Below, in pieces: positions 1-64,000 of a stretch of 64,000 nt of DNA. Location: positions 21,002-85,001 of the forward strand of contig JBBSML010000007.1 in NCBI GenBank assembly GCA_038233215.1. The letters run 5' to 3'. The notes below the pieces were generated by a model. The model was not told the DNA's origin and did no database searches. It saw only the letters and a program-made list of their open reading frames with translations. This stretch comes from Candidatus Limnocylindria bacterium (GTDB taxonomy: Bacteria; Chloroflexota; Limnocylindria; QHBO01). How positions within the stretch are numbered: the stretch's first letter is position 1; the number at the start of each line of letters is the position of its first letter. The translations under genes were made by a program, and so were the position numbers.

Positions 1-401
1 AGCGGCTCACCGTCAGGATCAGAGACGACACCTCTGACCACGTTCGGCCGGATCTCGATGCGCAGGTCTCCTTCACCGGGGACGGTTCCCGATTCGGAGT
101 CATGTCCCTCCGCGGTGACCTCGACCCTCGCACCCCGCATCGCCGTCACGCTGGCCGATCCACCTGCCGCGGTGCGAACCGCGCTCTCACCGGTTCGGAC
201 CTCGGCATCGGGCACCGTCTCTTCGGTACCGAGCGCCACCACGGTCACCGTCACCTCGCGCGGCTGCTCCGGCGTAGGCGCAGGGGTCGACGTGGGAGCG
301 AACGGCAGCTGGGGGCCTTCCTGGCTGCACGCCACGGCGAGTATCGTGATGAGCATCAGGGCGAATCCGGGCAGGAGGGATCGGCGAGACAGCAGCGTCA
401 A
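1..401 (-). CDS. Putative lipoprotein, N-terminal part only; the gene runs off the window start. Signal peptide (M)TLLSRRSLLPGFALMLITILAVAC with lipobox LAVAC.
   Basis: Minus-strand translation from TTG at 401 (alternatively ATG at 356) gives an RR n-region, a hydrophobic core and an L-A-V-A-C lipobox, followed by a Thr/Pro/Glu-rich mature region. The start overlaps the rpe stop (TTGA). Confidence 0.4.
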   Translation of the reverse strand, partial: MTLLSRRSLLPGFALMLITILAVACSQEGPQLPFAPTSTPAPTPEQPREVTVTVVALGTEETVPDAEVRTGESAVRTAAGGSASVTAMRGARVEVTAEGHDSESGTVPGEGDLRIEIRPNVVRGVVSDPDGEP

Positions 402-1105
402 GTCCTTTCGGTATCGGTATCGGTATCGGTATCGCGGCGACCGCGTGCCGCGGCGCGAAGTGCGGCGACGGTGGGGCCCAAATCGCCATGGGTACTGTAC
501 AGGGCGCTGCCAGTGACGAGAACATCGGCGCCCGCCGCATGCGCGCGGCCGATGGTCTTGAGGCTGACTCCGCCATCGACCGCAATGGACAGATCGAGGT
601 TGCGGTGCCGGATCTCGGCCGCAAGCGCCGAGAGCTTATGGACGACCCCCTCGATGAACGGCTGCCCTCCCCAACCGGGGTAAACGGTCATGACGAGCAG
701 AAGGTCCACGCGCTCGAGGTACGCGGCCACCGCATCGGCGCGGGTGCCGGGGTTAAGCGCGATGCCGGGTCGTTTGCCGGCCCGCTCGATCGCCTCGATC
801 ACCGCGGAAGGATCGTCATCCGCCTCGACATGGAAGACGATCAGGTCGCTGCCGGCATCGGCGAATCGTTCAACGTAGGCCAGCGGATTGCTGATCATCA
901 GGTGGGTGTGGAAGGGCAGCTCTGTCTCGGGCCGCACGGCTGCGACCACCACCGGACCCATGGTCAGGTTGTCGACGAAGTGACCGTCCATGACATCGAG
1001 GTGCACCGAGTCGACCCGTGCGTCTGCGGCGCGCCGGACCTCGGCCCCGAGCTGGGCGAAATCTGCGTTCAGGATACTGGCGCTGATGTGTGGGTCGCCC
1101 GTCAC
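398..1105 (-). CDS. rpe: Ribulose-phosphate 3-epimerase
   Basis: PHISASILNADF...HLDVMDGHFV...LLVMTVYPGWGGQ motifs. Probable GTG start at 1105, overlapping the rlmN stop (GTGA). Has an unusual Arg-rich DT-repeat C-terminal extension. Confidence 0.85.
   Translation of the reverse strand: MTGDPHISASILNADFAQLGAEVRRAADARVDSVHLDVMDGHFVDNLTMGPVVVAAVRPETELPFHTHLMISNPLAYVERFADAGSDLIVFHVEADDDPSAVIEAIERAGKRPGIALNPGTRADAVAAYLERVDLLLVMTVYPGWGGQPFIEGVVHKLSALAAEIRHRNLDLSIAVDGGVSLKTIGRAHAAGADVLVTGSALYSTHGDLGPTVAALRAAARGRRDTDTDTDTERT
405..430. repeat. Hexanucleotide microsatellite (CGGTAT)x4. It encodes DTDTDTDT in the C-terminal tail of Rpe and lies immediately upstream of the lipoprotein start.
   Basis: Direct reading: cggtatcggtatcggtatcggtatcg. 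Confidence 0.9.
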
Positions 1106-2253
1106 GACGATGTGGCCGCCAGCGCCGCCGCCTCCCGCGCCTCGCGCATGGAGCGGCCGGAAAGCTGCGCATGGAGCTGGCCACACGCAGCATCGATCTC
1201 GCGGCCGCGCGTATCGCGTACCGTGACCGAGACGCCCGCGCCTCGCAGGCGGTCAACGAACCGTTCGATGCCGGCCGCCGGCGTCCCACTCCAGCGCGAG
1301 CCCGGTGTCGGGTTGAGCGGGATCAGGTTCAGGTGCGAGCGCCAGCCGCGGGCGATGTCGATCAGCCCATCTGCCTGCTCATCGGTGTCATTGAGCCCGT
1401 CGATCATCACGTACTCGAGGCTCACCCGCCGTCCGGTGCGCGCAGCAAAGCGCCGCCCCGCCGCCACGACCTCCCTGATCGGCCACTTGCGATTGATCGG
1501 CACCAATTCGTCGCGCAGCGAGTCGGTCGCGGCATGGAGGCTGATGGCCAGATTGACCTGCGGCAACGCTTCGATCATGCGATCCATGCCGGGCACCACG
1601 CCCGAGGTGCTGACGGTGATGTGGCGCGCACCGATCCCCAGGCGTTGCGGATCGTTCAGGAGCCGCACCGCCTCGAACACCCGATCGGAATTGTTGAGCG
1701 GCTCTCCCATGCCCATGAACACGACGTTGTAGTGACCGGTCTTGGCATCACCCAGGGCATTCCACGGCCGCCGGTGCCAGTGGAGCACCTGGTCGACGAT
1801 CTCGCCCGCGGTGAGCTGACGTCCGAACCCGGCCTGCCCGGTGGCGCAGAACGGGCAGTTCACCGCGCAGCCGGCCTGGGAGCTGATGCAGATCGTCGTA
1901 CGTTCCGACATGGCGCCGCGTGCCGCGTACCGCATCAGCACCGACTCGATGCGCTGCCCATCTGCCATCTCATGGACCGCCTTGGCCGTCATGCCACTAT
2001 CGGCGCCGATGACGTGACTGTCCACGATGGTGCTGAAGCGGAATGCCTGCGCGACTTCGGAACGGAGCGCAACAGGGAGGTCGGTGAGATCATTGAAGCC
2101 CCCCACCTCGGGCCGATGGGCGCCCGAGAGAACCTGATCGACCCGATACGGCGGCTCGCCGCGGGCTGTGAGCCACGCGGCGAGCGATGGGGAGTCGATC
2201 TCGCTGATCGCCGGCGGTGGGCCGGCGAGGGAAAGCTCAGTCACGTCGTCCAA
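1102..2253 (-). CDS. rlmN: 23S rRNA/tRNA m2A methyltransferase RlmN (radical SAM)
   Basis: CAVNCPFCATG radical-SAM cysteine motif, MGMGEPL and ISLHA motifs. Confidence 0.85.
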   Translation of the reverse strand: MDDVTELSLAGPPPAISEIDSPSLAAWLTARGEPPYRVDQVLSGAHRPEVGGFNDLTDLPVALRSEVAQAFRFSTIVDSHVIGADSGMTAKAVHEMADGQRIESVLMRYAARGAMSERTTICISSQAGCAVNCPFCATGQAGFGRQLTAGEIVDQVLHWHRRPWNALGDAKTGHYNVVFMGMGEPLNNSDRVFEAVRLLNDPQRLGIGARHITVSTSGVVPGMDRMIEALPQVNLAISLHAATDSLRDELVPINRKWPIREVVAAGRRFAARTGRRVSLEYVMIDGLNDTDEQADGLIDIARGWRSHLNLIPLNPTPGSRWSGTPAAGIERFVDRLRGAGVSVTVRDTRGREIDAACGQLHAQLSGRSMREAREAAALAATSS

Positions 2254-2962
2254 AGATGAGCCACGCGTAATAGATGAAGGTCAGGAGCGCGGTCAGCGCG
2301 CCTGCGACATACGTCCAGGCCGCTGCCTTGAGCACCTCGCGTGCGCCGGTCTGCTTCTCGCCCACCATGCCGAGGCCATTGACGAAGGCCAGCGCCTTGC
2401 CGGACGCGCCGATCTCGACTGGCAGGGTGGCGAAGGTGAACAGGACCGCAGCGCCGAAGCCGATAAGTCCCACGATGGCCAATCCGGTGATCTGGAGGAA
2501 CACGCCGGCAATGACGAGCCACGGCGCGATGCCCGAGCCGAACTGCGCGGCCGGCACGATTGCCTGGCGCAGCTTCATGGCAGGCTCACCCGCGTGGTCC
2601 TGGAGCGCGTGCCCGACCTCGTGCGCGATGACTGCGGCCGCAGCAACCGACAGGCGCGGCGCGCTGCTCGTGACCCCGGCAGTCGAGAGCGCCGAGGCGT
2701 CGGCGACCTGGGTGCTGACTCGCAGCACCTTGCCGCGTGGGTCGTAATGGTCCGTCAGCTTCCCCGGGGTCGGCTCGATCTTGACGTGCTGGAGGCCCTG
2801 ACGGTCCAGGAGCCGGCGTGCGAAGTCGAACGCATCAACGTTCATGCCGGAGTCCACCTTGGACCACTTGCCGTAGGTCGACTTCACCCGCCACGCCGCC
2901 CAACCGGTGATGGCCAGGGTCGGGAGCAGAACGGCGACGATGTAGATCGGATCGAAAATCAT
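2237..2962 (-). CDS. Membrane zinc metallopeptidase, YugP/Zn_peptidase_2-like (HEVGH)
   Basis: HEVGHALQ HExxH motif flanked by TM helices; likely start at MIFDPIYIV. Confidence 0.6.
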   Translation of the reverse strand: MIFDPIYIVAVLLPTLAITGWAAWRVKSTYGKWSKVDSGMNVDAFDFARRLLDRQGLQHVKIEPTPGKLTDHYDPRGKVLRVSTQVADASALSTAGVTSSAPRLSVAAAAVIAHEVGHALQDHAGEPAMKLRQAIVPAAQFGSGIAPWLVIAGVFLQITGLAIVGLIGFGAAVLFTFATLPVEIGASGKALAFVNGLGMVGEKQTGAREVLKAAAWTYVAGALTALLTFIYYAWLIFGRRD

Positions 2963-3036
2963 CGATGGCCCACCTCCGTGAGGGCTGCACCGAGTATATC
3001 CGACCTGCTCCTGACTCACGTTGAGGACCCTCGGAG

Positions 3037-3993
3037 CTACTGGGTCATCTCAAGCGACCGATGTGCGCCGAGCAGGACATGCTCCCGACCCAGCCCGCGG
3101 CGCCAGGCCTCGGCCGGCATGGTGGCACGTCCCTCCGGCTGCACGATCTCGAGCGCGAGACCGCCCTTCCCACACGCCACGCTGGGGATCTCACCCGGGA
3201 GAAGGGAGCCCACCGGCATATTGTCGACACCGGATACCGGACGGGCCCGCCGGATGTGAATGCGCCGACCGTCGATGGAGGTCCAGGTGCCAGGCCACGG
3301 CTGGAGCGCTCGCACCTGGCGATCGATCTCGACGGCAGTCCGCTGCCAGTCGATCCAACCGTCGGCGCGCACGAACGGGTGGACATGGGTTGCCGCGGCA
3401 TCATCCTGCGGCTCCGAGTGGATTGGTCCTGACGCCCAGCGCTCGAGCTCCGTCGGAACGACGTCGGCGGCCAGGTCGGCGAGGGTCGCCTCCAGCTCCG
3501 GCGTCGTCTCGCGGCCGCCGAGGGATATGGGCCAGCGTCGGACGACAGGCCCGGCGTCGAGTTCGGCGGTCATGATCATCAGCGTCACGCCACCCTCGCC
3601 GTCGCCGGCCAGGATGGTGCCGGCCACCGGGGCGGCCCCACGGTGTCGGGGAAGGAGCGAAGGGTGCACGTTGAGTGGCGGCCGGGTCGCGACGTCGAGG
3701 AGGTCCTGGGGCACCAGCTGGCCGTATGCCACCAGGACCAGGCCATCCGGGGCAAAGGCGCGCAGTGCTTCCCGCGACATCTCCGACCGGAGTCGCTGGG
3801 GCGTCATCACCTGGATCCCGTGCTCGCGTGCGAACATCGCGACCGGCGTTGCTCGGAGCTGGAGTCGGCGTCCCGCCGGACGGTCGGGCTGACTGATGAT
3901 CACCAGCTCGTCGGCCAGCCCCATCACGCGCGACAGGAGCGGAACGCCGAACGCGCCCGTGCCGAGGAACGCAATTCGACCGATACCAGCCAC
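3037..3993 (-). CDS. fmt: Methionyl-tRNA formyltransferase
   Basis: N-terminal IAFLGTGAFGVPLL, HPSLLPRHRGAAP motif and Fmt C-terminal domain; directly downstream of def. Confidence 0.85.
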   Translation of the reverse strand: MAGIGRIAFLGTGAFGVPLLSRVMGLADELVIISQPDRPAGRRLQLRATPVAMFAREHGIQVMTPQRLRSEMSREALRAFAPDGLVLVAYGQLVPQDLLDVATRPPLNVHPSLLPRHRGAAPVAGTILAGDGEGGVTLMIMTAELDAGPVVRRWPISLGGRETTPELEATLADLAADVVPTELERWASGPIHSEPQDDAAATHVHPFVRADGWIDWQRTAVEIDRQVRALQPWPGTWTSIDGRRIHIRRARPVSGVDNMPVGSLLPGEIPSVACGKGGLALEIVQPEGRATMPAEAWRRGLGREHVLLGAHRSLEMTQ

Positions 3994-4500
3994 TCAGATC
4001 CCGGCGGCCGCTTCTTCCTCGACCCGCTCGGACGCGTCGCGGACGCGCACCAGTTCATCGAGCGTTTCGAGATAGTCGACATAGAGCGTCCCGTTGAGGT
4101 GATCGATCTCATGCTGGAGGGCCCGGGCGAGGAGCTCCGTGCCCTTGATGCGGAACTCCCTGCCATGGCGGTCCCGCGCCTTGACGGCCACCTTCGCATG
4201 CCGGGTGATCTCGGCGACGTAGCCCGGGATGGACAGGCAGCCTTCCCAGTCGATCTCTTCACCGGAGACCTTGACGACCTGGGGATTCACGAGCTCGGTG
4301 ATTCGGTCATCCACCTCGATGACCGCGACCTGGAGCGGGATGCCGATCTGGTTGGCCGCCAGGCCCACGCCGGGGGCGTCACGCATCGTCTCGAGCATGT
4401 CATCGAGCAGTCGGTGCAGGCTTGCGTCGAAGGTTGAAACACGCTTCGTTCGCTCGCGCAGGATCGGTTCTTCGGCGGTGAGAATGCGGCGGATGGCCAT
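3994..4500 (-). CDS. def: Peptide deformylase
   Basis: GVGLAANQIG, EGCLSIPG and HEIDHLNG motifs. Confidence 0.9.
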   Translation of the reverse strand: MAIRRILTAEEPILRERTKRVSTFDASLHRLLDDMLETMRDAPGVGLAANQIGIPLQVAVIEVDDRITELVNPQVVKVSGEEIDWEGCLSIPGYVAEITRHAKVAVKARDRHGREFRIKGTELLARALQHEIDHLNGTLYVDYLETLDELVRVRDASERVEEEAAAGI

Positions 4501-4521
4501 GGCGCTGCGCATTGTACCGAT

Positions 4522-6882
4522 TCACAGGAGAGACTCGGGGTCCACGTCGATCGCGATTCCCGGCGGCACGCGCTCCAATGCCGCGGCACGCGTCTCGGCG
4601 TCGGGCGCACGGATCACGACCTGCATCCGGAAGCGCCCAGCGCGCCGCACGACGTAGGATGGCAACGGGCCAAGCACCTCCGCCCCGGGGACGGCAACGG
4701 CAGCAGCCGCCTGGCGCCCGCGCTCTTCGGCTCGGGCGCGGTCGGCGTCGGCCACGAGCAGACGGGCCAGCACGCTGAACGGCGGGTAGCCCAGGAGGCG
4801 GCGACGGAGGAGCTCCTCGTCCGCGAAGCCCTCGACGTCCAGAGCAGCCGCCGCCTTCACCGCGTAGTGCCCTGGCGCATAAGTCTGGATGATGACGCGG
4901 CCCGCCATCGGGCCCCTGCCCGCACGTCCCGCCACCTGCGCCAGCAGTTGGAACGTGCGCTCGGCCCCCCGGTAGTCGGGCAGGTTGAGCGTGACGTCGG
5001 CCGCGATCACGGCGGCGAGAATAACCGAGGGCAGGTCCAAACCCTTGGCGGCCAGCTGGGTGCCGACCAGCACGTCGGTTCGTCCTTCCCTGAAGTCGTC
5101 ATAGATCGTCTCGAAGCCGCGCCGCGCGCTGAGCGCATCGGAATCGAGTCGGCCGATTCGCAGGCCGGGGTAGCGCGCGCGGAGCTCGGCTTCCACGCGC
5201 TGCGTGCCCGCGCCGAAATACCGGATCCGTGCGCTGCCGCAAGCCGGGCATGTCCCGGTCGGCGCGCTGGACCTCCCGCAGTGGTGACAGCGCAGGGTCC
5301 CACCCTCCAGGTGGTAGACGAATGGCAGCTCGCAGTCGGGACAGCGCAGGCTCTCGCCGCAGTCGCGACAGAGGATGAAGGTGGCGGCACCTCGCCGGTT
5401 CAGCAGCAGGACGGCCTGTTCGCTCCCCCGGCGAAGCGCTCCGAGCGCGTCGGCCAGGGCCGTTGAGAAGATTGACCGATTGCCGCCGGCGAGCTCGGCG
5501 CGAAGGTCCGCGACCTCGATGGCAGGCGTCGAACCCACGCGTCGCTCGACCAGGTGCGCGTGTTCGGCGTGGCCTCCCCGCACGCGCGCCAGGCTGACGA
5601 GGTCGGGAGTGGCACTGCCCAGCACGATGCGGGCTCCGGCGATCGACGCCCTCCGGCGCGCCACCCAGCGCGCGTCGTAGCGGGGCGTGCGGTCGGACTT
5701 GTAGCCACCGTCATGCTCCTCGTCGACGATGATCAGCCCCAGGCGCGCAAGCGGCGCAAAGGTGGCCGTGCGTGTCCCGATCACGACGCGAACCTCGCCA
5801 CGCAGGATGCGCCACCACTCGTCGTGCCGCTCCCCGGCCGAGAGCCCGGAGTGCAGCACTCCGAGCTCCGCGCCGACGAGTGCCCGGAGACGGTCCGCAA
5901 TCTGCGGGACCAGGCTCACCTCCGGAACCGTGATGATGATGTTCAGCCCGGCCCGAAGCGTTGCCACCGTCGCCGCCAGATACACATCGGTCTTGCCGGA
6001 CGCTGCCACGCCCTGGAGCAGCAGCTCGCCACCCGATGTCAATGCGCTGACCGCGTCAAGCGCGGCGACCTGCTCCCGGGACAGCCGGTGACGGAGGTCG
6101 GGTATCTCGACTCGGTGCGCGAGCGGACTGCGTTCGACGTTGCGCCAGTCGAGCTCCGCCCGGCCCAGAGCCACCAGGCGACGGGCCGGAGCGAGGAGGG
6201 CGGCCGCATCCGTCTCGAGCTCGGCCGCAAGCTCCACCATCGTCCGCTCTCCAGCCTCGAGGGCGTCGAGCAACGCGCGCTGCACGGGCGCTCGACGCGC
6301 CGGCTCCGTCCCGCCCGGCACCGGTCGGAGCACGCGCACGCGGCGGGGGTTCACGTCGGCGGCGCGGAGCGACCACTCCGATCGAAGGGCGCCGACGCGA
6401 CGCAGGCGCTCGAGCCAGGTGGCGCGACCCCGGCGGGGAGCGAAGCGCATGAGCGTGGCATCGGACAATCGCCCGTCGGCGTCGGTTGCCTCCGGAACGC
6501 CCGTCGGGACCGCGGAAACGTCGAGGACCTCCCATCGCCGCGCGAGCCGAGACTCGAGGCCGGGCGGCAGCATGGCCGCAAGCGTCGTCCCGATGGGAGC
6601 GCGGTAGTACGCGGCGATCTCCTCGGCCAGCGTGAGCAGGTCCGAGGTCAGCATCGGCGGCGAGACCACGGCCTCGATCGGCTTCAGATCGTCATCTGCA
6701 GGGGCGTCGGCCTCGCCGGCGAGGACGTATCCGAGCGCCAGGCGGCGACCGTACGGAACCAGCAGCAACGATCCCGGGGCCGGCATCTTCAGCTCGACCG
6801 GAACAAGGTAGCTGAACGTGCGCTCGGGCCGATCGGCGAGCGCATCGACCGCCACGCGCACGGCACGTCTGCCCGGCGTCAT
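4522..6882 (-). CDS. priA: Primosomal protein N' (PriA helicase)
   Basis: Walker A GVAASGKT, DEEHD box, CxxC...CxxC zinc-binding cysteines and a helicase C domain. Confidence 0.85.
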   Translation of the reverse strand: MTPGRRAVRVAVDALADRPERTFSYLVPVELKMPAPGSLLLVPYGRRLALGYVLAGEADAPADDDLKPIEAVVSPPMLTSDLLTLAEEIAAYYRAPIGTTLAAMLPPGLESRLARRWEVLDVSAVPTGVPEATDADGRLSDATLMRFAPRRGRATWLERLRRVGALRSEWSLRAADVNPRRVRVLRPVPGGTEPARRAPVQRALLDALEAGERTMVELAAELETDAAALLAPARRLVALGRAELDWRNVERSPLAHRVEIPDLRHRLSREQVAALDAVSALTSGGELLLQGVAASGKTDVYLAATVATLRAGLNIIITVPEVSLVPQIADRLRALVGAELGVLHSGLSAGERHDEWWRILRGEVRVVIGTRTATFAPLARLGLIIVDEEHDGGYKSDRTPRYDARWVARRRASIAGARIVLGSATPDLVSLARVRGGHAEHAHLVERRVGSTPAIEVADLRAELAGGNRSIFSTALADALGALRRGSEQAVLLLNRRGAATFILCRDCGESLRCPDCELPFVYHLEGGTLRCHHCGRSSAPTGTCPACGSARIRYFGAGTQRVEAELRARYPGLRIGRLDSDALSARRGFETIYDDFREGRTDVLVGTQLAAKGLDLPSVILAAVIAADVTLNLPDYRGAERTFQLLAQVAGRAGRGPMAGRVIIQTYAPGHYAVKAAAALDVEGFADEELLRRRLLGYPPFSVLARLLVADADRARAEERGRQAAAAVAVPGAEVLGPLPSYVVRRAGRFRMQVVIRAPDAETRAAALERVPPGIAIDVDPESLL

Positions 6883-6892
6883 TCCACTCGAC

Positions 6893-7531
6893 TCAGACCC
6901 GAAGGCGGCGCGGTGGCTCGCGGCGTGCCTCGGCCTGGATGATCTCCCAGATCAACTCCCCCGCCTCCTCCGCGTGGCCCGTCTCGTTCACCACGACGTG
7001 GTCGTAGTCGTCGGTGTCTGCCATCCAGTGCTCGGCGTCGCGACGCCGACGCGCGAGGGATTCCGCTGACTCGCTCCCCCGCTTGCGCAGCCGCCGCGCG
7101 AGGTCAGCCATGCTGGGTGGCTTGACGAAGATGAGCAATGCGTCCGGAACGGTGGCTCGGACCTGCCGGGCGCCCTGTGGATCGATGGTCAGGATGGCGT
7201 CCCGGCCGGCGGCGAGGATGCCGCGCACTTGATCGATCGGCGTGCCATACAGGTTGCCGTGCACTTCCGCCCATTCCAGCAGGCCACCGGCCTCACGCAG
7301 CCCGATGAAGTCCACTCGGTCAAGAAAGTGGTAATGCACGCCGTGGACCTCACCATCTCGCCGCGCGCGCGTCGTGGCGGTCACGATCGGCACGACCTGG
7401 GGGTGACTGCGCGCCAATTCCGCGACAATGGTGCTTTTCCCGACACCGGACGGCCCCGACACCACGACGAGCAGCGGGTTGGGAAACGTCATTCGCTTGT
7501 GCGGGTCACTTCCCATCTCATCGTCGTTCAT
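6893..7531 (-). CDS. gmk: Guanylate kinase
   Basis: VVVSGPSGVGKST P-loop, TTRARRDGEVHGVHYHF. The true start may be the internal Met at ~7492. Confidence 0.85.
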   Translation of the reverse strand: MNDDEMGSDPHKRMTFPNPLLVVVSGPSGVGKSTIVAELARSHPQVVPIVTATTRARRDGEVHGVHYHFLDRVDFIGLREAGGLLEWAEVHGNLYGTPIDQVRGILAAGRDAILTIDPQGARQVRATVPDALLIFVKPPSMADLARRLRKRGSESAESLARRRRDAEHWMADTDDYDHVVVNETGHAEEAGELIWEIIQAEARREPPRRLRV

Positions 7532-8502
7532 TCCTCGACGGCGGCTCCCACGCCCTCCGGCACCTGGCCGCCGGCGACCGTCAGCCCGGATAGTTCAAGG
7601 CACGACGCGAGGTCGGCCGGCAGGGCGCTCCAGGCGCGGAGACGTCGTCCGTCGAGCGGGCGCTCGAGCCCTAGCCGCGCGGCGTGCAGGAATTGGCGGC
7701 TGAGTCGCCCCGGCCCCTCGCCGCCGCCGTACCGCAGATCACCCGCGATGGGGAGGCCCAGATAGGTCAGGTGGGCGCGAATCTGATGCGTTCGACCGGT
7801 GAGCGGACGCAGGACGAGCAGGGTGTAGCCGGCCGCCGTCGCGATCACCTCGTACTCGGTGGTGGCTTCGCGGCCACCGGCCACCACCGCCATGCGCTGT
7901 CGATCACGTCGATCACGACCGATCGGTGCCTCCACCCGGCCGCGGGGCGACGGCGCCTCGCCACGGACGAGCGCCAGGTATTCCTTCTCGATGCTTCGAT
8001 CACCGAACTGTCGCATGAGGCTGGCCTGGGCAAGGTCGTTCTTGGCGACCACGATCAGTCCGCTCGTCTCCTTGTCAAGCCGATGCACGATGCCGGGCCG
8101 ACCGACCCCCGCGACCGACCCGAGCGCTTCGCCACGGTCACGCGCCCGCCCGAGGAGTGCGTTGACCAGCGTGCCGCTGCTGTGGCCCGCAGACGGATGG
8201 ACGACAAGGCCCGCCGGCTTGTCGACGATGAGCATCGTCTCGTCCTCGTAGGCAACGCTGAGTGGAATGGACTCCGGGGAGAGCGTCTCGTCGGGCGGCG
8301 CGCTCAGCTCGACACTCACCCGCTCACCGCCGAGCAGCCGATCACTCGAGCGTCGCCGTCCCCCGTCGACCAGCGCCCGTCCATCGCCGAGGAGGCGCTG
8401 GGCGTGCGCGCGGCTGATGCCTCCGACCGCCGCGACGGCGAGATCCACTCGTCCAGCCGGCGCGGGCCCCTCGACGGTCCGGACCTCCACCTGGCCGCTC
8501 AT
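7528..8502 (-). CDS. rluD: RluA-family pseudouridine synthase (RluD-like, with S4 domain)
   Basis: HRLDKETSGLIVVAKN catalytic motif. The ORF-track N-terminus is an overextension; likely start MSGQVEV at 8502, overlapping the lspA stop. Confidence 0.8.
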   Translation of the reverse strand: MSGQVEVRTVEGPAPAGRVDLAVAAVGGISRAHAQRLLGDGRALVDGGRRRSSDRLLGGERVSVELSAPPDETLSPESIPLSVAYEDETMLIVDKPAGLVVHPSAGHSSGTLVNALLGRARDRGEALGSVAGVGRPGIVHRLDKETSGLIVVAKNDLAQASLMRQFGDRSIEKEYLALVRGEAPSPRGRVEAPIGRDRRDRQRMAVVAGGREATTEYEVIATAAGYTLLVLRPLTGRTHQIRAHLTYLGLPIAGDLRYGGGEGPGRLSRQFLHAARLGLERPLDGRRLRAWSALPADLASCLELSGLTVAGGQVPEGVGAAVEE

Positions 8503-9011
8503 CTCGCGGTCTCTGCAGTTCGTGGCTGCTCGACGAATGTCAGGTAGGCGACGAGTGCGCCGATCCCGAGCACGACGGCCGAATCGGCAACATTGAAGGT
8601 CGGAAATCGCGTATCGCCGAAGCCGAGGCTGACGAAGTCGACGACGTAGCCGAAGCGCAGGCGATCCGTCAGGTTGCCGAGCGCGCCGGCCAGGATCGCG
8701 CCCAGCACGACATGAATCCACGGTCCACGGCCGAGCAGGCTGCGATGGAAATACACGACCATCCCGATCGCCACGAGGGTTACCGGTACGAACAGCCAGG
8801 TGGCGCCGGGCAGAATGCTGAAGGCGGCTCCGTCATTGCGAACGTGCCAGAGCTGCGCGAGGTCTCCGATGACGTCATGACGATCACCGAACGCGACGTT
8901 TGCCACCACGAGCGCCTTCGTGACCTGGTCTGCCGCGTACAGCAGGACCGCCGTGCCCGTCAACATCAGCACGGGACTCAACGCTGCATCTCGATCGTTC
9001 CCGGCCTCCAC
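8499..9011 (-). CDS. lspA: Lipoprotein signal peptidase II
   Basis: Four TM helices, NxGAAFS-like motif (NDGAAFSIL) and FNVAD motif. Confidence 0.85.
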   Translation of the reverse strand: MEAGNDRDAALSPVLMLTGTAVLLYAADQVTKALVVANVAFGDRHDVIGDLAQLWHVRNDGAAFSILPGATWLFVPVTLVAIGMVVYFHRSLLGRGPWIHVVLGAILAGALGNLTDRLRFGYVVDFVSLGFGDTRFPTFNVADSAVVLGIGALVAYLTFVEQPRTAETAR

Positions 9012-9039
9012 GACCCCACTCTAGCCGACCGGCAGACGG

Positions 9040-12000
9040 TCAGGAGCGGCCCACGGAGAGGCTCAGTACGGCGCCCTCGAGCTCGAGGTTCTCGGTACCG
9101 GTCGCGTGGGGAATCACGGCGTCGGACGCGAGCTCCACCGAGTCCGCCAGCAGTTCATCCGCCAGCCATTCACGATGGGGCAACAGACGCTCGATCGTTC
9201 CCGGGTCAGCTGCAATCGCGACTCGTACTCGGTCGCTGATCTCGTGGCCGGCGGTCTTGCGCATTGCCTGCAGCCGGTGGGCAACCTCACGCGCCAGGCC
9301 CTCGGCGGTGAGCTCATCATCCAGCATGGTGTCGAGCGCCACGAGCAGGTCGCCGTCCTCCGCCACCTCATGTCCCGGGCGCCCTCGCGCGGTGAGCTGA
9401 AATTCATCGGCCCGAAGCGTGACGTCCCCGACGGTTGCGGTGCCGTCATCATTGGCCCGCCAGTTCCCGGAGCGCACACCGTCCATGATCGCGCCGACCG
9501 CCGCGCCGTGCCTGGGGCCGATGACCGGCAACAGCGGGTACAGCGAGCGCTCCACCAGCTCCGATTCATCGGGGATGAGCTCGATCTCGCGAACATTGAG
9601 CTCCTCGCGAATCTGCTGCCGCATGTCGGCATCGAGCTCCGCGCCGCTCCCGAAGCCGTCGATCCCGGCCGGCAGCTTGACCCGGACGGTTCGCAGGGGC
9701 TGTCGCGTCCGTACCGCCGACGCCGAACGCGTCGCCCTCCCGAGCGCAACTGTGCGGCGCGCGAGATCCACCGCGGCGTCCACTGAACCGTCGGCGCGCC
9801 CGGCAACGCGCTGCGGGAAATCGGCCAGATGGACGCTGTCGGGAGCGTCCGGGGTCACCGCCACGACGAGGTTCTCCCAGATGGCGTCCGCGAGATGCGG
9901 CACGAACGGCGCGATCAGGCGCGTGACCGTCGCAAGCACCTCGTGCAGCGTCGCGTACGCCGCTCGCTTGTCGGCATCGAGCTCGCCCTTCCAGAAACGA
10001 CGCCGATTGCGTCGCACGTACCAGTTGGACAGGTCGCCGACGAACGCCTCGATCTCGCGCGCCGCCCGTATCGGCTCATAACCGTCGAGCGACTCCCGTA
10101 CCTCCCCGACGAGTCCGTCGAGGCGCGACAGGATCCACGTGTCGAGCAGCGTGCGCGCCTCGTCGACGCCATCGGTCTGGTCAGGCGTCCAGCCGTCGAG
10201 CCGCGCATAGGTGATGAAGAATCCGTACGTGTTCCAGAGCGGCAGGAAGAAGCGTCGCACCACTTCGTGACCAGGCCCGTACCCGAAGTTGATGTTCGTC
10301 GCGGGGTTCGCCGCCGCGAACATCCAGCGCATGACATCGGCACCGATCTGGTCCGCCGCCTCCTCGAACGCGATCGAGTTGCCCTTCGACTTGTGCATCT
10401 CCTCGCCGTGCTCATCGCGCATGAGCGCGTAGGCAAACAGCGTTCGTGACGGTGCCTGGCCGGTCATCACCGTGCTCATGGTGAGCAGCGCGTAGAACCA
10501 GTTGCGGAACTGGCCGGGAAAGGACTCGGTGACGAGGTCGGCCGGATACCACTTCTTCCAGTAGTCCCGGTCGGAGTTCCACCTCAGCGTCGAAAGCCCC
10601 ACGATGCCGGCGTCGAGCCACGGATTGCCGACGTCCGTCGTCCGACGTGACACCCCGCCGCACGAAGCACAGGCGATCTCGACCCCGTCCACCCATGGGC
10701 GATGCGGTGAATGCCCCTCGAAGGCGTCCCAGCCCGCCACGGCGCGTTCGCGCAGCTCCTCCTTCGAGCCGATCACCTCCCAGCCGTCGCAGTTGCTGCA
10801 CTCCCAGATGGGAAGCGCCAGCCCGTAGTAGCGCTTCTTGCTGATCATCCAATCGTCCATGTTGCGCAGCCAGTCGAGCTCGCGCTCCCCGAGGCCGATC
10901 CCTTCGGGCAGCCAGGTCATGGATCGCGTCGAGGCGCTGATCGGCTCGCGCAGGGGGTCCATCGAGATGAACCACTCATCCACCAGCCGGAAGAGGAGCT
11001 GCGTGCCGCACCGCCAGCAGACCGGGTAGCTGTGCAGGTAGCTCTCCTTCGCCACCAGGACGCCTCTGCGGTCCAGGTCCGCGGCGATGTCGCGGGCGAG
11101 GTCCTGGCTGGCATCCTCGGTCGCGCCCGCATATCGGCCGCTCTGCCATCCGTAGCCAGCCCGGAAGACCCCGAACTGGTCGATGGGGTCGAGGACGGGC
11201 AGGTCGTGGACCTTCGAGAGGGCGAAGTCCTCCTGTCCACATCCGGGGGCGATATGCACGATCCCGGTACCCTCGGCGTCGGACACCTCGTTCCACGGAA
11301 TGACGCGGTGCTCCACGCCGGCCGCGATTGGAAAGTCGTCGAACGGGGCATCGTAGGTCAGGCCGATGAGCTCCTCCCCCCGCACCTCGCTGAGAACCTC
11401 GGCGTCGCGGGCCACGCGGGCGCGGGAGCCGGCGCTCACCCAGCCGCGGCGCCCGTCGATCTCCACCAGCTGATAGACGAGCTCGGGATGCACTGCGGCG
11501 GCAACGTTGCTGGACAGGGTCCACGGCGTGGTCGTCCAGACGAGGAGATCCTCGCCCTGGTGATCCTCACTGGTGAGCGAGAAGCGCACCGTGACCGACA
11601 GGTGGCGCAGGTCGCGGTAGCCCTCGGTCGCGATCTCCATGTTCGACAGCCCGGTCCCGCAGCGCGGGCACCACGGCATGACGTCGTGCCCCTTGCGCAG
11701 CAGGCCACGGCGGTGACATTCAGCCAGGAACGCCCAGATCGTGTAGTTGTTCTCGTCCGAGTTGGTGAAATAGCTGTTGTCCCAGTCCATCCAGTAGCCG
11801 AGCCGCTTACTCTGCTCGGTCTGAATGGCTGCAAACTTCGCAACGCGCGCCTTGCACAGCTCGACGAAGCGATCGATCCCGTACGCCTCAATCCCCTGCT
11901 TGTTGTTGAGCCCCAGCTGCTTCTCCACCTCAACCTCGATCCAGAGGCCCTGGCAGTCGAACCCGTTCTGGTAGCGCTGCTTCTCGCCGAGCATGGTGTG

Positions 12001-12225
12001 GTAGCGCTGGAACAGGTCCTTGTAGGTCCGGCCCCAAGCGTGATGCACGCCCATCGGATTGTTCGCGGTGATCGGCCCGTCGATGAAGCTGAATCGTCGA
12101 TCGGAGCTGTCGTTGCGCGCGAGGTAGCGCGCCATCGTGTCGCGCTCGCGCCAGCGCTCGATGACCTCTCGCTCGAGCGCCGGGACCTCCAGCTCCTTCG
12201 TTACCGGTCTGAACAACCTGCTCAC
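9040..12225 (-). CDS. ileS: Isoleucyl-tRNA synthetase
   Basis: HHAWG (HIGH-like), KSKGNS (KMSKS), editing domain. Likely GTG start at 12225 after an AGGAG SD; the ORF-track N-terminus is translated leader. Confidence 0.85.
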   Translation of the reverse strand: MSRLFRPVTKELEVPALEREVIERWRERDTMARYLARNDSSDRRFSFIDGPITANNPMGVHHAWGRTYKDLFQRYHTMLGEKQRYQNGFDCQGLWIEVEVEKQLGLNNKQGIEAYGIDRFVELCKARVAKFAAIQTEQSKRLGYWMDWDNSYFTNSDENNYTIWAFLAECHRRGLLRKGHDVMPWCPRCGTGLSNMEIATEGYRDLRHLSVTVRFSLTSEDHQGEDLLVWTTTPWTLSSNVAAAVHPELVYQLVEIDGRRGWVSAGSRARVARDAEVLSEVRGEELIGLTYDAPFDDFPIAAGVEHRVIPWNEVSDAEGTGIVHIAPGCGQEDFALSKVHDLPVLDPIDQFGVFRAGYGWQSGRYAGATEDASQDLARDIAADLDRRGVLVAKESYLHSYPVCWRCGTQLLFRLVDEWFISMDPLREPISASTRSMTWLPEGIGLGERELDWLRNMDDWMISKKRYYGLALPIWECSNCDGWEVIGSKEELRERAVAGWDAFEGHSPHRPWVDGVEIACASCGGVSRRTTDVGNPWLDAGIVGLSTLRWNSDRDYWKKWYPADLVTESFPGQFRNWFYALLTMSTVMTGQAPSRTLFAYALMRDEHGEEMHKSKGNSIAFEEAADQIGADVMRWMFAAANPATNINFGYGPGHEVVRRFFLPLWNTYGFFITYARLDGWTPDQTDGVDEARTLLDTWILSRLDGLVGEVRESLDGYEPIRAAREIEAFVGDLSNWYVRRNRRRFWKGELDADKRAAYATLHEVLATVTRLIAPFVPHLADAIWENLVVAVTPDAPDSVHLADFPQRVAGRADGSVDAAVDLARRTVALGRATRSASAVRTRQPLRTVRVKLPAGIDGFGSGAELDADMRQQIREELNVREIELIPDESELVERSLYPLLPVIGPRHGAAVGAIMDGVRSGNWRANDDGTATVGDVTLRADEFQLTARGRPGHEVAEDGDLLVALDTMLDDELTAEGLAREVAHRLQAMRKTAGHEISDRVRVAIAADPGTIERLLPHREWLADELLADSVELASDAVIPHATGTENLELEGAVLSLSVGRS

Positions 12226-12365
12226 CGCTCCTGACAACAACGAACCCGCCCCGGAACTCCGGGACGGGAAGCTCTCCCGCGGTACCACCCGCACGTACCG
12301 ATCCACCACCCGGATCGATCCACCGTTGGTTGCCGATCGTGCCAGCCGACCGCCGGAGTGTCAAT
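12226..12365 (-). promoter_or_regulatory. Candidate T-box leader upstream of ileS
   Basis: Minus-strand RNA contains CGGGUGGUACCGCGGG (T-box consensus AGGGUGGNACCGCG) followed by the hairpin CCCGUCCCGGAGUUCCGGGGCGGG and then the SD AGGAG. Confidence 0.55.
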
Positions 12366-13427
12366 TCAGCCGAGCAGGGCCCGCCCCACGAAGACGGTCG
12401 CCGCCAGGCCACCGGCCACCACCACGGCCACCAGCCGGGGCCACCAGACACGTGCCATGATCGCGCCCACCGTCGTCGCCGGGCCGCCCAGCACGAGCGC
12501 GAGGGCGGTGAGGCGCCCAAGGTCCGTTGCTGGCTGCGGCATCCGGTCCTGAGCGGCGGCGATGCCCCAGACGATCCCAGCGCCGAGTAGCGGCAGGACC
12601 AGGAGCCCGGCGCTGGGGGCCGGCCGTCGCGCCCATGCGGGACGTCGCAGCCCTGGCCGTCGCCCCCGATGCACCCCAACGTGAGGCGGCTCTGCTTCCC
12701 GTTCGGCCGCCTCGGGGGAGAGCTGCGCATCCGTCCGTGCGGCAGCGGCTGCCGCGGCCTCGGCCAACTCCGCGGCCACTCGGCGCTCGAACGTTGCCCG
12801 CTCAATGCCGGTCATGAATTCCGGCGCGACCTCGGACGAGCCGTCCGACTCTCCTGCCCTCTCGTCCGGCGGCGACTCGCGGATGAGCGCCTCCAGCCGC
12901 TGCCGGGCCCGGGCGGCACGCGACAGGGCGTCGAGCAGCGCGTCTTCGTCCGCGGCCGCGATGGCCAGCCGCCCGCGTTCGGTCGGCACGAGGATGGCGG
13001 TCGCAGTCGCCGCCAGGCGCACGACTTCGACAGCCTCTTCGTCACGCAGTCGACCGGCGCCGAGCTGCCACGGCAGGAACGTCGGTGCGGCCCGCAACCG
13101 CGATGCGGTCTCGCCTCGCAGCCGAACACGCGTGACCGGGCCGGGACTGAGCGGATAGATCCGCTCACCGCCCAGCCATGCCAGGCAGACCGCGGCTTCC
13201 TCGATCTCTAGCCTGACGCTGAGCAGGACGACCGCGCCGGCCAGCGACATCAGGAAGACGGTGGCGCCCAGGCCGGCGACGACCAGACCCGTGATGTCGG
13301 GCACCAGCAGCAGCCCGCCCGCCATCATGGCGACGCTCAGCAGCAACCCGAACATCGGTAGCGCCAACAGGCGCGGGAGCGAGCGAGAGAGTCGGATGCG
13401 GGCGATCGGCGGGACGCGGTTCGACAT
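12366..13427 (-). CDS. Membrane protein with a bacterial PH-like (bPH_2/YdbT-like) domain; function unknown
   Basis: Two N-terminal TM helices, a central soluble Ala/Glu-rich region, and C-terminal TM helices; likely start MSNRVPP. Confidence 0.45.
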   Translation of the reverse strand: MSNRVPPIARIRLSRSLPRLLALPMFGLLLSVAMMAGGLLLVPDITGLVVAGLGATVFLMSLAGAVVLLSVRLEIEEAAVCLAWLGGERIYPLSPGPVTRVRLRGETASRLRAAPTFLPWQLGAGRLRDEEAVEVVRLAATATAILVPTERGRLAIAAADEDALLDALSRAARARQRLEALIRESPPDERAGESDGSSEVAPEFMTGIERATFERRVAAELAEAAAAAAARTDAQLSPEAAEREAEPPHVGVHRGRRPGLRRPAWARRPAPSAGLLVLPLLGAGIVWGIAAAQDRMPQPATDLGRLTALALVLGGPATTVGAIMARVWWPRLVAVVVAGGLAATVFVGRALLG

Positions 13428-13432
13428 CGGCC

Positions 13433-15097
13433 TCAGACCTTCTCGGTGACCTTGTACTCCAGGTAGCGCCCGGTCAGCAGGCGAGTCTGGGCATCCAGCG
13501 CCGGCACCATGCTGAATATGATCCCGACGAACGGCAGCCCGATCCATTGCACGTAGCTGATCGCTCGTTGCAGCCAGCCCCACTCGGCTGGTCGTGGCGG
13601 GACGATCCGATGCTCGACCACGATCAGCACCGCGAGACTCACGATCGCCGTGGTGAGCATGGCACTCGCGTAGAGCGGCAGGTTCTGGCCGAGCGTCGTC
13701 TCGCCGAAGGCCGGGTTGATCAGCAGCGGAACGGTCGCGCCAAACGTCAGCACGAACGGCGTGATCGCCCAGTTGATGTGCTCACTGAACAGGTTGAGAA
13801 CGCGCCAGGAGCGTGACGTCCACGGAATTTCAGCATGCCTGACCGCGTTGTCGATCACGAATGGGATATCGGTGACGCCCCATGCCCAGCGCCGCGCCTG
13901 AAGGTATTGCTCCGCCATGCTGCGCCAGTATCCGCGGGCACGAACCGCATCCCCGTAGATCGGGATGAAGAGCGGAACGGCCCGGAATCGGTCGCCGTAC
14001 CGGAAGTAGCTCTTCCAGTAGAAGCGGCTGTCCTCCGGAATGGCATCCGTTGCCCAGTAGCCGACGTCGTGGACCAGGTGCAGTGTCGTGGAGTACGACC
14101 CGAAGCTCTGGAGCTTCTCCGGCAGGACGCTGCGCCACATCTGGAGCTGCGTCAGCACTGCCGCAAAGAGGCGCTGGAGCATCGGCGCCTCCCAGATGTT
14201 GTTGTGGAAGTACGGGATCGGCTGATAGAGCTGGGTCTCTCGATTTGGATCCGTCAGATGGACCCAGCTCAGGTAGGCGAAGTACTGCGGATGGACCCGG
14301 TAATCGGCATCGAGGTCGGTGAGGATGATCCGATGCGGATCCATGCCCCGCTCGCGCACCAGCATCCGATAGAGGTAGCGCCCGCCCCATGCCATGGCGC
14401 TGCTCTTGCCGACCACGATCCCCGGCTCGAGCGGATCGAGGATGTGGATGAACTCGGCGAACGCGTCGCCGAACTCATCCTGGAGGGTCCGGACACTGGC
14501 GATCCCGCCTTCGTCGGTCTCCCTGGTGATGATCGCGCAGATCTTGCGCTCAGAGGGCCAGTGCGCCTCGGCCAGAGCGCGGACCGTCAGGCGCAGCTTC
14601 TCCAACGACTCGGTGTAGGTCGGAATGAGCGCCAAATGGACCAGGTCGTTGGCGGATGGCGGCGGTGTAGGCAGGGATTCGACCGTTCGCAGCTCGTCGA
14701 GCTCACGCCGAAGGCGGCGGCGCTGGGCACCGCTGGGCTGCGCCATGGCATTCACACCGAGCGCCCCGCGTGGAGCGTCAGATCCGACCGCGACGAGCCG
14801 GGCCTCGAGTGCCGCTCGTCGTGAAGCTGTGTCCTCCAAACCGGTGAGTCGCTCAACCCAGTCGATGGCGGCCACGTCACGTATGCGGCCGAACGCGACG
14901 ATCACCGCACCGCTGAACCAGAGCGCCCGGCACAACCAGTAGAAGTCGAAACTGAGGACGAAGTACGCGACCAGCCACGGGTAGCTGAAGCTCAGCCAGA
15001 GCGGAAGGATCAGGATGGCCCACGAGATGGTGCCGGGGACCATTTCGAGCAATCGTCCGAGCCAGCGCAGGCGTTCGGGATCGGGGGTGGTGGTCAT
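13433..15097 (-). CDS. Processive family-2 glycosyltransferase (cellulose/chitin-synthase-like), integral membrane
   Basis: TDLDAD (DxD) and QARRWAWG (QxxRW) motifs between N- and C-terminal TM helix bundles. Confidence 0.55.
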   Translation of the reverse strand: MTTTPDPERLRWLGRLLEMVPGTISWAILILPLWLSFSYPWLVAYFVLSFDFYWLCRALWFSGAVIVAFGRIRDVAAIDWVERLTGLEDTASRRAALEARLVAVGSDAPRGALGVNAMAQPSGAQRRRLRRELDELRTVESLPTPPPSANDLVHLALIPTYTESLEKLRLTVRALAEAHWPSERKICAIITRETDEGGIASVRTLQDEFGDAFAEFIHILDPLEPGIVVGKSSAMAWGGRYLYRMLVRERGMDPHRIILTDLDADYRVHPQYFAYLSWVHLTDPNRETQLYQPIPYFHNNIWEAPMLQRLFAAVLTQLQMWRSVLPEKLQSFGSYSTTLHLVHDVGYWATDAIPEDSRFYWKSYFRYGDRFRAVPLFIPIYGDAVRARGYWRSMAEQYLQARRWAWGVTDIPFVIDNAVRHAEIPWTSRSWRVLNLFSEHINWAITPFVLTFGATVPLLINPAFGETTLGQNLPLYASAMLTTAIVSLAVLIVVEHRIVPPRPAEWGWLQRAISYVQWIGLPFVGIIFSMVPALDAQTRLLTGRYLEYKVTEKV

Positions 15098-15151
15098 CGT
15101 CGATGAGGGCCGCGCAGCCGGCCGCGGCGGACCAGCCGTCGCGACGTGACC

Positions 15152-16114
15152 CTAGAAGACCGGCGTCAGCCAGCTGCGGTAGGCTGGCAACCGGCCGCGA
15201 ACCGCGTCGAAGTAGATCCGGGACAGGTCCTTCGTGATGCTGCCCGGACGTCCGGAGCCGATGCTTCGCCGATCGATCTCGATGACCGGGCTGATCTGCG
15301 CTCCGGTGCCGCACAGGAACACCTCGTCCGCGCCGTACAGCTCGGTGCGGTCGATCGAACGTTCGACGACTTCGATCCCGAGCTCGTCGCCGGCGATCTC
15401 GATCATTCGTCCACGGGTGATCCCCTCGAGGATGTTATCGGTCACCGGTGGTGTGATGAGAACGCGCCGCTTGACCATGAACAGGTTCTCGGCACTTCCC
15501 TCGCTGACGTGCCCGTCGGCGGTCAGCACGATCGCCTCATCGAAGCCGTTGAGCTGCGCCTCGCTCTTGGACAGCGCACCGTTGATGTAGGCGCCGGTGA
15601 TCTTGCCGCGTGCCGGAATGGCATTGTCGTCAACGCGACGCCAGCTGCTGACCTGGGCCCGGATGCCGCCCTCGGTGTCGATGTACTGGCCGAACGGAAC
15701 CGCGAAGATGGTGATGTCGGCATCGAGATTGTGCAGCCGAACACCGATCGTCTCCGAGCTCTTGTAGACAATTGGTCGCACGTAGACGTCCTCGCGCAGG
15801 CCGTCCCGGCGGAGCAATTCGAGCGTGATCTCCGCGAGCTCCTCCGGAGACTGAGGGATCTCCATCATCAGCAGTCGCGCCGAGGCCTGGATGCGGCGGT
15901 AGTGCGGCACGAGCTCGAGCGCGAAGAGCTGCTCTTCGTCCGCGTTCCAGTACGCTCGGATACCCTCGAAGACCGCCGTGCCGTAGTTGAAGCCGTGCGT
16001 CATCACGTTGATGTTGGCGTCGCGCAACGGCACGTATTCGCCACGGAAGTACGCCCACAGCTCGGTCGTGGGCTCGATGGCCGCTGTGTGCGGGTCGGTC
16101 TCCTGCTTCAACAA
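15152..16114 (-). CDS. ilvE: Branched-chain amino acid aminotransferase (class IV)
   Basis: GFNYGTAVFEGIRAY and EGSAENLFMV motifs; 320 aa. Confidence 0.85.
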   Translation of the reverse strand: MLKQETDPHTAAIEPTTELWAYFRGEYVPLRDANINVMTHGFNYGTAVFEGIRAYWNADEEQLFALELVPHYRRIQASARLLMMEIPQSPEELAEITLELLRRDGLREDVYVRPIVYKSSETIGVRLHNLDADITIFAVPFGQYIDTEGGIRAQVSSWRRVDDNAIPARGKITGAYINGALSKSEAQLNGFDEAIVLTADGHVSEGSAENLFMVKRRVLITPPVTDNILEGITRGRMIEIAGDELGIEVVERSIDRTELYGADEVFLCGTGAQISPVIEIDRRSIGSGRPGSITKDLSRIYFDAVRGRLPAYRSWLTPVF

Positions 16115-16220
16115 GGCTGCCTCCTATGCTCAGACGCGCGAACGCGACGCCGACGCATCGGCACCCGAAAGTATAGCCGCGACCATTACGCACCCGCCTC
16201 CGGCCGGGTGGCGCACGCGA

Positions 16221-17339
16221 TCAGTGAACGGGCGACGCGGAGGTTCCCAGGTCGGTGAAGAGCGCAAGGTAGATGTACACGAGATAGAGCGGGCCGCCGA
16301 TGAGCAGGGCCCAGGCGCTCAGCTTGCTTCGTAGGATCATGCCGCCAAAGATGAGGATAGTGGCCAGGAAGGCGACCCCGGCCGAGGCGAAGTAGATCGC
16401 GCTGCCGGGCGCGAACGTCCACGACGTGAAGAGCAGGCCGAGCACGGTGGGCAGGCAGCTCTGGAAGACCATGGCGCCGGTGATATTGCCCATCGCCAGG
16501 GTGTCCTTGCCATTTCGCACCCAGAGCACGCTGTTGAACTTCTCCGGCAGCTCGGTTGCGATCGGCGCGATGATCAGGGCAAGGATCGTCGGGTCCAGGC
16601 CGATGACCTCTGACAGGTGCTCGACCGCGCCGACGAAGACCTGCGCGCCCACGATGATCAGGCCGAGGGCCAGGATGACCTGTCCGATCACGATCGCCAT
16701 GCGCGGTTCGCCGCCGGTCACGGAATGCGCGCCGGGCAGCACATCGATCTCGAGCATGCGGTCCGTATTCAGCGGTGCCACCCGGGTCAGGTGAAGCTTG
16801 TTGAGCGCTTCGGGATCGCTCTCCTCGGCAGTGTCGGTGAAATGGAGGCGCACATACACCGCGTAGAGCAGGAACAGAAATCCGGCGGCGACCCACTTCA
16901 GCCACGCCAGCTCCTGCGGCAGAAACGCGGTGCCGATCGCGACCCCATAGCCAACGATGAAGAAGCCGACGTCGCGCCCAAGCACCTTGGTGTTGACTCT
17001 CATGGCGGTGGTGCGCCGCCCGCGTCTGCTGAAGATGACGATCGCGGTACCGGTGACGAACATGGCCAGGGTCGAGAGCATGAACGGTGCTCCCAGGATG
17101 GCGCCCACGCCAACCGCCTGAGAGCTCTCCGAAGCGGTGCCGCCCAGCAGCACCGGCCCCAGGATGGCGATGACCGGAATGAGCGTCTCGGGCATGGCCG
17201 TCGCGACGGCTGCCAGGACGCTCCCGACAGCCCCCTCAGCCAGCTTGAGCTTATGCCCCAGCCATTCGATGCCATTGGTGAACAGCTCGGCCGCGATCAG
17301 GATGATCGCGAGCGAGCCGATGAGCAAAACGATGTCCAC
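16221..17339 (-). CDS. Ca2+/cation antiporter, CaCA family (YrbG-like)
   Basis: Two repeated TM modules with an alpha-repeat GNITGAMVF-type motif separated by an acidic loop. Confidence 0.7.
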   Translation of the reverse strand: MDIVLLIGSLAIILIAAELFTNGIEWLGHKLKLAEGAVGSVLAAVATAMPETLIPVIAILGPVLLGGTASESSQAVGVGAILGAPFMLSTLAMFVTGTAIVIFSRRGRRTTAMRVNTKVLGRDVGFFIVGYGVAIGTAFLPQELAWLKWVAAGFLFLLYAVYVRLHFTDTAEESDPEALNKLHLTRVAPLNTDRMLEIDVLPGAHSVTGGEPRMAIVIGQVILALGLIIVGAQVFVGAVEHLSEVIGLDPTILALIIAPIATELPEKFNSVLWVRNGKDTLAMGNITGAMVFQSCLPTVLGLLFTSWTFAPGSAIYFASAGVAFLATILIFGGMILRSKLSAWALLIGGPLYLVYIYLALFTDLGTSASPVH

Positions 17340-17354
17340 CAGGTGTGCTTCTCG

Positions 17355-17624
17355 TTACGGCCGAAGGTGCTGCGGCGCGTACGGCAGGAGTGATACGTGG
17401 CGGGCGCGCTTCAGCGCCGTGGTCAGCATTCGCTGGTGACGCGCGCAGGTGCCCGTCTTGCGCCGCGGCTCGATCTTCGCTCGCTCGCTCAGATATCGGC
17501 GCAGCCGGTTGACCTCTTTGTAATCGATGCTCTCCGCCTTATCGACGCAGAAGTTGCACACCTTGCGTCGCCGGCGGTCTCTGTAGTAGTCCGCCGACTC
17601 GCGGCGGGAGCGTGGGCTGGCCAT
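17355..17624 (-). CDS. rpsR: 30S ribosomal protein S18
   Basis: [43 protein letters not shown]. Confidence 0.9.
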
Positions 17625-17654
17625 GGTCTGAATCGGTCCTCGTGATGTTCGTGT

Positions 17655-18122
17655 CTAGAAGGGAATGTCGTCGACGTCCATCTCCGCGCCGGGCGCGGAG
17701 GAACGCTGGGGCTGGTCGGCTCCACGTGGCTTCACCTGGGGCGGCCCGTCGCCGTAGGCGCCACCGCCACCCGAGCCGCCATCCTCGTCGCGGGGACGCC
17801 GCTCAAGATTGACGACCCGGGCGAACGCGAGCTCGAGGGACGTCCGCTTCTGTCCGTCACGAGCCTCGTACTCGCGCGCGCGCAGCTGCCCCTCCGCATA
17901 GATCTTGTTGCCCTTGCGCAGCTGCTCGGCAAGGCGCTCGGCCACCTGCTCCCAGACACTCACGCGGAACCAGAGCGTCTCCTCGATCCACTCGCCGTCG
18001 GGTCCCTTTCGATTGTCGTTGACCGCAACGCGCAACTCGGTCACGGCCTTCCCGCCGGGCGTGTACCGCAGCTCAGGATCGGCGCCCAGATTGCCGATGA
18101 TCATCAGCTTGTTGAGTGTCAT
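17655..18122 (-). CDS. ssb: Single-stranded DNA-binding protein
   Basis: OB fold (LNKLMIIGNLGADPELRYTPGG), Gly-rich linker, C-terminal DDIPF. Confidence 0.9.
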   Translation of the reverse strand: MTLNKLMIIGNLGADPELRYTPGGKAVTELRVAVNDNRKGPDGEWIEETLWFRVSVWEQVAERLAEQLRKGNKIYAEGQLRAREYEARDGQKRTSLELAFARVVNLERRPRDEDGGSGGGGAYGDGPPQVKPRGADQPQRSSAPGAEMDVDDIPF

Positions 18123-18148
18123 GGCGGCTCCTTACTCATCGGAGGCGG

Positions 18149-18733
18149 TCAACCCCCGGTGCGCTCCTCTTCGGCTGGCTTGGCATCGGCAACTGGCTCG
18201 ACGTCGTCGCTGGACGTGTCCGAAGTGCCGTCGGAAACATCATCACTGGTTTCGTCATCGTTCGACGCATCCGCGGAAGTGCCGTCCTGCGTCGGTGCCT
18301 TGGCGGCCGCTTGGGGCGGCGCGTCCGCGGCCCGGGACGCGTCTCCGTTCGGGCCCGCGTCCTGCTCAGAAAACGCCGCCTCGCCGAGGTCGCGCGCAGC
18401 CGCGGCCGGGGCGAGCTCATCGGCCGTCCCGCGATCCTCGAGGACGGTGACGAGGTGACGCAGGATCTCCTCACTGATCAGCATGCCGCGCTCGATCTCG
18501 CGGACCTGCGACGGCTCGATGTCGAAATGGATGAGGAAGTAGCTCGCATCGCGATGACGCTTGATGTCATACGCCAGGCGTCGCTTGCCCCACGGAGAAA
18601 CCTTGCTGAGGCTGCCACCGGCGTTGACGATGGCCCGGGTGACCTTCTCGACCGCGGCCTGGAGCTTATCGTCCTCCAGGTCAGGGCTGAGGAGAAGCAT
18701 GAGTTCGTAACGGCGCATCGTTGGCGTCGCCAT
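18149..18733 (-). CDS. rpsF: 30S ribosomal protein S6 with an extended acidic C-terminal tail
   Basis: MRRYELMLLLSPDL...WGKRRLAY core, then ~90 aa of D/E/S/T-rich tail. Confidence 0.85.
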   Translation of the reverse strand: MATPTMRRYELMLLLSPDLEDDKLQAAVEKVTRAIVNAGGSLSKVSPWGKRRLAYDIKRHRDASYFLIHFDIEPSQVREIERGMLISEEILRHLVTVLEDRGTADELAPAAAARDLGEAAFSEQDAGPNGDASRAADAPPQAAAKAPTQDGTSADASNDDETSDDVSDGTSDTSSDDVEPVADAKPAEEERTGG

Positions 18734-18920
18734 CCTCTCTCTGGGTTTGCGACGTCGTAGGCGGATACCCGCGACGCAGCAGAAAGGGGTTCAGGTGTTG
18801 AACATGAACCGCGCCCTCCCGGCCGGGAGACGCATGGGCAGTATAGCGATCATCGGCATGACGTGAACGCCGGGTCGTGGCCCGTATACTCGGCATCCAT
18901 TTTGCCACCCTCGGGAGAGC

Positions 18921-20150
18921 ATGCCGTCAAATCCGATTCTCATCTGCGCGCGCGACGCCGGGCTGATCGGCGAGCTCGAGACAGCATTGACCTCCACGGG
19001 CTACGCCACGACCACGGTCGTCTCGCCAGCGGATGCGGTCGCGGCAATGCGCGAACGCAGATACGACCTCATCGTTGCCGAGGGCCTCGCCGTCTCCGGA
19101 GCGATCGCCTCGCTTCGCACCGCCGGATCTCATGGCGTGACACCGATCCTGGTGGTCGCACCGGCGCATGACGTCGAAGCGCGGATCGCATTTCTTGAGG
19201 CTGGCGCGGATGACGTGATCGTTGGCGGCTTTGCTCACAACGAGCTCGAGGGTCGCGTCATGGCGCAGCTCATTCGGGCCGGAAAGATCCAGCTGGAGAC
19301 GACGTCCTCCGGCAGCGCCGAGATCGTGGCCTTCTTCAGCCCCAAGGGCGGGGTCGGAACGACGACGCTGGCGGTCAACACTGCTGTCCTGCTTGCGGGC
19401 GGCGGAGGTCCGGCTCCGGGACCTGCGCGCGCCACCGACCGTGGCTTCCCGCCGTCACGAGTCCTGCTCGTCGATCTGGATCTCCAGTTCGGACAGGTCG
19501 CGACGCACCTCAACCTCACCCCTCGCTACGACATCGCGGGACTGGCCAGCGATGAGCCAGCGCTCGCGGATCCAGAGCTCGCAAGGATGTACCTGACCAC
19601 CCACTCGTCAGGGCTCGTTGTGCTGGCCGCGCCGACACGCCCGGAAGCCGATTTCCGCGTGACCCTCGAGCACCTCCAGCGGATCTTCGAGGGCCTGACG
19701 CCGTCGTTCGACCACATCATCGTCGACCTCGGCAGCCGGCTGGACCCGCGGGCGGTCTGGATCCTGGAGCAGGCACACGCGCACGTCTTCGTTCTCTTCC
19801 CCGAGATCGCCGCCCTGCGAGCGATGAGCATGTTGATGACCTTCCTGGCCGAGACCACGCCGCTCCAGGCGCGCGCCGCCATCGTGGTCAACCACGTCTT
19901 CCCCAAGGAGCTGCTCAAAACGCGCGATGTCGAAAACCTTCTGAACATGAAGCCGGCGGCGGAGATTCCCTACACCGAGGTCGAGATGATCCGCGCGGTC
20001 AACGAGGGCGTGCCTCTCGTCATCGGTCGACCGGCTTCTCCGGCCACCGTCGCGTTGCGACGCGTCGCGCAGGCCGTGATTGGGATTGAGCAGCAGCAGG
20101 CTGCGCCCGCGAAGAAACAGGCTCGGCGGAGCCTGTTCAAACGCCGATGA
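18921..20150 (+). CDS. Response-regulator receiver domain fused to a ParA/MinD-family ATPase (CpaE-like)
   Basis: N-terminal REC-like fold (DLIVAEG...ILVVA), then FFSPKGGVGTTT deviant Walker A and LLVDLDLQFGQV. Confidence 0.65.
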   Translation: MPSNPILICARDAGLIGELETALTSTGYATTTVVSPADAVAAMRERRYDLIVAEGLAVSGAIASLRTAGSHGVTPILVVAPAHDVEARIAFLEAGADDVIVGGFAHNELEGRVMAQLIRAGKIQLETTSSGSAEIVAFFSPKGGVGTTTLAVNTAVLLAGGGGPAPGPARATDRGFPPSRVLLVDLDLQFGQVATHLNLTPRYDIAGLASDEPALADPELARMYLTTHSSGLVVLAAPTRPEADFRVTLEHLQRIFEGLTPSFDHIIVDLGSRLDPRAVWILEQAHAHVFVLFPEIAALRAMSMLMTFLAETTPLQARAAIVVNHVFPKELLKTRDVENLLNMKPAAEIPYTEVEMIRAVNEGVPLVIGRPASPATVALRRVAQAVIGIEQQQAAPAKKQARRSLFKRR

Positions 20151-20187
20151 GCTCCCGTGGGCATGCGCCGTGCGTTTGCAATGCGTC

Positions 20188-20379
20188 ATGAGCGACAGCG
20201 ATCTGGAGCGACGAGCGGGCAAGGGGCCCGAGGACGAGCATCCGGAGATGGATGGCGGGGTCGCGGATCCAGATCCGTCTGATTACGCCGATCCACGAGT
20301 GGCGCAGCCCGGCGAGGACCCGCCCGGCGAAGACGCCATGGAGCAACGACCGCCCGACCACGCCAACTCGAACATCTGA
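20188..20379 (+). CDS. Hypothetical small acidic protein (63 aa)
   Basis: ATG ORF MSDSDLERRAG...PPDHANSNI with high GC3; no SD and no recognizable domain. Confidence 0.25.
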   Translation: MSDSDLERRAGKGPEDEHPEMDGGVADPDPSDYADPRVAQPGEDPPGEDAMEQRPPDHANSNI

Positions 20380-20572
20380 GGTGGGACACTCAGCCTCCAT
20401 GGCCGCTTGCATCCGATCGCGCGGCAGTGCCAATGGCGACACCACGGGGTGGCGCAGGGAGATCGTGGCGGCAGGTGCGGTCGCAATCAAGTGTGCGATG
20501 CCAACTTGCGCCATGGACCATTCCAGCTTTGCTCGGCCATGTGCGAGTCGTGGGTCACAAACCGCCAGGTAC

Positions 20573-20656
20573 TGGTGCCGGAGGAGGGACTCGAACCCCC
20601 ACGCCTTGCGGCCGCCGGGTTTAAGCCGGCTGCGTCTGCCATTCCGCCACTCCGGC
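20573..20656 (-). tRNA. tRNA-Leu (anticodon UAA)
   Basis: Cloverleaf read manually: GCCGGAG..anticodon loop CTTAAAC..long variable arm..GGGTTCGAGTCCC..ACCA. Confidence 0.85.
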
Positions 20657-20836
20657 ATCGTCGTACCATCGGCAAGCCTAGCGCAGGGATACAGCGCCAC
20701 GCGCGTGAGCGTCGCTGCTCGGCGAGGAGCGACGAGGCCTGACGACGGGTGTGATGGTGAGGCGACAAACCATAGGCGGATGGAGCGGACAACGCTCACG
20801 AGAAAAGCCCCGCTCGGACACTTCGTGCGTAGATGG

Positions 20837-20882
20837 TGTGGAGGCGACGACGGGAATCGAACCCGTGTACGCGGTTTTGCAG
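20837..20882. repeat. attL: 46-bp copy of the 3' end of tRNA-Cys (left boundary of the island)
   Basis: tgtggaggcgacgacgggaatcgaacccgtgtacgcggttttgcag is identical to 32794..32839. Confidence 0.85.
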
Positions 20883-21292
20883 TACTCACGATAGCGTCCG
20901 CCGGCGTTCGCCGGGGCCTCCCCCGCGCTCGAGTGTGGCTCATCGGGGTGGTGCGATCACCTTGGGCATTCGCCCCCGTTGCTACCGGCTTTGCTACCCG
21001 AATCGGCCGACGTCACTCCGCTCCATGCCTTGATGGCCTGCTGCGAAATCTGTCGCGATCACAGGAACTGACCGCAGATTTCGGCCAGGCGATCCCAGGC
21101 AACACAGGGATGGTATTCGGTCCGCTCGCCATTTCCGCCGCGGTACTCGTTGGTCGCGACCGAAAAGGTCGTCAATGGCTCAGTTACACCAAACGGTCGG
21201 CTTACCGAAAGATCATCGAGGTAAGCGGCTTTCAGCCGCGTCGCCGACGTTGCCCTGCCTACCCCGCGGCTGCTCGCGGGTGCTGGTGAGTC

Positions 21293-21583
21293 TCAGTAGA
21301 CCTTGCTTTCGACGACATCGACGATACGGGCTCGAGGGGTCCCGCCCAACAACGGCGTTGCCTGCGGCGACCGCCACAGCTCTTCGAGCCCCAGCTTGAA
21401 TGCCTCTGCCTCAACCCGATTGTCGAACTCCAGGTCCACGGCGATATAGTTCGGATCATCGACCGGTCGGTAGACCTGATACCGCCGCACCCGCCCGACC
21501 TCGCGACGTTCCTGGCCGCCGTCGAATACCGCCTTCCAGGTCTCGAAGTCGCGGACGGGATGTTCGATCTGCAAAACGGGCAC
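21293..21583 (-). CDS. Small conserved alpha+beta protein (ABM/Dabb-like ferredoxin-fold guess), divergent from the TetR gene
   Basis: 96-aa ORF MPVLQIEHPVRDFETWKAVFD...; the fold assignment is a guess. Confidence 0.4.
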   Translation of the reverse strand: MPVLQIEHPVRDFETWKAVFDGGQERREVGRVRRYQVYRPVDDPNYIAVDLEFDNRVEAEAFKLGLEELWRSPQATPLLGGTPRARIVDVVESKVY

Positions 21584-21622
21584 GGGTGACTCCTCTCGAC
21601 CGGGCGGATCGCCCGGTTCGAC

Positions 21623-21656
21623 TACAGTACGACTTTATCAATATGGTGATACTGTA
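21623..21656. promoter_or_regulatory. AT-rich divergent promoter with an inverted repeat TACAGTA-N20-TACTGTA; -10-like TACTGT sits 7 nt before the TetR ATG, suggesting a leaderless transcript
   Basis: Read directly: cagtacgactttatcaatatggtgatactgtactcacATG. Confidence 0.4.
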
Positions 21657-21661
21657 CTCAC

Positions 21662-22327
21662 ATGGCAGAACCTGTCAAGCCCTCCCGCACCCACGACTTC
21701 CCGCGTCGCCGCGCGCGGGCGCGGGCGACACGGACGCGTGTCCTCGATGCCGCCCGGGCGCTGTTCACTGAGCGGGGCTATGTCGCGACAACGATCGACG
21801 TGATCGCCGCGCGCGCGGATGTCTCGCCCGAAACGGTGTACTCCACCTTCAGAACCAAACGCTCTCTCCTCTCCGAGCTCGTCGATGTCTCCATCGCCGG
21901 CGGCAACGACGCGCCGCCGATCTTCGAGCAACCGTGGGTGCAGGAGATGCGCGAGGAACCGGATCCCCATCGCCGGCTGCAGATCCTGGCCAGCAATGGG
22001 CGGTCGATCCTCGAGCGACGGGCGGCCGTCGACGAGGTGGTACGCGGCGCTGCCGCGGCCGATCCCGAGATCGCCACGCTTTGGGAGCGCGGCAAGGCCC
22101 AGCGCTTCGCAGGTCAGCGCGAAGGGCTGCGGATCGTCATGGGCGCGGCGGGCCCGCGGGAGGGGATGGACCTCGAGACGGCCAGCGACATCCTATACGC
22201 CATCGGCAGCCCCGAGACCTACCGGCTCCTCGTCGTCGATCGCGGCTGGAGCGGCTCCCGCTTCGAGCGCTGGTTCGGCGAGACGCTCGAGCGCCTGCTC
22301 CTCGACCCGGTCAGCCCGCGCCCCTGA
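21662..22327 (+). CDS. TetR/AcrR-family transcriptional regulator
   Basis: N-terminal HTH RTRVLDAARALFTERGYVATTIDVIAARADVSPETVYSTFRTKRSL. Confidence 0.8.
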   Translation: MAEPVKPSRTHDFPRRRARARATRTRVLDAARALFTERGYVATTIDVIAARADVSPETVYSTFRTKRSLLSELVDVSIAGGNDAPPIFEQPWVQEMREEPDPHRRLQILASNGRSILERRAAVDEVVRGAAAADPEIATLWERGKAQRFAGQREGLRIVMGAAGPREGMDLETASDILYAIGSPETYRLLVVDRGWSGSRFERWFGETLERLLLDPVSPRP

Positions 22328-23060
22328 GGCAGACGCTTCTCCGAAGGGGGCCGGATCAAGCAGTCGGCAGGTCAAGGAATCTCAACGGGTACAATCCTGC
22401 TCATGCGACAGGCGTAGCCTGCCCGATCCACAGCACGTTAGGCTGAGTACGCACGATGAGCTCATCTGCCTCACGACGCCCGTCGATGACCAAAGACAGG
22501 CGGAACACGCCGGAGCCCTCGCCACCAGCACGCAGCTCCTCGAACTCCCTGGCATAGTCGGCGCGAGCCGCATCCGCAGTTATGCACCATCGCTGGCTGA
22601 CTCCATCGAAATGGGGTACTCGAACCTCGGCCCTATAGCGGCCATCGGCGCCCTATCACCCTTTTGACCGAGCAATCGCGGCCCTGGTCACAGCCAACTA
22701 TGCCCACCAAGAGATGGCTATCGATGTGTCCGGAGCTATCGAGGTTGCGGTCCTCGACGATGACGAGCAGCGCTTGAAGGTCTCTCATCATCCGGACGGG
22801 TTCCTTCAGTTCTCGGGTAATGAGATCCGGTCTGGGCGCGAGGCGACGGGTGCCCCTAACGGGATCGGCATCGTCTCATGGCCGCTGCATCAGCCGACGT
22901 TGGGTCCATCTCGCGTCACCACCCTATAAGTTGGCGCCGCCCTAAATCACGGCCCGCACCGAAAGGCGACCTCCGCGGGCACCTCCGATTCGTGCTCACG
23001 ACCATCCTCTCCGTGCCGCGCCAAAAGGAGGTCTTTGCGGACCGCCTGAACGATCACTCG

Positions 23061-25595
23061 TCAGTCGTATGGACGCGAGTCCTCCGACTCGTAGAGAGCG
23101 GTAACCTTTGCCCCCTGGAATGCGAGAACCGCCGTCCGCGCCGCGGCATCAGCGAGATCCAGTACGCGAAGTGTTCCGTCCTCCACCCTGGCCACCGACT
23201 CAACACGAACGAACCGATCGCTGTACCGCTCGGCGAACATCGCGAGCGCATGGAGCTTGGCTCGCGCGTCTGCGAGATAGTCGCCATGTGGATCGACGAT
23301 CGATGCCCCGAGCGTCCCATCTGAACGCCGGGACACAATGATGAAGTCGGGCTGTAGGGACGCCCACTGCCCATCGTCGTGGTGGTACGCGATCCGCAGC
23401 GACGCCGGCGTTGCGCTTCCCGGATTGCGGTACCACGCGACGAACCCGGGCCGGGCTAGCTCCGCCTGAACGACTCGCCGCTCCCACTCGTTGAGCTCCG
23501 CGGGAAACATCCCGCCGTCGTCCGCGTATAAGTGCCCCGAGTACCTGGGCAAATCTTCGCCGTGCCGGTCCTTCGTGGCGGCCCGTTCGTTTGCCCGCAG
23601 TTCGACTGTCACCTCCTCGGGGGACGTCGTTTGCTCGCGTACCCGCGTGTAGGCAGCGCGCGTAGCGCCTGTCGTAAGCAGGATCTCCACCCGGACCCGG
23701 TTGAGCTGTTCCTGGACCCACGCAGTCGTTGTCTCGTCGATGGCCCCGACGACGCTCTCCACGCGCAGGAGCGCGGCGACCTGGACACGGACCTGATCCC
23801 GGTTTGCGCCCGGCCCGGCAGCCGCCAGCCGATGCGCGAACCATGCCTTTCCGACGCCCTCGCGCACAGCATTGATCATCCGCTGGCTGTCCCGCGCCAC
23901 ATCGCGTGCGTGGGTCGCAATCCTCCGAACCTCGGGCTCTGCGCCGGTTTCCTCGCCGACCGTCGTGATGCGTGATCGCCGAACCTCGGCCGCGAGCATG
24001 TCCTCGATGTTCGCGTCCACGGCTGCCCTGTGCTCCGCGGCGAGGCCATCGAGCCGCGAGTTCAGGCGCGACGTCAGTTCAGCTACGGCGTTCGCCAGCA
24101 GTGGCGCTCCGCTCGCATCGTCGGCGAGAAGCCGGGCGAGCGTCCTGGCCCGTCTCAGCGGGCTGGCGCTGCGGTCGGGCGTCGGGATGCTGGGCAGCGC
24201 GCCGATGAAGTCGAAGACTTCGCGGCCCAGGTGCGGATTGCGATCGAAGACCTGCGGCGCCCGCACAACCGCCGCCGCCACCCGGAGCTGGCCGTTGTCC
24301 GGCCCGGTACCCTCGAGCGCGTCCTTGATGGCCGTCAGCGCCTTCCGATCGAACAGCGGCAGGTAGCAGGTGACCGAGTTCAGGGCGTCATCGGTCGCGA
24401 TGCGGTGCGCCAGCGGCTGGCGAACCATCCGGCCGATGATCTGGGCGATGTGCGTCGCATCCTTCGCGGGCCGCTCCGAGTAGAGCACCTCTGCGCGCGG
24501 GCAGTCCCATCCGGTGGAGATCGCTTCCTTGGCCAGCACGACGCGGACATCGGTATCGGTCTGGATCGACTCGGGGAACACCCACTCGACTGTCCGCGAG
24601 CCCAGCGTCATCGTCTGATGCTCGCCGAGGACGTGCGCGATCGCCTGCGGCCCGAGCTCGGGCCACTCCTCCTCGATGGTCGAGACCAGCTCGGTGAGCT
24701 TGGCATCGCTCGCCTTGTCCGGCACCTGGACAACGAGCACGGGGAGCACCTCGGGCTCGCCCTCGGCGGCCGAGTACGCGGCCCAGCGCTCCTCAAACGT
24801 CCTCGTTGCCTTGACCGCCTCCCGCAGCAACGTCGTCGAGAACGTGCCCTTCTCGTCGGGCTGGTCGAGGCCGATCTCGTCCTTGACCAGGCCCGAAGCA
24901 CGCACGCGCCCGATGTCGACCGCGACGTTCGGACGGGTGATGCGGTTGGTGACCTCACCCATCGCGCGGGTGAATCGGTCAATAGTGGCGGAGATGCCCC
25001 ACACGATGGGCATCGGCGGGTTGGAGCCTGGCTGACCGCTGATGAGCCGATGCACGATCGTCTGCCGATCCGCCGCGCGCTTCATGCCGCGGTGCGCCTC
25101 GTCGAGGACCATGACGAGTCCCGTCTGGCGTCCCCGGATCGTGTTGCGCAGGATGTCCCAGAACGAGAACTCCCTGGTATTCGTGCCGCCCTGTGCGAGG
25201 CGGCTCGACTTCGACAGCTTCTGGGTGTTGAGGAAATAGACGTGGCGTGACGCCAGGTCGGCATCCGGGAACGACTCATCGATGTCGCGCAGCTGCCAGT
25301 TGTTGAGTAACTCGGACGCATCGAGCATGCGAGCCTTGGTCTGCCGGTTGAGTGCGGGGTCATCGGTGATCCACAGGAAGCTCACACCCGGATCGGGCTC
25401 GGTGTCGAGGTCGGTCGAGCCGAAGAAGAGCGCCTCGATGACTGCCGTCGCGATGACCGTCTTGCCGGAGCCGGTGATAGCGGACAGCGCGAAGGAGGAG
25501 AGGTCTCCATGGGCCACGTCCCGGCGTGATCGCTGGAGGCGCTTGATGACCTCGATGGCGGCGTCGCGCTGATAGTCGCGCAGCTCGTAACGCAT
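23061..25595 (-). CDS. res: Type III restriction enzyme Res subunit (SF2 helicase plus endonuclease)
   Basis: Walker A ITGSGKT, VMVLDEAHRG (DEAH box), helicase C motifs; directly downstream of and abutting mod. Confidence 0.75.
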   Translation of the reverse strand: MRYELRDYQRDAAIEVIKRLQRSRRDVAHGDLSSFALSAITGSGKTVIATAVIEALFFGSTDLDTEPDPGVSFLWITDDPALNRQTKARMLDASELLNNWQLRDIDESFPDADLASRHVYFLNTQKLSKSSRLAQGGTNTREFSFWDILRNTIRGRQTGLVMVLDEAHRGMKRAADRQTIVHRLISGQPGSNPPMPIVWGISATIDRFTRAMGEVTNRITRPNVAVDIGRVRASGLVKDEIGLDQPDEKGTFSTTLLREAVKATRTFEERWAAYSAAEGEPEVLPVLVVQVPDKASDAKLTELVSTIEEEWPELGPQAIAHVLGEHQTMTLGSRTVEWVFPESIQTDTDVRVVLAKEAISTGWDCPRAEVLYSERPAKDATHIAQIIGRMVRQPLAHRIATDDALNSVTCYLPLFDRKALTAIKDALEGTGPDNGQLRVAAAVVRAPQVFDRNPHLGREVFDFIGALPSIPTPDRSASPLRRARTLARLLADDASGAPLLANAVAELTSRLNSRLDGLAAEHRAAVDANIEDMLAAEVRRSRITTVGEETGAEPEVRRIATHARDVARDSQRMINAVREGVGKAWFAHRLAAAGPGANRDQVRVQVAALLRVESVVGAIDETTTAWVQEQLNRVRVEILLTTGATRAAYTRVREQTTSPEEVTVELRANERAATKDRHGEDLPRYSGHLYADDGGMFPAELNEWERRVVQAELARPGFVAWYRNPGSATPASLRIAYHHDDGQWASLQPDFIIVSRRSDGTLGASIVDPHGDYLADARAKLHALAMFAERYSDRFVRVESVARVEDGTLRVLDLADAAARTAVLAFQGAKVTALYESEDSRPYD

Positions 25596-27710
25596 CTAAT
25601 CGCGCCCGCGCTCGGGCAGGAACATCGACAGGTAGGAATCGGGCAGGCGGACGGTGTCCATGCCGTTGGGCAGCTCAGCGGCGATGCCGGCGAACGTGGT
25701 CGGCGAGTGCGTCACGATGAACGCGGTGGTCGCCGTCTCCGGGCGTGCCGAGACGAAGCTGCGCCATCGGTCCTCGTCGAAGAGGATGCCGTACCGATCC
25801 GTCCAAGCGTACGGGAGCGGGGCGCCGGCCTCGTCCGTGCGCGGTGCGATCGGCCCGGAGGCGCCGGCGCGCAGCCAGAGCAGCGGCGCGATGGCGTCGT
25901 AGGCCAGTCCGAGGTCGACGTCGTCCGCGTCGAGGTAGCGGAGCTCCAGGAAAGCGGCGTTCTCCTCGAGACCGTCGGCAATCGGGAACTCATCGGTGAA
26001 CTTGTAATCGCCCTTGTTCGGTTCGCCATCCGGCGTTTGGCCGGTGATCGCCGCCGTCACGCGCGGCCGCGTGATGTGCTCGAAGATGCCGAGCGCCTCC
26101 CACTCCGGATCGCCGGGCCGGAGGCCCTGGGCGCGCAGACCCTTCGCCTCGTCGACGGACACCTCGTTATTGGTGACCATGATCGATTGTCGCCGACCGC
26201 CGTCCTGCCGATTTAGCCGCATGACGGCATGAGCCGTAGTTGCCGAGCCCGCGAAAAAGTCCAGCACAACGGCGTCGGGCTTGCTCTTCACGAAGAAGCG
26301 GACCGTGTCTTCGACGGCATATAGAGACTTGGGAAACGGAAATCGACGGTCCTTGAGCAACGCGCGCAAGAGCGAGGTGCCGTACTGGCCGGCGTCGTGA
26401 CCTGGAAACCTCCATGCAGTGGTAGCCCGCGTGACCTTTCCTTGCATCGCCACCACGACCTTCGATCCATCAGGTCGCTCGCCAGCGATGGCCCATTCTC
26501 CTGCCTTGATCCTCCGTAGTGCGCTGGCGCTGAGGTAGGTGAAGATGAACGGCTGATGAGCGTGGCCGGCACTAACGCGAACAAACCCAGCATCGTTAAG
26601 ACGCAACAGGCTAGGCCCTGTCAATCCCCAGTTCATGTGCAGTCCATCCTCGCGAATGGGAAACACGGGTACGGCGTCACGCCTAGCCGGGACACTCTCG
26701 ACGGGGTCCGTAGGTCCCAGCGGATCGCCGACACCCACGATGCGTTGTGTCTCGGGTGAGACGAAGATCGGATAGAACTGCCTCGGCCGAGTGCGCCGCA
26801 CAGACGAGAGGTCAGTACGACGCAAGTACCACCACCTCACCTCGCGTTCGTGGCCATCGCCAGTGGGGTGAACTACGTGTGCGCCGCCGAGGATGGCGAA
26901 GAAGATGTACTCATCGGATCGGGAAAACAAGTCCTCCCGCTTCGCGCCCGACGGGTTGATCACGCTGCTGACCATCTGCAGCCGGGCATTGGCGAATGTC
27001 TGTTCCAACAGCAGTCCCAGACGGAGGTACTCCCGCTCGTCGATCGTGACGATGAGGACCGAGTCGTCGGGATTCAGGAGCTCCTTGGCGAGCTTGAGGC
27101 GCCGCTCCATAAATGCGAGCCACTTGCTATGGCGGTAGGCATCGCTGTCGTCGACGTAGTCGTTGTTGTACTTCCAGTCGCGCGCGCCGCTGTTGTAGGG
27201 CGGGTCGATGTAGATGCAGTCGACCTTGCCGGCGTGGGTAAAGCGCAGTGCCTCGAGCGCGTGGTGGTTCTCGCCATTGATGACGACGTGGTACGGCTTG
27301 TCGCCGCCGCGCTCGACCGTGCCGACGGAGCGAAATCCGGGCAGCACCGGCTCGCCGAAGTCGGTGATGACGACTAGCGAATCGAGCGGCATGCGTTCGC
27401 GCTCGCCGACTGCGTGCTCGCCCCGGGCGACGTAGGCGCCATCCGGATCGCGAACCAGTCCCACGGTCGCGAGGGGATCCTCGACAGCGAGGACCTCGTA
27501 GGTCGGACTGTCGGGGTCATCTCGGCTGACGACTTGGGAGCCGGTGCGGATCGCATGCTGAGGCAACCGCACCCGCTCGGGGATGTGCTGCTCGAACACC
27601 AGCCCGAAGCTGCGGCGCTGCTTGAGCCGATCGGTCTGGCTTCGAAGGTCCTCCCGCAGGGCCGGATCCTCGACCCGCTCGAGGAGGACGTCCAGCTCGC
27701 TTCGAATCAT
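25596..27710 (-). CDS. mod: Type III R-M Mod subunit (N6-adenine DNA methyltransferase)
   Basis: CIYIDPPYN (motif IV DPPY), DFFAGSATTAHAV (motif I, FxGxG). Confidence 0.8.
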   Translation of the reverse strand: MIRSELDVLLERVEDPALREDLRSQTDRLKQRRSFGLVFEQHIPERVRLPQHAIRTGSQVVSRDDPDSPTYEVLAVEDPLATVGLVRDPDGAYVARGEHAVGERERMPLDSLVVITDFGEPVLPGFRSVGTVERGGDKPYHVVINGENHHALEALRFTHAGKVDCIYIDPPYNSGARDWKYNNDYVDDSDAYRHSKWLAFMERRLKLAKELLNPDDSVLIVTIDEREYLRLGLLLEQTFANARLQMVSSVINPSGAKREDLFSRSDEYIFFAILGGAHVVHPTGDGHEREVRWWYLRRTDLSSVRRTRPRQFYPIFVSPETQRIVGVGDPLGPTDPVESVPARRDAVPVFPIREDGLHMNWGLTGPSLLRLNDAGFVRVSAGHAHQPFIFTYLSASALRRIKAGEWAIAGERPDGSKVVVAMQGKVTRATTAWRFPGHDAGQYGTSLLRALLKDRRFPFPKSLYAVEDTVRFFVKSKPDAVVLDFFAGSATTAHAVMRLNRQDGGRRQSIMVTNNEVSVDEAKGLRAQGLRPGDPEWEALGIFEHITRPRVTAAITGQTPDGEPNKGDYKFTDEFPIADGLEENAAFLELRYLDADDVDLGLAYDAIAPLLWLRAGASGPIAPRTDEAGAPLPYAWTDRYGILFDEDRWRSFVSARPETATTAFIVTHSPTTFAGIAAELPNGMDTVRLPDSYLSMFLPERGRD

Positions 27711-27839
27711 GCGCTAAGCCTACCCGCAGGCGCGGCGACGTTCCCACATTCCCGCGCAGCCGAAAGGACCTCGTTTCGGGCAGCCCGCGCTACGTTGAGA
27801 ATCAGCCACGAATGCTTCACTGATGTGAGGCTCCCTTTT

Positions 27840-27873
27840 CGGAGCGCCCAGCGACTTCGGAGCGCCCAGCGAC
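27840..27873. repeat. Tandem 16-bp repeat cggagcgcccagcgac x2 (18-bp period), ~130 bp upstream of the mod start
   Basis: Direct reading. Confidence 0.9.
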
Positions 27874-28006
27874 ACCCTGGGTAGCGCTTCGAGCATCACC
27901 TGGCCGTATGCTTTACCGCGGCGAGATGGCTCAGAGACCCACTAGACCGGCGCCCCTAGCTCAACAAACAACGCGTTACCAGGCAACCAACTCGCGGGCG
28001 GCCGGC

Positions 28007-28179
28007 CCCCGAAGCGTTCCCCGTAGCGTTCCCCGTATCAAGTGTTCGAACGTACCCTGACGATACGAAGCTGCAGGGAACGGAGCTTCGGGCTTCGGAG
28101 CGTGAGGGCGCTTGATCCCCGAAGCGTTCCCCGTAGCTCCCGTATCAAGTGTTCGAACGTACCCTGACGATACGAAGCT
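28007..28179. repeat. Two ~66-bp direct repeats (28007..28072 and 28117..28179), each containing the GTTCGAAC palindrome and a GTATC...GATAC inverted repeat
   Basis: Copy 1 and copy 2 are nearly identical apart from a cgttc indel. Confidence 0.85.
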
Positions 28180-28228
28180 CGACTACCGTGTACGCCAGTT
28201 ATAGCGTCGACTCAGGAGGTACTCACGG

Positions 28229-28399
28229 ATGCCCCTGTCCGCTGAACAAATGCAGACAATGATGGCCGAGATCGACTGCGGAGTGACCCGCGAGGAGTCC
28301 CGGCTGGCACCCCTCGACGCCGCTGAAGCGGGGTTCTGGGAACGGGCCGTGGTCGAGATCCGGGCCATCAAAGAGCAAGGCTATCCCGCCGGCGACTGA
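28229..28399 (+). CDS. Unannotated 56-aa ORF with a strong SD (AGGAGG-N8-ATG): MPLSAEQMQTMMAEIDCGVTREESRLAPLDAAEAGFWERAVVEIRAIKEQGYPAGD
   Basis: Canonical SD, ATG start and high GC3; located immediately after the 66-bp repeat pair. Absent from the ORF track only because it is under 60 aa. Confidence 0.5.
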   Translation: MPLSAEQMQTMMAEIDCGVTREESRLAPLDAAEAGFWERAVVEIRAIKEQGYPAGD

Positions 28400-28445
28400 T
28401 GGGCGGCCAGCCGGCACCCAGCCGCCGGAGGACGATGACCGATCA

Positions 28446-29045
28446 CTACTGACCGATCGACCGCTTCAGTCTTCCAAGGGTGGCCGTTCCGATGCCAAGG
28501 CGGCGAGCGGCTTCGCGCTGAGAGAGCTTGCCGGCGGCCAGCTCCGCACGCACCGTCTCCCAGCGACGTGCGAAGCCGTGGCGTGAGGAGACGGGCGGCC
28601 TCCCGATGCGGGCGCCGTTGCGTGCAGCTTTCCTCATTCCCTCTCGCACGCGATCCGCGATCAGCTCCCGCTCCATCTCGGCCACGGCCGCGAGGATCGT
28701 GAAGACCAACCGCCCCGTGGCGCTGGTCGTGTCGAGCTCGGGCTGAGTCAGTGACGCGAATCCGACCCCGGAATGCTCGAGGTCGCGCAAGGTGGCGAGA
28801 GCGTGCAAGGTGGAACGGTAGGCACGGTCGAGCTTCCAGACCAGGACACGGTCGACGCGTCGTCTAGCTGCGTCTGCCAACAGGCGGGCCCACGCGGTCC
28901 GGTGGCTCAAGTCGCCGGCCGCAGCCGCGTCAACGTATTCAGTGGCGATCCAGCCGCGCGCCGAAACGTACTCCCGCATGGCCACGAGCTGGAGCTCTGG
29001 GTCTTGGTCTTTGTCGCGCGTGCTGACACGCGCGTACAGGGCCAC
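28446..29045 (-). CDS. Serine recombinase (resolvase/invertase family)
   Basis: VALYARVSTRDK catalytic-serine motif near the N-terminus (probable GTG start at 29045); C-terminal HTH. Confidence 0.75.
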   Translation of the reverse strand: MALYARVSTRDKDQDPELQLVAMREYVSARGWIATEYVDAAAAGDLSHRTAWARLLADAARRRVDRVLVWKLDRAYRSTLHALATLRDLEHSGVGFASLTQPELDTTSATGRLVFTILAAVAEMERELIADRVREGMRKAARNGARIGRPPVSSRHGFARRWETVRAELAAGKLSQREAARRLGIGTATLGRLKRSIGQ

Positions 29046-29131
29046 ACGGATGCCCGCATCCCGCCGACGTCCGTCTGACTCTGCGAACTGACCGGCCCCT
29101 CTTGGAGGGGCACCGACGACGACTCGATCGG

Positions 29132-30409
29132 TCATACCGTCGGCTCCCACGGCGGCCACAGGACGACTTGCGTGGTGTCGAGCCTTCCACCTACGCCATC
29201 CAGCAACGTCGGATTGACCGCACCGCCCGCGGTGACCGCACTCTCGGTTGGTAGATGAGTTTCAACCGCTACACCGCTACGCTCGAGCTTCGCTTCACGC
29301 TCCGAGGCAGCGGAGTAGCGGTTGGGATCGCCTATGGGTGGCGGCAAGTAGCGACTGAACGCGTCGGTGAACTGCTCGAGGTCATAGCCACGGACGTTCT
29401 CTCCACCGATCCTCAGTTGACGGGCGCGAATCCCGAACGGGCTGAGCAGCCGGCCCATGCCGGTTGGCCTCAGTCCTCGACCGTTGTTCCACTCCTGCCA
29501 AGGATGAACCTCGAACTCATCCGCCAGCAGAACATCCAGCAGGTCCCTCAATGCCAGCCGCTCGATGCGACGTTCCGCGAAGATCGTACGGATGTCGCCA
29601 AGCAGTAGGACGGCGACCTTTTCCTCCTCGAGCTCGAGCACCCCGGAGAGCCGTAGGGCAGCGCGGCGCCCGCGCGACGGCCACTCTGCCCCCGCCGCAT
29701 CGGCCAGGGCCAGCAACGGTTCCCAGCTGTCTGCTGCTCGATCAGGCAGCTCTTCTGGTACGTCGGCCTCCTCGGGCAGCCGCAGCTCAGATGCGAGGAC
29801 CTCCCACGCGTCTCTTATGGGCGACGCGTCGCGCTCAGCTGTGCGATACCGGAAGCGTTCGACAGGCTCATGTCGAGCGCGGCGCTTCAGGGCGACGACG
29901 ATAGATCGGTCCTGGACCGTATCGGGTAGCCGTCCGATGCTGGCGATTGCTTTCGGGCAATACACCTCGAACGACTCGAGGCGCATCTTCTTACCCTCAC
30001 TCACGACTCGCCAGAACGGGACACCGCGTCGGTAGCCGTTGTTGAGCAGGCCGCGTATGTCCTCCCCGCCATCGGGGTTCCGCCTTCCAAAGATTGTGTC
30101 TGCTTCGTCCAAGAGCAATGTCGGGTGCCGCTCGTCGATGATGCGAAAGAGGGCCGCGAGGCTCGCACCCGCCATTGGCACGGGCTCGCGAGTGAGCAGG
30201 CGCAGGCACTCGAGTAGCCGTGTCTTCCCAGAACCCTTCTCCGGGCTCTGGATGGCCAAGTACGGCGTCGTGTCGAATTGGTCGTACAGCCAGGAATGAC
30301 CCACCCACAGAGCGACCGCATGGGCTAGTTCTGCGCTGCCAAGGACGACAAAACGGCTCAGAAAGACAGCCGTGCAGTCCAGCAGGTCAGACGTCGCGCT
30401 AGGGCTCAT
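29132..30409 (-). CDS. DUF3631-like P-loop NTPase (replication/mobilization-associated protein of actinobacterial integrative elements)
   Basis: Walker A SPEKGSGKT, LLDEAD Walker B; the family call is from memory. Confidence 0.5.
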   Translation of the reverse strand: MSPSATSDLLDCTAVFLSRFVVLGSAELAHAVALWVGHSWLYDQFDTTPYLAIQSPEKGSGKTRLLECLRLLTREPVPMAGASLAALFRIIDERHPTLLLDEADTIFGRRNPDGGEDIRGLLNNGYRRGVPFWRVVSEGKKMRLESFEVYCPKAIASIGRLPDTVQDRSIVVALKRRARHEPVERFRYRTAERDASPIRDAWEVLASELRLPEEADVPEELPDRAADSWEPLLALADAAGAEWPSRGRRAALRLSGVLELEEEKVAVLLLGDIRTIFAERRIERLALRDLLDVLLADEFEVHPWQEWNNGRGLRPTGMGRLLSPFGIRARQLRIGGENVRGYDLEQFTDAFSRYLPPPIGDPNRYSAASEREAKLERSGVAVETHLPTESAVTAGGAVNPTLLDGVGGRLDTTQVVLWPPWEPTV

Positions 30410-30678
30410 GACGCACCCCGCTTGTCGATGTATCGGCCTATCGCGGAGGCAGGGACTAATCGCCTTCGCCCCACTTTGACCGACCACAACTCGCCGCTGA
30501 GCAGCTCGGCGTAGAGGGCAGTCCGCCCGATGCCGAGTGCCTTCGCGGCTTCGTCGATGCTCAGCAGTCGATCGGGCGAGTCTCGCACCGTGTCCAGCTC
30601 GGCTCGAATCGCGAGGATCAACGCTTGCACAAGGTCGTCGACGGCAACCTGGACGGCCGTCTCATGTTCGCCAGTCAT
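30406..30678 (-). CDS. xis: Excisionase/AlpA-like helix-turn-helix DNA-binding protein
   Basis: LLSIDEAAKALGIGRTALYAELLSGELWSVKVGRRRLV matches the Xis/MerR-type HTH_17 pattern; start inferred at MTGEHE. Confidence 0.55.
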   Translation of the reverse strand: MTGEHETAVQVAVDDLVQALILAIRAELDTVRDSPDRLLSIDEAAKALGIGRTALYAELLSGELWSVKVGRRRLVPASAIGRYIDKRGAS

Positions 30679-30907
30679 TGCCCGCCTCGGCTTCGCCACC
30701 GTCTCGGCGCTGCCGCAACGCAATGCCGCTCCAAGCCCTCCAAGATGAGAACGAGTGCCTGCTCCTTCGCGCCGCGCAACTCGAGCTGGGCCAGTTCCCG
30801 GAGCCGTTCGAAGTCCTGAGTCGGTATCGCGAGATAAATCGTCCTCATGCACAGATGGTCGCGATCTGAGCCTGCTCAGGACAAGGTGTTCAGGTGTTCA
30901 AGTTGCT

Positions 30908-31504
30908 CTAGTGGCCTGCCAGACGCCGTCTAACGGTCGAGACGCTCACGGCTAGAGCACGGGCAACCGCTTGGTAGCCATGAGGCTTGCCCGCGGCGCG
31001 CAGCGCCGCCTGGCAGATCTCGACCTCATCACGATCAACGATCGGCTTTGGTCCGTCCCTCCGGCGCGCCGGGGCGGAGGCGGCGAGTACCTCAGCTGGA
31101 AGCGTGCGCCGGGGCGGCATTGGATGAGTAAGGTCGATCTCCGCGAGGATCTCCCGCGCTTCCATCCTTTGAGCACTACCCACCGTGGGCCATATCCGAC
31201 GGATTAGGCGCTCCCATTGGTCGTCCGAGAGATCCGGCCGTTCGCCCCGAGCCGCACGCAATGCTCTCACCGTGGCAAGAGCGATGCCCGCTAGGGATGG
31301 CGCGCGGGCGGCATGGAGACCAGGTAAGCCCGGTGGAGATCCCAGCGGCGCCGACTGCGCGCAGTCGAGCTCGAGCTGAGTCAAGTCCCTGAATTCACGC
31401 CACACCGCGACGTAGATGAAGCCTCCCGGCGTGGTTGCATCCGATGCCGTCCAGCCCGGCGGGAGCCCGGGTTCATTTAGATCGCCAGGTGACCGTTCGC
31501 TCAA
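30908..31504 (-). CDS. Hypothetical protein with a C-terminal HTH; island-encoded, translationally coupled to the integrase (ATGA overlap)
   Basis: 198-aa ORF ending ...GYQAVARALAVSVSTVRRRLAGH. Confidence 0.5.
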   Translation of the reverse strand: MSERSPGDLNEPGLPPGWTASDATTPGGFIYVAVWREFRDLTQLELDCAQSAPLGSPPGLPGLHAARAPSLAGIALATVRALRAARGERPDLSDDQWERLIRRIWPTVGSAQRMEAREILAEIDLTHPMPPRRTLPAEVLAASAPARRRDGPKPIVDRDEVEICQAALRAAGKPHGYQAVARALAVSVSTVRRRLAGH

Positions 31505-32709
31505 TTGGGTGACTCTTCGCGAGACACCAACGCCCGATTCATCGCAGCAGCAGCTTCGAGGCGCAGCTCCGGGACCACCGCCGCGTAGTGCGACGCCGTG
31601 ATGGCGATGCCAGCGTGGCCGAGAAGCTCGGAGATGACAGCGAGCGGCACGCCCTCCGCGAGAAGCAACGTGGCGGCAGAGTGGCGCAGGTCATGGAGAC
31701 GGATGGGGGGCAAGGCAAGTCGATCACGTGCGCGAGTGAATGCGTGAGACACCATGCCGGGACTGAGGGGTCGGCCCACGGAGTCGGTGAACACGAGTCC
31801 CAGGCGATCCTGCCAAGCGGCTCCGGCGGCGGCCCGGGCAGCACTCTGATTCGTTCGCTGCCGCTCGAGGGCATCCCGACCGGCTGTCGAGAGCGGGATC
31901 GTCCGCCGCGATTTCATAGTCTTCGGATCCGCCATGGTCCAGCGAGAGTCCCCCGCCTCCGCTAGGGAGCGGCGAACGGTCACGGCAACGTCCGTGACGT
32001 CGGACCAAGCCAGCCCCAGCAACTCGCCGCGGCGCAAGCCAGTGGTTACAGCAAGCGTCCACAGCGGGCCAAGCGGATCCTCGAAAGTCCCGTCGATAAG
32101 GCGGCGGACGTCCGACGCCGAGAGATAGGACACAGGCCTATGCGGAACATAGGGCGGAGCCGCATCGGCCGCGGCGTTGCGAGTCACAAGCCCGCTCCGG
32201 ACGGCTGCATTCAGCGCCTTGCGGAGAGTCGCCCGAATGTGGCGGACTGTGAGTGGCGAGACTGGACGCCGCCTGGGCGCCGCAGATATCGAGGCGCCTG
32301 TAGCGAGAAAGGAGTCTAGAGCGCGCTCCACGTCCCCCGACGAGACGCGCTCTACCTGCAGTCGGCCGAGCGCCGGAATCAGATAGCGCCGGACATGCAT
32401 CTCGCGACTCCGCCACGTAGATGGTCGCACTCTCTGTCGGTCACGCTCGATCCAATCGGCAAGATAGTCGGCTAGCGAACCGGACCCCGACGGCGCCAGT
32501 GCGCCGACGCGGAGCTTGACTCGCAGCTCGTCCAACTTGGAACGCGCCTCGGCCGAAGTTCGCCCGGAGACCGTCCGCCGCCCGCGAGAGCCGTCAGCCT
32601 CGGTCCAGGTAACAGCCCCCCGCCAGCGTCCATCTGCGGTCTGATACACGCTGCCCTCGCCTGGCGAGCGTCGTCGGCGCGAGCTTGGAGCGCGAGTGCT
32701 GATGTTCAC
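31501..32709 (-). CDS. int: Tyrosine site-specific integrase (phage integrase family)
   Basis: C-terminal catalytic motifs HDLRHSAATLL...LGHAGIAITASHYA (R..HxxR..Y); adjacent to tRNA-Cys. Confidence 0.85.
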   Translation of the reverse strand: MNISTRAPSSRRRRSPGEGSVYQTADGRWRGAVTWTEADGSRGRRTVSGRTSAEARSKLDELRVKLRVGALAPSGSGSLADYLADWIERDRQRVRPSTWRSREMHVRRYLIPALGRLQVERVSSGDVERALDSFLATGASISAAPRRRPVSPLTVRHIRATLRKALNAAVRSGLVTRNAAADAAPPYVPHRPVSYLSASDVRRLIDGTFEDPLGPLWTLAVTTGLRRGELLGLAWSDVTDVAVTVRRSLAEAGDSRWTMADPKTMKSRRTIPLSTAGRDALERQRTNQSAARAAAGAAWQDRLGLVFTDSVGRPLSPGMVSHAFTRARDRLALPPIRLHDLRHSAATLLLAEGVPLAVISELLGHAGIAITASHYAAVVPELRLEAAAAMNRALVSREESPN

Positions 32710-32795
32710 GTTCGCGATTGTACGCGCATTGCTACCGGCGTTGCTACCGACACTGCGAAACCTGAACCCGCGGCCTCGTTACCGTGCTTGGATTG

Positions 32796-32870
32796 TGGAG
32801 GCGACGACGGGAATCGAACCCGTGTACGCGGTTTTGCAGACCGCTCCCTAAACCACTCGGGCACGTCGCC
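32796..32870 (-). tRNA. tRNA-Cys (GCA); its 3' 44 nt form attR
   Basis: GGCGACG..anticodon loop CTGCAAA..GGGTTCGATTCCCGTCGTCGCCTCCA. Confidence 0.85.
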
Positions 32871-32882
32871 ACGCGCTCATTC

Positions 32883-32956
32883 TGGCTGCCCCGCGAGGAT
32901 TCGAACCTCGGTTCACGGATCCAAAGTCCGCTGTCCTACCGCTAGACGACGGGGCA
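32883..32956 (-). tRNA. tRNA-Gln (UUG)
   Basis: UGCCCCG...anticodon loop CTTTGGA...GAGGTTCGAATCCTCGCGGGGCAGCCA. Confidence 0.75.
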
Positions 32957-33010
32957 ACGCCTCGTCACGCTAGCAGGTCGACAGCGACGGTACCTAGCCG
33001 GACGTGAAAA

Positions 33011-33085
33011 TGGAGCGGAAGACGGGATTCGAACCCGCGACCCTCACCTTGGCAAGGTGATGCTCTACCACTGAGCCACTTCCGC
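33011..33085 (-). tRNA. tRNA-Gly (GCC)
   Basis: GCGGAAGTGGCTCAGTGGTAGAGC..anticodon loop TTGCCAA..GGGTTCGAATCCCGTCTTCCGCTCCA. Confidence 0.85.
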
Positions 33086-33115
33086 CCGCTTGTTGGCCCG
33101 ATGATACCGCGTTGC

Positions 33116-33191
33116 TGGTGCCGAGGGTCAGAATCGAACTGACGACACCCGCCTCTTCAGGGCGGTGCTCTACCGACTGAGCTACCTCGGC
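33116..33191 (-). tRNA. tRNA-Phe (GAA)
   Basis: GCCGAGGTAGCTCAGTCGGTAGAGC..anticodon loop CTGAAGA..GTTCGATTCTGACCCTCGGCACCA. Confidence 0.85.
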
Positions 33192-33266
33192 GCCGATCGT
33201 CACTGCCGCATCAGGCGGTCGCAAGGATACCGATGAGGCCTCTCGGCCGCAACCGCCACACCCGGA

Positions 33267-33929
33267 TCATCGGGGACGCCGATCGAAGAGAATGGTGGCC
33301 GCAAGCGCCGCGATGTAGCCGAACAGCACGAGCCCCGCGATCATGACGACCAATCCGGTGACCCGTCCACCGAGCGTGACCGGCTCGGCTGAACCCCCGA
33401 CCGTCGTCAACGTGGCCAAGGTCCACCACAGGACGTCGCCGTACGTTGCCAGGCCGGGAGTGTTTGCTTCCCCCTCGAACATGAACAGCGCGACCGAGGC
33501 GAATAGTGCGACCGTCGCGATGAGCCCGAAGGCGTAACCGGCACCGTTCCAGTCGAGAGTCCTGCGCACGCTTCGGAGGAGCCGATTCGCTCCTGTCACC
33601 AGCCGAGCCAGGCGCAGCGCCCTCAGCGCGTACGCGAGGCGCGCGAGTCGCAGCACGCGGAAAAAGGGCAGCACCAGCGATATCGCCGTGAGCCAGTGTC
33701 GACGCAGGTACGGCACGACGTGAGGCGCGACCGCAAGGCCGAGCGCAAACTGGAGACCGAAGAAGCCCCAGATCAAGAGTTGTACGGTGCCCAGCCAGCT
33801 CGGGACCGGATCACCCTGCACGGTGAGGATCAGCTCGGTGGCGAGGGCGACGGCAAAGACGAGCGCGAGGAAGGTCGCCGGGCCATCCAGGAATCGCTCG
33901 ACCTGCGCCACGAGCCGCGCGCGCGCGAC
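33267..33929 (-). CDS. Ion-transport (voltage-gated K+/cation channel-like) membrane protein
   Basis: TM helices, an Arg-periodic S4-like segment (LRLARLAYALRALRLARL) and a pore-like TLTTVGGS; the start is uncertain because the ORF-track start overlaps htpX. Confidence 0.5.
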   Translation of the reverse strand, partial: VARARLVAQVERFLDGPATFLALVFAVALATELILTVQGDPVPSWLGTVQLLIWGFFGLQFALGLAVAPHVVPYLRRHWLTAISLVLPFFRVLRLARLAYALRALRLARLVTGANRLLRSVRRTLDWNGAGYAFGLIATVALFASVALFMFEGEANTPGLATYGDVLWWTLATLTTVGGSAEPVTLGGRVTGLVVMIAGLVLFGYIAALAATILFDRRPR

Positions 33930-33943
33930 GGGCCTTGGCTGCA

Positions 33944-34924
33944 CTACCCGGCGGGCACAGCTGGACTCCTGCCGCCGGCCACATTCTCGAGCGCCCGGAT
34001 CCGCTCGCCGATCGGGGGATGGGTATCCCACAGTGACGTTGCCCGCTCCTCGAATGACTTGATCGGGTTGACGATGTAGAGATGCTGCGTTGCGCGGTTG
34101 GCGACCTCGAGCACATCGGAATCGTCGCTGATCGTGCGCAATGCGCGGGCCAGGGCGACAGGATTCCGGGTCAGCTCAACGGCGGTTGCATCGGCGAGGC
34201 TTTCCCGGCTGCGGCTGACCGCCGCCTGGACGAGTCGCCCGATGAGCGGCGCCACGACAGCGAGCACGAGAGCGAGGATGAAGAGGAGCGCCATCGCTCC
34301 CCCACCACCGCCGCCCCGGTCAGAGTCATTGCTACGCCGACCGCCGCCCCAGAACGTGAATCGCAGGAACCAATCGGCGAGCAGGGCAATGCTGCCGACG
34401 AGGACACCAACCAGGAGCGTGAAGCGGATGTCGAGGTTGCCGATATGGCTCATCTCGTGGCCGATCACGCCCTGGAGCTGCTCTCTGTCCAGCTTGTCGA
34501 GGAGGCCAGTCGTGACGGCAACGCTGGCATGCTCGGGGTCGCGGCCGGTCGCGAACGCGTTCGGCGCCGAGTCTTCGATCACCCACAACCGTGGGGGAGG
34601 CAATCCACCGGCAAGCCGCATCTCCTCCGCGACGTTCACGAACTGCCGGTAGCGCTCCACCGGCTGTCCCCGATCAACCTCGCGCGCGCCACTGGTGGCC
34701 ATCACCAGCGCGTCACCGGCGAAGAAGGTGCCGACGCTCATCACGGTCGCCACCACGAGCGCGATCACCACGCCGCCCCAGCCGAACCCGGTCGCGTAGC
34801 CGATCGCGGCGCCGAGCAGTCCGAGCACGACCACCACGATCGCGACCAGAAACCAGCTGCGGCGCCGGTTGCGCTCGATCTCGCGGTAGAAGATGGTCGG
34901 CGTCGGGCGCCTCTCGGCCGTCAT
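33944..34924 (-). CDS. htpX: Protease HtpX (M48 zinc metalloprotease)
   Basis: HEMSHIGNLD HExxH with flanking TM helices. Confidence 0.8.
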   Translation of the reverse strand: MTAERRPTPTIFYREIERNRRRSWFLVAIVVVVLGLLGAAIGYATGFGWGGVVIALVVATVMSVGTFFAGDALVMATSGAREVDRGQPVERYRQFVNVAEEMRLAGGLPPPRLWVIEDSAPNAFATGRDPEHASVAVTTGLLDKLDREQLQGVIGHEMSHIGNLDIRFTLLVGVLVGSIALLADWFLRFTFWGGGRRSNDSDRGGGGGGAMALLFILALVLAVVAPLIGRLVQAAVSRSRESLADATAVELTRNPVALARALRTISDDSDVLEVANRATQHLYIVNPIKSFEERATSLWDTHPPIGERIRALENVAGGRSPAVPAG

Positions 34925-34928
34925 CGGC

Positions 34929-35509
34929 CTATGCCGAACGCAGGTTGACCTCCGGAACCGCGGCATCCGACTCGGCGATCTGGAAGTAATCGCGCTCGCG
35001 GAAGCCGAACATCCCGGCGATGAGCACGGTCGGGAAGGTCTGCACTGCGGTGTTGAACTCCCGGACGGTGCTGTTGTAATGCTGGCGGCTGAAGCCGATC
35101 TGGTTCTCGGTCGTGGTCAGCTCCTCCTGGAGCTGCATGACGTTCTCGTTGGCCTTGAGATCGGGATAGTTCTCCACCAGCGCGAACAGCTGTCGGAGAG
35201 CCCCGGTGAGGAAGTTCTCCGCCTGCGCGGCCTGGCCCGCATTGCCGGGACCGCCGGCCTGGGCGCTCACCGCGGCGGATCGGGCCTCGATGACCTTCGC
35301 CAGGGTCTCCTGCTCAAAGTCCATGTACCCCTTGACCGCATTCACGAGGTTCGGGATCAGATCATGGCGCCGCTTGAGCTGAACGCTGATCTGGTTCCAA
35401 GCCTCGTCGACCATGTTCCGCAACCGGACCAGGCCGTTGTACGTGAAGATCAGGAAGACGACGATGACCGCGATCGCGATCAGCAGAATGATGACCCACA
35501 ATGGCATTG
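34929..35509 (-). CDS. lemA: LemA family protein
   Basis: N-terminal TM helix then the LemA domain (YNGLVRLRNMVDEAWNQISVQLKRRHDLIPNLV); start at MPLWVII. Confidence 0.75.
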
Positions 35510-35777
35510 AGGATGGCTCCTGGCGCTCGGGACGTTTGACGGCGGCATCGTACCAGCCGGTGCGTCCCTGCCCTTCGCGCGCGGAGCACACGTTCAACAC
35601 ACGGGTGCGGGTTCGAATGGCTCCGCGCGGTCCTCGGGCCCCCGGACGACGTGAGGCTTGCCGATCATGTCGTCCGGCGGATCGGCCTGCTCGATGGAGA
35701 ACACCCATTGCGGGACGTCCTCGAGTGTCACCGAGTCCACGGCACCTCGGGTGGCCCCGATGGACCTTGCCCGCTGT

Positions 35778-35854
35778 TGGTGGGCGGTGAGGGACTCGAA
35801 CCCCCGACCCCCTCGGTGTAAACGAGGTGCTCTGACCAGCTGAGCTAACCGCCC
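35778..35854 (-). tRNA. tRNA-Val (UAC)
   Basis: GGGCGGTTAGCTCAGCTGGTCAGAGC..anticodon loop TTTACAC..GGTTCGAGTCCCTCACCGCCCACCA. Confidence 0.85.
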
Positions 35855-35919
35855 GTATCGGTTTCGAGCGTATCACTGTCTTCGTGCGCGGGAGGCGTGA
35901 TCTACGTGGCGGGCAGGAG

Positions 35920-36140
35920 CAAACGCCCAATGAAGCGTGGTCCGCCCCGTAGGGCGAGGCTAACGATCAATGAAGCGTGGTCTCTTGTGCCATTTACCGG
36001 TCCGACGGGTCATCTTGCCGACAGGCGCGCGGTTCTGCCTCGTCCGATGGCCGATAGCTCCGCACCACGGGTCCCGCGCTCGCGATCCACGAGGGCTCAC
36101 TCGTTCAATGGCGGATAGTCCCGCACCACGGGTCGCGCGT
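35920..36140. repeat. Intergenic repeat block: caatgaagcgtggtc x2 flanking the hairpin CGCCCCGTAGGGCG, and two ~27-bp imperfect repeats atggc(c/g)gatag(c/t)(t/c)ccgcaccacgggtc
   Basis: Read directly between tRNA-Val and tRNA-Leu; no convincing ORF. Confidence 0.6.
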
Positions 36141-36207
36141 CGCTGGGAGAAACGAAGAGCGCCGCTCGCAGCGGCGCAAGCGGCGCATCGGTCTGAAAAG
36201 AAGGAAT

Positions 36208-36293
36208 TGGTGCCCAGGCCGGGACTTGAACCCGGATGAGTTGCCTCATACGCCCCTCAAACGTACGCGTATACCAATTCCGCCACCTGGGCC
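36208..36293 (-). tRNA. tRNA-Leu (GAG)
   Basis: Class II tRNA with a long variable arm; anticodon loop TTGAGGG. Confidence 0.7.
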
Positions 36294-36299
36294 CGAGCG

Positions 36300-36386
36300 T
36301 GGTACCGAGGGAGGGACTTGAACCCACACGACCTTGCGGCCACTAGGTCCTGAACCTAGCGCGTCTGCCTATTCCGCCACCTCGGC
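36300..36386 (-). tRNA. tRNA-Leu (CAG)
   Basis: GCCGAGGTGGCGGAATAGGCAGACGC..anticodon loop TTCAGGA..long variable arm..GGGTTCAAGTCCC. Confidence 0.8.
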
Positions 36387-36442
36387 ACGGCCGCAAACGG
36401 AGCGTTTCCGATTGCGAGGGCCGATGATATCACGGCCTCTCT

Positions 36443-36664
36443 TCAGTTCTGCGGCAGCAGGTTGAGCAGGCTGAAGGCGACGAACAGGACCGAGAGCAGG
36501 ACGGTCATGCGAAACAGGGTCCGCTCGATGCCGCGCCGGCTGCGGTAGGCAGTCACCTCGCCACCGAAGGCGCCACCCAGGCCGGTTCCCCGCTGCTGAA
36601 GCAGGATCGACGCGATGAGCGCGATGGCCAAGATCATCTGGGCGAGAAGAAGTGGGGCTTGCAT
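36443..36664 (-). CDS. secG: Preprotein translocase subunit SecG
   Basis: 73-aa two-TM protein with a Gly-rich loop (QRGTGLGGAFGG). Confidence 0.75.
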   Translation of the reverse strand: MQAPLLLAQMILAIALIASILLQQRGTGLGGAFGGEVTAYRSRRGIERTLFRMTVLLSVLFVAFSLLNLLPQN

Positions 36665-36705
36665 TGCCGGCGCAGTTTAGCAGAGACGTCCGGTTGATTC
36701 GAGCG

Positions 36706-38244
36706 TCAGGGTCGGGTGGGAGCCGGCCCCGGTTCTATGAGGCTCCGACCGGTCATCGCCGGACCGGCCGGGATTCCGAGCAGCTGGCACAGCGTGGGCG
36801 CAACGTCGACAAGCGACCCATCGTGCAGGCGTTCACGCCGATGAGCCTCACTGACGAGGGCGAACGGAACAGGCGACGTCGTGTGCTTGGTCTGCGGATC
36901 GCCGACGGCGTCGCGCATCTCCTCGATGTTGCCATGGTCGGCGGTGATGACCAGCGGTCCGCCCGTGCCGAGTGCGGTGCGTGCCAGACGCCCCAGGCAC
37001 CCGTCGACGAACTCGGCCGCCTCAACGGCGGCCCGCCAGATGCCCGTGTGGCCGACCATGTCGGGATTCGCATAGTTGGCCACGATGAAATCGTGGCCGC
37101 CGCGCTCCATTGCCTCCACCACCGCGCCGGTGATCGCTTCGGCGCTCATTTCTGGCGCAAGGTCGTACGTCGCGACCTCGCGATTGGAAGGCACAAGGAT
37201 GCGATCCTCCCCCGGAAATGGCTCCTCCACCCCACCGTTGAGGAAATAGGTCACGTGCGCGTACTTCTCGGTTTCGGCGATGTGCAGCTGTCGCTTCCCC
37301 AGACGGGAGAGGTGGGCGGCAAGCGAGTCGGCCTCAACGGGCGGGAACGCGGCGGTCACGTCAAGATCGTTCGCAGACTCGTACTCGGTCAGCGTCGCCA
37401 ACGATACACGTGGTGAGGCGCGACGGTCGAACTCGGCGAAGTCCCGGGACGCCAGAGCATGCGAGAGCTGTCGAGCCCGATCGGCGCGAAAGTTGAGGTG
37501 AACCGCAACGTCTCCGCTCTCCATCCGCATCGCGCCGTCGAGCGCCGTGGGCAGGATGAACTCGTCGTTCTCGCCCCGCGCATACGCGTCCGCTATCGCA
37601 TCAGTCGCCGACGCGGCGCGCATCCCTTCGCCGCGGACGATGGCCTCGTACGCGCGCTGGGTCCGGTCCCACCGGTTATCGCGATCCATGGCGTAGTAGC
37701 GGCCACTGACGGTCGCCACGCGTGCATGTCCGTTGAACCGCGACTCCAGCGCAGGAAGGAACTGGTCGGCGGAGCGCGGCGGCGTATCGCGCCCGTCGGT
37801 GAAGGCGTGAACGAGGACGCGATCCGCCGGAAGTCCGGCCCGATGCGCGAGCTCGACCATGGCGACGATGTGCTCGTCGATGGCGTGGATTCCTCCGGGG
37901 CCGACGAGGCCCATCAGGTGCAGCCTGCTTCCCCGCGTGAGCACGTCGCGACATGCCGTCACGAGCGCCTCGTTCTCGAAAAAGCTGCCGTCGGTAATGG
38001 ATGCATTGATGCGCGGCAGATCCTGGAGCACCCGAAAGCCGGCTCCCAGGTTCAGGTGACCGACCTCGCTGTTGCCCATCTGGCCCACCGGCAGACCGAC
38101 GGCCTCCCCCGATGCCTCGAGCCGGCAATGCGGCCACTCGTCGAGCAGCCGGTTCCAGTTCCACATCGCTGCCGATGCGAGCGCATTTCGCGCGGGGTCG
38201 TCGCCGATGCCGAACCCGTCGAGAACGATGAGCGTGACCGTCAC
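36706..38244 (-). CDS. gpmI: 2,3-bisphosphoglycerate-independent phosphoglycerate mutase
   Basis: 512 aa; MGNSEVGHLNLGAG and DGRD metal-binding motifs, TADHGN. Confidence 0.85.
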   Translation of the reverse strand: MTVTLIVLDGFGIGDDPARNALASAAMWNWNRLLDEWPHCRLEASGEAVGLPVGQMGNSEVGHLNLGAGFRVLQDLPRINASITDGSFFENEALVTACRDVLTRGSRLHLMGLVGPGGIHAIDEHIVAMVELAHRAGLPADRVLVHAFTDGRDTPPRSADQFLPALESRFNGHARVATVSGRYYAMDRDNRWDRTQRAYEAIVRGEGMRAASATDAIADAYARGENDEFILPTALDGAMRMESGDVAVHLNFRADRARQLSHALASRDFAEFDRRASPRVSLATLTEYESANDLDVTAAFPPVEADSLAAHLSRLGKRQLHIAETEKYAHVTYFLNGGVEEPFPGEDRILVPSNREVATYDLAPEMSAEAITGAVVEAMERGGHDFIVANYANPDMVGHTGIWRAAVEAAEFVDGCLGRLARTALGTGGPLVITADHGNIEEMRDAVGDPQTKHTTSPVPFALVSEAHRRERLHDGSLVDVAPTLCQLLGIPAGPAMTGRSLIEPGPAPTRP

Positions 38245-38999
38245 GCCAGGGCCGCCGCCCGCAGGATGGGGGCGAATTGGTCCGGCTTGAGCGACGCCCC
38301 ACCAACGAGCGCGCCATCGATGTCCGGTTGCGCGAAGAGCTCAGCTGCATTCTCGGCCGTCACGCTGCCGCCGTACTGGATCTGTATGGCATCCGCAGCA
38401 TCCGGATCGGTGTCGCGCAAGATCTGACGAATCTGCGCGCACACCGCTTGGGCATCCGCGGCCGACGCCGCGTCTCCAGTGCCGATCGCCCACACAGGCT
38501 CGTACGCGATCACCAACCCGGTCTCCCCGAGTGCCGGGAGACCGGCGATCGCTGCGCGCACCTGGCGATCGATGACGGCCACGGTCTTGCCGGCACGGCG
38601 TTCCTCCGCCCGCTCCCCGATCGCCGCGATCGGGCGCAGCCCGTGGGCAACCGCGCTGGCAACCTTGCGCCCGACCCGATCGTCGGTCTCCGCGTCATAC
38701 AGCCGTCGCTCCGAATGGCCCAGAATGACGAACTCGGCCAGTCCGTTCAGCATGAGCGGGCTCGTCTCACCGGTGAACGCGCCGCGCTCCTCGAAATGCA
38801 TCGTCTGCGCGCCGATGGCGATCCCATCCCGCCCGACCGCACGATGCACATCGGCCAACCAGATCGCCGGTGGGCAGATGACGGTCGTGACGGAAGGCGC
38901 CGCGCGTGCGCCTTTCTGCACGGCGGCGGCGAGCGCGATCGCCTCCTCGACGGTCGTCGGATTCATCTTCCAGTTTCCGACGATGATCGGTGGCCGCAT
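38241..38999 (-). CDS. tpiA: Triosephosphate isomerase
   Basis: IVGNWKMN, ILGHSERR, AYEPVWAIGTG motifs. Confidence 0.9.
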   Translation of the reverse strand: MRPPIIVGNWKMNPTTVEEAIALAAAVQKGARAAPSVTTVICPPAIWLADVHRAVGRDGIAIGAQTMHFEERGAFTGETSPLMLNGLAEFVILGHSERRLYDAETDDRVGRKVASAVAHGLRPIAAIGERAEERRAGKTVAVIDRQVRAAIAGLPALGETGLVIAYEPVWAIGTGDAASAADAQAVCAQIRQILRDTDPDAADAIQIQYGGSVTAENAAELFAQPDIDGALVGGASLKPDQFAPILRAAALA

Positions 39000-39853
39000 C
39001 AGTCCTCCGCATCCCCGGCAAGCTCGATGAGCCGTCGAAGGCGATGATTGGTGGCGGAGCGGCTGATGCCGATGGCCCCGGCAAGGGTGTCAAGATCCGC
39101 ATCCGGCATGAGACGCCGCTGCGCGGCCACCTCGCGCAGCGATGGTGTCAGGCGCGGCAGCATCCCGCCGCGCTCGAGCCGATCGATGGCGCGCAGCTGA
39201 AGGTCGGCCGCGTGCACGGTCCTGCCGAGGTTGGCCCCTTCGGCGTTGACCACGCGGTTCAGTCGGGCCCGGACATCGCGACCGACACGCTGGGTTTCCA
39301 ACTCGAGCACGCCACGGTTTGCGCCCACGAGGCCGAGCAGGGCCGCGATCTGGTCCTGTCCTTTGAGGTATACGACATGCGCTCCCCGCCGCGCCGCAAG
39401 CAGGCCGCGAATGTCCATCTGCGCCAGGAGCGCTAGGAGCGTTTCCGCGGCATCGGCGCTGCGCAGCACGAATTCGACGTGCGATCCTGATCGACCGAAC
39501 GAGATCGACCCGGATCCGAGGAGGGCACCCCGCAGGAATGAGCGGCGGTCGCACGCGGGAGCCTCCTCCCACCGCCATGTGCCCAGCTGCTCGCGCGAGA
39601 CTGCCACGACGATATGGTGACGCGTCCCCGGATGCCGGCCGCGCTCCCCGGCGGGTAGGACACGCGGTGCGTCGGCGCGGACCCCCAGCGAGCCTGCCAA
39701 AACGACGGCTGTTCGTGCCGTGGCGTGGTCGAGCGTGCGCAGGCGATCGTCGACGCTTCCGTGCATGAGGCCGAGGAGCTCGGCTCGCCGGCAGCAGGGC
39801 CGCGCGGGCTGGATGCGGGCGAGCTCGCCCCGCACCTCACCAGCGAGGAGCAC
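38999..39853 (-). CDS. whiA: Probable cell division/sporulation regulator WhiA
   Basis: N-terminal ELARIQPARPCCRRAE LAGLIDADG-like domain, C-terminal HTH (LAGAIGISRSATNHRLRRL). Confidence 0.8.
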   Translation of the reverse strand: MLLAGEVRGELARIQPARPCCRRAELLGLMHGSVDDRLRTLDHATARTAVVLAGSLGVRADAPRVLPAGERGRHPGTRHHIVVAVSREQLGTWRWEEAPACDRRSFLRGALLGSGSISFGRSGSHVEFVLRSADAAETLLALLAQMDIRGLLAARRGAHVVYLKGQDQIAALLGLVGANRGVLELETQRVGRDVRARLNRVVNAEGANLGRTVHAADLQLRAIDRLERGGMLPRLTPSLREVAAQRRLMPDADLDTLAGAIGISRSATNHRLRRLIELAGDAED

Positions 39854-39861
39854 GGGTGCGC

Positions 39862-41184
39862 TCAGGAGGCATTCGCCGTCGGACGCCTCACGCGACGCTG
39901 CCGGGGTCGCTCAATGCGGTCTTCCTGCTGGAGGCGCATGATGGCGGTGGCCAGCTTCGCAGGATCGTGGCGATGGGCGTTTGTGGGATCGATGACATCC
40001 TCCTCGACGATGACGACGGGGAGCTCCTCGAGTCGCCGGACATCCACATCGACCGGCTGAGAGCGCCAACCGACCGGCCGCCGCGCGTCCGTATTGCGGT
40101 TGATGATGACGTAGTCGACGAGGTCCTCGCCGACATGCGCGAAGAGCGCGCGCAGGTGCTGGCTGGCCGTCAGGTGCTCCGTCTCACCCGGCTGGGTGGC
40201 GACATTGCAGACGTAAACCTTGAGCCCGGTGGCGGCGGTCAGCGCATCCCGAATGTCGCTGATCAGGAGGTTCGGCAGCACGCTGCTGAACAGGCTTCCG
40301 GGGCCGATGACGATCAGATCGGCCTCGAAGATGCGCTCGAGCGCCTCCGGGGTGGCCCGCACATCGGCGGGCTCGATGAAGACGCGCTCGATTGGCTCCT
40401 CGGCTTTCGAGATCCCGACCTGGCCGTACAGGTGCCGTCCCGACATCAGCTGAGCGGACAGGTTGAGCGGCACGCTCGTCGCAGGCAGCACCTGGCCCCG
40501 GACGGCGAGGACCCGGTTCGACTGGCGTACCGCTTCCTCGAAGTCGCCGGTGACGGCGGTCATGGCGGCGATGAACAGGTTGCCGAACGCATGATCATCC
40601 AGCCCTGACCCCTCGGGAAAGCGGTACTGCATCAGCTGCGTCATCAGGGGCTCCGCATCTGCCAGGGCGGCGATGCAGTTGCGGATATCCCCGGGCGGCA
40701 CCATGCCGAGCTGCTGCCTCAAACGCCCCGAGCTCCCGCCGTCATCTGCAACGGCGACCACCGCCGTGATGTTGGCGCTATACCCCTTGAGCCCGCGCAG
40801 CAACGTTGAGAGCCCGGTGCCACCCCCAAGCGCCACGATCCGCGGTCCTCGAGCCAGGTAGCGCTTCGTGTAGAGCACCTCCATGACGCTGTCGCCTCGC
40901 TCGACGAACGGCGACACGACCGAGCGCATGAGGCCCCAGAAGCCGATGCCGGTCAGCAGGACGCCGAGAAGCGCAACCAATGCGGAACGGATCTCCGGCT
41001 CGAGCCATGCGCCCGTCAGCCAGTACACGATCGCGATCTCATCAGCCGCGTTCTGCCGATACAGATCCCGGATGAAGATGGCGGCGCCCAGACCCAGGAT
41101 GGCGATGCCGGCGAGGAGGAGGAAGAGCCAGCGCTTGAGATGCATCCCCGGGTAGAGCCAGCGCGGCAGACGCGGTCCCTTCAT
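39862..41184 (-). CDS. yvcK: YvcK/CofD-family gluconeogenesis factor (UPF0052) with an unusual ~100-aa N-terminal transmembrane extension
   Basis: RIVALGGGTGLSTLLRGLK core motif, preceded by 2-3 predicted TM helices (WLFLLLAGIAILGLGAAIFI..; LVALLGVLLTGIGFWGL). Confidence 0.75.
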   Translation of the reverse strand: MKGPRLPRWLYPGMHLKRWLFLLLAGIAILGLGAAIFIRDLYRQNAADEIAIVYWLTGAWLEPEIRSALVALLGVLLTGIGFWGLMRSVVSPFVERGDSVMEVLYTKRYLARGPRIVALGGGTGLSTLLRGLKGYSANITAVVAVADDGGSSGRLRQQLGMVPPGDIRNCIAALADAEPLMTQLMQYRFPEGSGLDDHAFGNLFIAAMTAVTGDFEEAVRQSNRVLAVRGQVLPATSVPLNLSAQLMSGRHLYGQVGISKAEEPIERVFIEPADVRATPEALERIFEADLIVIGPGSLFSSVLPNLLISDIRDALTAATGLKVYVCNVATQPGETEHLTASQHLRALFAHVGEDLVDYVIINRNTDARRPVGWRSQPVDVDVRRLEELPVVIVEEDVIDPTNAHRHDPAKLATAIMRLQQEDRIERPRQRRVRRPTANAS

Positions 41185-42119
41185 CGCTCCAGCTCCCGGT
41201 GGAAGACTGCCACGGACGCATCCGACATCGTTGCCAGCCGCCGGCCGAGTTCCTCGGCCAGCGCGATCGAGCGGTGATATCCGCCGGTGCATCCGAGGGC
41301 AACCCGGAGCTGTTCCTTCCCCTCGGCGCGATAGGCCGGCACGGTGAGCTCGAGAAGCTCGGTCACCAGCTCAATGAAGCGACGGGCTGCGGGCTGGCCG
41401 AGCACGAAGTCACGGACCGGCTCTTCGAGCCCGGACAGGGGCTTCAGCTGCGGGTCCCAGTACGGGTTCGTCAGGAAGCGGACGTCAAACACCAGGTCCG
41501 CCTCGAGTGGGATCCCGTACTTGAAGCCGAAGGTCACGATATCGATGCGAAGCTCGTCGGAGCTCGCAGCGCGAGGCATGACGGCGAACAACCGCTCCTT
41601 GAGCTGCCCGATCGAGAGACCGCTCGTATCAATGACGTGGTTCGCCAGGTCCCGCGTCCGGGCAAGCCGGCGCCGCTCCTCCGCGATGCTTGCCTGCACG
41701 CCGCTGCGCGTCGCCTGGAGGGGATGGCGATGCCGCGTCTCACTGAAGCGACTGACAAGGCTGGCGTCAGTCGCCTCGAGGTAGATGACCTCCAGCTTCG
41801 AGCCCCGCGAGGCGAGCGCGGACGCCGCACGCTCGATCGCGGGTGCCGGGTCGCCCGAACGAATATCGAGGACGAGCGCCGACCGTCGATAGCGGGCCGG
41901 CTCAGCGTGCCGCAGTGCGAGGTAATCATCGAGCAGTGCCGGCGGCAGGTTATCGATGCACGAATAGCCGAGATCTTCGAACAGCTTGCTCGCCTGGCTC
42001 TTGCCCGCGCCGGACAGGCCGCTGATGACGAGAAGGTGCTCGGTCGCTGCGTCCGACTCAGGGGCGCGTGAGGGCTCCACCCCCGCTGAAACGCCCGGGA
42101 TCGCTGCGCTGCGTACCAC
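41181..42119 (-). CDS. rapZ: RNase adapter protein RapZ (YvcJ)
   Basis: HLLVISGLSGAGKS P-loop, C-terminal GCTGGYHRS motif. Confidence 0.85.
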   Translation of the reverse strand: MVRSAAIPGVSAGVEPSRAPESDAATEHLLVISGLSGAGKSQASKLFEDLGYSCIDNLPPALLDDYLALRHAEPARYRRSALVLDIRSGDPAPAIERAASALASRGSKLEVIYLEATDASLVSRFSETRHRHPLQATRSGVQASIAEERRRLARTRDLANHVIDTSGLSIGQLKERLFAVMPRAASSDELRIDIVTFGFKYGIPLEADLVFDVRFLTNPYWDPQLKPLSGLEEPVRDFVLGQPAARRFIELVTELLELTVPAYRAEGKEQLRVALGCTGGYHRSIALAEELGRRLATMSDASVAVFHRELER

Positions 42120-42164
42120 CTGCCCTCTCCGAACTCGTACCGGGATCCGAGTATAGCCGCGCCG

Positions 42165-43118
42165 TCAGGCCCGATCTCCAGCGGCGGCCCGGCCGGCCAG
42201 AATGCCGCGTACCGTTGCCGCGGACGCCGCGCGCAGGGCGTCGTGGTCGTAGCCACCCTCCAGGCTCAGGGCCACGCCGCCCGTCCCCAGCCGAACGCTG
42301 AGCGAACCGACCAGCCGGGCCACCTCCTCGTAGCCAAGCTCGGTCACCTCGAGGGACGCGAGCGGGTCGTCGAGGTGCGCGTCGTATCCGGCTGAGACCA
42401 GGACCACATCGGGTGCGAACGATTCGATGGCCGGCAGCAGCTCATCGCGCCAAGCTGCCACGAACGCCTCGTCGTCACTGCCCGGCGCCAGCGGCCGGTT
42501 GTGCATCGTCCCCGCCGCGGCTCCCGTGCCCACGTCACGTCGGTCGCCGGTTCCCGGGTAGAGCGGCGACTGGTGGGTTGAGGCGTAGCAGAGGTCCGCA
42601 TCGGCGTCGAAGATCGCCTGCGTCCCGTCACCGTGATGCACGTCCCAATCGATGATGGCGATCCGCTCCGCGACGCCACGCATACGCAGCCCGGCCACCG
42701 CAATTGCCACGTTATTGATCAGGCAAAATCCGCTCCCCCGCCCACGCGATGCATGGTGCCCCGGCGGACGGACCGCCCCGAACGCCACTTCAGCGCGGCC
42801 GGTGGCCGCGGCCAGGGCCGCTTGGAGCGTGGCCCCGGCCGCGAGCCGTGCAGCGTGAAGCGAGCCCGGCACCAGGTACGTGTCGGCGTCGAGCCAGCCG
42901 CCGTGCACTTCCGCCTCTTCGAGCAGCGACAGATAGGCCGGGTCGTGGATCAGCTCGAGCGTAGCGCGATCGATCGGCTCGACCGCCGGTTCCACCAGGT
43001 CGTCACCCGCGGCATCGCGGATGCCGGAAGCCACAGCGGCGCGGCGCTCGGGCCGCTCCGGGTGGTCGGCCGTCGCGTGGAGATCCATGGCCGCATCGGT
43101 CAGCAGCGAGACGCTCAT
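42165..43118 (-). CDS. Histone deacetylase-family (AcuC/HDAC-like) amidohydrolase
   Basis: RPPGHHA, IIDWDVHHGDGTQ, GGYD motifs; start MSVSLL overlaps the tatC stop (ATGA). Confidence 0.75.
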   Translation of the reverse strand: MSVSLLTDAAMDLHATADHPERPERRAAVASGIRDAAGDDLVEPAVEPIDRATLELIHDPAYLSLLEEAEVHGGWLDADTYLVPGSLHAARLAAGATLQAALAAATGRAEVAFGAVRPPGHHASRGRGSGFCLINNVAIAVAGLRMRGVAERIAIIDWDVHHGDGTQAIFDADADLCYASTHQSPLYPGTGDRRDVGTGAAAGTMHNRPLAPGSDDEAFVAAWRDELLPAIESFAPDVVLVSAGYDAHLDDPLASLEVTELGYEEVARLVGSLSVRLGTGGVALSLEGGYDHDALRAASAATVRGILAGRAAAGDRA

Positions 43119-43840
43119 GGTCGAACCTTGCGGATCAGTTGGAGGGTCCCTTCGAACAGGACATACATCACCAGAGAGAGCACGATCGAACTCAATGGGT
43201 CGCCGCCCGGCGTGGCGACAATGGCGAACACGACGATCACCAAGACCGCCCAGCGCCTCCGCGACGAAAGGAATCGGTAGTTGAGGATGCCGACCCGGGC
43301 GAGCAGGAGGAGCAGCACAGGGAACTGGAAGGCGAGGCCGAACGAGAGCATGACGGTCGAGGCGAAGCTCACGTACTCGCTGAGACGAAGCTGGTCCTCG
43401 ACGCCGGGCAGCGTGAGCGAGAGCAAAAAGTCGAGCGCGAAGGGAAGGACGAAATACCCAAGGCCGATGCCCAAGGCGAAGAGAAGCACCGATGCGATGA
43501 GGAGCGGCCAGATGAGTCGCCGTTCGTGGCGGGTCAGGCCCGGCGTCACGAACCGCCAAACCTGGTACAGGATCACCGGAACCGCGATCGCGATGCCCAC
43601 GTACAGGGCCACGCGCAGGCGCACCGCCAGCGACTCGCCCACGCTGATCTGGATCAGCGTCTGCTTTCCTTCAGGAAGCGCGGCTCGCAGGATCCCGATG
43701 ATCGCCTCTGAGAGGAAGAAGCCGACGATCCCGCCGAGTACGACCGTGATGGCGATCACGATGATGCGGCTGCGGAGCTCCTCGAGATGCTCCAGCAGGC
43801 TCATGGTCGCTTCGTCGGTCCGAGGCGCCTCGAGCGTCAC
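43115..43840 (-). CDS. tatC: Sec-independent protein translocase TatC
   Basis: Six-TM protein with MSLLEHLEELR and FFLSEAIIGIL motifs. Confidence 0.8.
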   Translation of the reverse strand: MTLEAPRTDEATMSLLEHLEELRSRIIVIAITVVLGGIVGFFLSEAIIGILRAALPEGKQTLIQISVGESLAVRLRVALYVGIAIAVPVILYQVWRFVTPGLTRHERRLIWPLLIASVLLFALGIGLGYFVLPFALDFLLSLTLPGVEDQLRLSEYVSFASTVMLSFGLAFQFPVLLLLLARVGILNYRFLSSRRRWAVLVIVVFAIVATPGGDPLSSIVLSLVMYVLFEGTLQLIRKVRP

Positions 43841-43876
43841 GTTCGGTCGGCCCTGGCGGGCGAGAGGTGGACGACC

Positions 43877-44089
43877 TCAGTGCTTGGTGGTATCGCGCGC
43901 CGGGCGGTCATCCGTGGATGTCTGCTTGGGCTCGCCCCGCACCGACTCTTCCAGGTCGTTGGACGCCTTGCGGAATTCACGAATTCCCTTCCCGACCGCA
44001 TTGCCGATGTCGGGCAGCTTGCCGGGGCCAAAGATGATCAGGACGATCACCAGCAACACGATGAGCTCCGCTGGTCCAGGAATCGGCAT
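43877..44089 (-). CDS. tatA: Sec-independent protein translocase TatA/E
   Basis: [32 protein letters not shown]. Confidence 0.8.
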
Positions 44090-44093
44090 ATCG

Positions 44094-44948
44094 TCAGGAA
44101 CCTCCGCTGTGGAGCCGCTCAGCAGCACCGGTCTGGGAGTGTAGCACCGCCTCCCGCATCAGGTCCCGGAGCTCCCTGGCGGCAGTGGCAGCCGCCAGCT
44201 GCCAATTGGTCCCGCGAGACGCACCTGCGATCGCACGCGAAACCGAGACGACTCCGGGGGCCCAGCGACCGTCACATGTGCCCACCGCCGCCGCCAGATC
44301 ACCGCCCTGCGTTCCGACCCCGGGCACCAGGAAGGCCGGACCTGGCACCGCGTTCCGCAGCTGGCCGAGTTCCCGTGGCGCCGTGGCACCGACCACCAAT
44401 CCCACCCGGCCACCCGGCCAGGTGGCGGCCGCCCAGCGCGCCACCCGGAGATGGAGAGGCTCTCCGTCCACGACCAGCTCCTGGAGCGCCGCTGCCGACG
44501 GATTGCTGGTTCTCGCCAGCAGAAAGACGAGCCGCTCCGGAACCTCGAGAAACGGGGTGATCGCGTCTTCGCCGAGGTAGGGCGAGAGCGTGACCGCATC
44601 AGCGTCGAGGTGGCCGAGCAGGCCGGCCGCGTAGCGCTCGGCCGTCGAGCCGATATCACCGCGCTTGGCGTCGAGGATGCACAGCATCGCGCGCGGGACG
44701 TCGCGGCGCACCCGTTCCAGAGCGGCCCAGCCCATGGCACCGAATGCCTCGAAGAACGCCACGTTGACCTTTACCGCCACGGCGTGTTCCGCGGCCGCCT
44801 CGATCACGCCCCGGGCGAACGCCTCGACGCCATGAACCGTTCGCGGCAGCTGGTCAGGAAGGTGGTCGGGGTGCGGGTCGATCCCAAGGCAGAGCGGTGC
44901 GCCCACGGCATGGCGCCGCTCCCGAAGCCGCACCAGGGGCGAGCTCAT
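44094..44948 (-). CDS. pyrF: Orotidine 5'-phosphate decarboxylase (type 2)
   Basis: [32 protein letters not shown] motifs; start MSSPLV overlaps the recJ stop. Confidence 0.8.
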
Positions 44949-46693
44949 CCGGCACGCGCCAGCTCGAGCTGCGGCAGGCGACGGGCGATCAACGGGCTGA
45001 CCGCGGAATCGGCGTAATCGACAACCCGCAGCCTCAGACGCGCCATGCCACCGAAGGTGTCGCGCTCGAGCGTGCCCACGAGATCGACGAGACACCCCTC
45101 CACCGGAATCCGCCGTTCCGCATCCATCCCAAAGGCGATGGCGTCGACCGTCTCGATGCCACGCAGCATGCGAAAGGCGAGATGGCCCTCGCGTGCTCCC
45201 ACTCGACGGACGCTGCCGACGCGCAGCCCGGTGACGGCGATGACCGGCTCGAGATGACCGGGACCGTACGGAGCCAGCCGGGTCAGCTGGTCGGCCAGCT
45301 CCCAATCGAGGAAGCGAGCGGGTAGGACGAGGTCGATCGTCTGCCGCCCCGGCCGTTGTACCTCGGCGCCGGGCCCCGCACCGAGCGGCCGCGCGAGGTT
45401 CCCGAAGGTCGTCGCGAACGCATCCCAGTCCGCAGGCAGCAGGCTGAATCCACCGGCAGCCGCGTGGCCGCCACGCTTCGTCAGGTGCTCACCACATGCT
45501 TCGAGCGCCGCGCCCACGTGGAAGTCGACAGGCGCGCGCACCGAGCCACGCACCTCGTTGCCGACGAGGGCCACGGCCGCCACGGGACGCGCCAGCTCAT
45601 CCGCGAGACGGCCGGCGATCAGCCCGAGCAGGCCTGGTGCCCAGGCATCATCCCGCACGACCAGCGGAGAGTCACCGGGGAGCGCGGCAGCCAGCAGACG
45701 AGCGGCATCGATCGCCACGGTGGTCATCTCACGCCGTCGTTCGTGAACGATCTCCAGCTCGCCCGCGATCGCATCGGCCCGCGCAGGATCGGTTTCGAGG
45801 AGCAGCGACATCGCGAGCTCCGCATCGGCAATCCGCCCGGCCGCATTGATACGCGGAATGACGCCGAACGCCAGGTCTCGGGCGGTCGTCTGTCCGGGGG
45901 CTTCGCAGGAACGAGTCAGGAGTGCCCGCAGCCCGGCGTGCGACGTTGACGCCAGCTCATCGAGCCCGAGCCTGACGATGGCGCGGCTCTCACCAGTCAT
46001 CGGCGCCATGTCGGCAACCGTGCCGATCGCCGCAACCGCCGCCAGGCCATCGGTCGGAAGTCCATGGCGGGCGAGCAGCGCGGCCGCGAGCTTGTACGAC
46101 AGTCCGGCGCCAGTGAGATCCACGTCCGGATAGGCGCAGTCGGGCCGATGCGGATCAACCACCGCGACGGCGCGCGGCAGGACCGGCGGTGGGAGATGGT
46201 GGTCGGTGATGACGACGTCGAGTCCCAGCGAACGCGCCACCTCGACCTCGTCTGCATTGCTCACACCGCAATCGCAGGTGATGACGAGGCGCACACCGGC
46301 ATCGGCCAACTGGCGGAGCCCGCTCTCCGACAGCCCATAGCCCTCGGCCATTCGGGAAGGGACGTATCGAATGGGGTCTGCTCCCAGTCGACGAAGCGCG
46401 GTGACCCAGACGACGATCGCGGTCATCCCATCGGCGTCATAGTCGCCCCAGATCGCGATTCGCTCGCCAGATGCAAGAGCGGCGTCGATCCGGTCCAGCG
46501 CGCGGTCCGCATCGGCCATGTGCGACAGGTCGTGCAGGGCGCCAGCGCCGGCCTGGAGAAAGGCCTGGAGATCCGTGTCATCGCGGAAGCCGCGACGAGC
46601 GAGGAGGGTGGCGACCGGGCGGCCGAAGCCTACAAACGCGGGAGGCTCAGCCACGGGGGCCGGAAGCAGCCATTCCAGGCGGGGAGCAATCAC
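44945..46693 (-). CDS. recJ: Single-stranded-DNA-specific exonuclease RecJ
   Basis: DHH motifs (GDYDADGMT, DHH at ITDHH), DHHA1 domain. Confidence 0.85.
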   Translation of the reverse strand: MIAPRLEWLLPAPVAEPPAFVGFGRPVATLLARRGFRDDTDLQAFLQAGAGALHDLSHMADADRALDRIDAALASGERIAIWGDYDADGMTAIVVWVTALRRLGADPIRYVPSRMAEGYGLSESGLRQLADAGVRLVITCDCGVSNADEVEVARSLGLDVVITDHHLPPPVLPRAVAVVDPHRPDCAYPDVDLTGAGLSYKLAAALLARHGLPTDGLAAVAAIGTVADMAPMTGESRAIVRLGLDELASTSHAGLRALLTRSCEAPGQTTARDLAFGVIPRINAAGRIADAELAMSLLLETDPARADAIAGELEIVHERRREMTTVAIDAARLLAAALPGDSPLVVRDDAWAPGLLGLIAGRLADELARPVAAVALVGNEVRGSVRAPVDFHVGAALEACGEHLTKRGGHAAAGGFSLLPADWDAFATTFGNLARPLGAGPGAEVQRPGRQTIDLVLPARFLDWELADQLTRLAPYGPGHLEPVIAVTGLRVGSVRRVGAREGHLAFRMLRGIETVDAIAFGMDAERRIPVEGCLVDLVGTLERDTFGGMARLRLRVVDYADSAVSPLIARRLPQLELARAG

Positions 46694-46746
46694 CCGGCCA
46701 TGGTAGTCGCGGTGGATTTTCCGCGGCTTACCGTTCGGTTATCGGC

Positions 46747-47856
46747 TCAGCGAGAGGCGCTGCGGACCGGCTTGGCCACGCCGCTGCGTGACCGTCGGCG
46801 GGCGTCCCACTCGTTCCAGGCGACCAGGATCTGAGCCGCGTTGAAGATCGACGAGTACGTCCCGCTGACGACGCCGAGGAGCAGTGCGAGGCCGAACGTG
46901 CGAATGGTCGGAGGACCGAGCAGCACGAGCGCACCGAGCGTGACCGCCACGGTGATCGACGTGATGATCGAGCGGCTCATCGTCTGGAGAATGGAGTGGT
47001 TGACGATGGCGCCGAACGACTCGCCGGCGTGACGAATCCGATTCTCACGGATCCGGTCGAACACGACGATCGTGTCGTGCGCGCTGAACGCGATGATCGT
47101 GAGCAACGCGGTGACGAAGAGCGCGTCGAACTCGACGTGAAAGAAGAAGCCAAGGATGGCGAATGTGCCGACCACCAGGATGACGTCATGGAGCAACGCG
47201 ACGATCGCCGCGGTGCCAAAACGGAACCCGAAGCGCATCCACAGGTAACCAAGGAGAAACAGCTCGCCGATGATGATCAGGATCGCCGAGGTTCGGATCA
47301 GCTCAACCCCGATGATGGGTCCGACGGTTCGCAGGCTCTGTGGATCGCCGGGCCCGAAGATGCCCTCGAGTTCCTCCTGGAGATCCGCGAACTCGGTCCC
47401 CTCGGCGATCGGGCCGGGTGAGGGCTCCGCGGATGGACTCACGGATCCCGACGCCGACGGCTCGGCGCTGGCGGATGGCTCGATGGACGCCGAGGGCTCA
47501 GCGCTCACGGATGGCTCGACGCTGGCCGATGGCTCGACGCTGGCCGATGGCTCGATCGACGCAGATGCCGATGGTGCGAGCGTCTCGGCGGGGATGAGGT
47601 CGATCGGCTCCGTGCGAATGCGAACGACGCCGTCGGGCAATTGCGTGACGAGCGCGTCCTCGTAGCCGAGCTCGGCGAGCGTGGCGGTCATCTCGGCGGC
47701 GGTCGGCTCATCGGCGTAGCGGACCTCCCACTCCGTGCCACCGGTGAAGTCAATCGATGGCCTGAGGCCGCCGAGGAGAATGAATAGCAGTCCGGGAATG
47801 GTGAGGATCGCGCTGATGACGAACCACAGGTTGCGCTTGCCGACGATGTCATACAT
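46747..47856 (-). CDS. secF: Protein translocase subunit SecF, with a low-complexity (EPSAS)n insertion
   Basis: Conserved N- and C-terminal SecF TM core; inserted APSASASIEPSASVEPSASVEPSVSAEPSASIEPSASAEPSAS. Confidence 0.8.
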   Translation of the reverse strand: MYDIVGKRNLWFVISAILTIPGLLFILLGGLRPSIDFTGGTEWEVRYADEPTAAEMTATLAELGYEDALVTQLPDGVVRIRTEPIDLIPAETLAPSASASIEPSASVEPSASVEPSVSAEPSASIEPSASAEPSASGSVSPSAEPSPGPIAEGTEFADLQEELEGIFGPGDPQSLRTVGPIIGVELIRTSAILIIIGELFLLGYLWMRFGFRFGTAAIVALLHDVILVVGTFAILGFFFHVEFDALFVTALLTIIAFSAHDTIVVFDRIRENRIRHAGESFGAIVNHSILQTMSRSIITSITVAVTLGALVLLGPPTIRTFGLALLLGVVSGTYSSIFNAAQILVAWNEWDARRRSRSGVAKPVRSASR

Positions 47857-47860
47857 TTGC

Positions 47861-49255
47861 TCAGCGCTCCACGTGGTACAGCTCGAGGCGGCGGCCCCAG
47901 CTCGTTCGGGTCACGAAGCGGAGCAGCGTGCGCGTCACCGTGACGGCGCTGAACATGCTGACCAGCACACCAACGATGAGCACGAGCGCAAAGCCCTTGA
48001 CGACGGTCGTGCCCTGCCAGTAGAGCCAGCCGGCGACGAGGATGGATGCCACATTCGAGTCGAGGATGCTCGACCAGGCGCGGTTGAAGCCTGCCTCGAT
48101 GGCCGGTCCGAGGGTCTTACCGGCTCGGATCTCCTCTTTCATGCGCTCGAAGATGAGGATGTTGGCGTCGACGGCCATACCGATGCTGAGTATGAAGGCG
48201 GCAACGCCGGCGAGCGTCAGCGTCACGCCGATGAGGCGGAAGATGGCGTAAATGACGAGCGTATAGAAGACGAGCGCAAAGGCGGCAAGCAGTCCGGGCA
48301 GCCGGTAGTAGGCGACCATGAAGAGCATCACCAGCAAGAGGCCGACGCCACCCGCGATCAGGGCCTGGACGAGGAAGTTCGCGCCGAGCGTCGGATCAAC
48401 GTCGTCGAAGCCGATCTCGTTGAGCGAGACAGGCAGGGCGCCGAAGCGGAGCGTGTTGAACAGGCTGGTCCGCTCGATCTCGTTCTCGGGTGTCGCGGTC
48501 CCGACCGTGATGATCGTCGTACCGCCGCAGATGGCGGTGTTGATGTCCGGCGTGGTGATCACCCGGCCATCGAGCGCGATCGGTCCAGGGCGACCAACGT
48601 TGGCGGTCGTGAACTGGCACCACGTGTCACTGCCGGCATCGGAGAGGCTGAACGAGACGCCGATCTGATTGCCTGAGCCGACATCCGGAGCCACGCTGCC
48701 CTGAACGATCTCGCCTCCATTGAAGAGCTCAGCGACGACGCCCTGCTCGAGCAGCGGACCGATGTCCTGGTCACGGGCCAGCTGTTGACCCATCGGGTCG
48801 ATGAACTGGAGCTGTCCGGTGGACCCGACCAGGTCGCGTACCTGGGCCGGATCGTTGACGCCGGGCACTTCGACCACGATTCGTCGCGAGCCATCGCCGG
48901 CAGTCTCGGTGCGCACCTGGGGCTCGCTGACGCCGATGCCCGCCACGCGGCGCTCGATGGTATCGCGCGCGACCTCGACGTCCGCATCGGTGATCTCGGT
49001 ATCCGCCTGCGGCTCGACCTCCAAGGTGACGCGCAAGCCCCCCTGAAGGTCCAAACCCAACACGGTACGGAACTCGACCCCCGCGACCTCGTCGGGCAGC
49101 CAGGAGAGGCCGAGCGTCGTGCGCGGCAGGTCGATGAAGATCGCCACGAGGGCGACCACCCCGATGAACCACGGGGCGATGCGACGCCAGGTCATATGTC
49201 GGTCGTTGCGTCCTCGGTCATGTGGAATCTCGTGTCGGCCCGGTATGCCGGACAC
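47861..49255 (-). CDS. secD: Protein translocase subunit SecD
   Basis: SecD periplasmic domain and C-terminal six-TM bundle; the true start is possibly the internal MTWRRIAPW (~49195). Confidence 0.8.
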   Translation of the reverse strand: MSGIPGRHEIPHDRGRNDRHMTWRRIAPWFIGVVALVAIFIDLPRTTLGLSWLPDEVAGVEFRTVLGLDLQGGLRVTLEVEPQADTEITDADVEVARDTIERRVAGIGVSEPQVRTETAGDGSRRIVVEVPGVNDPAQVRDLVGSTGQLQFIDPMGQQLARDQDIGPLLEQGVVAELFNGGEIVQGSVAPDVGSGNQIGVSFSLSDAGSDTWCQFTTANVGRPGPIALDGRVITTPDINTAICGGTTIITVGTATPENEIERTSLFNTLRFGALPVSLNEIGFDDVDPTLGANFLVQALIAGGVGLLLVMLFMVAYYRLPGLLAAFALVFYTLVIYAIFRLIGVTLTLAGVAAFILSIGMAVDANILIFERMKEEIRAGKTLGPAIEAGFNRAWSSILDSNVASILVAGWLYWQGTTVVKGFALVLIVGVLVSMFSAVTVTRTLLRFVTRTSWGRRLELYHVER

Positions 49256-49300
49256 GAAACGCGCCGCTTCACCAGCGGCGGGCGACGATGAGTATAGCTG

Positions 49301-51238
49301 CTATGCCAGCATCCCCTCGCGGGCAAGATGTGCTTTCAGGCGTTCGGCAAGATCGCGGCTGATTCCCGGCGTGTCCGCCACCTCGCTCACGGACGCCTCC
49401 CGAATGCGGCGGACCGAACCGAAGCGCTTGAGGAGCAGCTTCTTTCGACCGGGACCGATACCGGCGATGTCATCGAGCTCGCTGCGGAGTGCCCGCTTAC
49501 CACGGACGTCGCGGTGATAGGTGATCGCGAACCGATGCGCCTCGTCGCGGATGCGCTGCACCAGATACAGCGCCTGCGATCGACGCGGCAGCACGACCGG
49601 CGCCGCACGACCGGGCAGGTGGAGCTCCTCGAACCGCTTGGCCAGGCCGGATAGCGGCACGTCGGTGATACGGAGATCGTGCATCACGCCGACGGCCGCC
49701 GAGAGCTGGCCCTTTCCGCCGTCCACGATGACGAGGTCGGGTACCGCCCATCCCGCCTCGCGCGGGCGATCCGCATCATCCTCGGGAACCTCGTCCGCAC
49801 CCACCGCGTCGAGCGAGAGCGCGCCGGTCTCGGAACGAAGCTTCGCGACGCGGCTGAATCGGCGGCGCAGGACCTCGGCCATCATGCGGAAGTCGTCCGG
49901 CGTGTCGCCGGATCGGATGCGGAAGCGACGGTACTCCTTCGGCTCAGGACGTCCGTCGATGAAGACGACCATCGACCCGACCGCCGAGGTGCCCTGGATG
50001 TTGCTCATGTCGTAGCACTCGATGCGCTCGGGCGGCTTCGAAAGTCCCAACGCCGAGGCGAGCTCACCCAGCGCCTCGTCTCGCCTGGCGGTATCGGCCA
50101 TCCATTCCGCCCGCTCTCGGGCCAGCGCCTCGACCGCGTTCCCCGTCGCCATCGCCACCAGCCGGCGTTTCTCCCCGCGCTCGGGAACCGTGATCGTCAC
50201 GCGCACGCCACGTCGATCTGCCAGGAAGGTGGCGAGACCATCCGCCTCGGACGGCATGAGCGGAGTGAGAAGGGCGCGCGGGAGCGCATCGGTGCTGGCG
50301 TAGTACTGCTGAAGGAATGAGCCGAGCACCTCCGCATCGGCCACGTCGCGGGCACCCTCGACCATGAAATGCTCGCGCCCGATGAGCCTGCCGTTCCGCA
50401 CCTGCATGACCTGCACGCAGGCGTCGTCCTCTTGACGCGCCAGGCCGATGACGTCGTGCTCCGCCCGGCTGAAGGCAGCCATCTTCTGCTGCTCCATGGT
50501 GCGCTCAACGGCGCGGAGCTTGTCGCGGGTGGAGGCAGCCTGCTCGTACCGCAGCGCCTCGCTGTGCCCGGCCATCTCGTGACGCAGATCGTTCGCGATC
50601 GGCTCCTGTTTGCCGTCCAGAAAGTCGACGATCTGGCCAATCGTCTCGCGGTATTCCGGCTTCGGGATGGCCTCAATGCACGGGCCCTGGCATCGGTTGA
50701 TGTAATAGAGCAGACAGGGTCGCTCGAGCACCCGCTTGCCCTCGGGGATGTCGAGATTGCAGGTCCGGAACGGAAAGATCTTGCGCAGCAGCTTCAGGGT
50801 TTCATCGACGCTGCTGGCGCTGGCGTACGGACCGAAGTAGCGACTGCCATCACGCACGAGCCTCCGCGTCCGGACGATGCGCGGGAAGTCCTCGGCGAGC
50901 GTGATTTTCACGAATGGGTAGCTCTTGTCATCGCGCAGCCGAATGTTGAACCGGGGGCGATGCTGCTTGATCAGGTTGCTCTCGAGCAGGTACGCCTCAC
51001 TGACCGTATCGGTGACGATGTACTCGACGTCAACCACCTCGGTCACCATTCGGCTGATCCGCGCGTCGTCCGGTCCGCGGGCGGTGAAGTACGACCGGAC
51101 GCGGTTACGGAGCGCGTCGGCCTTGCCCACGTAGAGCACGCGGCCATCGGCGTTCTTCATCAGGTACACGCCGGGCGACGTCGGCAGCCGACGCAGATTG
51201 GCGCGCAATGCTGCGGGTATCGCGCGCTGGAGACTCAT
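49301..51238 (-). CDS. uvrC: Excinuclease ABC subunit C
   Basis: N-terminal GIY-YIG (PGVYLMKNADGRVLYVGKA), UvrBC-interaction domain, RNase H-like domain and C-terminal HhH. Confidence 0.9.
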   Translation of the reverse strand: MSLQRAIPAALRANLRRLPTSPGVYLMKNADGRVLYVGKADALRNRVRSYFTARGPDDARISRMVTEVVDVEYIVTDTVSEAYLLESNLIKQHRPRFNIRLRDDKSYPFVKITLAEDFPRIVRTRRLVRDGSRYFGPYASASSVDETLKLLRKIFPFRTCNLDIPEGKRVLERPCLLYYINRCQGPCIEAIPKPEYRETIGQIVDFLDGKQEPIANDLRHEMAGHSEALRYEQAASTRDKLRAVERTMEQQKMAAFSRAEHDVIGLARQEDDACVQVMQVRNGRLIGREHFMVEGARDVADAEVLGSFLQQYYASTDALPRALLTPLMPSEADGLATFLADRRGVRVTITVPERGEKRRLVAMATGNAVEALARERAEWMADTARRDEALGELASALGLSKPPERIECYDMSNIQGTSAVGSMVVFIDGRPEPKEYRRFRIRSGDTPDDFRMMAEVLRRRFSRVAKLRSETGALSLDAVGADEVPEDDADRPREAGWAVPDLVIVDGGKGQLSAAVGVMHDLRITDVPLSGLAKRFEELHLPGRAAPVVLPRRSQALYLVQRIRDEAHRFAITYHRDVRGKRALRSELDDIAGIGPGRKKLLLKRFGSVRRIREASVSEVADTPGISRDLAERLKAHLAREGMLA

Positions 51239-51383
51239 GGACCGATTCTAAGCGTGGTAGTGGACGGGTTCTGAGCTCGATCGGCTCTCGCAGTGGACCG
51301 GTGCTGGTATGTCGGGTCGGCAGGCACACCAACGCTGCGAGGAGATACTGCCTCGTCCACGAGTCGCACGTGCACTTGTCGGC

Positions 51384-51917
51384 TCAGTCGTGAACCGCTC
51401 GGCCTGATGTGTCGGCAAGCGAAGTCACGTCCAGCCCAACGTATGTCACGCCGTCTCCGGCTTCATCGAGCAGAGCCATCAGCCGATCCAGTCGCGGCGA
51501 CGTGCGGGCAATCTCGTCCCGGCTGATCCACCCGACCTCGGCGATCTCCCCGAACTGCGGCTCGAGCACGCCACCGTCAAGCGTGGCCACGAACACGAAG
51601 CTGACATCGCGCGCCCGATGGGCGTCGACGAGGAGCAACCGCTCGATGGTGACGTGAAGCCCGGTCTCCTCCAGGGTCTCGCGCACGGCTGCCGCATGGG
51701 GCGTCTCCCCTCGCTCGATGCGTCCACCCGGCAGCATCCATCCGGGGCCGAGGTACGTGGTGCGCACCGCCAGGATGCGTCCGTGCTCGTCGACGGTCAG
51801 CACATTCGCACCCTCGGTACGGCGGTATCGACCGCCGAACAAGCCTGCGAACTGGACGGCGCCCCCGACGATCAGACGCGGGACATCGACGAGCCGGAGC
51901 CGACGGCTACGGCGCAT
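51384..51917 (-). CDS. NUDIX hydrolase
   Basis: Nudix box GGRIERGETPHAAAVRETLEETG. Confidence 0.7.
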   Translation of the reverse strand: MRRSRRLRLVDVPRLIVGGAVQFAGLFGGRYRRTEGANVLTVDEHGRILAVRTTYLGPGWMLPGGRIERGETPHAAAVRETLEETGLHVTIERLLLVDAHRARDVSFVFVATLDGGVLEPQFGEIAEVGWISRDEIARTSPRLDRLMALLDEAGDGVTYVGLDVTSLADTSGRAVHD

Positions 51918-53124
51918 CGGCACCCTCGGGCTCGACCGGGCGAGCGAGCTCGGTCGCGAGATATGACTGAAGCCGCCCGTAGTCACCCGGACCGGTCCAG
52001 CCGACAGGAAGGAGGATGTACTGGCCGATGGTGTTGGTGGTCGCGGTGAGCACCACGTCCTCGCTGAGCTCGACGCGCCGGTCGCTGGAAAGGTGAGACG
52101 AGAGCAGGAACAGGTCGATCGCCGACAGGTCGGTACGCACCCGCCCCTCCATGGCATCCATCAGACGCAGGCCGGGTCCGAGTGAGCCGATGCCGCCCGA
52201 TCCCAGCTCCTTCCGCAATGCGCTGAAGATGCGAGCCTGTCGCACAGAGCGGGCGAAGTCGGTCGATTCGCTGGGAACGTTCGTGAAGCGGGCGCGAGCG
52301 TAGGCAAGCGCCTGCTCACCGTCAAGATAAATCTCACCGACCGGAAAGCTGCCTGATTCCCACCGCTCGGCCTGGTGGAGCGCTTCGGTGTTCGTGTACG
52401 CAAAGCTGACCGGGTTGTCGACCGTCACCCCGCCAACGGCATCCACCATCTCCATGAAGCCGTCGAAGTCGATGGCGAGCCAATGGTCGATCCCCAGACC
52501 GGTCACCTGAGAAAGCACCTCGGCCATGAGGGACCCCGCGCCGTCGAGGCGCCCGGCCTCACCCGCGTCGACAGATTCATGGCCGACCGAATAGACCTCG
52601 TTGACCTTGCCGTTCTGGCTGAACGCCTCGATCCCCTCGATCCACAGGTCGCGCGGAATGGGAATAGTGGTCGTGCTGTCGGTGACGGGATCGATCGAAA
52701 GGATCTGAAGCGAATCCGCGAGGTAGGGGCCCTTATGGTCACCTCCGCCATAGCCGACCATCAGCACATTCACGCGCTCGCTGCCATTCAGGTCCCCCAG
52801 GAGCGCCGTCGATGGGAATGGAGCGCTCGAGACGGCCGCATTGAATGACGCGGCACGCAGGAAGAGCAGGAGGCCGCCGACCACGACGACGACGAGCGCG
52901 AGGAGAAGCATGATCCTCAGCGTTCGGCCCACGGATCCTCGGCGACGAGCTCGAGGAACACGGCCGCGGGGGGGTGGCTTGAACGTTGCCTGTCGCCGTC
53001 GTTCTCCGCGCTGGGACGCCCCGCCCGACCGGATCAGCTCTCGGTCATAGGGAACGGTGTCGTCACCATCGGCGGATTGGGCCTGTCGTCTCACGCTTGG
53101 CTCATGGGTCTGCTCGGTCCTCAA
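51907..53124 (-). CDS. LytR-CpsA-Psr (LCP) family protein
   Basis: N-terminal TM anchor; VNVLMVGYGGGD...LADSLQILSIDP...IPIPRDLW LCP core motifs. Confidence 0.7.
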   Translation of the reverse strand: MRTEQTHEPSVRRQAQSADGDDTVPYDRELIRSGGASQRGERRRQATFKPPPRGRVPRARRRGSVGRTLRIMLLLALVVVVVGGLLLFLRAASFNAAVSSAPFPSTALLGDLNGSERVNVLMVGYGGGDHKGPYLADSLQILSIDPVTDSTTTIPIPRDLWIEGIEAFSQNGKVNEVYSVGHESVDAGEAGRLDGAGSLMAEVLSQVTGLGIDHWLAIDFDGFMEMVDAVGGVTVDNPVSFAYTNTEALHQAERWESGSFPVGEIYLDGEQALAYARARFTNVPSESTDFARSVRQARIFSALRKELGSGGIGSLGPGLRLMDAMEGRVRTDLSAIDLFLLSSHLSSDRRVELSEDVVLTATTNTIGQYILLPVGWTGPGDYGRLQSYLATELARPVEPEGADAP

Positions 53125-53214
53125 TGGTCAGCTGGGCGGCGCCGGAAAGGATACGGCCTGGACCGATAAGCCGCCGATGATCGGCTGGTAATCGGGCGCC
53201 CCGATGATGAGCTC

Positions 53215-54861
53215 ATGGCCATCTCCGCTGCCCCTTCGTTCGCGGTCGACGCGATCCTGGCGGTGCTCGACCCGGAGCAGCGCGCCGCGGCGATCCTGCC
53301 GGACGGACCGGCGCAGATCATCGCGCCCGCGGGCAGCGGCAAGACAACCACCATGGTCGCTCGGCTGGCGGTGCTGCTCTCACGGGGCGTGTCGCCGGAG
53401 CGAATCTGCGTTGTCACCTTCAACCGTGATGCGGCCCTGGACCTCGCCGTGCGGGTCAAACGCCGACTGGCGGCTTCGCTCCCCGCGGCCACATCGATCG
53501 AGGTGCGAACGCTGCACGCCCTTGCGCGCCAGGTGCTGCTTGACGCGGACGAGGGCCACAACATTGTCGCGGACCGCCTCCCACTGCTTCGAGCAGCACG
53601 ACGCCGCGTGATGCTTGATGCGCCGACAGATGGAACAGCCGAGCCATCGCAGCTTGATACCTACCTCTCGGCCTGGAAGATCGAAGGACGCCCCCCGCCC
53701 GACGAAGCACGCCCGGTCCTGCAGGCATACGCGGATCTGCTGCGCATCCGAGGGGCAGTCGACTTCGATGACCTCGTCGTGCGGGCGTGCGACCTGCTCG
53801 AGACCGATCCTCGTCTCCGCCTGCGGTGGCAGTCGCGCTTCAGTCACGTCTGCGTCGATGAATTCCAGGACGTGGACGCCGCGCAGCTCAGGCTCGTTCG
53901 ACTGCTCGCCACGCCCGAGGACAACCTGTTCGTGGTCGGCGACGACGACCAGACGATCTACGCGTGGCGCCTGGCCGACGTGCGCCGCATCCTGCGCTTC
54001 TCCCTCGACTATCCCGCTGCACGTCGCGTGATGCTGGCCACGAACTACCGCTGCCCGGCAGCGGTCGTCGCCGCCTCTGCCCAGATGGTCGCAGTCAACC
54101 GCGAGCGCTTCGACAAACCAATTCGAGCGCCCGCCGCCGCAGCTGACACCGATACGGCGATCGCGGCATGGAACAGCGCCGGACCGGCCTGGACCGATGC
54201 ACTCGTGCGCCTTTCGACCGTCGAGGACGCCGCCGGCCGGTCGCTGTGCTTCCTTTCGCGGACCCGTGGCGAGCTGACTCCCATCCTCCTGGCGCTCGTA
54301 CACGGCGGCATCCGACACCGGACCGCGATCGCGCCCATCGTGGAGAATGAGCGAATCATCGCCCTCGTGGAGGCTGCCCGTCCGCTTGACACGCCGGAGC
54401 ATCCGTTCCACGTGCTTCGCCGCCTGCGAGCAGGCTGCGGCTGGTCACGCGATGACCCGGCGTCCGACCTGCTCGGGGACGACGACCACGCCGCGCTCGA
54501 TGCCATGCTCGGTTGGTCGACCGGCTTCTCGCTGATGCCCTCGTTCGTAGCGGCCTACGATGCCGCGCGAACACGAATTGCCGGCCTGCGAGACCCGAGC
54601 GCGACGGTTGAGCTCGCGACCGTGCATGCGTCCAAGGGCCGTGAGTGGGAGACCGTCGTGCTCGTCGGCTTCGAAGCGGATCGGATCCCGAACCGACGCT
54701 CGCTCCTCGATGCGGACGACCCCGACCGCGCGCTGGAGGAGGAACGCCGCCTCGCCTATGTCGCGCTTACACGGGCCACCCGCCAGCTCATCCTCGGCTT
54801 CGACCCGGCTCACCCGTCACCGTTTCTCGCCGAAATGGGCTTCGGCACCGTCCGCGGATAG
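53215..54861 (+). CDS. UvrD/Rep/PcrA-family helicase-like protein (short form, 548 aa)
   Basis: Walker A APAGSGKTTTMV, DEFQD (motif II), VGDDDQTIYAWR (motif III), C-terminal VHASKGREW...VALTRA. Confidence 0.7.
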   Translation: MAISAAPSFAVDAILAVLDPEQRAAAILPDGPAQIIAPAGSGKTTTMVARLAVLLSRGVSPERICVVTFNRDAALDLAVRVKRRLAASLPAATSIEVRTLHALARQVLLDADEGHNIVADRLPLLRAARRRVMLDAPTDGTAEPSQLDTYLSAWKIEGRPPPDEARPVLQAYADLLRIRGAVDFDDLVVRACDLLETDPRLRLRWQSRFSHVCVDEFQDVDAAQLRLVRLLATPEDNLFVVGDDDQTIYAWRLADVRRILRFSLDYPAARRVMLATNYRCPAAVVAASAQMVAVNRERFDKPIRAPAAAADTDTAIAAWNSAGPAWTDALVRLSTVEDAAGRSLCFLSRTRGELTPILLALVHGGIRHRTAIAPIVENERIIALVEAARPLDTPEHPFHVLRRLRAGCGWSRDDPASDLLGDDDHAALDAMLGWSTGFSLMPSFVAAYDAARTRIAGLRDPSATVELATVHASKGREWETVVLVGFEADRIPNRRSLLDADDPDRALEEERRLAYVALTRATRQLILGFDPAHPSPFLAEMGFGTVRG

Positions 54862-54934
54862 ATCGCCCGTTTCGACCACCGACTTGATGCGGCGAGGCGC
54901 CACTCGGCGTGAGGGCAGCCCGGTGTCTCGACCG

Positions 54935-57874
<2,940 letters not shown>

Positions 57875-57907
57875 CGGACGTTCATCGTAGCAGGAACGGG
57901 ACCGATG

Positions 57908-57921
57908 CGAACGCCTGTTCG
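57908..57921. promoter_or_regulatory. Predicted LexA/SOS (Cheo-type) box CGAACGCCTGTTCG, 34 bp upstream of the uvrA start
   Basis: GAAC-N4-GTTC palindrome matching the Gram-positive/actinobacterial consensus TCGAAC-N4-GTTCGA. Confidence 0.55.
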
Positions 57922-58090
57922 GTTTGGCACTTGCCCAGCGGGGCGTACCGTGACGAATGGCGGCAAACATGGCGGAAGTATCCGGATGGGGGTGGTTAGT
58001 CACGATTGTCATGTCGTCACGGGCGGCGCATGGTACTGGGACATCGGTACCGTGTGCCGACCAGGGGGATCGGGGGGAGACATATGGGGA

Positions 58091-58132
58091 CCCGGGCCGA
58101 TTGCCACACCAGATGATGGCAATCGGCCCGGG
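58091..58132. other. Perfect 16-bp inverted repeat (CCCGGGCCGATTGCCA / TGGCAATCGGCCCGGG) with a 10-nt loop, in the uvrA/ABC divergent intergenic region
   Basis: Read directly. Confidence 0.9.
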
Positions 58133-58160
58133 ATGTTGCCCGGACGAGGTGGCAGGAACG

Positions 58161-58415
58161 ATGTTTTCGGTTGCGGTCAGGGGATGCGGCATCATCATCT
58201 GGGACGGTGACGGCGAATGGCGCATGTTCGCCGTGAGTGAATCGGTGAGCCGTACCCTCGGGGCACGCGTGGAGTTCGCCCTGCAATCGATTCCGCTGGC
58301 GGCAAATGACATCGAGGTCCGGGAAGCGCTCCTCTCGATAGCCGGCGCCGCCTTTCTCTCCGCCGACTGCGAGCACGGCCCCGGCGAGTGCGACGGAGAG
58401 GCAAACTTCAGCTGA
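58161..58415 (+). CDS. Hypothetical small Cys-containing protein (84 aa) immediately upstream of an ABC-2 exporter operon
   Basis: ATG with the upstream AGGAA SD-like motif, high GC3; [20 protein letters not shown]...[17 protein letters not shown]; no recognizable family. Confidence 0.35.
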
Positions 58416-58485
58416 GTGGGCATTGGCTGCCTGCGACGATGACGTATTCGCGACGATGGTGACCGGTGTTACCATCCCTCTCCCG

Positions 58486-58496
58486 CCCCCCCCCCC
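58486..58496. repeat. Homopolymeric C11 tract 7-28 nt upstream of the ABC transporter start
   Basis: tcccgcccccccccccgcctgcttg. Confidence 0.9.
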
Positions 58497-58502
58497 GCCT
58501 GC

Positions 58503-59558
58503 TTGAGCACGTGCTGTCTTTCGATGCCTGACGAACTCGCCATCCACGCCCGCGGGGTGACCCGCGTCTACAAGGCCAAGCCGACTCCCGTGACGGCCCT
58601 CGGCGGCGTTGACCTCGACGTCGAGCCAGGCGAGTACTTCGGCCTGCTGGGTCCGAATGGTGCGGGCAAGACAACCCTGATCAAGATCCTGACGACACTC
58701 CTCCTGCCGACGAGCGGGACGGCGAAGGTCGCCGGCTTCGACGTGGTCCACGAGACGGCGAAGATTCGGCGCGTGATCAACATGGTGGCGGGGGGCGAGC
58801 AGTCGGGGTATGGCCTGCTCACCGTCCGCGAGCAGCTCTGGATGTTCAGCCAGTTCTACGGCCTGCCGACGCGTGAAGGATGGCGCCGCGTGGACGAGCT
58901 GATCGAGATCACCGGCCTGACCGAGCAGCGCCAGCAGAAGGTCCGCACGCTCTCCACCGGCCAGCGCCAGAAGCTCAACTTCGCGCGTGGCCTGCTGAAT
59001 GACCCGTGGGTCCTGTTCCTGGACGAGCCGACACTCGGATTGGACGTCGCCGCGGCAAGGGATCTCCGTGAGCACACGCTCTCCTGGAAGGCGGCCGCGC
59101 CCGGGCGCACCCTGCTGCTCACGACCCACTACATGGTCGAGGCCGAGCAGCTCTGCGACCGAATCGCGATCGTCGACCGCGGCAAGATCCTGGCGCTTGG
59201 CACGCCGGAGGAGCTCCGGCGACGCGTGCAGGCCGAGTCGATCTTCCGTCTCGAGCTCGATCGAATGCCACAGAGCGGCGGCATCGCCGGGATCGCGGCG
59301 CTGCCCGGAGTCCTGTCCGCGGTGCGCGCGGACGAGGAGATGGCGGACGGCGGCGCTTCGGACCGCGTGGCGCTCAAGATCGCGCTCGCCGACGATTCTG
59401 CCCTGACCAGCGTGGTCACCGCGGTCGCCGAGCGCGGTTCGCATCTCATGGGCCTGGCGAAGTCGGAGCCGAGCCTGGAGGATGTGTTCGTCGAGCTTGT
59501 CGGCCGCGGCTTCGGCGACGAAGGCGACGAAATGGGCAGCGAGGAGCCAGCCGCATGA
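58503..59558 (+). CDS. ABC transporter ATP-binding protein (ABC-2/DrrA-like)
   Basis: Walker A GLLGPNGAGKTT, signature LSTGQRQK, Walker B LFLDEPT; the start is probably the ATG at 58524. Confidence 0.8.
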   Translation: MSTCCLSMPDELAIHARGVTRVYKAKPTPVTALGGVDLDVEPGEYFGLLGPNGAGKTTLIKILTTLLLPTSGTAKVAGFDVVHETAKIRRVINMVAGGEQSGYGLLTVREQLWMFSQFYGLPTREGWRRVDELIEITGLTEQRQQKVRTLSTGQRQKLNFARGLLNDPWVLFLDEPTLGLDVAAARDLREHTLSWKAAAPGRTLLLTTHYMVEAEQLCDRIAIVDRGKILALGTPEELRRRVQAESIFRLELDRMPQSGGIAGIAALPGVLSAVRADEEMADGGASDRVALKIALADDSALTSVVTAVAERGSHLMGLAKSEPSLEDVFVELVGRGFGDEGDEMGSEEPAA

Positions 59559-60430
59559 GCGGATATCACGGTGCCCCTGCGTCGAACGCGCGTGAGGCCG
59601 CGGACTGGTCAACGGGACGCGTCATCCAGACGAATCTTCGTGCGGTGCTGGGCCGCGCGTATCCCAGGGTCATCGGCCTGACCCGCGAACCGTCGTGGCT
59701 CTTCTTCGAGATCTTTTTGCCGTTCCTTGCCGTCAGCGCTTTCGTCTTCGTGTACCGCGCACTCGAGGCGCCGGAAGCGTTCATCGGCTTCGTCGTCCTC
59801 GGTGGCGCCATGACCTCGTTCTGGCTCAACGTCGTCTGGATGATGGCGGCGCAGTTCTACTGGGAGAAGGACCAGGGCAACCTGGAGCTCTACTTCACGG
59901 CGCCGATGCACCTGATGAGCGTCCTGGCCGGCATGGCCATCGGCGGGCTGGTCATGACGAGCTCGCGAGCGGTGGCCGTCATCGGCATCGGGTCATTGCT
60001 GTACGGCGTGACCTATGACATCCAGCAGCCATTCCTGCTGGCAGGCGTCTTTCTCTTGACCATGATTCCGCTGTACGGCATGGGGATGCTCTTCGCGTCC
60101 CTCTTCCTGCTCTGGGGCCGCGAGGCCTTCCACCTCGCCCAGCTTCTCCAGGAGCCGATCTACTTCCTGGGCGGCGTGAACTTTCCACTGCGCGCCATCG
60201 GTCCCATTGCCGGCGTGGTCATTGCCACGCTGCCGCTCGGGGTCGGACTCGACGCGATGCGTCAGTTGGCGTTCGCCGGCAGCGGCGTGGAAGGCGTTCT
60301 GCCGGTCGGGGCCGAGATCCTCATTCTCATCGCGATGGGCGTCGTGTTCCTCGTCTCGGCGCGACTCGCGCTCGGATACCTCGAGTTTCTCGCCAGGCGC
60401 GAAGGCCGGCTGACCCTGCGATGGCAGTAA
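59555..60430 (+). CDS. ABC-2 type transporter permease
   Basis: Six-TM ABC-2 permease topology, ATGA overlap with the ATPase gene. Confidence 0.65.
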   Translation: MSGYHGAPASNAREAADWSTGRVIQTNLRAVLGRAYPRVIGLTREPSWLFFEIFLPFLAVSAFVFVYRALEAPEAFIGFVVLGGAMTSFWLNVVWMMAAQFYWEKDQGNLELYFTAPMHLMSVLAGMAIGGLVMTSSRAVAVIGIGSLLYGVTYDIQQPFLLAGVFLLTMIPLYGMGMLFASLFLLWGREAFHLAQLLQEPIYFLGGVNFPLRAIGPIAGVVIATLPLGVGLDAMRQLAFAGSGVEGVLPVGAEILILIAMGVVFLVSARLALGYLEFLARREGRLTLRWQ

Positions 60431-61293
60431 CCGACCGGACCGCCCCGGTCCGCGGCTTGACCCTGGAGGATGCGTGGCGCAGCTTCCGCACCGCCATCGG
60501 CCTGGGCTGGGCGATCGAGTCGAACTGGTCCGATCCGTTCCTCTTCGCGATCTACACCATGGCCAAGCCGCTCGCCGCGGCCGGCATCCTGGTCGTCATG
60601 TTCCAGGTCATCACCCAGGGCCAGAACACCGAGTTTCTCCAGTTCCTCATCGTGGGAAGCGCCCTCTGGAACGTCGTCTTCGGCGTGATGAGCGGGCTGG
60701 TGCAATCGATCCTCGAGGATCGAGAACGCTACCGGATGATCAAGTACGTCGTGGTCACTCCCACGTCGCTCTTCCCGTTCCTTCTCGGTCGATCGCTCGC
60801 GCGTGTGGTCGTGTCGTTCGTGGCGGTCATCCTGACGATGCTTGTGGGGATCGTGTTCCTGAACGTGCAGCTCCAACCGAACCTGCTGTACCTCGTTCCG
60901 GCCACGGTGCTCGGCGTCATGGCCGTCATGGCACTCGGCGTGTTCATGGCCGGCTGGTGCCTGCAGCTGCGACAGGAGGCCTGGTCCTACCCGGAGGCCA
61001 TCGCCGGCGCGCTGTACCTGATCTCCGGCGCGATCTTCCCGATCGACATCCTGCCCGCTTTCCTTCACCCGCTCGCCTATGCCTCCCCGACCACGTGGTG
61101 GCTCGAGGCGTCGCGCCGCGGTCTGCTGGGGCACGGCTCGCCCGGCACGCTGGGCGACCTCTCGGATGGAACGGTCATGCTGCTGCTGGCCCTTTCGACC
61201 GCGATCGTGATTCCGTTAGCGCTGGCCGCCTTCGCCTGGTTCATGCGACGTGCCCGACAGGCCGGGCTGCTCGACATGACCACGGGGAGCTGA
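60421..61293 (+). CDS. ABC-2 type transporter permease (second copy)
   Basis: Paralogous six-TM permease overlapping the previous gene. Confidence 0.65.
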   Translation: MAVTDRTAPVRGLTLEDAWRSFRTAIGLGWAIESNWSDPFLFAIYTMAKPLAAAGILVVMFQVITQGQNTEFLQFLIVGSALWNVVFGVMSGLVQSILEDRERYRMIKYVVVTPTSLFPFLLGRSLARVVVSFVAVILTMLVGIVFLNVQLQPNLLYLVPATVLGVMAVMALGVFMAGWCLQLRQEAWSYPEAIAGALYLISGAIFPIDILPAFLHPLAYASPTTWWLEASRRGLLGHGSPGTLGDLSDGTVMLLLALSTAIVIPLALAAFAWFMRRARQAGLLDMTTGS

Positions 61294-61300
61294 GCCCCGG

Positions 61301-61813
61301 CTACCGCACGAGCTCGTCGTAGTCGTTGACGACAAGGGTGCTTCGACAGCGCTCGACGCGCTCCGGGACGCAGGCCGTGGCCGCCTTATCATCGAGGTGC
61401 CCCTCGAAGACGAGCTGCTGGATGCGCAGGTTCGGCCCGGCAGGATCGGCCCGGGAAGGGAACGCGTTGCCGAGCGGGGCGGCAAGCCGCAGCCCATCAC
61501 GGATCAGCTCTTTCTGACTCACATCATCGGCCGGCTGATGGGGCAGAAGGACGCGCAGCGGGCAGTCGCGCTGCAGCCAGGCGACGGTCGCATCGGCTCC
61601 CCCGTCGTCACCCGTGCAGTCGGCATCCAGCTCGGCATACCAGCCGGTCACAAAGACCTCGTCGCTCCCCCACTCGCCGGCCAGCGCTTCCTCGACGGTG
61701 AGCGGATCGACCTCCGGCCGCGTCCCGCCCAGCGACCCGATGACGAGCATGAAGAAGACGAACGCGCCAAGCGCCGCAACGACTCCTGCGCCGATTCGGA
61801 CCTCGCGAGTCAT
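61301..61813 (-). CDS. Hypothetical membrane-anchored protein
   Basis: N-terminal TM helix (AGVVAALGAFVFFMLVIGSL), then a soluble Cys-containing domain; no family recognized. Confidence 0.4.
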   Translation of the reverse strand: MTREVRIGAGVVAALGAFVFFMLVIGSLGGTRPEVDPLTVEEALAGEWGSDEVFVTGWYAELDADCTGDDGGADATVAWLQRDCPLRVLLPHQPADDVSQKELIRDGLRLAAPLGNAFPSRADPAGPNLRIQQLVFEGHLDDKAATACVPERVERCRSTLVVNDYDELVR

Positions 61814-62478
61814 GATCCGAGCGATTCCCACCGGTCGCGCAGGACTTCCATCGCCCGTCGCCAGAGCTCGACCCGGGCCGGGTCGTTCAGCCAGGTGGAA
61901 GCACCCGACGGGTGCGGCAGGCACAGGACCGATGCGTCCGGCGCATCATCCCAGGCAAGCTCGCGACCAACCAGCTCATCCAGCTTCACTTGAGCCCCGA
62001 ACGCCAGGCGATGCGCCATGCCACCGACCAGCAGCACGAGCGCCGGTCGGACGAGGCGCAGCTCCTCGCGCAGGAAGGGCGCCCAGCGAGCGATTTCGGC
62101 ACGCGACGGCGGCAGGTCGACCGAAGCGCCCGCGGCGCGCCCGGGATAGCACTTGGCGATGCTGGTCACGTACCAGCGCTCACGGAAATCCTCGATGGTG
62201 ATACCGGCGGCGGCCAACCAGCCGCACAGGCGCTTCCCCGCGTCCCAGGCGAATGGGAGTCCGGTCTCGATCTCGCGCCAGCCCGGTGCCTGGCCGACGA
62301 GTATCGCCCGCTCCCGACCGTCGCCCGAGAGCACCGGCTTCGCTCCGCTGCCACAGCCAGGCATCGTGTCCTGGAGCGCGCGCAGGTCCGTTCCGGCCGC
62401 AGCGCGACGCGGCGTCGGGGTGGGCCAGTTGCCGACGTGCCGGAGGCGCCTCGGTTCCGCCGTCGCAAGGTCGATCAC
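61810..62478 (-). CDS. Uracil-DNA glycosylase, family 4/5-type (UDG superfamily)
   Basis: ILVGQAPGWREIETGLPFAWDAGKRL (family-4 GxAPGxxExxxGxPFxGxAG motif) and C-terminal HPSG. Confidence 0.65.
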   Translation of the reverse strand: MIDLATAEPRRLRHVGNWPTPTPRRAAAGTDLRALQDTMPGCGSGAKPVLSGDGRERAILVGQAPGWREIETGLPFAWDAGKRLCGWLAAAGITIEDFRERWYVTSIAKCYPGRAAGASVDLPPSRAEIARWAPFLREELRLVRPALVLLVGGMAHRLAFGAQVKLDELVGRELAWDDAPDASVLCLPHPSGASTWLNDPARVELWRRAMEVLRDRWESLGS

Positions 62479-63104
62479 ACGGAGGGGCGGAGGGCCTCGG
62501 CCGCCCGGAGGTCATCGGCAATCGCGAGGCGCAACATGCGGCGCACGCCATCCTGGTACGGACCGGCAGCGCTGAGCGCATCGGTCAGGGCGTCCCGCGC
62601 CGCGTAGAGGCGGTCGATCGCATCGACCGTGAGCTCCGGCGCCCCACCGCCAAGGTCACGCACGAACGCCACGTCCTGCCGCTCAATTGCATCGAGCAGG
62701 TCGGCGGCGGCCGACGGATCTCCGCCATCGAGCGCATCGGCCAGCTCCTCGCGCGCCAGCTCCATCCAGCGCATCCAAGTGGCGAACTCGGCATCGCTCG
62801 GTGGCAGCTCATCCAGGGTGAAGGCAGCACGACCACCCTCGGGCGCGGCGGCTCGTTCCACCTCGTACCAGTTATCGCCCACGAAATCCGGCTGCGACTC
62901 GCCGCTGGCCCGCAGCCATGCGGTGAATCGGCTCACGCGTCGGGGCATGGTCGAGGTGGCCTCGTCGTCAGTCGGGGCGAAGACCGCACAACCAGGCAGC
63001 TCGGCGGCGTACGCGCCCACCTGTCCGCGACCGTCGATATCGGTCTCGACGAAGATCGCGTGCGGCATGGTGCCAGCCACTATGTCAGCCCCTGCTGGTG
63101 CCAT
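62475..63104 (-). CDS. Hypothetical protein with an N-terminal HicB-like (UPF0150) domain
   Basis: GAYAAELPGCAVFAPTDDEA matches the HicB/UPF0150 signature; the C-terminal half is uncharacterized and acidic. Confidence 0.4.
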   Translation of the reverse strand: MAPAGADIVAGTMPHAIFVETDIDGRGQVGAYAAELPGCAVFAPTDDEATSTMPRRVSRFTAWLRASGESQPDFVGDNWYEVERAAAPEGGRAAFTLDELPPSDAEFATWMRWMELAREELADALDGGDPSAAADLLDAIERQDVAFVRDLGGGAPELTVDAIDRLYAARDALTDALSAAGPYQDGVRRMLRLAIADDLRAAEALRPSV

Positions 63105-63138
63105 AGTATATATTGATATACTTCAGCGCTTTCGGCGC

Positions 63139-64000
63139 TCATGGTCGCCTCCGTTTCGGCGGACGGCGCCGTGATCCTGCGGCGATGACGTTCGGTTTGG
63201 TCTGCACGCTGAAGACCTGGGAGGCTCCGTCGCGAGCCCTGCGGCTCACCGGTTCATCGGCGCCCGCAGCCGCCGCGTAGACCTCGGCAGGGATACTGCC
63301 CGGCGCGGCCGCGAGCTCCTCACGCAGGCGACGCAGCTGAAGGATCTCGTCGCGCAGCGCGGCCGCACGTTCGAACTCGAGGTTGCGGGCAGCCTCCTTC
63401 ATCTGCGCCTCCAACCGACCGGTCATCGCAGCCAGCTCCGCCGGCTCCTTGCCGGCAACCTGCAGCTCGGCGCGGTCCTCAGCCACGCGGCGCAGGCTCT
63501 CGTGGATGCTGCGGATCTCCTTGATGATCGTCTCCGGCGTGATGCCATGCTCGACGTTGTACGCCACCTGCTTCTCACGGCGCCGATCGGTCTCGTCCAT
63601 CGCCTTGCGCATCGAGTCGGTGACGCGATCGGCGTACATGATCACCCGGCCGCCGATGTTGCGCGCGGCCCGCCCGATGACCTGGATCAATGAACCGCCG
63701 GAGCGCAGGAATCCCTCCTTGTCCGCGTCGAGGATGGCAACCAATGTGACCTCCGGAAGGTCGAGCCCCTCCCGCAGCAGGTTGATGCCGACGAGCACGT
63801 CGTAGACCCCGAGGCGAAGGTCACGCAGGATCTCGATCCGCTCGAGCGTGTCGACCTCGGAGTGCAGCCACTGCACCTTGATGCCGAGTTCCGAGAGATA
63901 GTCGGCCAGGTCTTCCGCCATCTTCTTGGTCAGCGTCGTCACCAGGGCGCGCTCTCCGCGCGCCACGGTGGCACGAATCTCGGCCAGCAGGTCGTCGATC
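63139..64000 (-). CDS. uvrB: Excinuclease ABC subunit B, C-terminal portion (truncated by the window end)
   Basis: Helicase C motifs ([26 protein letters not shown]) and the C-terminal UVR coiled-coil domain. Confidence 0.85.

Follow-up and report, generated by a model that had tools for sequence, protein, structure and literature searches.

A probable T-box remnant without its decoding module in the ileS leader of a Candidatus Limnocylindria genome

T-boxes are taught as obligatorily bipartite elements, in which a decoding Stem I is joined to a discriminator, and they are regarded both as essential controls on synthetase genes and as targets for antibiotics. The canonical transcriptional form (RF00230), of which Bacillus subtilis tyrS and ileS are examples, carries a Stem I with K-turn, specifier loop and elbow platform, a Stem II and a IIA/B element, besides Stem III and an antiterminator that competes with a terminator. 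Binding of tRNA proceeds in two steps, the pairing of anticodon and specifier coming first and promoting the folding of the discriminator (PMC12647780), and Stem I has been described as obligate (PMC7583486). The translational ileS T-boxes of Actinobacteria (Mycobacterium tuberculosis, Nocardia farcinica) are described as having an ultrashort Stem I with AUC, a Stem II S-turn, IIA/B and a helix that sequesters the Shine-Dalgarno sequence (Sherwood et al. 2015, as cited in PMC7583486). A discriminator comprising Stem III and the antiterminator has also been isolated by engineering and co-crystallized with tRNA (PDB 6PMO; Li et al. 2019, likewise as cited in PMC7583486). No description of a T-box that naturally lacks Stem I was found in the literature searched, although this absence is no proof of novelty.

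The window considered here, that is, the whole 64-kb stretch of DNA that was analysed, contains an ileS leader on its minus strand that resembles each of these systems in part. With the canonical transcriptional T-box, and with the full-length ileS leaders of four relatives (L001, L162, L163 and L165), it shares an exact T-box sequence, the UGGU bulge, helices A1 and A2 with a G.U pair, Stem III, an overlapping GC-rich terminator with a U-rich tail, and a position between a promoter and a synthetase gene. It differs from them in being without K-turn, Stem I, specifier loop, elbow platform, Stem II and IIA/B, in the altered purine string around Stem III, and in having no RF00230 score. Shortness, association with ileS and the discriminator core recall the actinobacterial class, but the decoding elements are missing, the helix is terminator-like and stands off the Shine-Dalgarno sequence, and the host belongs to the Chloroflexota. 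Finally, the leader is like the engineered discriminator in having Stem III, the T-box bulge and A1/A2 without Stem I; unlike that construct it is natural, lies in cis to a terminator and a gene, and has AC in place of AA and the first purine of the flanking string lost. The leader was interpreted as a T-box remnant from which the decoding module has been deleted and which no longer recognises tRNA-Ile (probability about 0.7). Judged by its sequence, it belongs to the T-box lineage by descent while failing the defining features of a working T-box. The features on which this reading rests are as follows, in the order of transcription.

12366..13583, minus strand: upstream open reading frame of 405 aa, membrane-like, with a hydrophobic C-terminus; TGA stop at 12368-12366
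12336..12364, minus strand: promoter, with -35 TTGACA (12364-12359), a 17-nt spacer and extended -10 TGgCACGAT (12344-12336)
12324..12325, minus strand: deletion junction between CAAC and GG, 183 nt missing relative to L001
12297..12319, minus strand: Stem III remnant, AUCGAUCCG / UGGAUCGGU, 9 bp, loop GGUGG, followed by a linker ACGUGC before helix A1
12261..12290, minus strand: antiterminator, GGG-UGGUACC-GCGGGA...UCCCGU-CCC
12290-12288 with 12263-12261, minus strand: helix A1, GGG paired with CCC
12287-12281, minus strand: T-box bulge UGGUACC, 7 nt, intact
12280-12275 with 12269-12264, minus strand: helix A2, GCGGGA paired with UCCCGU, G.U base pair kept
12245..12268, minus strand: terminator-type hairpin, CCCGUCCCGG-AGUU-CCGGGGCGGG, 10 bp, -21.2 kcal/mol
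12234..12244, minus strand: U-rich tail, UUCGUUGUUGU (UUUGUUGUUGU in the nearest full-length relatives)
12228..12232, minus strand: Shine-Dalgarno sequence AGGAG, outside the hairpin
12214..12225, minus strand: candidate ileS starts, GTG 12225-12223 (that of the earlier note) and TTG 12216-12214 (the clade-conserved position)
9040..12216, minus strand: ileS coding sequence, 1058 aa from TTG, intact, 96-97% identical to the IleS of relatives

The host lineage was identified as Chloroflexota, Candidatus Limnocylindria, from the nearest IleS proteins and leaders, which belong to metagenome-assembled genomes, at 96-98% amino acid identity. Window IleS was 98% identical to that of L001 across the N-terminal 214 aa and 96-97% identical to three other proteins (P0001-P0003) over the full length, and it matched TIGR00392 with 678.8 bits against a cut-off of 621.4. 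Downstream (3') of ileS lie lspA and rluD. On the other side, the end of the upstream open reading frame is the same one that precedes the promoter in relatives; this frame is conserved there, and matched no Pfam or NCBIfam family. Exact-protein look-ups with window IleS (three start choices) and with the upstream frame returned no identical record. A 554-aa frame that overlaps the upstream one (13433-15097, minus) had no family match either. Eight tRNA genes occur in the window, comprising a Cys-Gln-Gly-Phe cluster, Val with two Leu, and a lone Leu(taa) (32796-33191, 35778-36386 and 20573-20656 (minus)). No tRNA-Ile gene is among these eight. Elsewhere, positions 49210-49285 (minus) weakly resembled the gyrA RNA motif of Rfam (RF01740, 22.8 bits against a cut-off of 45, E 0.4).

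At the 5' end of the transcript, ATTGACA was invariant and CTGC[CG]AC[GC]ATC nearly invariant among 17 aligned leaders. Transcription would start near 12331-12329, as estimated from promoter spacing, leaving about 6 nt of transcript 5' of Stem III. The earlier note had put the leader at about 140 nt; since the interval 12226-12365 also includes the promoter, this was an overestimate, and the transcribed leader is only about 105-115 nt. At the other end, the AGGAG at 12232-12228 and the in-frame GTG at 12225 proposed in that note were both confirmed, the GTG being in frame with the longest open reading frame, which opens at GTG 12309. The position equivalent to GTG 12225 is ATG in L001, L162 and L163, while L007 lacks a start codon at this site. 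Across the clade, the start position corresponds to TTG 12216 (M-F-K/R-P-V), and L006 has ATG at this point. The spacing from AGGAG is 2 nt for GTG 12225 and 11 nt for TTG 12216; at the clade-wide start, spacings are 5-11 nt. Under either start the region 12226-12309 is non-protein, which bears out the suggestion that the N-terminus of the longest IleS frame is in fact leader. The same error of gene calling recurs in a relative, L161, whose IleS is annotated as 1084 aa; gene callers run IleS on into the leader.

The T-box motif itself was verified as an exact match, CGGGUGGUACCGCGGG at 12291-12276 on the minus strand. Its 15-mer GGGTGGTACCGCGGG (12290-12276) had one exact occurrence in the window, and shuffled sequences averaged 0.32 matches even when two mismatches were tolerated. 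The sole other 15-mer match in the window, at 36297-36311 (plus) with two mismatches, was rejected as a second T-box, being complementary to the acceptor 3' end of tRNA-Leu(cag) (36300-36386(-)). Between A1 and A2 the 7-nt UGGN-ACC bulge characteristic of T-boxes was present, as was the G.U pair at the base of A2, which the literature regards as a steric sensor. The surroundings of Stem III were less well preserved. The purine string described around this stem reads 5'-RRRxG ... AA-3' (PMC7583486). Its 5' side is CGGUG and its 3' side AC in the window, against GAGUG-like sequences and AA in the full-length relatives. Replacement of the first purine of RRRxG occurred at the deletion junction, and L161 shares with the window the AC of the 3' flank, in place of which every full-length relative has CAAG. 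Three AUC triplets occur in the window leader, all inside the Stem III helix (P(unpaired) <=0.04), and a specifier within the remnant was therefore rejected; the AUC/GAU specifier loop for which the earlier note had suggested looking is not there.

The GC-rich hairpin reported in that note just before the start was also present (12268-12245, minus, 10 bp). It was flagged by a simple terminator scan, and its U-tail passed a simple terminator consensus. Because the 5' arm of this hairpin overlaps the 3' strands of A2 and A1, hairpin and antiterminator are mutually exclusive, and the hairpin is the more stable of the two, as is usual for a T-box terminator with its U-rich tail. The terminator conformer folded with -56.3 kcal/mol and the enforced antiterminator with -45.2 kcal/mol; the former was thus favoured by about 11 kcal/mol, like ordinary T-boxes without tRNA. 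The 3' end of the hairpin (12245) lies 12 nt upstream of the Shine-Dalgarno sequence, which had a mean P(unpaired) of 0.58 in the ensemble. Ending 12 nt short of AGGAG and followed by a U-rich tail, the hairpin was classed as terminator-type and not as a sequestrator. Sequestration of the Shine-Dalgarno sequence was rejected, since the hairpin does not include it and the sole nearby pairing, ACCGC/GCGGU, was not conserved in L001. Of the alternative structures that the earlier note had envisaged, a mutually exclusive pair does exist, but it consists of antiterminator and terminator, and contains no sequestrator of the ribosome binding site.

Comparison with close relatives, whose ileS is 93-96% identical to that of the window at the nucleotide level, accounted for the shortness of the leader. 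The window and L001 have a common 5' part, comprising the end of the upstream frame, the promoter and the transcript start GGCAA[C/T]CAAC, and beyond a gap of 183 nt they again share Stem III, T-box, terminator hairpin, Shine-Dalgarno sequence and start; the retained part of the leader is 95-100% identical to L001. Full-length leaders were also found in L162, L163 and L165. The 183 nt lost relative to L001 contain Stem I with K-turn and AUC specifier, Stem II, and the IIA/B pseudoknot, and the leader is short because the deletion removed these elements. In the relatives, the K-turn and Stem I read GGCAAUGACGGAG...AGCGAGCCCG..GUGG..CGGGC...CAUCUCUCCCGAGCC, and the AUC specifier precedes a conserved CUCCCGAGCC in all full-length leaders; none of this remains in the window, where no Stem I with AUC specifier could be recognised. 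Nor does the window contain the K-turn and distal platform for the tRNA elbow (GGCGAUGACGGAG...AGCGAGCC...GGUG...CUCCCGAGCC in relatives), or Stem II and the IIA/B pseudoknot with its F-box (CCCGGG..GCCACCCGAUA in relatives). A decoding-module profile built from 19 relatives found nothing in the 64-kb window (best E 0.29), while a discriminator-module profile matched 12322-12226 with E=4e-18.

Some variation in length was also seen among relatives. Seven leaders (L009, L011, L013, L016, L082, L083 and L084) carry an extra hairpin-like insert of about 40 nt, GCCAUCGGUC...GUGG, between Stem IIA/B and Stem III, and the Stem II loop of L001 (1340-1375) differs by 14 nt in length from those of L162 and L163, through a short tandem repeat of GUGCGUCGUGC type. 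A metagenome scan added four more full-length Limnocylindria leaders and nothing else; no relative closer than 80% was obtained from it.

The identical deletion junction was present in L161 (ENA assembly ERZ27252444). This sequence was 98.7% identical to the window over the first 630 nt of ileS and diverged by 2.55% over the whole gene; with 81 of 3177 ileS positions and three leader positions, all in Stem III, being different, it was regarded as a separate genome of the same deletion lineage. The occurrence of one junction in two independent assemblies indicated that the deletion is real. Microhomology at the deletion junctions amounted to at most 2-4 nt, and so no clear mechanism of deletion was apparent.

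Three further leaders were truncated at other boundaries. In L164 (107-230), 209 nt are missing between the 5' strand of Stem I and the T-box bulge, and UGGUA has been lost with them; in L005 (1381-1500), a deletion of 217 nt extends from Stem I as far as the 5' strand of helix A2, leaving no T-box bulge; L017 (1335-1500) has lost 153 nt covering Stems I-II and, in addition, has UGGU changed to UGAU in the bulge. Promoter, GC hairpin and Shine-Dalgarno sequence were kept in all three. By comparison of these sequences, the ileS T-box was truncated independently at least four times in a sample of about 25 distinct leaders. The first three bases of the tail contained fewer U in the truncated leader than in the nearest full-length leader in all four comparisons (UUC/UUU, CUU/UUU, AUG/UUU and AAU/AUU). 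A compensatory weakening of the U tract after truncation is only suggestive, however, because full-length leaders themselves vary widely, from UUUUUUCA to UCUCGUGU.

Searches with RF00230 placed these leaders in a wider context. The gathering cut-off of this family is 93 bits, and the Rfam scan proposed in the earlier note returned no match for the window at that value; neither was there a match at E<=10 on 12150-12450 or 12100-12750, nor at E<=1 on the whole window. All of the truncated leaders (window, L161, L164, L005 and L017) went unmatched. End-to-end alignments were obtained for L001 (42.9 bits, E 3.8e-6) and for L162, L163 and L165 (42-47 bits, E 4e-6 to 2e-7), and the sequences aligned in this way also included L002, L004, L007, L010, L012, L014, L018 and L019. 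Several Thermomicrobiales aligned end to end as well; the whole aligned set scored 27-68 bits, with E down to 1e-12, and L034, L044 and L047 passed the gathering score. These alignments imply that, in this part of the Chloroflexota, a T-box at ileS is the ancestral state. The full-length Limnocylindria ileS T-boxes, with leaders of about 300 nt, reached only 27-47 bits, and those seen here are therefore missed by standard Rfam annotation. Their specifier loops are without the usual AGUA/GAA flanks (e.g., ...CGUCAUCUCUCC). In a crude motif survey for further remnants, the Stem I regular expression was unreliable outside Limnocylindria.

The divergence between the window and L161 gave an indication of which parts of the remnant are still constrained. 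At four-fold degenerate sites of ileS, 6.5% had diverged. Stem III, which is identical among the full-length L001, L162 and L163, showed three differences in 33 nt, about the neutral rate, while the 76-nt stretch from T-box motif to start codon showed none, where about 4.9 were expected (Poisson P about 0.007). Accordingly, the antiterminator, terminator hairpin, tail and Shine-Dalgarno sequence remain under constraint, and Stem III does not. With two sequences, constraint on the hairpin and Shine-Dalgarno sequence is inseparable from constraint on the T-box bulge, but L164 and L005 keep a perfect hairpin without a bulge, which points to the hairpin itself.

From these observations the history of the leader may be reconstructed as follows. 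The ancestor would have been a transcription-attenuating T-box specific for tRNA-Ile, arranged in the order promoter, Stem I with AUC, Stem II, IIA/B, Stem III, antiterminator/terminator, Shine-Dalgarno sequence and ileS. In full-length relatives a U-rich tail comes after the helix, with the Shine-Dalgarno sequence another 10-40 nt on, and from this anatomy we infer that the ancestral mode was attenuation of transcription and involved no sequestration. The 183-nt deletion, beginning about 6 nt past the transcription start, brought Stem III and the antiterminator/terminator right up to the promoter. Without capture of the anticodon, the antiterminator could presumably not be stabilised, and since the terminator fold is the more stable by about 11 kcal/mol, the GC hairpin would form by default. 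The leader would then act as a tRNA-independent, partly leaky attenuator, or as a 5'-UTR hairpin; ileS would owe its expression to constitutive read-through, driven by a strong, conserved promoter, and isoleucine-specific feedback would be lost. The awkward point in this account is that it places an unconditional terminator before an intact and apparently essential ileS, the expression of which must rest on read-through.

A second possibility is that the remnant still senses tRNA, in that Stem III and the antiterminator capture the free 3'-NCCA of uncharged tRNAs without the anticodon being read; UGGU would pair with A73-CCA, and read-through would track uncharging in general and not that of tRNA-Ile specifically. 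The discriminator, made up of Stem III, its flanking purines and the antiterminator, has been described as necessary and sufficient for sensing aminoacylation (PMC7583486), and the window retains an intact T-box bulge, helices A1/A2, the G.U pair and a Stem III of 9 bp. The lack of any difference over 76 nt between the window and L161, in spite of 6.5% four-fold divergence, may likewise be read in favour of residual sensing of the tRNA 3' end, but it would fit a retained function of hairpin and Shine-Dalgarno sequence, and these alone can explain it. Moreover, the purine string has been altered on both sides in the window and L161 (RRRxG to CGGUG, and AA to AC), Stem III evolves at about the neutral rate, and it is the binding of the anticodon that comes first and promotes discriminator folding (PMC12647780). 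The bulge itself has been deleted or mutated in L164, L005 and L017 (UGAU in the last), so that the clade tolerates complete loss of tRNA sensing. Residual sensing was consequently considered unlikely. A bolder extension, that a natural specifier-less T-box serves ileS as a general sensor of tRNA charging through A73-CCA, and that Limnocylindria may repeatedly strip T-boxes down to a hairpin functional in its own right, was held to be more doubtful still.

The earlier note had favoured a compact T-box of actinobacterial type that acts by sequestration of the Shine-Dalgarno sequence; in such a functional, translational element, charged tRNA-Ile would favour the sequestrator that hides this sequence. 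An exact T-box motif with mutually exclusive helices upstream of ileS agrees with this model, as does the shortening of Stem I in actinobacterial ileS T-boxes (PMC7583486). Yet nothing that distinguishes that class was found, whether an ultrashort Stem I, Stem II S-turn or IIA/B, a Shine-Dalgarno sequence within a sequestrator, or an actinobacterial host: only some 6 nt precede Stem III, and every AUC is paired within that stem; the hairpin stops 12 nt before AGGAG and bears a U-rich tail; the ACCGC/GCGGU pairing near the Shine-Dalgarno sequence, which appears in the minimum-energy fold, is not conserved in L001; Rfam gives no match; and relatives in the Chloroflexota carry long leaders with canonical Stem I. 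This model was judged very improbable. What survives of the original proposal is descent from a T-box, a genuine ileS and the leader nature of the N-terminus of the open reading frame; the decoding module and specifier are gone, the shortness of the leader reflects the 183-nt deletion, and the actinobacterial parallel fails with the assignment of the organism to Limnocylindria. It is similarly hard to credit that the deletion is an assembly artefact or a minority variant in the population, the organism itself having the full-length T-box. In favour of this, the DNA probably comes from a metagenome-assembled genome, and the species-level relative L001 is full-length, but the same junction occurs in the distinct genome L161 (ERZ27252444), there is no repeat at the junction long enough to collapse an assembly graph, and three other assemblies contain different internal truncations.

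Loss of the decoding module thus remains the preferred reading, and it has implications beyond the single locus. It would mean that finding a perfect T-box motif is no guarantee of a T-box that works. Within a single class of Chloroflexota, the ileS T-box was deprived of its decoding half at least four separate times, and gene, promoter and terminator hairpin survived. Such leaders are natural deletion mutants, which may show how much basal read-through an essential synthetase needs, and what role the hairpin has of its own.

Follow-up and report, generated by a model that had tools for sequence, protein, structure and literature searches.

The window analyzed here is a 64-kb stretch of the chromosome of a soil Chloroflexota bacterium of the class Limnocylindria; genes and sites lie on its minus strand unless stated otherwise. 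An intact tRNA-Cys(GCA) gene (32796..32870, tRNA call) is followed by the host genes tRNA-Gln, tRNA-Gly, and tRNA-Phe (32883..33191), a syntenic group kept in related MAGs. Positions 20837-20882 and 32794-32839 are identical at 46 of 46 positions and form a direct repeat bracketing 11,957 bp, in agreement with the exact att duplication claimed in a preliminary description of this DNA. The repeat consists of tRNA-Cys positions 32 to 75, which begin with the first anticodon-loop base and end with the encoded CCA, and 2 additional nt. No third copy is present in the 64-kb window with up to 3 mismatches allowed, and shuffles gave an expectation of 0. The proximal copy (32794..32839) is the island-supplied 3' part that completes a functional tRNA-Cys, the attB target. 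The distal copy (20837..20882) represents the 3' part that the host gene originally had (44 nt plus 2 nt) and that the insertion displaced. The host tRNA-Leu(UAA) gene (20573..20656, tRNA call) lies 180 bp beyond the distal island end. GC content gave no signal, remaining at ~0.65 throughout.

The block is an insertion: a close relative has an unoccupied attachment site, and the missing DNA ends exactly at the two 46-bp copies. In metagenome contig L084, which is ~93% identical to the host, the order is tRNA-Gln, tRNA-Cys, the left flank of the window, and tRNA-Leu(UAA), with the repeat positions having nothing between them and the distal copy being continuous with the flank. The contig matches window positions 32916-32783, followed by 20882-20789, 20791-20573, and 20352-18631. 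This is the empty tRNA-Cys site that the preliminary description had proposed looking for. The excised-circle junction was not found; the attP pattern was searched in viral contigs and was absent.

The gene adjoining the intact tRNA, the last of the block as previously described, encodes a tyrosine integrase (31501..32709; PF00589, E = 4e-22). Gene callers place its start at 32649 (382 amino acids), while a 402-amino-acid reading from the GTG at 32709 retains a conserved N-terminal RRRSxGEGS motif. The protein matches phrog_1 across residues 4 to 377, and R206, K243, H319, R322, H345, and Y355 (382-amino-acid numbering) are invariant or nearly so among 25 homologues. Its AF2 model contains an N-terminal beta-beta-beta-alpha unit, and the best Foldseek matches of the model are Tn1549 Int and full-length lambda Int, with sequence identity to solved integrases of about 19 to 20%. 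The integrase is intact, has three domains, and possesses all catalytic residues. It belongs to a large family in Limnocylindria (Chloroflexota).

Both arms carry element-specific repeat doublets at conserved spacing from the core. The motif TTGCTACC occurs exactly four times in 64 kb, versus 0.45 expected, and 0 of 100 shuffles reached four. The four copies form two plus-strand doublets with 12-nt spacing, one inside each island end, as had been noted earlier, and neither the 46-bp repeat nor this motif recurs in the rest of the window. The distal doublet A (20979..20998; TTGCTACCGGCTTTGCTACC on the plus strand, GGTAGCAAAGCCGGTAGCAAC on the element strand) lies 96 nt inside its repeat copy, and the proximal doublet A (32729..32748; TTGCTACCGGCGTTGCTACC and GGTAGCAACGCCGGTAGCAAT, respectively) lies 45 nt inside. 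The proximal doublet A overlaps a promoter-like region. Doublet A is found on both arms at conserved distances in six of seven other complete islands, the seventh having a truncated integrase. On the integrase side it lies 41 to 62 nt past the att identity block in five of these seven; in L032 it directly adjoins the block (+4), and L046, whose integrase is truncated, lacks it there. Distally, it starts 114 to 118 nt before the core in six of eight complete islands and at 124 nt in L028, L046 not being scored. Of 33 related loci, 30 show an exact tandem repeat after the upstream tRNA, which in 27 is the arm doublet at its usual position; the remaining six also have the arm doublet, either with mismatches or at a place where another repeat scored first. 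The sequence of doublet A also covaries between arms (GGCAGCAAT in L015, GTTAGCATC in L016, and GGGTGGTAAC in L024). The conserved distances and the concerted change on both arms support the earlier proposal that doublets A are candidate integrase arm-type sites. The variants of the motif go together with substitutions in the N-terminal strands of the integrase, a link that is only suggestive.

A second pair, doublet B, lies closer to the core at the distal end (20895..20909; element-strand sequence GAACG-N5-GGACG, beginning 27 nt ahead of the core), where it is a candidate binding site for an accessory, Xis-like protein. The exact motif, with a background of 0.011 per 100 nt, starts 26 to 27 nt before the core in six of eight complete islands, and L016 and L028 have variant forms. 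The proximal doublet B (32709..32723; GTACAATCGCGAACG) includes a TACAAT resembling a -10 element, immediately 5' of the int start, and may be the int promoter, an accessory-protein site, or both; a simple promoter scan there returned no canonical promoter.

The backbone of the island consists of int, orf198, an excisionase-family HTH gene, repAM, and a resolvase gene. The TTG start of orf198 (30908..31504), which encodes an all-helical protein, overlaps the int stop (TTGA). The HTH_17/TIGR01764 excisionase-family protein (30406..30678; 90 amino acids as called in L001), whose stop overlaps the RepAM start, is a candidate Xis or regulator, and its homologues lie beside the integrase in 33 related loci. 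The DUF3631 protein (29132..30409; PF12307, E = 5.7e-41) is a RepAM-type replication initiator of the kind described in AICEs, the actinomycete integrative conjugative elements (PMC3218068, PMC2440964). Because of this identity, on which the preliminary description was silent, the island is probably a replicon when excised. A hairpin of ACCGCTAC/GTAGCGGT (29263..29324; dG = -23.9 kcal/mol, z = -4.8) lies inside the repAM 3' end and holds all three ACCGCTAC copies of the 64-kb window. It matches the 8-bp-repeat hairpin described for pMEA300 and is a candidate RepAM binding site or origin. L015 repAM has an equivalent hairpin geometry built from different 8-mers, although the pattern is clear in only two of four related DUF3631 genes. 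In L090 the 8-bp repeat is present as three tandem copies, the extra one frameshifting repAM, which means either that repAM is under no absolute constraint there or that the assembly read contains an error. The next gene (28446..29135), whose start overlaps the RepAM stop (ATGA), encodes a small resolvase/invertase-type serine recombinase that has an HTH at its C terminus and probably resolves multimers of the excised replicon. Its homologues in related islands L020, L023, and L025 are 77 to 83% identical. The slot of repAM is occupied in relatives by RepSA or by AAA_25, the latter either alone or together with Prim-Pol.

The cargo is a Type III restriction-modification (R-M) system and a TetR module. 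The DNA methyltransferase Mod (25596..27710; PADLOC MTase_III, E = 7.6e-198) is followed by the restriction subunit Res (23061..25595), which has a ResIII helicase N terminus and a start codon right after the mod stop codon. The TetR-family regulator (21662..22327, plus strand; PF00440, E = 2.6e-14) is divergent from a 96-amino-acid ORF (21293..21583) that has no family match. A 56-amino-acid ORF preceded by AGGAGG (28229..28399, plus strand) likewise lacks one. The boundary between backbone and cargo is a noncoding stretch (27838..28179) that a repeat search found to be repeat rich, with two copies of an 18-bp repeat at 27838-27873 and a tandem duplication of ~107 to 110 bp (27996-28072 and 28106-28179) that includes a perfect 41-mer. 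This stretch is not conserved in relatives, and its copy number differs in L090. All of the cargo listed in the preliminary description (Type III R-M, TetR, DUF3631, serine recombinase, and Xis-like protein) was found. Pfam and profile searches of the island recognized no FtsK/SpoIIIE-type Tra, relaxase, or T4SS gene, and no capsid, terminase, portal, or packaging-redirection gene was recognizable in it.

Of the 42 closest related loci, 32 have a tRNA 3' end immediately upstream of the integrase gene, and most of those with no visible tRNA are too short to show one. Nine of the 32 are at the orthologous tRNA-Cys, in MAGs where the homologous integrase is accompanied by other cargo. In three other MAGs tRNA-Cys is unoccupied and a sister integrase sits at the neighboring tRNA-Leu(UAA), the attachment site of the sister clade in relatives. 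These observations favor the suggestion that the tRNA cluster could serve as an integration hotspot. The seven other complete islands are bounded by 36- to 58-bp repeats of a tRNA 3' part, and the repeat starts at tRNA position 32 in all six tRNA-Cys and tRNA-Pro islands, the window included. On MAG contig L090, the island part is 98.97% identical to the window versus 93.5% for the host flank. This suggests recent transfer, although the contig could also be a chimeric metagenome assembly joined via the identical tRNA cluster. FtsK_SpoIIIE is not among the 25 most common of 59 Pfam families in 24 related islands (127 ORFs), so the lack of Tra looks like a family trait and not decay. A nucleotide search with the island matched none of 50,697 phage records, and 2.9 million IMG/VR contigs contained no integrase relative. 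In the database comparison suggested earlier, phages and plasmids matched only in the methylase gene.

We conclude, with a probability of roughly 0.85 for the whole explanation including the mechanism proposed below, that 20883..32839 (11,957 bp) is a site-specific integrative element. It is unlikely that the island is a decayed, immobile AICE or ICE remnant, stripped of its transfer genes, passed on vertically, and mobile in appearance only. The absence of Tra, relaxase, and T4SS genes favors such a remnant, as do the L090 repAM frameshift and the presence of TraA and TraB in a free Streptomyces AICE whose DUF3631 protein is 37% identical. However, the att copies are perfect, the integrase is intact, the two hosts share ~99% identity in the island but 93.5% in the flanks, and the lack of Tra looks like a family trait, given that FtsK_SpoIIIE is outside the 25 most common Pfam families of the 24 related islands. 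The small size and the int, regulator, xis, rep order resemble those of satellites, the integrase matches phrog_1, and a Pseudomonas phage encodes a DUF3631 homologue, but the lack of recognizable structural or packaging-redirection genes and the empty phage and IMG/VR searches make a prophage remnant or a PICI-like satellite packaged by a helper phage improbable. Helper-hijacking genes of satellites are often orphans, and for this reason a satellite lifestyle retains a small share of our confidence.

That the block was inserted by the serine recombinase can be given almost no credence. The gene is present, with close homologues in three related islands, but it encodes a 229-amino-acid protein of the resolvase/invertase type without the large C-terminal domain of serine integrases, it is missing from most related islands, and 46-bp identity over a tRNA 3' half is a tyrosine integrase signature. 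We also doubt that the TTGCTACC doublets are regulator operators or promoter elements instead of arm-type sites. The proximal doublet is directly upstream of the -10-like TACAAT and the int start, and the island encodes TetR, Xre-like HTH, and HTH_17 proteins. In contrast, the distal doublet has no nearby gene start, keeps its distance to the core while covarying with the proximal one, and is present whatever the cargo or rep type; only the integrase and the HTH_17 protein recur in most of these loci. Doublet A probably has both functions, as an arm site and as an autoregulatory operator, and not just one of them.

Like AICEs, the tRNA-Cys element falls within 10 to 20 kb, uses a tyrosine integrase at a tRNA 3' end with a ~45- to 60-bp identity segment that leaves the tRNA functional, combines int, xis, and rep modules, and encodes RepAM with identical 8-bp repeats in a hairpin at the 3' end of its own gene; in relatives, RepAM is replaced by RepSA or Prim-Pol, which are the two remaining replication types of AICEs (PMC2440964, PMC3218068). 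Unlike AICEs, which are reported only in Actinomycetales, it resides in Chloroflexota, lacks FtsK/SpoIIIE-type Tra, a Nudix gene, and Kor/Pra regulators, and carries a resolvase and R-M cargo. Its int adjoins att and points away from it, giving the order int, orf, xis, rep; AICEs instead have rep, xis, and int, followed by attP on the downstream side of int. With the heterobivalent integrases of lambda, mycobacteriophage L5, and Tn916-Tn1549, the system shares three domains including an N-terminal beta-sheet domain, a predicted attP of ~230 bp in which repeated arm motifs flank the core, and an accessory excisionase-family HTH protein. In their pairing, the putative arm sites are reminiscent of those in L5 attP. 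By contrast, the sequence of the putative arm motif (GGTAGCAAC) and its presence as exactly one GGTAGCAA doublet per arm are specific to this island family. As in other tRNA-associated genomic and defense islands, an integrase lies beside a tRNA with flanking direct repeats, the R-M, toxin, or methylase cargo is variable, and the hotspot holds different islands from one genome to another. Such islands often lack a replication module and resolvase of their own, and unlike them this element shows no GC deviation from its host.

On the excised circle, attP would comprise ~230 bp in the order doublet A, 96 nt, the 46-bp core, 45 nt, doublet A, and int. Four integrase protomers would engage the four arm-type half-sites via their N-terminal beta-sheet domains, and their central and catalytic domains would bind the core at the tRNA-Cys anticodon stem-loop. 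Strands would be exchanged in or close to the anticodon loop, where the identity block has its left edge, and the replacement 3' half brought by the island would keep tRNA-Cys functional. Excision would use the integrase and the HTH_17 protein. The RepAM initiator and the hairpin inside repAM would then provide for replication of the circle, with multimers resolved by the small serine recombinase. Cell-to-cell movement is not recognizably encoded, and we therefore infer help in trans; the island genes, with no recognizable transfer, relaxase, or packaging functions, leave autonomous intercellular spread unexplained. The locus is a 12-kb mobile genomic island in tRNA-Cys, placed there by its own integrase and carrying a restriction-modification defense system, a textbook-type case and not a new kind of element. 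Its Type III R-M and TetR module would be variable cargo that pays for carriage via phage defense or addiction.

The perfect direct repeat returned by a repeat finder (46/46 bp, 20837-20882 and 32794-32839) consists of positions 32-75 of tRNA-Cys plus 2 nt and runs from the first base of the anticodon loop to the encoded CCA. ARAGORN and Rfam place the intact tRNA-Cys(GCA) gene at 32796-32870 on the minus strand, followed by the genes for tRNA-Gln, -Gly, and -Phe, and place tRNA-Leu(UAA) at 20573-20656. The 64 kb contain only these two copies of the repeat, even with 3 mismatches permitted, and shuffled sequences contain none. What the preliminary description had recorded for the repeats, the tRNA, and the doublet motif, coordinates included, was accurate on recheck, and its interpretation of the block as an integrative island was upheld in every respect that was tested.

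The predicted attB junction reads GCGTAGATGG, core, ACCGCTCC. To look for an unoccupied site, the JGI metagenome collection was scanned for this junction, with the 46-bp core placed between 10 nt from the left flank and 8 nt from the 5' side of the tRNA. One contig matched, Ga0183260_10092116 (L084; 2,202 bp). It is 97% identical to window positions 32916-32783 and then passes straight to 20882-20789, 20791-20573, and 20352-18631 at 91 to 94% identity, with 260 bp between tRNA-Cys and tRNA-Leu(UAA). This alignment shows that a close relative lacks the 11,957 bp that separate the two repeat copies, with the break exactly at the borders of the repeat, and therefore that 20837-20882 is the displaced host 3' half of tRNA-Cys. 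The functional tRNA-Cys is completed by sequence that the island brings. The empty site that the preliminary description had proposed to look for in relatives thus exists, with its borders at the repeat, and tRNA-Cys is also unoccupied in three MAG loci (L031, L032, and L063). L084 has ∼70 bp (172-242) that the window lacks, located between tRNA-Leu(UAA) and the flank of the att core. Two further contigs, L001 and L091, were rejected as empty-site evidence; both are contigs of the same island that end at the att repeat and a 41-bp tandem repeat. The predicted attP junction reads GTGCTTGGAT, core, TACTCACGAT; a search for the attP pattern had no match in viral contigs.

The gene nearest the tRNA encodes a tyrosine integrase (minus strand; PF00589, 4e-22; phrog_1, 1.5e-67) in which the catalytic residues R206, K243, H319, R322, H345, and Y355 are all present and conserved across 25 homologues. 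With repeats, empty site, and catalytic residues all in place, the block is very probably a site-specific integrative element driven by this tyrosine integrase; chance duplication of a tRNA fragment and a large serine integrase were both rejected as explanations. The best PDB matches of its AF2 model (pLDDT 76.5) were Tn1549 Int and full-length lambda Int, the latter aligned over ∼370 to 380 columns. The N-terminal unit of the model consists of three strands (2-3, 9-16, and 22-29) and a helix (32-45), with pLDDT of about 70 to 83; the N-terminal 80 aa used alone had no Pfam match to an arm-binding family. Gene callers start the integrase at GTG 32649 (382 aa). A conserved N-terminal motif, RRRSxGEGS, lies upstream of that codon in frame, which makes the 402-aa form from GTG 32709 more likely. 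The exact-protein lookup matched the 382-aa form (P0001) and returned nothing for the longest ORFs of the integrase and ion-channel genes, because gene callers choose other start codons.

Four copies of the motif TTGCTACC are present in the window (0.45 expected), all on the plus strand, and its one-mismatch variants occur at the chance rate. The four copies form two doublets (doublets A; 20979-20998 and 32729-32748) with 12-nt spacing; the first lies 96 nt and the second 45 nt inward of its repeat copy. Read in element orientation, the motif is GGTAGCAAC-N2-4-GGTAGCAAC. Reading of related loci placed a doublet A after the upstream tRNA in 33/33, imperfectly in L017, L024, L026, and L031; in a strict exact 7-mer repeat test, 30 of the 33 were positive, 27 of those at the arm-doublet position. 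The fetched DNA contains seven other islands in full (2.9 to 10.6 kb, bounded by repeats of 36 to 58 bp from the 3' part of a tRNA). In five of them the integrase-side doublet starts 41 to 62 nt beyond the att identity block, and in five a distal doublet in the same orientation starts 114 to 118 nt before the distal core, the exceptions being L028 (124 nt) and L046 (diverged). The position of the doublets is kept and the two arms covary in six of the seven; the exception is again L046, whose integrase is truncated. The motifs on the two arms are GGCAGCAAT and GGCAGCAT-GGCAGCAAT in L015, GTTAGCATC on both arms in L016, and GGGTGGTAAC and GGGTGGGAAC in L024. In the N-terminal integrase strands, RWRGA is replaced by HRGA or HAGA in L012 and L016, and HRRV by RRRF, RRRL, or RRRY in the GGCAGCAA group. 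These patterns are suggestive of motif variants that track substitutions in the conserved N-terminal strands. The GGTAGCAA doublets are offered here, as a prediction from sequence, as candidate arm-type sites for the integrase N domain; the preliminary proposal that they are arm sites agrees with their presence on both arms, their conserved position, and their covariation.

A second repeat pair, doublet B, has the form G(G/A/T)AC(G/A)-N5-GGAC(G/A) with 10-nt spacing and a background frequency of 0.011 per 100 nt. Motif matching places it at 20895-20909 and 32709-32723 in the window, starting 26 to 27 nt before the distal core in 6 of 8 islands, and just past the proximal doublet A in 20 of 33 loci. 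The proximal copy holds a −10-like TACAAT directly before GTG 32709, so it may be the int promoter and/or a site for the HTH_17 protein; if it is the promoter, the int mRNA is possibly leaderless. A simple scan around the int start found no promoter or terminator. In many relatives (L003 to L005, L010, L011, L017, L023, and others) a conserved GC-rich hairpin, GCGACGGCCCCCGG...CCGGAGGCCGTC, lies between the arm doublet and the integrase start, about 90 to 130 nt past the tRNA end. The window's element lacks this hairpin and its int ORF begins right after the TACAAT box, which may reflect a different mode of int regulation.

At E ≤ 1e−10 the integrase has 1,678 relatives, all from metagenomes or from MAGs named Chloroflexota or Candidatus Limnocylindrales, and a genome scan yielded 80 integrase loci. 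A tRNA 3' end lies ∼50 to 310 bp upstream of the integrase match, on the same strand, in 32 of the 42 closest loci; most of the remainder are too short or truncated to reveal a tRNA. Nine loci sit at the tRNA-Cys gene of this Phe-Gly-Gln-Cys cluster and have syntenic LemA/M48 flanks. The rest of the 32 use tRNA-Ile, Ser, Leu(CAA), Pro, Met, Tyr, Thr, or Leu(UAA). The family targets at least 10 different tRNA genes with an unchanged arm architecture. The repeat starts at tRNA position 32 in all six islands at tRNA-Cys or tRNA-Pro, the window's included. By analogy with other tRNA-targeting integrases, the anticodon loop is then the likely place of strand exchange, and the anticodon stem probably supplies the inverted core-type sites. 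The tRNA cluster had been suggested as a recurrent integration hotspot, and the nine relatives at the orthologous tRNA-Cys bear this out. Because a sister integrase (44 to 50% identity) sits at the adjacent tRNA-Leu(UAA) in the three MAG loci with a vacant tRNA-Cys (L031, L032, and L063), the tRNA-Cys–tRNA-Leu(UAA) interval is a double hotspot.

The sister clade carries a GGTAGCA doublet that starts 3 to 13 nt past the tRNA end (L031, 954-1100; L032, 9752-9900; L063, 9762-9900). In L032 it lies 4 nt past the att identity block, compared with 41 to 62 nt on the integrase-side arm of other complete islands; being much nearer the tRNA end, it implies a different attP geometry. More distant integrase relatives (29 to 39% identity; L036, L037, and L040 to L081) come from MAGs labelled Dormibacteria, Rubrobacteraceae, Bacillota, and Thermoleophilia, and one from a MAG labelled Micrarchaeaceae archaeon; L036 has a different doublet, two copies of TTGACACCTTA, after tRNA-Ser. 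L087 (the same locus as L014; 10001-21212) also has a homologous integrase at the orthologous tRNA-Cys, but metabolic genes of ordinary appearance (IF-2B-family isomerase, aldolase, PNP, and ABC transporter) begin within ∼2 kb past it. No att repeat was present within 11 kb; the island there is very large, or else the integrase has been stranded.

From the tRNA inward, and on the minus strand unless stated, the integrase gene is followed by orf198 (30908-31504; no family match), whose TTG start overlaps the int stop; an HTH_17/TIGR01764 excisionase-family gene; the gene for a DUF3631 protein (29132-30409; PF12307, 5.7e-41); a small serine recombinase gene (Resolvase, 8e-38); and a 56-aa ORF on the plus strand. 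ATGA overlaps join the HTH_17, DUF3631, and recombinase genes. A repeat-rich spacer (27838-28179) separates this backbone from the cargo, a type III restriction-modification system in which mod (PADLOC MTase_III, 7.6e-198) and res (REase_III, 2.5e-11, with a ResIII domain) form one operon, the res start codon immediately following the mod stop. Past res come ∼730 bp without a convincing gene and then a TetR regulator gene on the plus strand and a 96-aa orphan ORF on the minus strand. No transfer, relaxase, capsid, or terminase genes were found among the island ORFs, and GC profile and skew are flat at ∼0.65, with no compositional island signal.

The TTGA overlap couples orf198 translationally to int, and relatives carry a small ORF of 173 to 198 aa in the same position. 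A search of 5.8 billion proteins returned four orf198 homologues; its AF2 model is all-helical with a mediocre pLDDT of 68.5, and no match in a Foldseek search of the PDB had an E value below 3. The spacer contains two copies of an 18-bp repeat and a tandem duplication of ∼107 to 110 bp with a perfect 41-mer. At least four copies of the long unit are present at 7600-8230 of a MAG contig with a near-identical island (L090), and the repeat interrupted the Logan assembly of the window's island (L001). The ∼107-bp repeat was considered as a conserved res-like site, but the homologous recombinases of L020, L023, and L025 have no conserved copy of it downstream, and the idea was dropped. In some relatives a resolvase 77 to 83% identical follows the replication genes, and cargo across relatives includes methylases, HsdM, RHS toxins, IS elements, and PNKP.

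DUF3631 is the domain of RepAM, the replication initiator of pMEA300-type AICEs. The identical 8-bp repeats to which RepAM binds lie at the 3' end of the repAM gene itself and form a hairpin there (Ghinet et al. 2011, PMC3218068; te Poele et al. 2008, PMC2440964). In the island, the DUF3631 gene likewise holds three copies of ACCGCTAC/GTAGCGGT in its 3' end (29265-29280 and 29315-29322), the sole ones in the 64 kb, and the ACCGCTAC repeats fold into a long hairpin (dG = −23.9 kcal/mol, z = −4.8). The DUF3631 gene of L015 has the same hairpin geometry with different 8-mers. The pMEA-type repeat hairpin is thus present in repAM as a candidate origin feature, with RepAM binding predicted by analogy. 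The DUF3631 protein had no match when the PDB was searched by sequence. Relatives' ORFs were taken from GC3-filtered ORFs and precomputed gene calls, as greedy picking is unreliable at high GC. In these, the replication slot holds RepSA in L085 (the same locus as L007, also at tRNA-Cys) and Prim-Pol with AAA_25, or AAA_25 alone, in others.

A comparison of hosts and islands bears on recent movement. The NCBI MAG contig L090 (GCA_030154725.1, JALYEJ010002107.1) also encodes orf198 and carries host LemA, M48 peptidase, and ion-channel genes, then the tRNAs, then the island. Its host flank is 93.5% identical to the window over 2,671 columns, compared with 98.97% over 4,452 columns for the island part, where most differences are an N-gap and one 8-bp indel. 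This contrast would fit separate acquisitions of the island by hosts that are distinct at roughly the species level; a metagenome assembler that joined two strains through the identical tRNA cluster could mimic it. Within repAM the GTAGCGGT unit has two tandem copies in the window and three in L090 (about 6560-6590), where the extra 8 bp shift the frame and give a protein of 382 rather than 425 aa. Either the protein-binding array has really slipped, or the extra copy is an assembly error.

The element shares with AICEs a tyrosine (or, in some AICEs, serine) integrase with an excisionase at a tRNA 3' end, and one of their alternative initiators (RepSA, RepAM, or Prim-Pol), in this case RepAM (PF12307). 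It differs from them in three tested features and is not an AICE. AICEs carry an FtsK/SpoIIIE Tra protein, whereas the island ORFs have no such domain, and in 24 related islands, whose 127 ORFs matched 59 families, FtsK_SpoIIIE does not appear among the 25 commonest. AICEs have their modules in the order rep, xis, int, and attP comes immediately downstream of int (PMC2440964); in the island att is upstream of int, and int is followed by orf198, xis-like, and rep. AICE hosts are Actinomycetales, whereas the nearest genomes to the window are Limnocylindria/Chloroflexota MAGs. A free 14.3-kb Streptomyces AICE plasmid (NZ_CP108973.1) encodes a DUF3631 protein 37% identical to that of the island, but its order (TraB, TraA, Prim-Pol, DUF3631, HTH, int) is the opposite layout and includes the Tra genes that the island lacks. 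A prophage was rejected: PHROGs structural matches were absent, the database comparison proposed in the preliminary description gave no match in the phage collection, and the integrase profile had no relatives in IMG/VR.

Functionally, the element is probably a lambda/L5-style integrative element with AICE-type modules, and a satellite or trans-mobilized lifestyle is possible. Our fuller reading is tentative, with a probability of roughly 0.45: the island would belong to an undescribed family of AICE-like replicative elements in Limnocylindria, outside the Actinobacteria and without a transfer gene. This family would keep a fixed integrase/attP design, with a tRNA-derived core flanked by a single arm doublet per side and int reading away from att, would exchange RepAM, RepSA, and Prim-Pol, and would have its defense and toxin cargo carried between species by a vehicle such as a helper phage or in-trans transfer. 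This kind of element is well known, but the Limnocylindria family appears to be undescribed; a literature search found no paper with both “Limnocylindria” and “integrase.”

Current concepts are unchanged, and this is a solid annotation result rather than a new mechanism. The window provides a mobile element with clear limits, for which attP is mapped and arm sites and an origin are proposed as candidates, and which carries defense cargo. Since the family uses at least 10 tRNA targets with a constant arm architecture, it is a convenient natural series for the study of changing core specificity under fixed arm recognition, and its integrases might provide tools for site-specific integration in high-GC bacteria. 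The host class comprises uncultured soil and freshwater Chloroflexota, and the int/xis/RepAM-RepSA-Prim-Pol module set, which has been thought of as an actinomycete trait, is present in this other phylum without an FtsK-like transfer protein.

Follow-up and report, generated by a model that had tools for sequence, protein, structure and literature searches.

DUF3631 is the domain of RepAM, the replication initiator of the AICE pMEA300 (PMC3218068). In RepAM elements of the pMEA300 type, the origin is located at the 3' end of the initiator's own gene, according to the account of te Poele et al. (2006) given by a review (PMC2440964). The same review cites a pC194-type nick consensus, CTTGATA, for RepAM origins and describes RepAM elements as being without iteron-type features (PMC2440964). 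Rolling-circle replication is predicted for these elements (PMC3218068, PMC2440964). The origin of RA3 (IncU) is likewise found in the 3' end of its rep gene, and the replication module is flanked by the long repeats DR1 and DR2. The RA3 repeats are composite and tandem, with a period of ~100 bp and ~3.5 copies, and DR1 titrates the initiator (PMC9455977). The locus described here combines a RepAM-type replication module with an adjacent array of composite repeats, located in a spacer between a type III methylase gene and a serine recombinase gene. Judging from sequence comparisons, this spacer most likely serves the upkeep of its island and not the restriction system.

Island structure and gene content

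The spacer belongs to an 11,957-bp island that is integrated at tRNA-Cys. All coordinates refer to the window, that is, the whole 64-kb stretch of DNA that was analysed. The island ends and the genes relevant to the spacer are listed below.

20837-20882: attL, 46-bp direct repeat at the left island end, matching the 3' end of tRNA-Cys and 100% identical to 32794-32839
23061-25595: res (ResIII domain), downstream of mod
25596-27710, - strand: mod, type III-like methylase gene assigned by domain match (N6_N4_Mtase), cargo
28446-29135, - strand: small serine recombinase (Resolvase domain and C-terminal HTH), overlapping the repAM stop
29132-30409, - strand: repAM (DUF3631, P-loop), replication initiator gene
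32794-32839: attR, second 46-bp copy, overlapping the 3' part of tRNA-Cys (32796-32870, - strand)

The backbone of the island encodes Int, an Xre-like protein, an HTH_17 protein, RepAM and the resolvase, while the cargo consists of the type III mod-res pair and a TetR gene. The DUF3631 protein is a member of the RepAM replication-initiator family, homologues of which include fusions to Toprim, zf-CHC2 and DnaB_N domains. A domain scan of the island found no FtsK-like transfer gene, and no relatives of the resolvase were found in IMG/VR.

The conserved non-coding block and the repeat array

The spacer is bounded by the start of the mod ORF (27710, - strand) and the end of the resolvase ORF (28446, - strand), and is the backbone/cargo junction of the integrative element. 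Its features are given below, with reference to L004, a more diverged related contig.

27711-27761: mod-proximal 50 bp, junction of the cargo with the conserved block; not conserved in the L004 alignment
27762-28006: left, non-repeated half of the block; non-coding, with flat codon-position GC and indels in L004
27814-27841, + strand: terminator-like hairpin (GCTTCACTGATGTGAGGC) followed by a T-run; conserved in L004
27838-27873: 18-bp x 2 perfect tandem duplication (TTCGGAGCGCCCAGCGAC), both copies identical
28007-28116: repeat unit 1 (110 bp), with three 12-mers, a 32-bp core, an imperfect inverted right arm and a conserved tail
28035-28066 (unit 1) and 28142-28173 (second copy): 32-bp core (47% GC), GTATC-N22-GATAC enclosing GTTCGAAC
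28117-28179: repeat unit 2, with a 3-bp deletion in the 12-mers; stops after GATACGAAGCT, 35 bp 5' of the ORF56 Shine-Dalgarno sequence
28214-28219, + strand: Shine-Dalgarno sequence AGGAGG, 9 nt before the ATG
28229-28399, + strand: ORF56, starting with ATG at 28229; acidic 56-aa protein with two predicted helices

A non-coding block of ~420 bp (27762-28179) is kept entire in L004 with ~86% identity, next to a gene that differs from mod and between flanks that are unalignable. The terminator-like hairpin is located 3' of a + strand cargo gene in L004. The 18-bp sequence is present there as a single copy, so its duplication in the window is strain-specific. A sigma-70-like promoter scan of the spacer gave no match, no DnaA boxes were found in it and it showed no DNA similarity to plasmids and phages.

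In the right half of the block, a ~108-bp imperfect palindrome is repeated in tandem. Two long repeats, at 28007-28072 (66 nt) and 28117-28179 (63 nt), have a 3-bp deletion as their sole difference and share a 41-nt stretch with 100% identity (0 matches expected in shuffles). The repeats far exceed chance. In related contigs, the intervening 44 nt form part of the repeat unit. The real arrangement is therefore tandem repetition with a 107-110-bp period, and the window contains 1.6 units of it. The left arm of unit 1 is composed of the 12-mers CCCCGAAGCGTT, CCCCGTAGCGTT and CCCCGTATCAAG (a 12-bp sub-repeat, CCCCGTAGCGTT, with 2.6 copies at 28007-28037), and the inverted, imperfect right arm (GCTGCAGGGAACGGAGCTTCGGG) is followed by the conserved tail TCGGAGCGTGAGGGCGCTTGAT. 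Each unit is an imperfect palindrome in which two inverted ~28-nt arms are centred on the 32-bp lower-GC core, with GTTCGAAC at 28044 and 28151. This unit is a strong dyad: each unit has fold z-scores of -2.6 and -3.2 on the two strands, and the array as a whole has -3.4 and -4.3. Both cores have CTTGATA on the - strand, which is the repAM strand, adjoining the 12-mers (28036-28042 and 28143); these are two of the three CTTGATA sequences in 64 kb. CTTGAT is also present on the + strand at 28111, and TAGCGT is found at 28024, inside a stem. Within the 64-kb window, the long array occurs at one locus only.

A preliminary description of this DNA had located the spacer inside an island, as the 46-bp att repeats (20837-20882 and 32794-32839) now confirm, and had correctly identified both the GTTCGAAC palindrome and the GTATC..GATAC inverted repeat in each long repeat. 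Other details require revision. The short tandem repeat exists, but as 2 x 18 bp at 27838-27873 rather than 16 bp at 27840-27873. The near-identity and coordinates of two ~66-bp direct repeats were accurate, but these form 1.6 copies of a ~107-110-bp tandem unit and not a discrete pair. The AGGAGG start of a 56-aa ORF at 28229-28399 is present with a spacing of 9 nt instead of 8. That description named several roles for the repeats and endorsed none.

Copy number and conservation of the array

Each of the four related contigs has the array. The unit counts are 2, at least 3, at least 4 and 2; as the contigs are short-read metagenome assemblies, the numbers may be unreliable. The contigs with at least 3 and at least 4 units are near-identical metagenome islands. 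Three contigs are broken inside the array. The number of 12-mers per unit varies from 2 to 3 between near-identical islands, while the array end is fixed at the same base, 35 bp before the ORF56 AGGAGG, in the window, L002 and L003. Eight unit copies from four sources show little or no variation in the 41-nt core and in the 31-nt tail between units. No compensatory pairs were detected among these copies and 13/13 variant cells disrupt pairing. As all of the variation breaks pairing, no constraint is visible in the middle of the palindrome.

The repeat itself is rare. An exact-pattern scan with a 20-mer of the core gave no matches in 185,579 species genomes and a single contig in the JGI metagenomes, and exact-pattern scans of IMG/VR with two patterns gave none. 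No homologous array was found in more distant islands. Comparative power is low because the element is so rare.

Arrays of unrelated sequence also occur at this position. TRF arrays were detected within 400 bp after DUF3631 homology at 19/75 distant loci, versus 4.4% expected (P = 4e-10), which makes an array in this location, where the replication module ends, a trait of the family. L080, the closest island with the same repAM-resolvase operon, has 10-bp iterons arranged as a pair of 54-bp direct repeats. These start 77 bp beyond the stop codon of the resolvase, which corresponds to the position of the array in the window. L099 has sets of 9-bp iterons at the same position. In L080, L099 and L089, the arrays are found either inside a weak winged-helix gene or immediately before it, and because of this they could be operators rather than replication sites. 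The window has no homologue of this post-resolvase gene of its sister islands.

ORF56

ORF56 is probably a real gene that is restricted to a narrow lineage. Its GC content by codon position (0.70/0.47/0.77) is close to that of mod (0.68/0.46/0.81), in agreement with the gene-like character noted previously. Homology among 5.8 billion proteins is limited to ORF56 itself and one 98% variant (2 protein clusters). The ORF56 cluster also included a 572-aa protein, P0003, which was treated as a clustering artefact because of its seemingly unrelated sequence. A full HMMER scan of 1.84 billion representatives found only low-complexity-like matches to long proteins, and a Pfam scan found nothing, including no HTH. 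The structure prediction proposed for the peptide in the preliminary description gives a two-helix AF2 model, but a Foldseek search of this model against the PDB returned nothing below E = 2. In L001-L003, ORF56 and the array accompany the backbone. The array is also retained in L004, but there the sequence 3' of it lacks the ORF56 Shine-Dalgarno sequence and ATG. ORF56 is best regarded as an adjacent orphan gene that is probably expressed.

The putative primary origin of replication

The putative primary origin of the island is located in the 3' coding tail of repAM, as is typical for the family.

29265-29322, - strand: putative primary origin, with three exact GTAGCGGT 8-mers

Two of the 8-mers are in tandem (29265-29280, - strand) and one is inverted (29315-29322); they are the only exact copies in 64 kb. 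The origin arms co-vary in relatives (CCGCTAC/GTAGCGG, CCGGTAC/GGTACCG and CCGCTAG/CTAGCGG). A survey performed in this analysis indicates that the combination of a DUF3631 domain and 3'-end iterons occurs far outside the actinomycetes.

By these features, the array at 28007-28179 is not the primary RepAM origin. It follows the repAM-resolvase operon and so is adjacent to the replication module, but it is ~950 bp away from the repAM stop (29132), with the resolvase and ORF56 in between. Instead of identical inverted 8-bp repeats it has only imperfect 12-mers and long imperfect arms. A pC194-like CTTGAT motif flanked by repeats is present in the array; because this motif is short, CTTGATA is suggestive only. 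The non-coding block has two matches to GTAGCGGT with at most one mismatch (27881 and 28023), versus ~0.6 expected, which is not a significant link to this 8-mer, and the 11-mer TCGGAGCGTGA is common only to 28095 and 29295. Homology of the array to the repAM-tail origin is not supported: the local alignment score was equalled by 7% of shuffles and of random genomic segments (p ~0.07).

Function of the array

Our tentative preference is for a cis-acting, protein-binding locus of the island backbone that would act, most likely, in accessory replication or copy control. The units could provide titration or pairing sites for the initiator or for another DNA-binding protein of the island or host, as in RA3 DR1, or could form the hairpins of a lagging-strand origin for a rolling-circle RepAM replicon. 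An iteron-like role in protein binding is plausible because the repeats belong to a replication-competent backbone. To this extent, the earlier suggestion of replication-initiator sites has partial support, but the origin typical of the family is the one at 29265-29322.

The array could also be a neutral minisatellite, produced by slippage-prone duplication in a non-coding spacer and without function. Although somewhat less likely, this would account for the variation between near-identical islands in units (2 to at least 4) and in 12-mers per unit (2-3), for the strain-specific 18-bp duplication, and for the lack of compensatory change, of a homologous array in distant islands and of a match to any known family. 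It would not be expected to leave a 41-nt core and 31-nt tail (nearly) invariant in eight copies from four sources, nor to be kept with the non-repeated half of the block at ~86% identity in L004 where the flanks are unalignable, and unrelated arrays would not be expected at the same position in sister islands. The strain-specificity that the preliminary description considered for the repeats applies to the 18-bp duplication, but not to the long repeats, which are in 4/4 related contigs. An operator or leader array is a further serious alternative, of slightly lower probability. Here the units would bind a dimeric regulator and set transcription of ORF56, which starts 50 bp after the last unit, and may insulate it from the divergent mod. 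Several features fit: the constant distance of 35 bp between the array end and the ORF56 AGGAGG (window, L002 and L003), the iteron arrays of L080 and L099, which immediately precede the gene that follows the resolvase, the resemblance of GTTCGAAC and GTATC-N22-GATAC to dyad operators, and the upstream + strand terminator-like hairpin (27814-27841), which would block read-through. However, the sigma-70-like promoter scan was empty, the L004 array has no Shine-Dalgarno sequence or ATG after it, and operators do not typically consist of tandem 108-bp units whose number changes from one assembly to another. Autoregulation is excluded, as ORF56 is acidic and has no DNA-binding fold.

The remaining explanations are far less probable. 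Transcribed units could fold into a long hairpin and act as a small RNA or as a type III antitoxin-like RNA paired with ORF56. The units do fold better than shuffles on both strands, and the placement of a small ORF after tandem repeats, in the same orientation, recalls ToxI-ToxN. Such an RNA is nonetheless very unlikely, as is the small-RNA locus proposed earlier: a search of Rfam gave no match at E <=1, the covariation sought in related islands was absent from the eight copies (0 compensatory pairs, with all 13 variant cells disruptive), the symmetry on both strands suggests DNA dyads rather than RNA, there is no promoter and no terminator between the array and ORF56, and a 56-aa protein is unlike toxins of ToxN, CptN or TenpN size. 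Equally doubtful is a bolder version, in which palindromic units co-transcribed with ORF56 would form a new pair of repeat-RNA and small acidic protein. The pair would serve as a type III-like addiction, decoy or anti-restriction module, and would stabilise the island or protect it beside its type III R-M cargo. It is also improbable that the units are res or crossover sites of the adjacent serine recombinase, with recombination between direct copies altering their number. The array is 267 bp from the resolvase stop, the inverted GTATC ends of the 32-bp core have a spacing that fits a resolvase dimer site, and copy number differs between assemblies. Known res sites, though, lie upstream of the resolvase gene. 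The L080, L089, L099 and L101 islands have resolvases with 77-85% identity, yet no GTATC-N16-27-GATAC downstream, and their downstream regions have no 14-mer in common beyond chance; on this comparison, the array is not a conserved site of the resolvase. Least credible is a control element for the type III R-M system, as suggested in the preliminary description, in which ORF56 would play the part of a C protein and the repeats that of its boxes. The divergent position upstream of mod is compatible with this, but the conserved block begins 50 bp from mod and has an unrelated neighbour gene in L004, ORF56 has a net negative charge, no HTH and no homologues, and in L001-L003 it is linked, like the array, to the backbone. 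A MITE or other dispersed repeat was rejected because there are no terminal inverted repeats and only a single locus.

If the preferred reading of an accessory replication or copy-control site is correct, the array would be a second cis element for the poorly understood RepAM-type replicons, and would help to explain how small islands with no transfer genes and with defence cargo (type III R-M) are maintained. A milder variant of the bolder proposal would, if true, make it the first accessory copy-control or lagging-strand locus described for such replicons. Should the array prove to be no more than a minisatellite or a local operator, it would be an ordinary finding. In every case, the repeats belong to the mobile-element backbone and not to the restriction system.

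Comparison with known systems

Several known repeat systems resemble the array in part. Like VNTR or MIRU/REP-like elements, it has tandem units in the 40-110-bp range with a variable copy number (in short-read assemblies), but those elements occupy many dispersed loci per genome and the array is a single locus in 64 kb. It shares with ToxIN the arrangement of tandem direct repeats directly upstream of an ORF on the same strand. It differs in the length of the unit (107-110 nt versus ~36 nt), in having no terminator between the repeats and the ORF, and in ORF56 itself, which is a 56-aa acidic protein without homology versus an endoRNase toxin of ~170 aa. R-M controllers are characterized by a small Xre-type HTH protein and C-boxes linked to the R-M genes; ORF56 has no such HTH, and in L004 the block is linked to a different gene.

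Among replication loci, single-strand origins of the ssoA type, found in rolling-circle plasmids, are non-coding, strongly palindromic, ~100-200 nt long and cassette-like, which are features that the array shares, and a rolling circle is also the predicted mode of RepAM elements. The TAGCGT at 28024 is the CS-6 consensus of these origins, but it is located in a stem and not in a terminal loop, and tandem multiplicity is not a known trait of single-strand origins. The crr locus of phage P4 consists of two long (~120 bp) direct repeats that are distant from ori, have several initiator-binding motifs each and are required in cis for replication of this small integrative satellite. The alpha protein of P4, a primase-helicase, has no relation to RepAM. 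The array has no significant match to the repeat motif of the putative repAM-tail origin. The likeness to crr is one of resemblance only.

Two further parallels are RA3 and the pMEA300-type elements. By analogy, RA3 matches the island in having an origin in the 3' end of rep and composite repeats with a ~100-bp period beside the replication module. The RA3 repeat has a 25-bp segment in common with the origin, whereas the array and the repAM tail show no significant similarity, and RA3 has no sequence or protein homology to the island. Relative to the pMEA300-type origin, the array is displaced 1.1 kb, past the resolvase and ORF56, and is built of imperfect 12-mers in a 108-bp unit. The island also lacks an FtsK-like transfer gene, and its host is probably a member of the Chloroflexota (Limnocylindria) rather than the Actinomycetales. 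What the island has in common with these elements is a DUF3631/RepAM initiator gene that carries three identical 8-bp repeats, in inverted arrangement, in its 3' end.

Island organization and host

The 735-bp spacer (27711-28445) lies between two - strand genes: on its left is the ATG of mod (704 aa; N6_N4_Mtase), and on its right the stop codon of a gene for a serine recombinase (Resolvase domain). It belongs to an 11,957-bp island with a 46-bp direct repeat at its ends (20837-20882 and 32794-32839); the two copies match perfectly, and the right one is the 3' end of tRNA-Cys.

Island contents, counted from the tRNA
1: tyrosine integrase
2: Xre-like protein
3: HTH_17 protein
4: 29132-30409, - strand, DUF3631 P-loop protein (repAM)
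5: resolvase, overlapping the DUF3631 stop
6: 28229-28399, opposite strand, 56-aa ORF (ORF56)
7: the repeats
Thereafter: mod, res and a TetR gene

DUF3631 corresponds to RepAM, which initiates replication of pMEA300, an integrative element of actinomycetes (PMC3218068). DUF3631 homologues are found fused to Toprim, primase zinc-finger and DnaB_N domains. The island ORFs scanned included no FtsK-like transfer gene. MAGs of Candidatus Limnocylindria and other Chloroflexota are the source of both the closest relative of RepAM and the named relatives of the resolvase, so the host probably belongs to this group. In one related locus (L087; RepAM 64% identical to that of the window), a Terminase_6N gene (4347-5270) adjoins repAM, so the island family may include phage satellites or small prophage-like elements.

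Repeats of the spacer

The features listed in the preliminary description of the spacer are all present, subject to minor correction. The 16-bp tandem repeat given there measures 2 x 18 bp (27838-27873). The long repeats (28007-28072 and 28117-28179) are the same except for a 3-bp deletion and share a 41-nt stretch, where no match is expected by chance; every copy has one GTTCGAAC and one GTATC-N22-GATAC. The predicted ORF extends from the ATG at 28229 to 28399 and is preceded by the expected AGGAGG (28214-28219), with a gap of 9 nt rather than 8.

The spacer was compared with three contigs (L001-L003) whose islands are 97-100% identical to that of the window. All three begin within the array, with at least three units seen in L002 and at least four in L003 (MAG GCA_030154725.1), although these copy numbers are from short-read assemblies and are provisional. 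As the 44 nt between the two long-repeat copies of the window are also repeated in these contigs, the long repeats form a tandem array (period 97-110 bp, 1.6 units in the window) and are not two isolated repeats. The units differ in their number of 12-mers (2 to 3).

L004, the sole JGI metagenome match for the core 20-mer, retains all of block 27760-28179 (two units, about 86% identity). It is flanked on the left by a different gene, on the other strand, and on the right by sequence with neither an SD nor an ATG. The 18-bp duplication is strain-specific, since L004 has this unit in single copy; the long array is not. The array and the 245 bp to its left thus form a conserved non-coding module at the junction of backbone and cargo. 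The 50 bp adjacent to mod lie outside this module.

Two further repeats were observed in the window. Two 40-nt direct repeats (36039-36139; 85% identical, 61 bp between them) lie in the spacer upstream of a tRNA-Leu pair (36208-36386), and an 18/36-bp tandem repeat (47450-47562; about 3-6 copies, about 75% matches) is apparently within a long ORF.

Parts of one array unit
1: left arm of 12-mers, CCCCGAAGCGTT, CCCCGTAGCGTT and CCCCGTATCAAG
2: 32-bp core, 47% GC
3: right arm, GCTGCAGGGAACGGAGCTTCGGG, an imperfect inverted copy of the left arm
4: invariant tail, TCGGAGCGTGAGGGCGCTTGAT

The unit folds into a single long hairpin on both strands (z-scores -2.6 and -3.2; whole array -3.4 and -4.3). 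Comparison of eight unit copies (four sources) shows little or no change in the core and tail; all variation in the arms disrupts pairing and none is compensatory. In this shallow sample, the two-strand symmetry and the absence of covariation favour a DNA element over an RNA.

ORF56

The codon-position GC of ORF56 (0.70/0.47/0.77) agrees with that of genuine genes in the window; the spacer's remaining small ORFs have flat values. Its product is identical in L001 and L002 and has one substitution in L003, where a 171-bp insertion (L003 565-735, relative to window position 28384) takes the place of the last four codons, giving 63 aa versus 56. Outside this insertion, the L003 island is 97% identical to the window. 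The acidic protein has no homologues outside this lineage and no Pfam domain, and its AF2 model (two helices; pLDDT 85) has no structural match. A 572-aa JGI protein (P0003) shares a 90%-identity cluster with ORF56, but its sequence looks unrelated and the grouping is taken to be a clustering artefact of the protein collection. ORF56 is probably a real orphan gene. Its acidity, lack of a Pfam domain and unmatched two-helix model led to its rejection as a C-protein or DNA-binding autoregulator.

Putative replication origin

The binding site of pMEA300 RepAM, a hairpin of multiple identical 8-bp repeats, is at the 3' end of the gene that encodes it and adjoins a pC194-like CTTGAT motif (PMC2440964). 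Seventy-five distant DUF3631 loci were retrieved from species genomes, and TRF identified 8-18-bp arrays within 400 bp past the end of DUF3631 homology in 19 of these (4.4% expected; binomial P = 4e-10). A typical array has two groups of three iterons, the second inverted, around a spacer (examples: L051 9054-9206; L062 7479-7555; L078 8721-8937; L008 2476-2549), in agreement with the published binding behaviour. As this layout spans Actinomycetota, Chloroflexota, Acidobacteriota, Nitrospirota, Proteobacteria and Planctomycetota (L005-L079), the 3'-end iteron trait is far wider than the actinomycete AICEs in which it was described.

Exact copies of GTAGCGGT number three in the 64-kb window, all within the repAM tail.

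GTAGCGGT copies inside the repAM 3' end (29265-29322)
29265 and 29273, - strand, tandem
29315, inverted

Arm pairs in the window and related loci
CCGCTAC / GTAGCGG: window and L080
CCGGTAC / GGTACCG: L084
CCGCTAG / CTAGCGG: L082 and L085

The two arms co-vary in close relatives, and the encoded residues ('RY..A....SGVA') shift as well. We infer that 29265-29322 is the primary origin, of the pMEA300 RepAM type and within coding sequence; with the origin placed there, the spacer array was ruled out for this role. A T-rich motif (ACCCGTTTTTTTAGCGGGCGG-like), unusual in DNA of about 66% GC, directly follows the repAM stop in L084 (7320-7345), L085 (3930-3960) and L087 (3925-3950), and is conserved in relatives without the resolvase.

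Several features are suggestive of a link between the array and RepAM. CTTGATA occurs three times in 64 kb, twice within unit cores, on the repAM strand and abutting the 12-mers; CTTGAT is also in the unit tail on the other strand. The 11-mer TCGGAGCGTGA is confined to the unit tail (28095) and the loop of the repAM-tail element (29295), and GTAGCGTT (28023) differs from the RepAM 8-mer at one position. A real link lacks statistical support: at up to one mismatch this 8-mer has 73 matches in 64 kb and 2 in the block (versus about 0.6 expected), and 7% of shuffles and of random genomic segments reach the score of the best local alignment between repAM tail and block. The link is thus a lead and not a result.

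Resolvase and sister islands

The resolvase is strikingly conserved and has hundreds of homologues, the best 120 listed being 76-85% identical. It is always located between a replication gene and cargo (window, L080, L089-L102), and the four replication proteins paired with it are unrelated to one another.

Replication protein beside the resolvase
Window and L080: DUF3631
L089: 846-aa protein, no domain
L099: D5_N/DUF5906 protein
L101: AAA_25 protein

DNA methyltransferases or R-M systems (MmeI-like in L099) frequently make up the cargo of these islands. Three of the four sister types have their own short-iteron arrays, unrelated to that of the window, just past the resolvase.

Arrays of sister islands
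L080, 4841-4951: two 54-bp direct repeats of CCGGCAGGCT
L099, 5836-6075: CCGCAGTGA in sets of 2, 2 and 5
L089, 5690-5930: ATTGCCG-type repeats

All three sit immediately upstream of, or within, the gene for a weak winged-helix protein, the tail of which appears, judged by eye, hydrophobic and possibly membrane-spanning. This gene is absent from the window. As sister islands carry arrays of their own after the resolvase, an array at this position is a shared trait, for which the binding partner could be a replication protein or a local regulator. That the array is the res site of the adjacent resolvase is unlikely, because neither the 32-bp core nor any other common motif was found near the near-identical resolvases.

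Proposed function of the array

Among the roles put forward in the preliminary description, a small-RNA locus or other structured RNA is unlikely given the fold symmetry on both strands, the disruptive changes in the arms and the lack of an Rfam family match for the unit. Similarly, an R-M control element (a C-protein analogue) is improbable because ORF56 is no C-protein and the sequence next to mod is not part of the module. Two serious rivals to the model below, both of low probability, are a neutral minisatellite and, slightly less likely, an operator array for ORF56.

The best-supported model, still tentative, is as follows. The array would belong to the island backbone and act in cis as a protein-binding locus, with accessory replication or copy control as its most likely role. 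In a variant of this model, it would act as the lagging-strand origin of a rolling-circle RepAM replicon. The crr locus of phage P4 is a similar case to the role proposed for the array.

Follow-up and report, generated by a model that had tools for sequence, protein, structure and literature searches.

An orphan small-protein gene, a predicted ABC-2 exporter operon and a one-strain cytosine tract are probably separable neighbours in Candidatus Limnocylindria

We analysed a 64,000-nt stretch of DNA from Candidatus Limnocylindria bacterium GCA_038233215.1 (contig JBBSML010000007.1, positions 21,002-85,001 of the forward strand), referred to here as the window. A gene for an 84-aa protein (orf84), a predicted three-gene exporter operon and a run of eleven cytosines (C11) lie side by side on its + strand. 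All three are real features, and our preferred reading, to which we assign a probability of about 65%, is that they are separable neighbours that share no single mechanism. Overall, the region is an ordinary neighbourhood with an orphan small protein, and we found no evidence for a switch. The analysis adds one well-supported, functionally blank small-protein family to an abundant class of uncultured soil and freshwater Chloroflexota, and it provides a probable promoter and leader architecture for two transcription units of Limnocylindria, a lineage for which we found no promoter data here.

Results

The small open reading frame at 58161..58415, described in an earlier note on this DNA as an 84-aa ORF with a C-terminal patch, is present in the sequence as described, and it is a genuine conserved gene of a narrow family restricted to Ca. 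Limnocylindria. Our searches returned about 60 homologues, 58 of them at E<=1e-16 and nearly all 84 aa long, every one in Ca. Limnocylindria; in a search of 1.84 billion representative proteins the family comprised 25 clusters. Differences between homologues fall about twice as often at the third codon position (0.45) as at the first (0.25) or second (0.24), and dN/dS is 0.13-0.29. The suggestion that the ORF could be non-coding is thereby excluded, since homologues, codon-position bias and dN/dS directly establish a real conserved gene, and the proposed homologue and synteny check found it conserved in genomes that keep the transporter. Its Shine-Dalgarno sequence was fairly called weak: an SD-like GAGGTGG lies at 58146-58152, with a gap of 11 nt between GAGG and the ATG.

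AlphaFold2 predicts a compact α/β domain of β3-α2-β topology (β-β-β-α-α-β) for residues 1-68 of orf84, followed by a flexible acidic tail; mean pLDDT is 85 overall, exceeding 90 over most of residues 1-68, where block means reach 91-96. Trp, Arg and Gly residues of the N-terminal domain are invariant in homologue alignments. The floppy C-terminal tail carries the motif C-x-H-G-P-G-x-C (two Cys, one His), and divergent members have a C-x3-C-x3-C tail in place of C-x-H-x4-C-D-G, with some homologues lacking the cysteines. No match to orf84 was found in Pfam, NCBIfam, PADLOC, PHROGs (divergent members searched too) or the PDB. We rejected a Roadblock/LC7 (MglB-like, PF03259) identity, which matched only 1 of 27 members at E=0.14 and gained no backing from the fold search. 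The product would be a small cytoplasmic protein combining a compact domain with a flexible Cys/His acidic tail. As to its activity, the motif alone prompts our best guess, which we hold to be less likely than not, that the protein binds or senses in a thiol- or metal-dependent way and acts in trans on a partner.

Upstream of orf84, a putative sigma-70-type promoter can be read at 58006..58034, with TTGTCA (58006-58011), a 17-nt spacer and CATGGT (58029-58034). The same layout, TTGnCn-N17-CAnGGT, recurs in subclade relatives, and most other relatives have TTGGCA-N17-(G/C)AT(G/C)CT at the equivalent place. It is followed by a leader block, GGTACTGGGACATCGGTAC (58032..58050), in which nearly all columns are invariant across 12 subclade sequences and which also stands beside the distant orf84 homologues in loci L138 and L139. 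Further into the 5' leader, an inverted repeat at 58091..58132 can form a hairpin with a perfect 16-bp stem and a 10-nt loop; its sequence differs among relatives while pairing is kept, with compensatory changes at 8 of 13 predicted pairs in 12 sequences. This promoter and leader module stays with orf84 where LacI and GH1 genes separate it from uvrA. orf84 thus appears to have its own promoter, from which it would be transcribed through a conserved, partly structured leader. A generic sigma-70 and terminator scan of 57700-58700 returned no sites; it was blank because the -35 regions are poor, so that our promoter calls rest on comparative conservation and not on the scan. At gathering scores, only tRNAs pass an Rfam search of the whole window, and at E<=10 the region 57800-58700 gave chance-level matches only (<=22 bits against gathering scores of 46.5-100); neither the orf84 leader nor that of the exporter matches a known RNA family. 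We considered GTAC-N7-GTAC as a regulon-wide operator of the LexA-box type and rejected it, the 17-mer being found almost exclusively in front of orf84. It is distinct from the LexA-type box GAAC-N4-GTTC that adjoins uvrA.

The exporter genes comprise a DrrA-like ABC ATPase of 344 aa (58524..59558), ABC-2 permease 1 of 291 aa (59555..60430) and ABC-2 permease 2 of 290 aa (60421..61293). Pfam confirms the earlier assignment of all three: the ATPase matches PF00005 (ABC_tran) at 98.4 bits against a cut-off of 25 and, through its C-terminal domain, PF13732 (DrrA1-3_C) at 28.8 bits, slightly over the cut-off of 27.4, while the permeases match PF01061 (ABC2_membrane) at 28.5 and 55.4 bits, respectively, against a cut-off of 26.9. 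Against TIGR01188 (drrA) the ATPase scores 284.4 bits, under the curated cut-off of 312.45; among solved chains, ABCA-type nucleotide-binding domains and 4yer come nearest to it. A sequence search of the PDB gave no relative of permease 1 and a single marginal match for permease 2 (8tsh_C, E=0.009), which also has a weak drrB match. On these domain matches, an ATPase with two unlike ABC-2 permeases is predicted to form a DrrAB-type (type V) exporter; no biosynthetic genes lie near it. The genes had been said to overlap one another by ATGA, which is right for the ATPase and permease 1 (59555-59558); the two permease genes overlap by 10 nt (ATGGCAGTAA, 60421-60430). We take the three genes to be translationally coupled. 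The conserved ATPase start is ATG 58524, and ATGCCTGACGAA is common to all relatives.

The 108-nt spacer between orf84 and the ATPase contains three conserved blocks. Block A, GATGACGTATTC (58438..58449; consensus GGATGACGTATTCC), is conserved in many relatives and still lies upstream of the ATPase in L090, where orf84 is deleted. Block B, GGTGTTACCATCCCTCTCCCGCC (58465..58487), occurs once in the window and resembles an extended -10 promoter, with TG at 58467-58468 and TACCAT at 58470-58475; the hexamer positions T, A .. A, T do not vary in any of the 32 spacers aligned, with TG upstream, and similar GTGaTAnnnT strings stand upstream of the window's tRNA genes. Block C, GTGCTGTC (58511..58518; consensus GGTGCTGCC), lies 5-13 nt before the ATPase ATG, a region that lacks a Shine-Dalgarno sequence. 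The motifs and their co-inheritance are direct observations: block B always travels with the exporter, including in L090 and in L067, where a gene is inserted between orf84 and the exporter. From this constancy we infer a separate promoter for the exporter, which appears to be transcribed from the TGn-TAnnAT element in the spacer; the promoter identity and the start sites of both units are predictions. Since no terminator was predicted between orf84 and the exporter (scan of 57700-58700), read-through from orf84 is possible and co-transcription is not excluded. RNAalifold detected no conserved structure in the spacer (consensus -0.38 kcal/mol).

The perfect C11 at 58486..58496, whose coordinates had been given exactly, begins 10 nt past the TAnnAT hexamer that relatives conserve and would occupy about +2 to +17 of the exporter transcript. 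It had been placed 7-28 nt before the ATPase start; the tract ends 27 nt before the conserved ATG, and the nearer start, TTG 58503, is not kept in relatives. In the run-length spectrum of the window, G/C runs number 292, 57, 10 and 1 at lengths of 4, 5, 6 and 7, followed by this single run of 11, where 0.055 runs of at least 11 per window would be expected under a first-order Markov model. All G/C runs in 488 kb of related DNA are <=7, which makes C11 the sole run >7 in about 550 kb of the lineage, window included. The tract is directly seen to be absent from relatives: at its site the C run is <=6 in 39 leaders from genomes, 12 close relatives from metagenomes and 24 further loci. Relatives read CCCGCCCCTCC or CCCGCCCCCC at this place. 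The exporter leader is 47 nt long here, whereas the 12 closest relatives have 43-44 nt, and it is C-rich and G-poor in all relatives (C 0.34-0.54 against G 0.21-0.34). A G-quadruplex or i-motif was rejected as the reason for this C-richness, since the canonical (C3+N1-7)x4 pattern is found in just 11 of 39 leaders and hence is not the conserved feature. We read C11 as a change peculiar to this strain, in which a leader start that was C-rich to begin with became homogeneous and 3 nt longer. The proposed check of tract length across strains thus ended against conservation, C11 being absent from all relatives.

We compared loci across relatives, where the DNA-repair neighbourhood keeps the gene order uvrD-like, uvrA, orf84 and exporter, a ~170-aa membrane protein, UDG, orf209 and uvrB; the uvrA gene is a canonical one of ~979 aa, with a UvrA_inter domain present in relatives' uvrA. 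By direct count, orf84 lies directly upstream of the exporter and co-directional with it in 38 of the 44 distinct genome loci selected through orf84 and in 18 of the 24 testable metagenome loci selected through permease 2, which bears out the earlier observation of adjacency. The counts cover loci, so that 'absent' means absent from the locus and not from the genome. Adjacency and co-orientation hold down to 35-41% orf84 identity (L138, L139), which could reflect shared function rather than general synteny. In six genomes (L004, L033, L043-L046), orf84 stands next to uvrA with the exporter absent at the locus; in L033 and L043-L045, orf84 is followed by orf207, encoded on the other strand and 6-26 nt past the orf84 match, and in L043 the two stop codons overlap. 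Conversely, L090 has the exporter without orf84, uvrA with its LexA box running straight into blocks A and B and the ATPase, and L073, L119 and L125 probably also carry the exporter without orf84 at the locus. A gene is inserted between orf84 and the exporter in L067 and L111. The Cys motif is kept at exporter-less loci and absent from the exporter-linked homologue L139/P0074. The description of a compact unit is not upheld by these data: each part has its own conserved promoter-like module and survives without the other at the locus, and the Cys motif does not track the exporter.

Discussion

orf84 and the exporter could form a functional pair, with orf84 a regulator, accessory subunit or sensor, for example gating the pump under metal, redox or genotoxic stress, and the two co-transcribed by read-through. 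Such a pair would account for the co-directional adjacency in 38/44 and 18/24 loci, for its retention beside the very divergent homologues of L138 and L139, for the missing terminator prediction between orf84 and the ATPase, and for insertions that mostly fall between uvrA and orf84 and seldom between orf84 and the ATPase. However, these insertions are not independent events, and adjacency by itself carries little information because the whole uvrD-uvrB neighbourhood is syntenic; moreover, each gene persists without the other at some loci, each has a separate conserved promoter-like module, and the Cys/His tail and the exporter do not co-vary. We therefore regard a functional pair as unlikely. 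Should orf84 prove to act on the pump or on the repair genes, it would count as a new and compact regulator, but nothing here requires that it does. Less probable by a wide step is a bolder version, in which orf84 founds a new class of Cys/His-tailed sensors coupling metal, redox or genotoxin stress to a DrrAB-type pump within an excision-repair island, the C-rich leader (C11 here) adding a second cis control through early-transcription slippage or Rho loading. The earlier note had also offered orf84 as a substrate or precursor of the exporter, and a small ORF with C-terminal cysteines beside an ABC-2 exporter does recall a RiPP-like precursor, or other cargo, with the Cys-rich C-terminus as its core. 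This role is unlikely because residues 1-68 fold confidently (pLDDT >90 over most), leaving no arrangement of unstructured leader plus core, and because no peptide-modifying enzyme lies nearby: none of the neighbours (uvrA, the ABC genes, the membrane protein, UDG, uvrB) is a cyclase, dehydratase, radical-SAM enzyme or protease. In addition, the invariant Trp, Arg and Gly sit in the N-terminal domain, the cysteines are missing in some homologues, and orf84 persists at loci without the exporter; we give this reading almost no credence.

The tract and leader invite readings of their own. In one, block B is a leader peptide (uORF), a cis-acting RNA or a Rho-loading (rut) site that attenuates read-through from orf84, with C11 encoding a proline run. 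A frame from ATG 58456 to TGA 58506 is open through C11 in the window, the same frame in about a dozen relatives ends at a TGA overlapping the ATPase start, the leader is C-rich and G-poor as rut sites are, and the ATPase has no Shine-Dalgarno sequence. Yet 20 of the 44 distinct leaders lack a start codon in this frame, its stops are spread from -17 to beyond +1000, the distance from block to ATG (49-67 nt) shows no 3-nt periodicity, and the invariant T, A .. A, T take in a third codon position that is poor in GC, where the genome's GC3 is 87%; RNAalifold, as noted, gave no conserved structure for a cis-acting RNA. A leader peptide through block B and C11 is not conserved and was rejected, and the reading as a whole is improbable. 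An assembly or sequencing artefact would fit a tract that is unique to one assembly and an extreme outlier in its run-length spectrum; the exact protein is on record on one contig only. A second assembly of the strain was sought to compare tract length, but the next closest contig, L051, stops within the leader, short of the tract position. Against an artefact, C11 lies in the interior of the window with both flanks collinear and conserved in relatives, the window's genes are intact with no other inflated runs, and deriving it from CCCGCCCCTCC takes substitutions as well as a 3-nt gain, unlike the usual homopolymer miscount, all of which makes an error a rather remote prospect. Remoter still is a hypermutable contingency tract whose slipped-strand length changes switch or tune exporter expression. 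At 11 nt, C11 exceeds the length at which homopolymers slip (at least about 8 nt), it is the sole G/C run >7 in about 550 kb, it stands immediately upstream of the operon, and the leader segment varies in composition and length (43-47 nt) among close relatives. But no relative has a run >6 at the site, so that a tract maintained with strain-varying length is not seen among them; C11 lies neither inside an ORF nor between the predicted -35 and -10 elements but in the stretch from the putative -10 box to the start codon, where it alters neither -35/-10 spacing nor frame; and the genome has no other repeat loci of contingency type. Of the earlier proposal that C11 could alter 5'-UTR length or promoter spacing, only the leader-length part stands, the tract falling after the putative -10 box. 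On our preferred reading, C11 would at most tune leader length or early transcription and would not switch the operon on or off. The striking homopolymer by the exporter is a one-strain peculiarity and no conserved switch, which saves follow-up effort.

C11, as a perfect 11-nt G/C homopolymer near the 5' end of an envelope-related operon, recalls the homopolymeric contingency tracts of Neisseria, Haemophilus and Campylobacter, which give phase variation by slipped-strand mispairing. Tracts of that kind are found within ORFs or in the spacer from -35 to -10, at numerous loci in each genome and with strain-variable length, whereas C11 is a single tract after the putative -10 box and before the ORF, absent from all relatives.

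With DrrAB of Streptomyces peucetius (daunorubicin/doxorubicin), the predicted exporter shares the ABC_tran domain, a probable DrrA-type C-terminal domain, ABC-2 (DrrB-like) subunits and translational coupling. There, the excision-repair protein DrrC, a UvrA-like resistance protein, is associated with DrrAB (PMC11458662); here, a canonical uvrA lies by the exporter. The systems differ in that the drrA score here falls short of the family cut-off (284 against 312 bits), two unlike permeases replace the one DrrB, no biosynthetic cluster lies nearby, and the uvrA here is canonical, with a LexA box, and not class II UvrA-like. Three-gene ABC-2 exporters such as mycobacterial Rv2686c-Rv2688c likewise combine an ATPase with two different permeases encoded by overlapping genes; an orf84-like gene upstream is not known from systems of that type. 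Small metal- or redox-sensing proteins with Cys/His tails are a generic theme (CDGSH-type proteins, metallochaperone tails), and orf84 may be likened to them in its acidic tail, which is short and flexible and carries C-x-H-x4-C-D-G or, among divergent members, C-x3-C-x3-C.

A small-protein gene and an ABC-2 exporter beside uvrA

The stretch has a G+C content of 66.9%, and its relatives place the host in Ca. Limnocylindria (Chloroflexota). Its small-protein gene, orf84 (58161–58415, plus strand), is separated by 286 nt from the ATG of minus-strand uvrA (57874), and is followed on the plus strand by a 108-nt spacer containing a run of eleven cytosines (C11, 58486–58496), an ABC ATPase (58524–59558) and two ABC-2 permeases (permease 1, 59555–60430; permease 2, 60421–61293). 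Convergent minus-strand genes lie past permease 2, encoding a membrane protein, a family-4 UDG (61810–62478), orf209 (62475–63104) and uvrB (from 63139). The order of this repair neighbourhood, from a UvrD-like helicase (53215–54861) to uvrB (53215–64000), is conserved across Limnocylindria. Sequence, Pfam domains and relatives agree with the earlier note's description of the locus except in two details: the ATPase and permease 1 genes do overlap by ATGA, but the two permease genes overlap by 10 nt, and comparison with relatives moves the conserved ATPase start from TTG 58503 to ATG 58524. At two relatives' loci (L002:6363-6386 and the L022 equivalent), the ATPase start region is duplicated in tandem (ATGCCTGACCGA ATGCCTGACGAC), so that a second ATG start lies in frame, 12 nt from the first.

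orf84 is a real gene, and the suggestion that it could be non-coding can be set aside. Among 5.8 billion protein clusters searched, 58 homologues turned up at 52–100% identity, nearly all exactly 84 residues long, and 45 distinct coding sequences differ at rates of 0.255, 0.24 and 0.452 at codon positions 1, 2 and 3. The gene is under purifying selection (NG86 dN/dS 0.13–0.29, versus 0.03–0.18 for the three ABC genes), while its protein evolves 3–5 times faster than its neighbours. The family is narrow, with only 25 clusters recovered when 1.84 billion representatives were searched with a profile, and no match was detected in Pfam, NCBIfam, PADLOC, PHROGs, PDB sequences or PDB folds. W14, W20, R21, L33, R36, C70, H72, P74 and C77 are among the invariant positions; Cys9 of the window's protein is Tyr in almost all relatives, and divergent members have lost the Cys motif or swapped it for C-x3-C-x3-C. 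AlphaFold2, run on the 58-sequence alignment, yields a model with a mean pLDDT of 85, in which a b(2-6)-b(10-16)-b(19-24)-a(27-42)-a(50-58)-b(63-68) core is followed by a low-confidence tail from residue 70.

The neighbouring transporter appears, from its domains, to be a generic DrrAB-type exporter whose membrane part is a heterodimer. The ATPase combines ABC_tran with a DrrA-type C-terminal domain, scores 284 bits on TIGR01188 (drrA; cut-off 312), and has ABCA-type nucleotide-binding domains as its nearest solved chains. Both permeases pass ABC2_membrane; a search for solved relatives of either found none. Known drrAB genes are accompanied by the UvrA-like drrC (PMC11458662), and here too an exporter sits beside a uvrA-type gene, although this neighbour is canonical uvrA.

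orf84 and the exporter each occur at loci that lack the other

We approached the question from two directions, with loci picked through orf84 (45 from genomes and a further 4 from exact look-ups; 44 distinct and testable) and metagenome loci picked through permease 2 (80, of which 24 had enough upstream sequence). The ATPase lies 82–377 nt downstream of orf84 in 38/44 of the former, and orf84 is directly upstream of the exporter in 18/24 of the latter. The three ABC genes are absent at the remaining six orf84 loci (L004, L033, L043, L044, L045, L046), all among the more divergent. At L033 and L043–L045 a convergent membrane-protein gene follows orf84 within 6–26 nt, the two stop codons overlapping at L043; because orf84 directly meets this gene, the 2.9-kb exporter cassette, spacer included, is a clean presence/absence polymorphism. 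Exporter-less orf84 copies retain C-x-H-G-P-G-x-C. Conversely, at L090 uvrA and its LexA box run straight into spacer blocks A and B and then the ATPase, orf84 and its promoter both being missing; LacI or GH1 genes precede the exporter at L073, L119 and L125, with no orf84 in view; and at L067 and L111 another gene sits between orf84 and the ATPase.

Functional coupling of orf84 to the exporter nevertheless has some observations in its favour: very divergent homologues (35–46% identity) still precede the exporter at L138 and L139, and in about 18 loci LacI/GH1 cassettes part uvrA from orf84 while leaving orf84 and the ATPase together. Against this, the whole uvrD-to-uvrB block is syntenic, so adjacency alone is weak evidence, and we consider such coupling unlikely. 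The proposed compact unit is not supported, given that each partner is found at some loci without the other, that genes are inserted between them and that their putative promoters are separate. The evidence leaves an orphan small protein, well supported and with conserved leaders and an interesting Cys/His tail, beside an ordinary ABC-2 exporter in a DNA-repair neighbourhood.

Conserved leaders point to separate promoters

The exporter and orf84 are each preceded by putative promoter elements of their own. The spacer holds three conserved blocks: A (GGATGACGTATTCC), B (GGTGCTAsCATCCCGCTCCCGCC) and C (GGTGCTGCC, just before the ATPase ATG). An extended -10 box has the signature TGn-TAnnnT; in block B the T, A .. 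A, T positions of the hexamer are invariant in 32/32 sequences, with a TG ahead of it. The window has a single copy of block B; the block always accompanies the exporter, and similar GTGaTAnnnT strings lie upstream of the window's tRNA genes. RNAalifold found no conserved fold in the spacer. A leader peptide through block B (in the window, a 16-codon uORF at 58456–58506 with C11 encoding prolines) failed the comparative test, not being conserved as an ORF: 20/44 leaders have no start codon, the stops are scattered, and the distance from block to ATG shows no 3-nt periodicity.

Upstream of orf84, most relatives carry TTGGCA-N17-(G/C)AT(G/C)CT and then the 17-mer YRGTAC-N5-YAGTAC (such as CAGTACCCGACCAGTAC, L014:2850-2866), which keeps a fixed position, about -37 to -20 relative to the ATG (L001–L047, L067–L117). 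This place accounts for 40 of the 50 matches to the pattern in 934 kb, and the 17-mer resembles an operator or protein-binding site specific to this gene. In the window's subclade the module instead reads TTGTCA-N17-CATGGT, and the leader (58032–58132) holds the 19-mer GGTACTGGGACATCGGTAC, which does not vary, then a G-rich stretch and a 16-bp hairpin (58091–58132). Compensatory changes in 8/13 pairs preserve the hairpin's pairing across relatives, and its loops usually contain GGGGA. The leader has no match in Rfam and may be an undescribed cis-regulatory element.

The C11 tract is particular to this genome

C11 is the only homopolymer of at least 8 nt in the window, and is a real outlier because 488 kb of related DNA contains no G/C run longer than 7. 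It is not conserved: no run exceeds 6 in 39 genome leaders or in the 24 permease-picked loci, and the 12 nearest relatives, which come from independent metagenomes, have CCCGCCCGCCCCTCC or CCCGCCCGCCCCCC at the site and leaders of 43–44 nt, versus 47 nt in the window. The tract starts 10 nt past the inferred -10 hexamer (58470–58475), ends 27 nt before the ATPase ATG and would cover roughly positions +2 to +17 in the predicted transcript. With this placement, a change in its length could not alter -35/-10 spacing or reading frame. A slippage switch finds little support: the tract is absent from all relatives examined and lies past the putative -10 box, outside any ORF. The tract might conceivably act on early transcription through reiterative synthesis, on Rho loading or on the length of the leader, but any such effect is hypothetical. 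In every relative the exporter leader is rich in C and poor in G; a quadruplex or i-motif was rejected as the conserved feature behind this, the canonical pattern occurring in just 11/39 leaders.

Further features of the neighbourhood

A perfect Cheo-type LexA box (CGAACGCCTGTTCG, 57908–57921) lies upstream of uvrA, ~35 nt from its start. A GAAC-N4-GTTC box, at most 1–2 bases off, occupies the same place in every locus with uvrA in view, and stays with uvrA, not orf84, where genes are inserted between them. The uvrA–orf84 intergenic region repeatedly hosts inserted cassettes that carry a LacI-type regulator and a GH1 glycosidase, as well as sugar ABC genes (L001, L009, L013, L018, L019, L024, L029, L035, L037, L040–L042; also L073, L119), with which palindromes such as TGTGAGAGCGCTCTCACA arrive; at L004 a similar cassette sits downstream of orf84.

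The minus-strand membrane-protein ORF (61301–61924), called at 207 residues, probably encodes ~170, starting at ATG 61813, which shares ATGA with the UDG stop; in relatives the protein has 175 residues and the 4-nt overlap is the same. The orf209/UDG junction is also a 4-nt overlap, and the two junctions together suggest a single orf209–UDG–membrane protein operon. The membrane protein has one predicted transmembrane helix and four cysteines, and a search for a family match found none. Eight minus-strand tRNA genes lie at 20576–36386, five of them clustered at 32799–33191.
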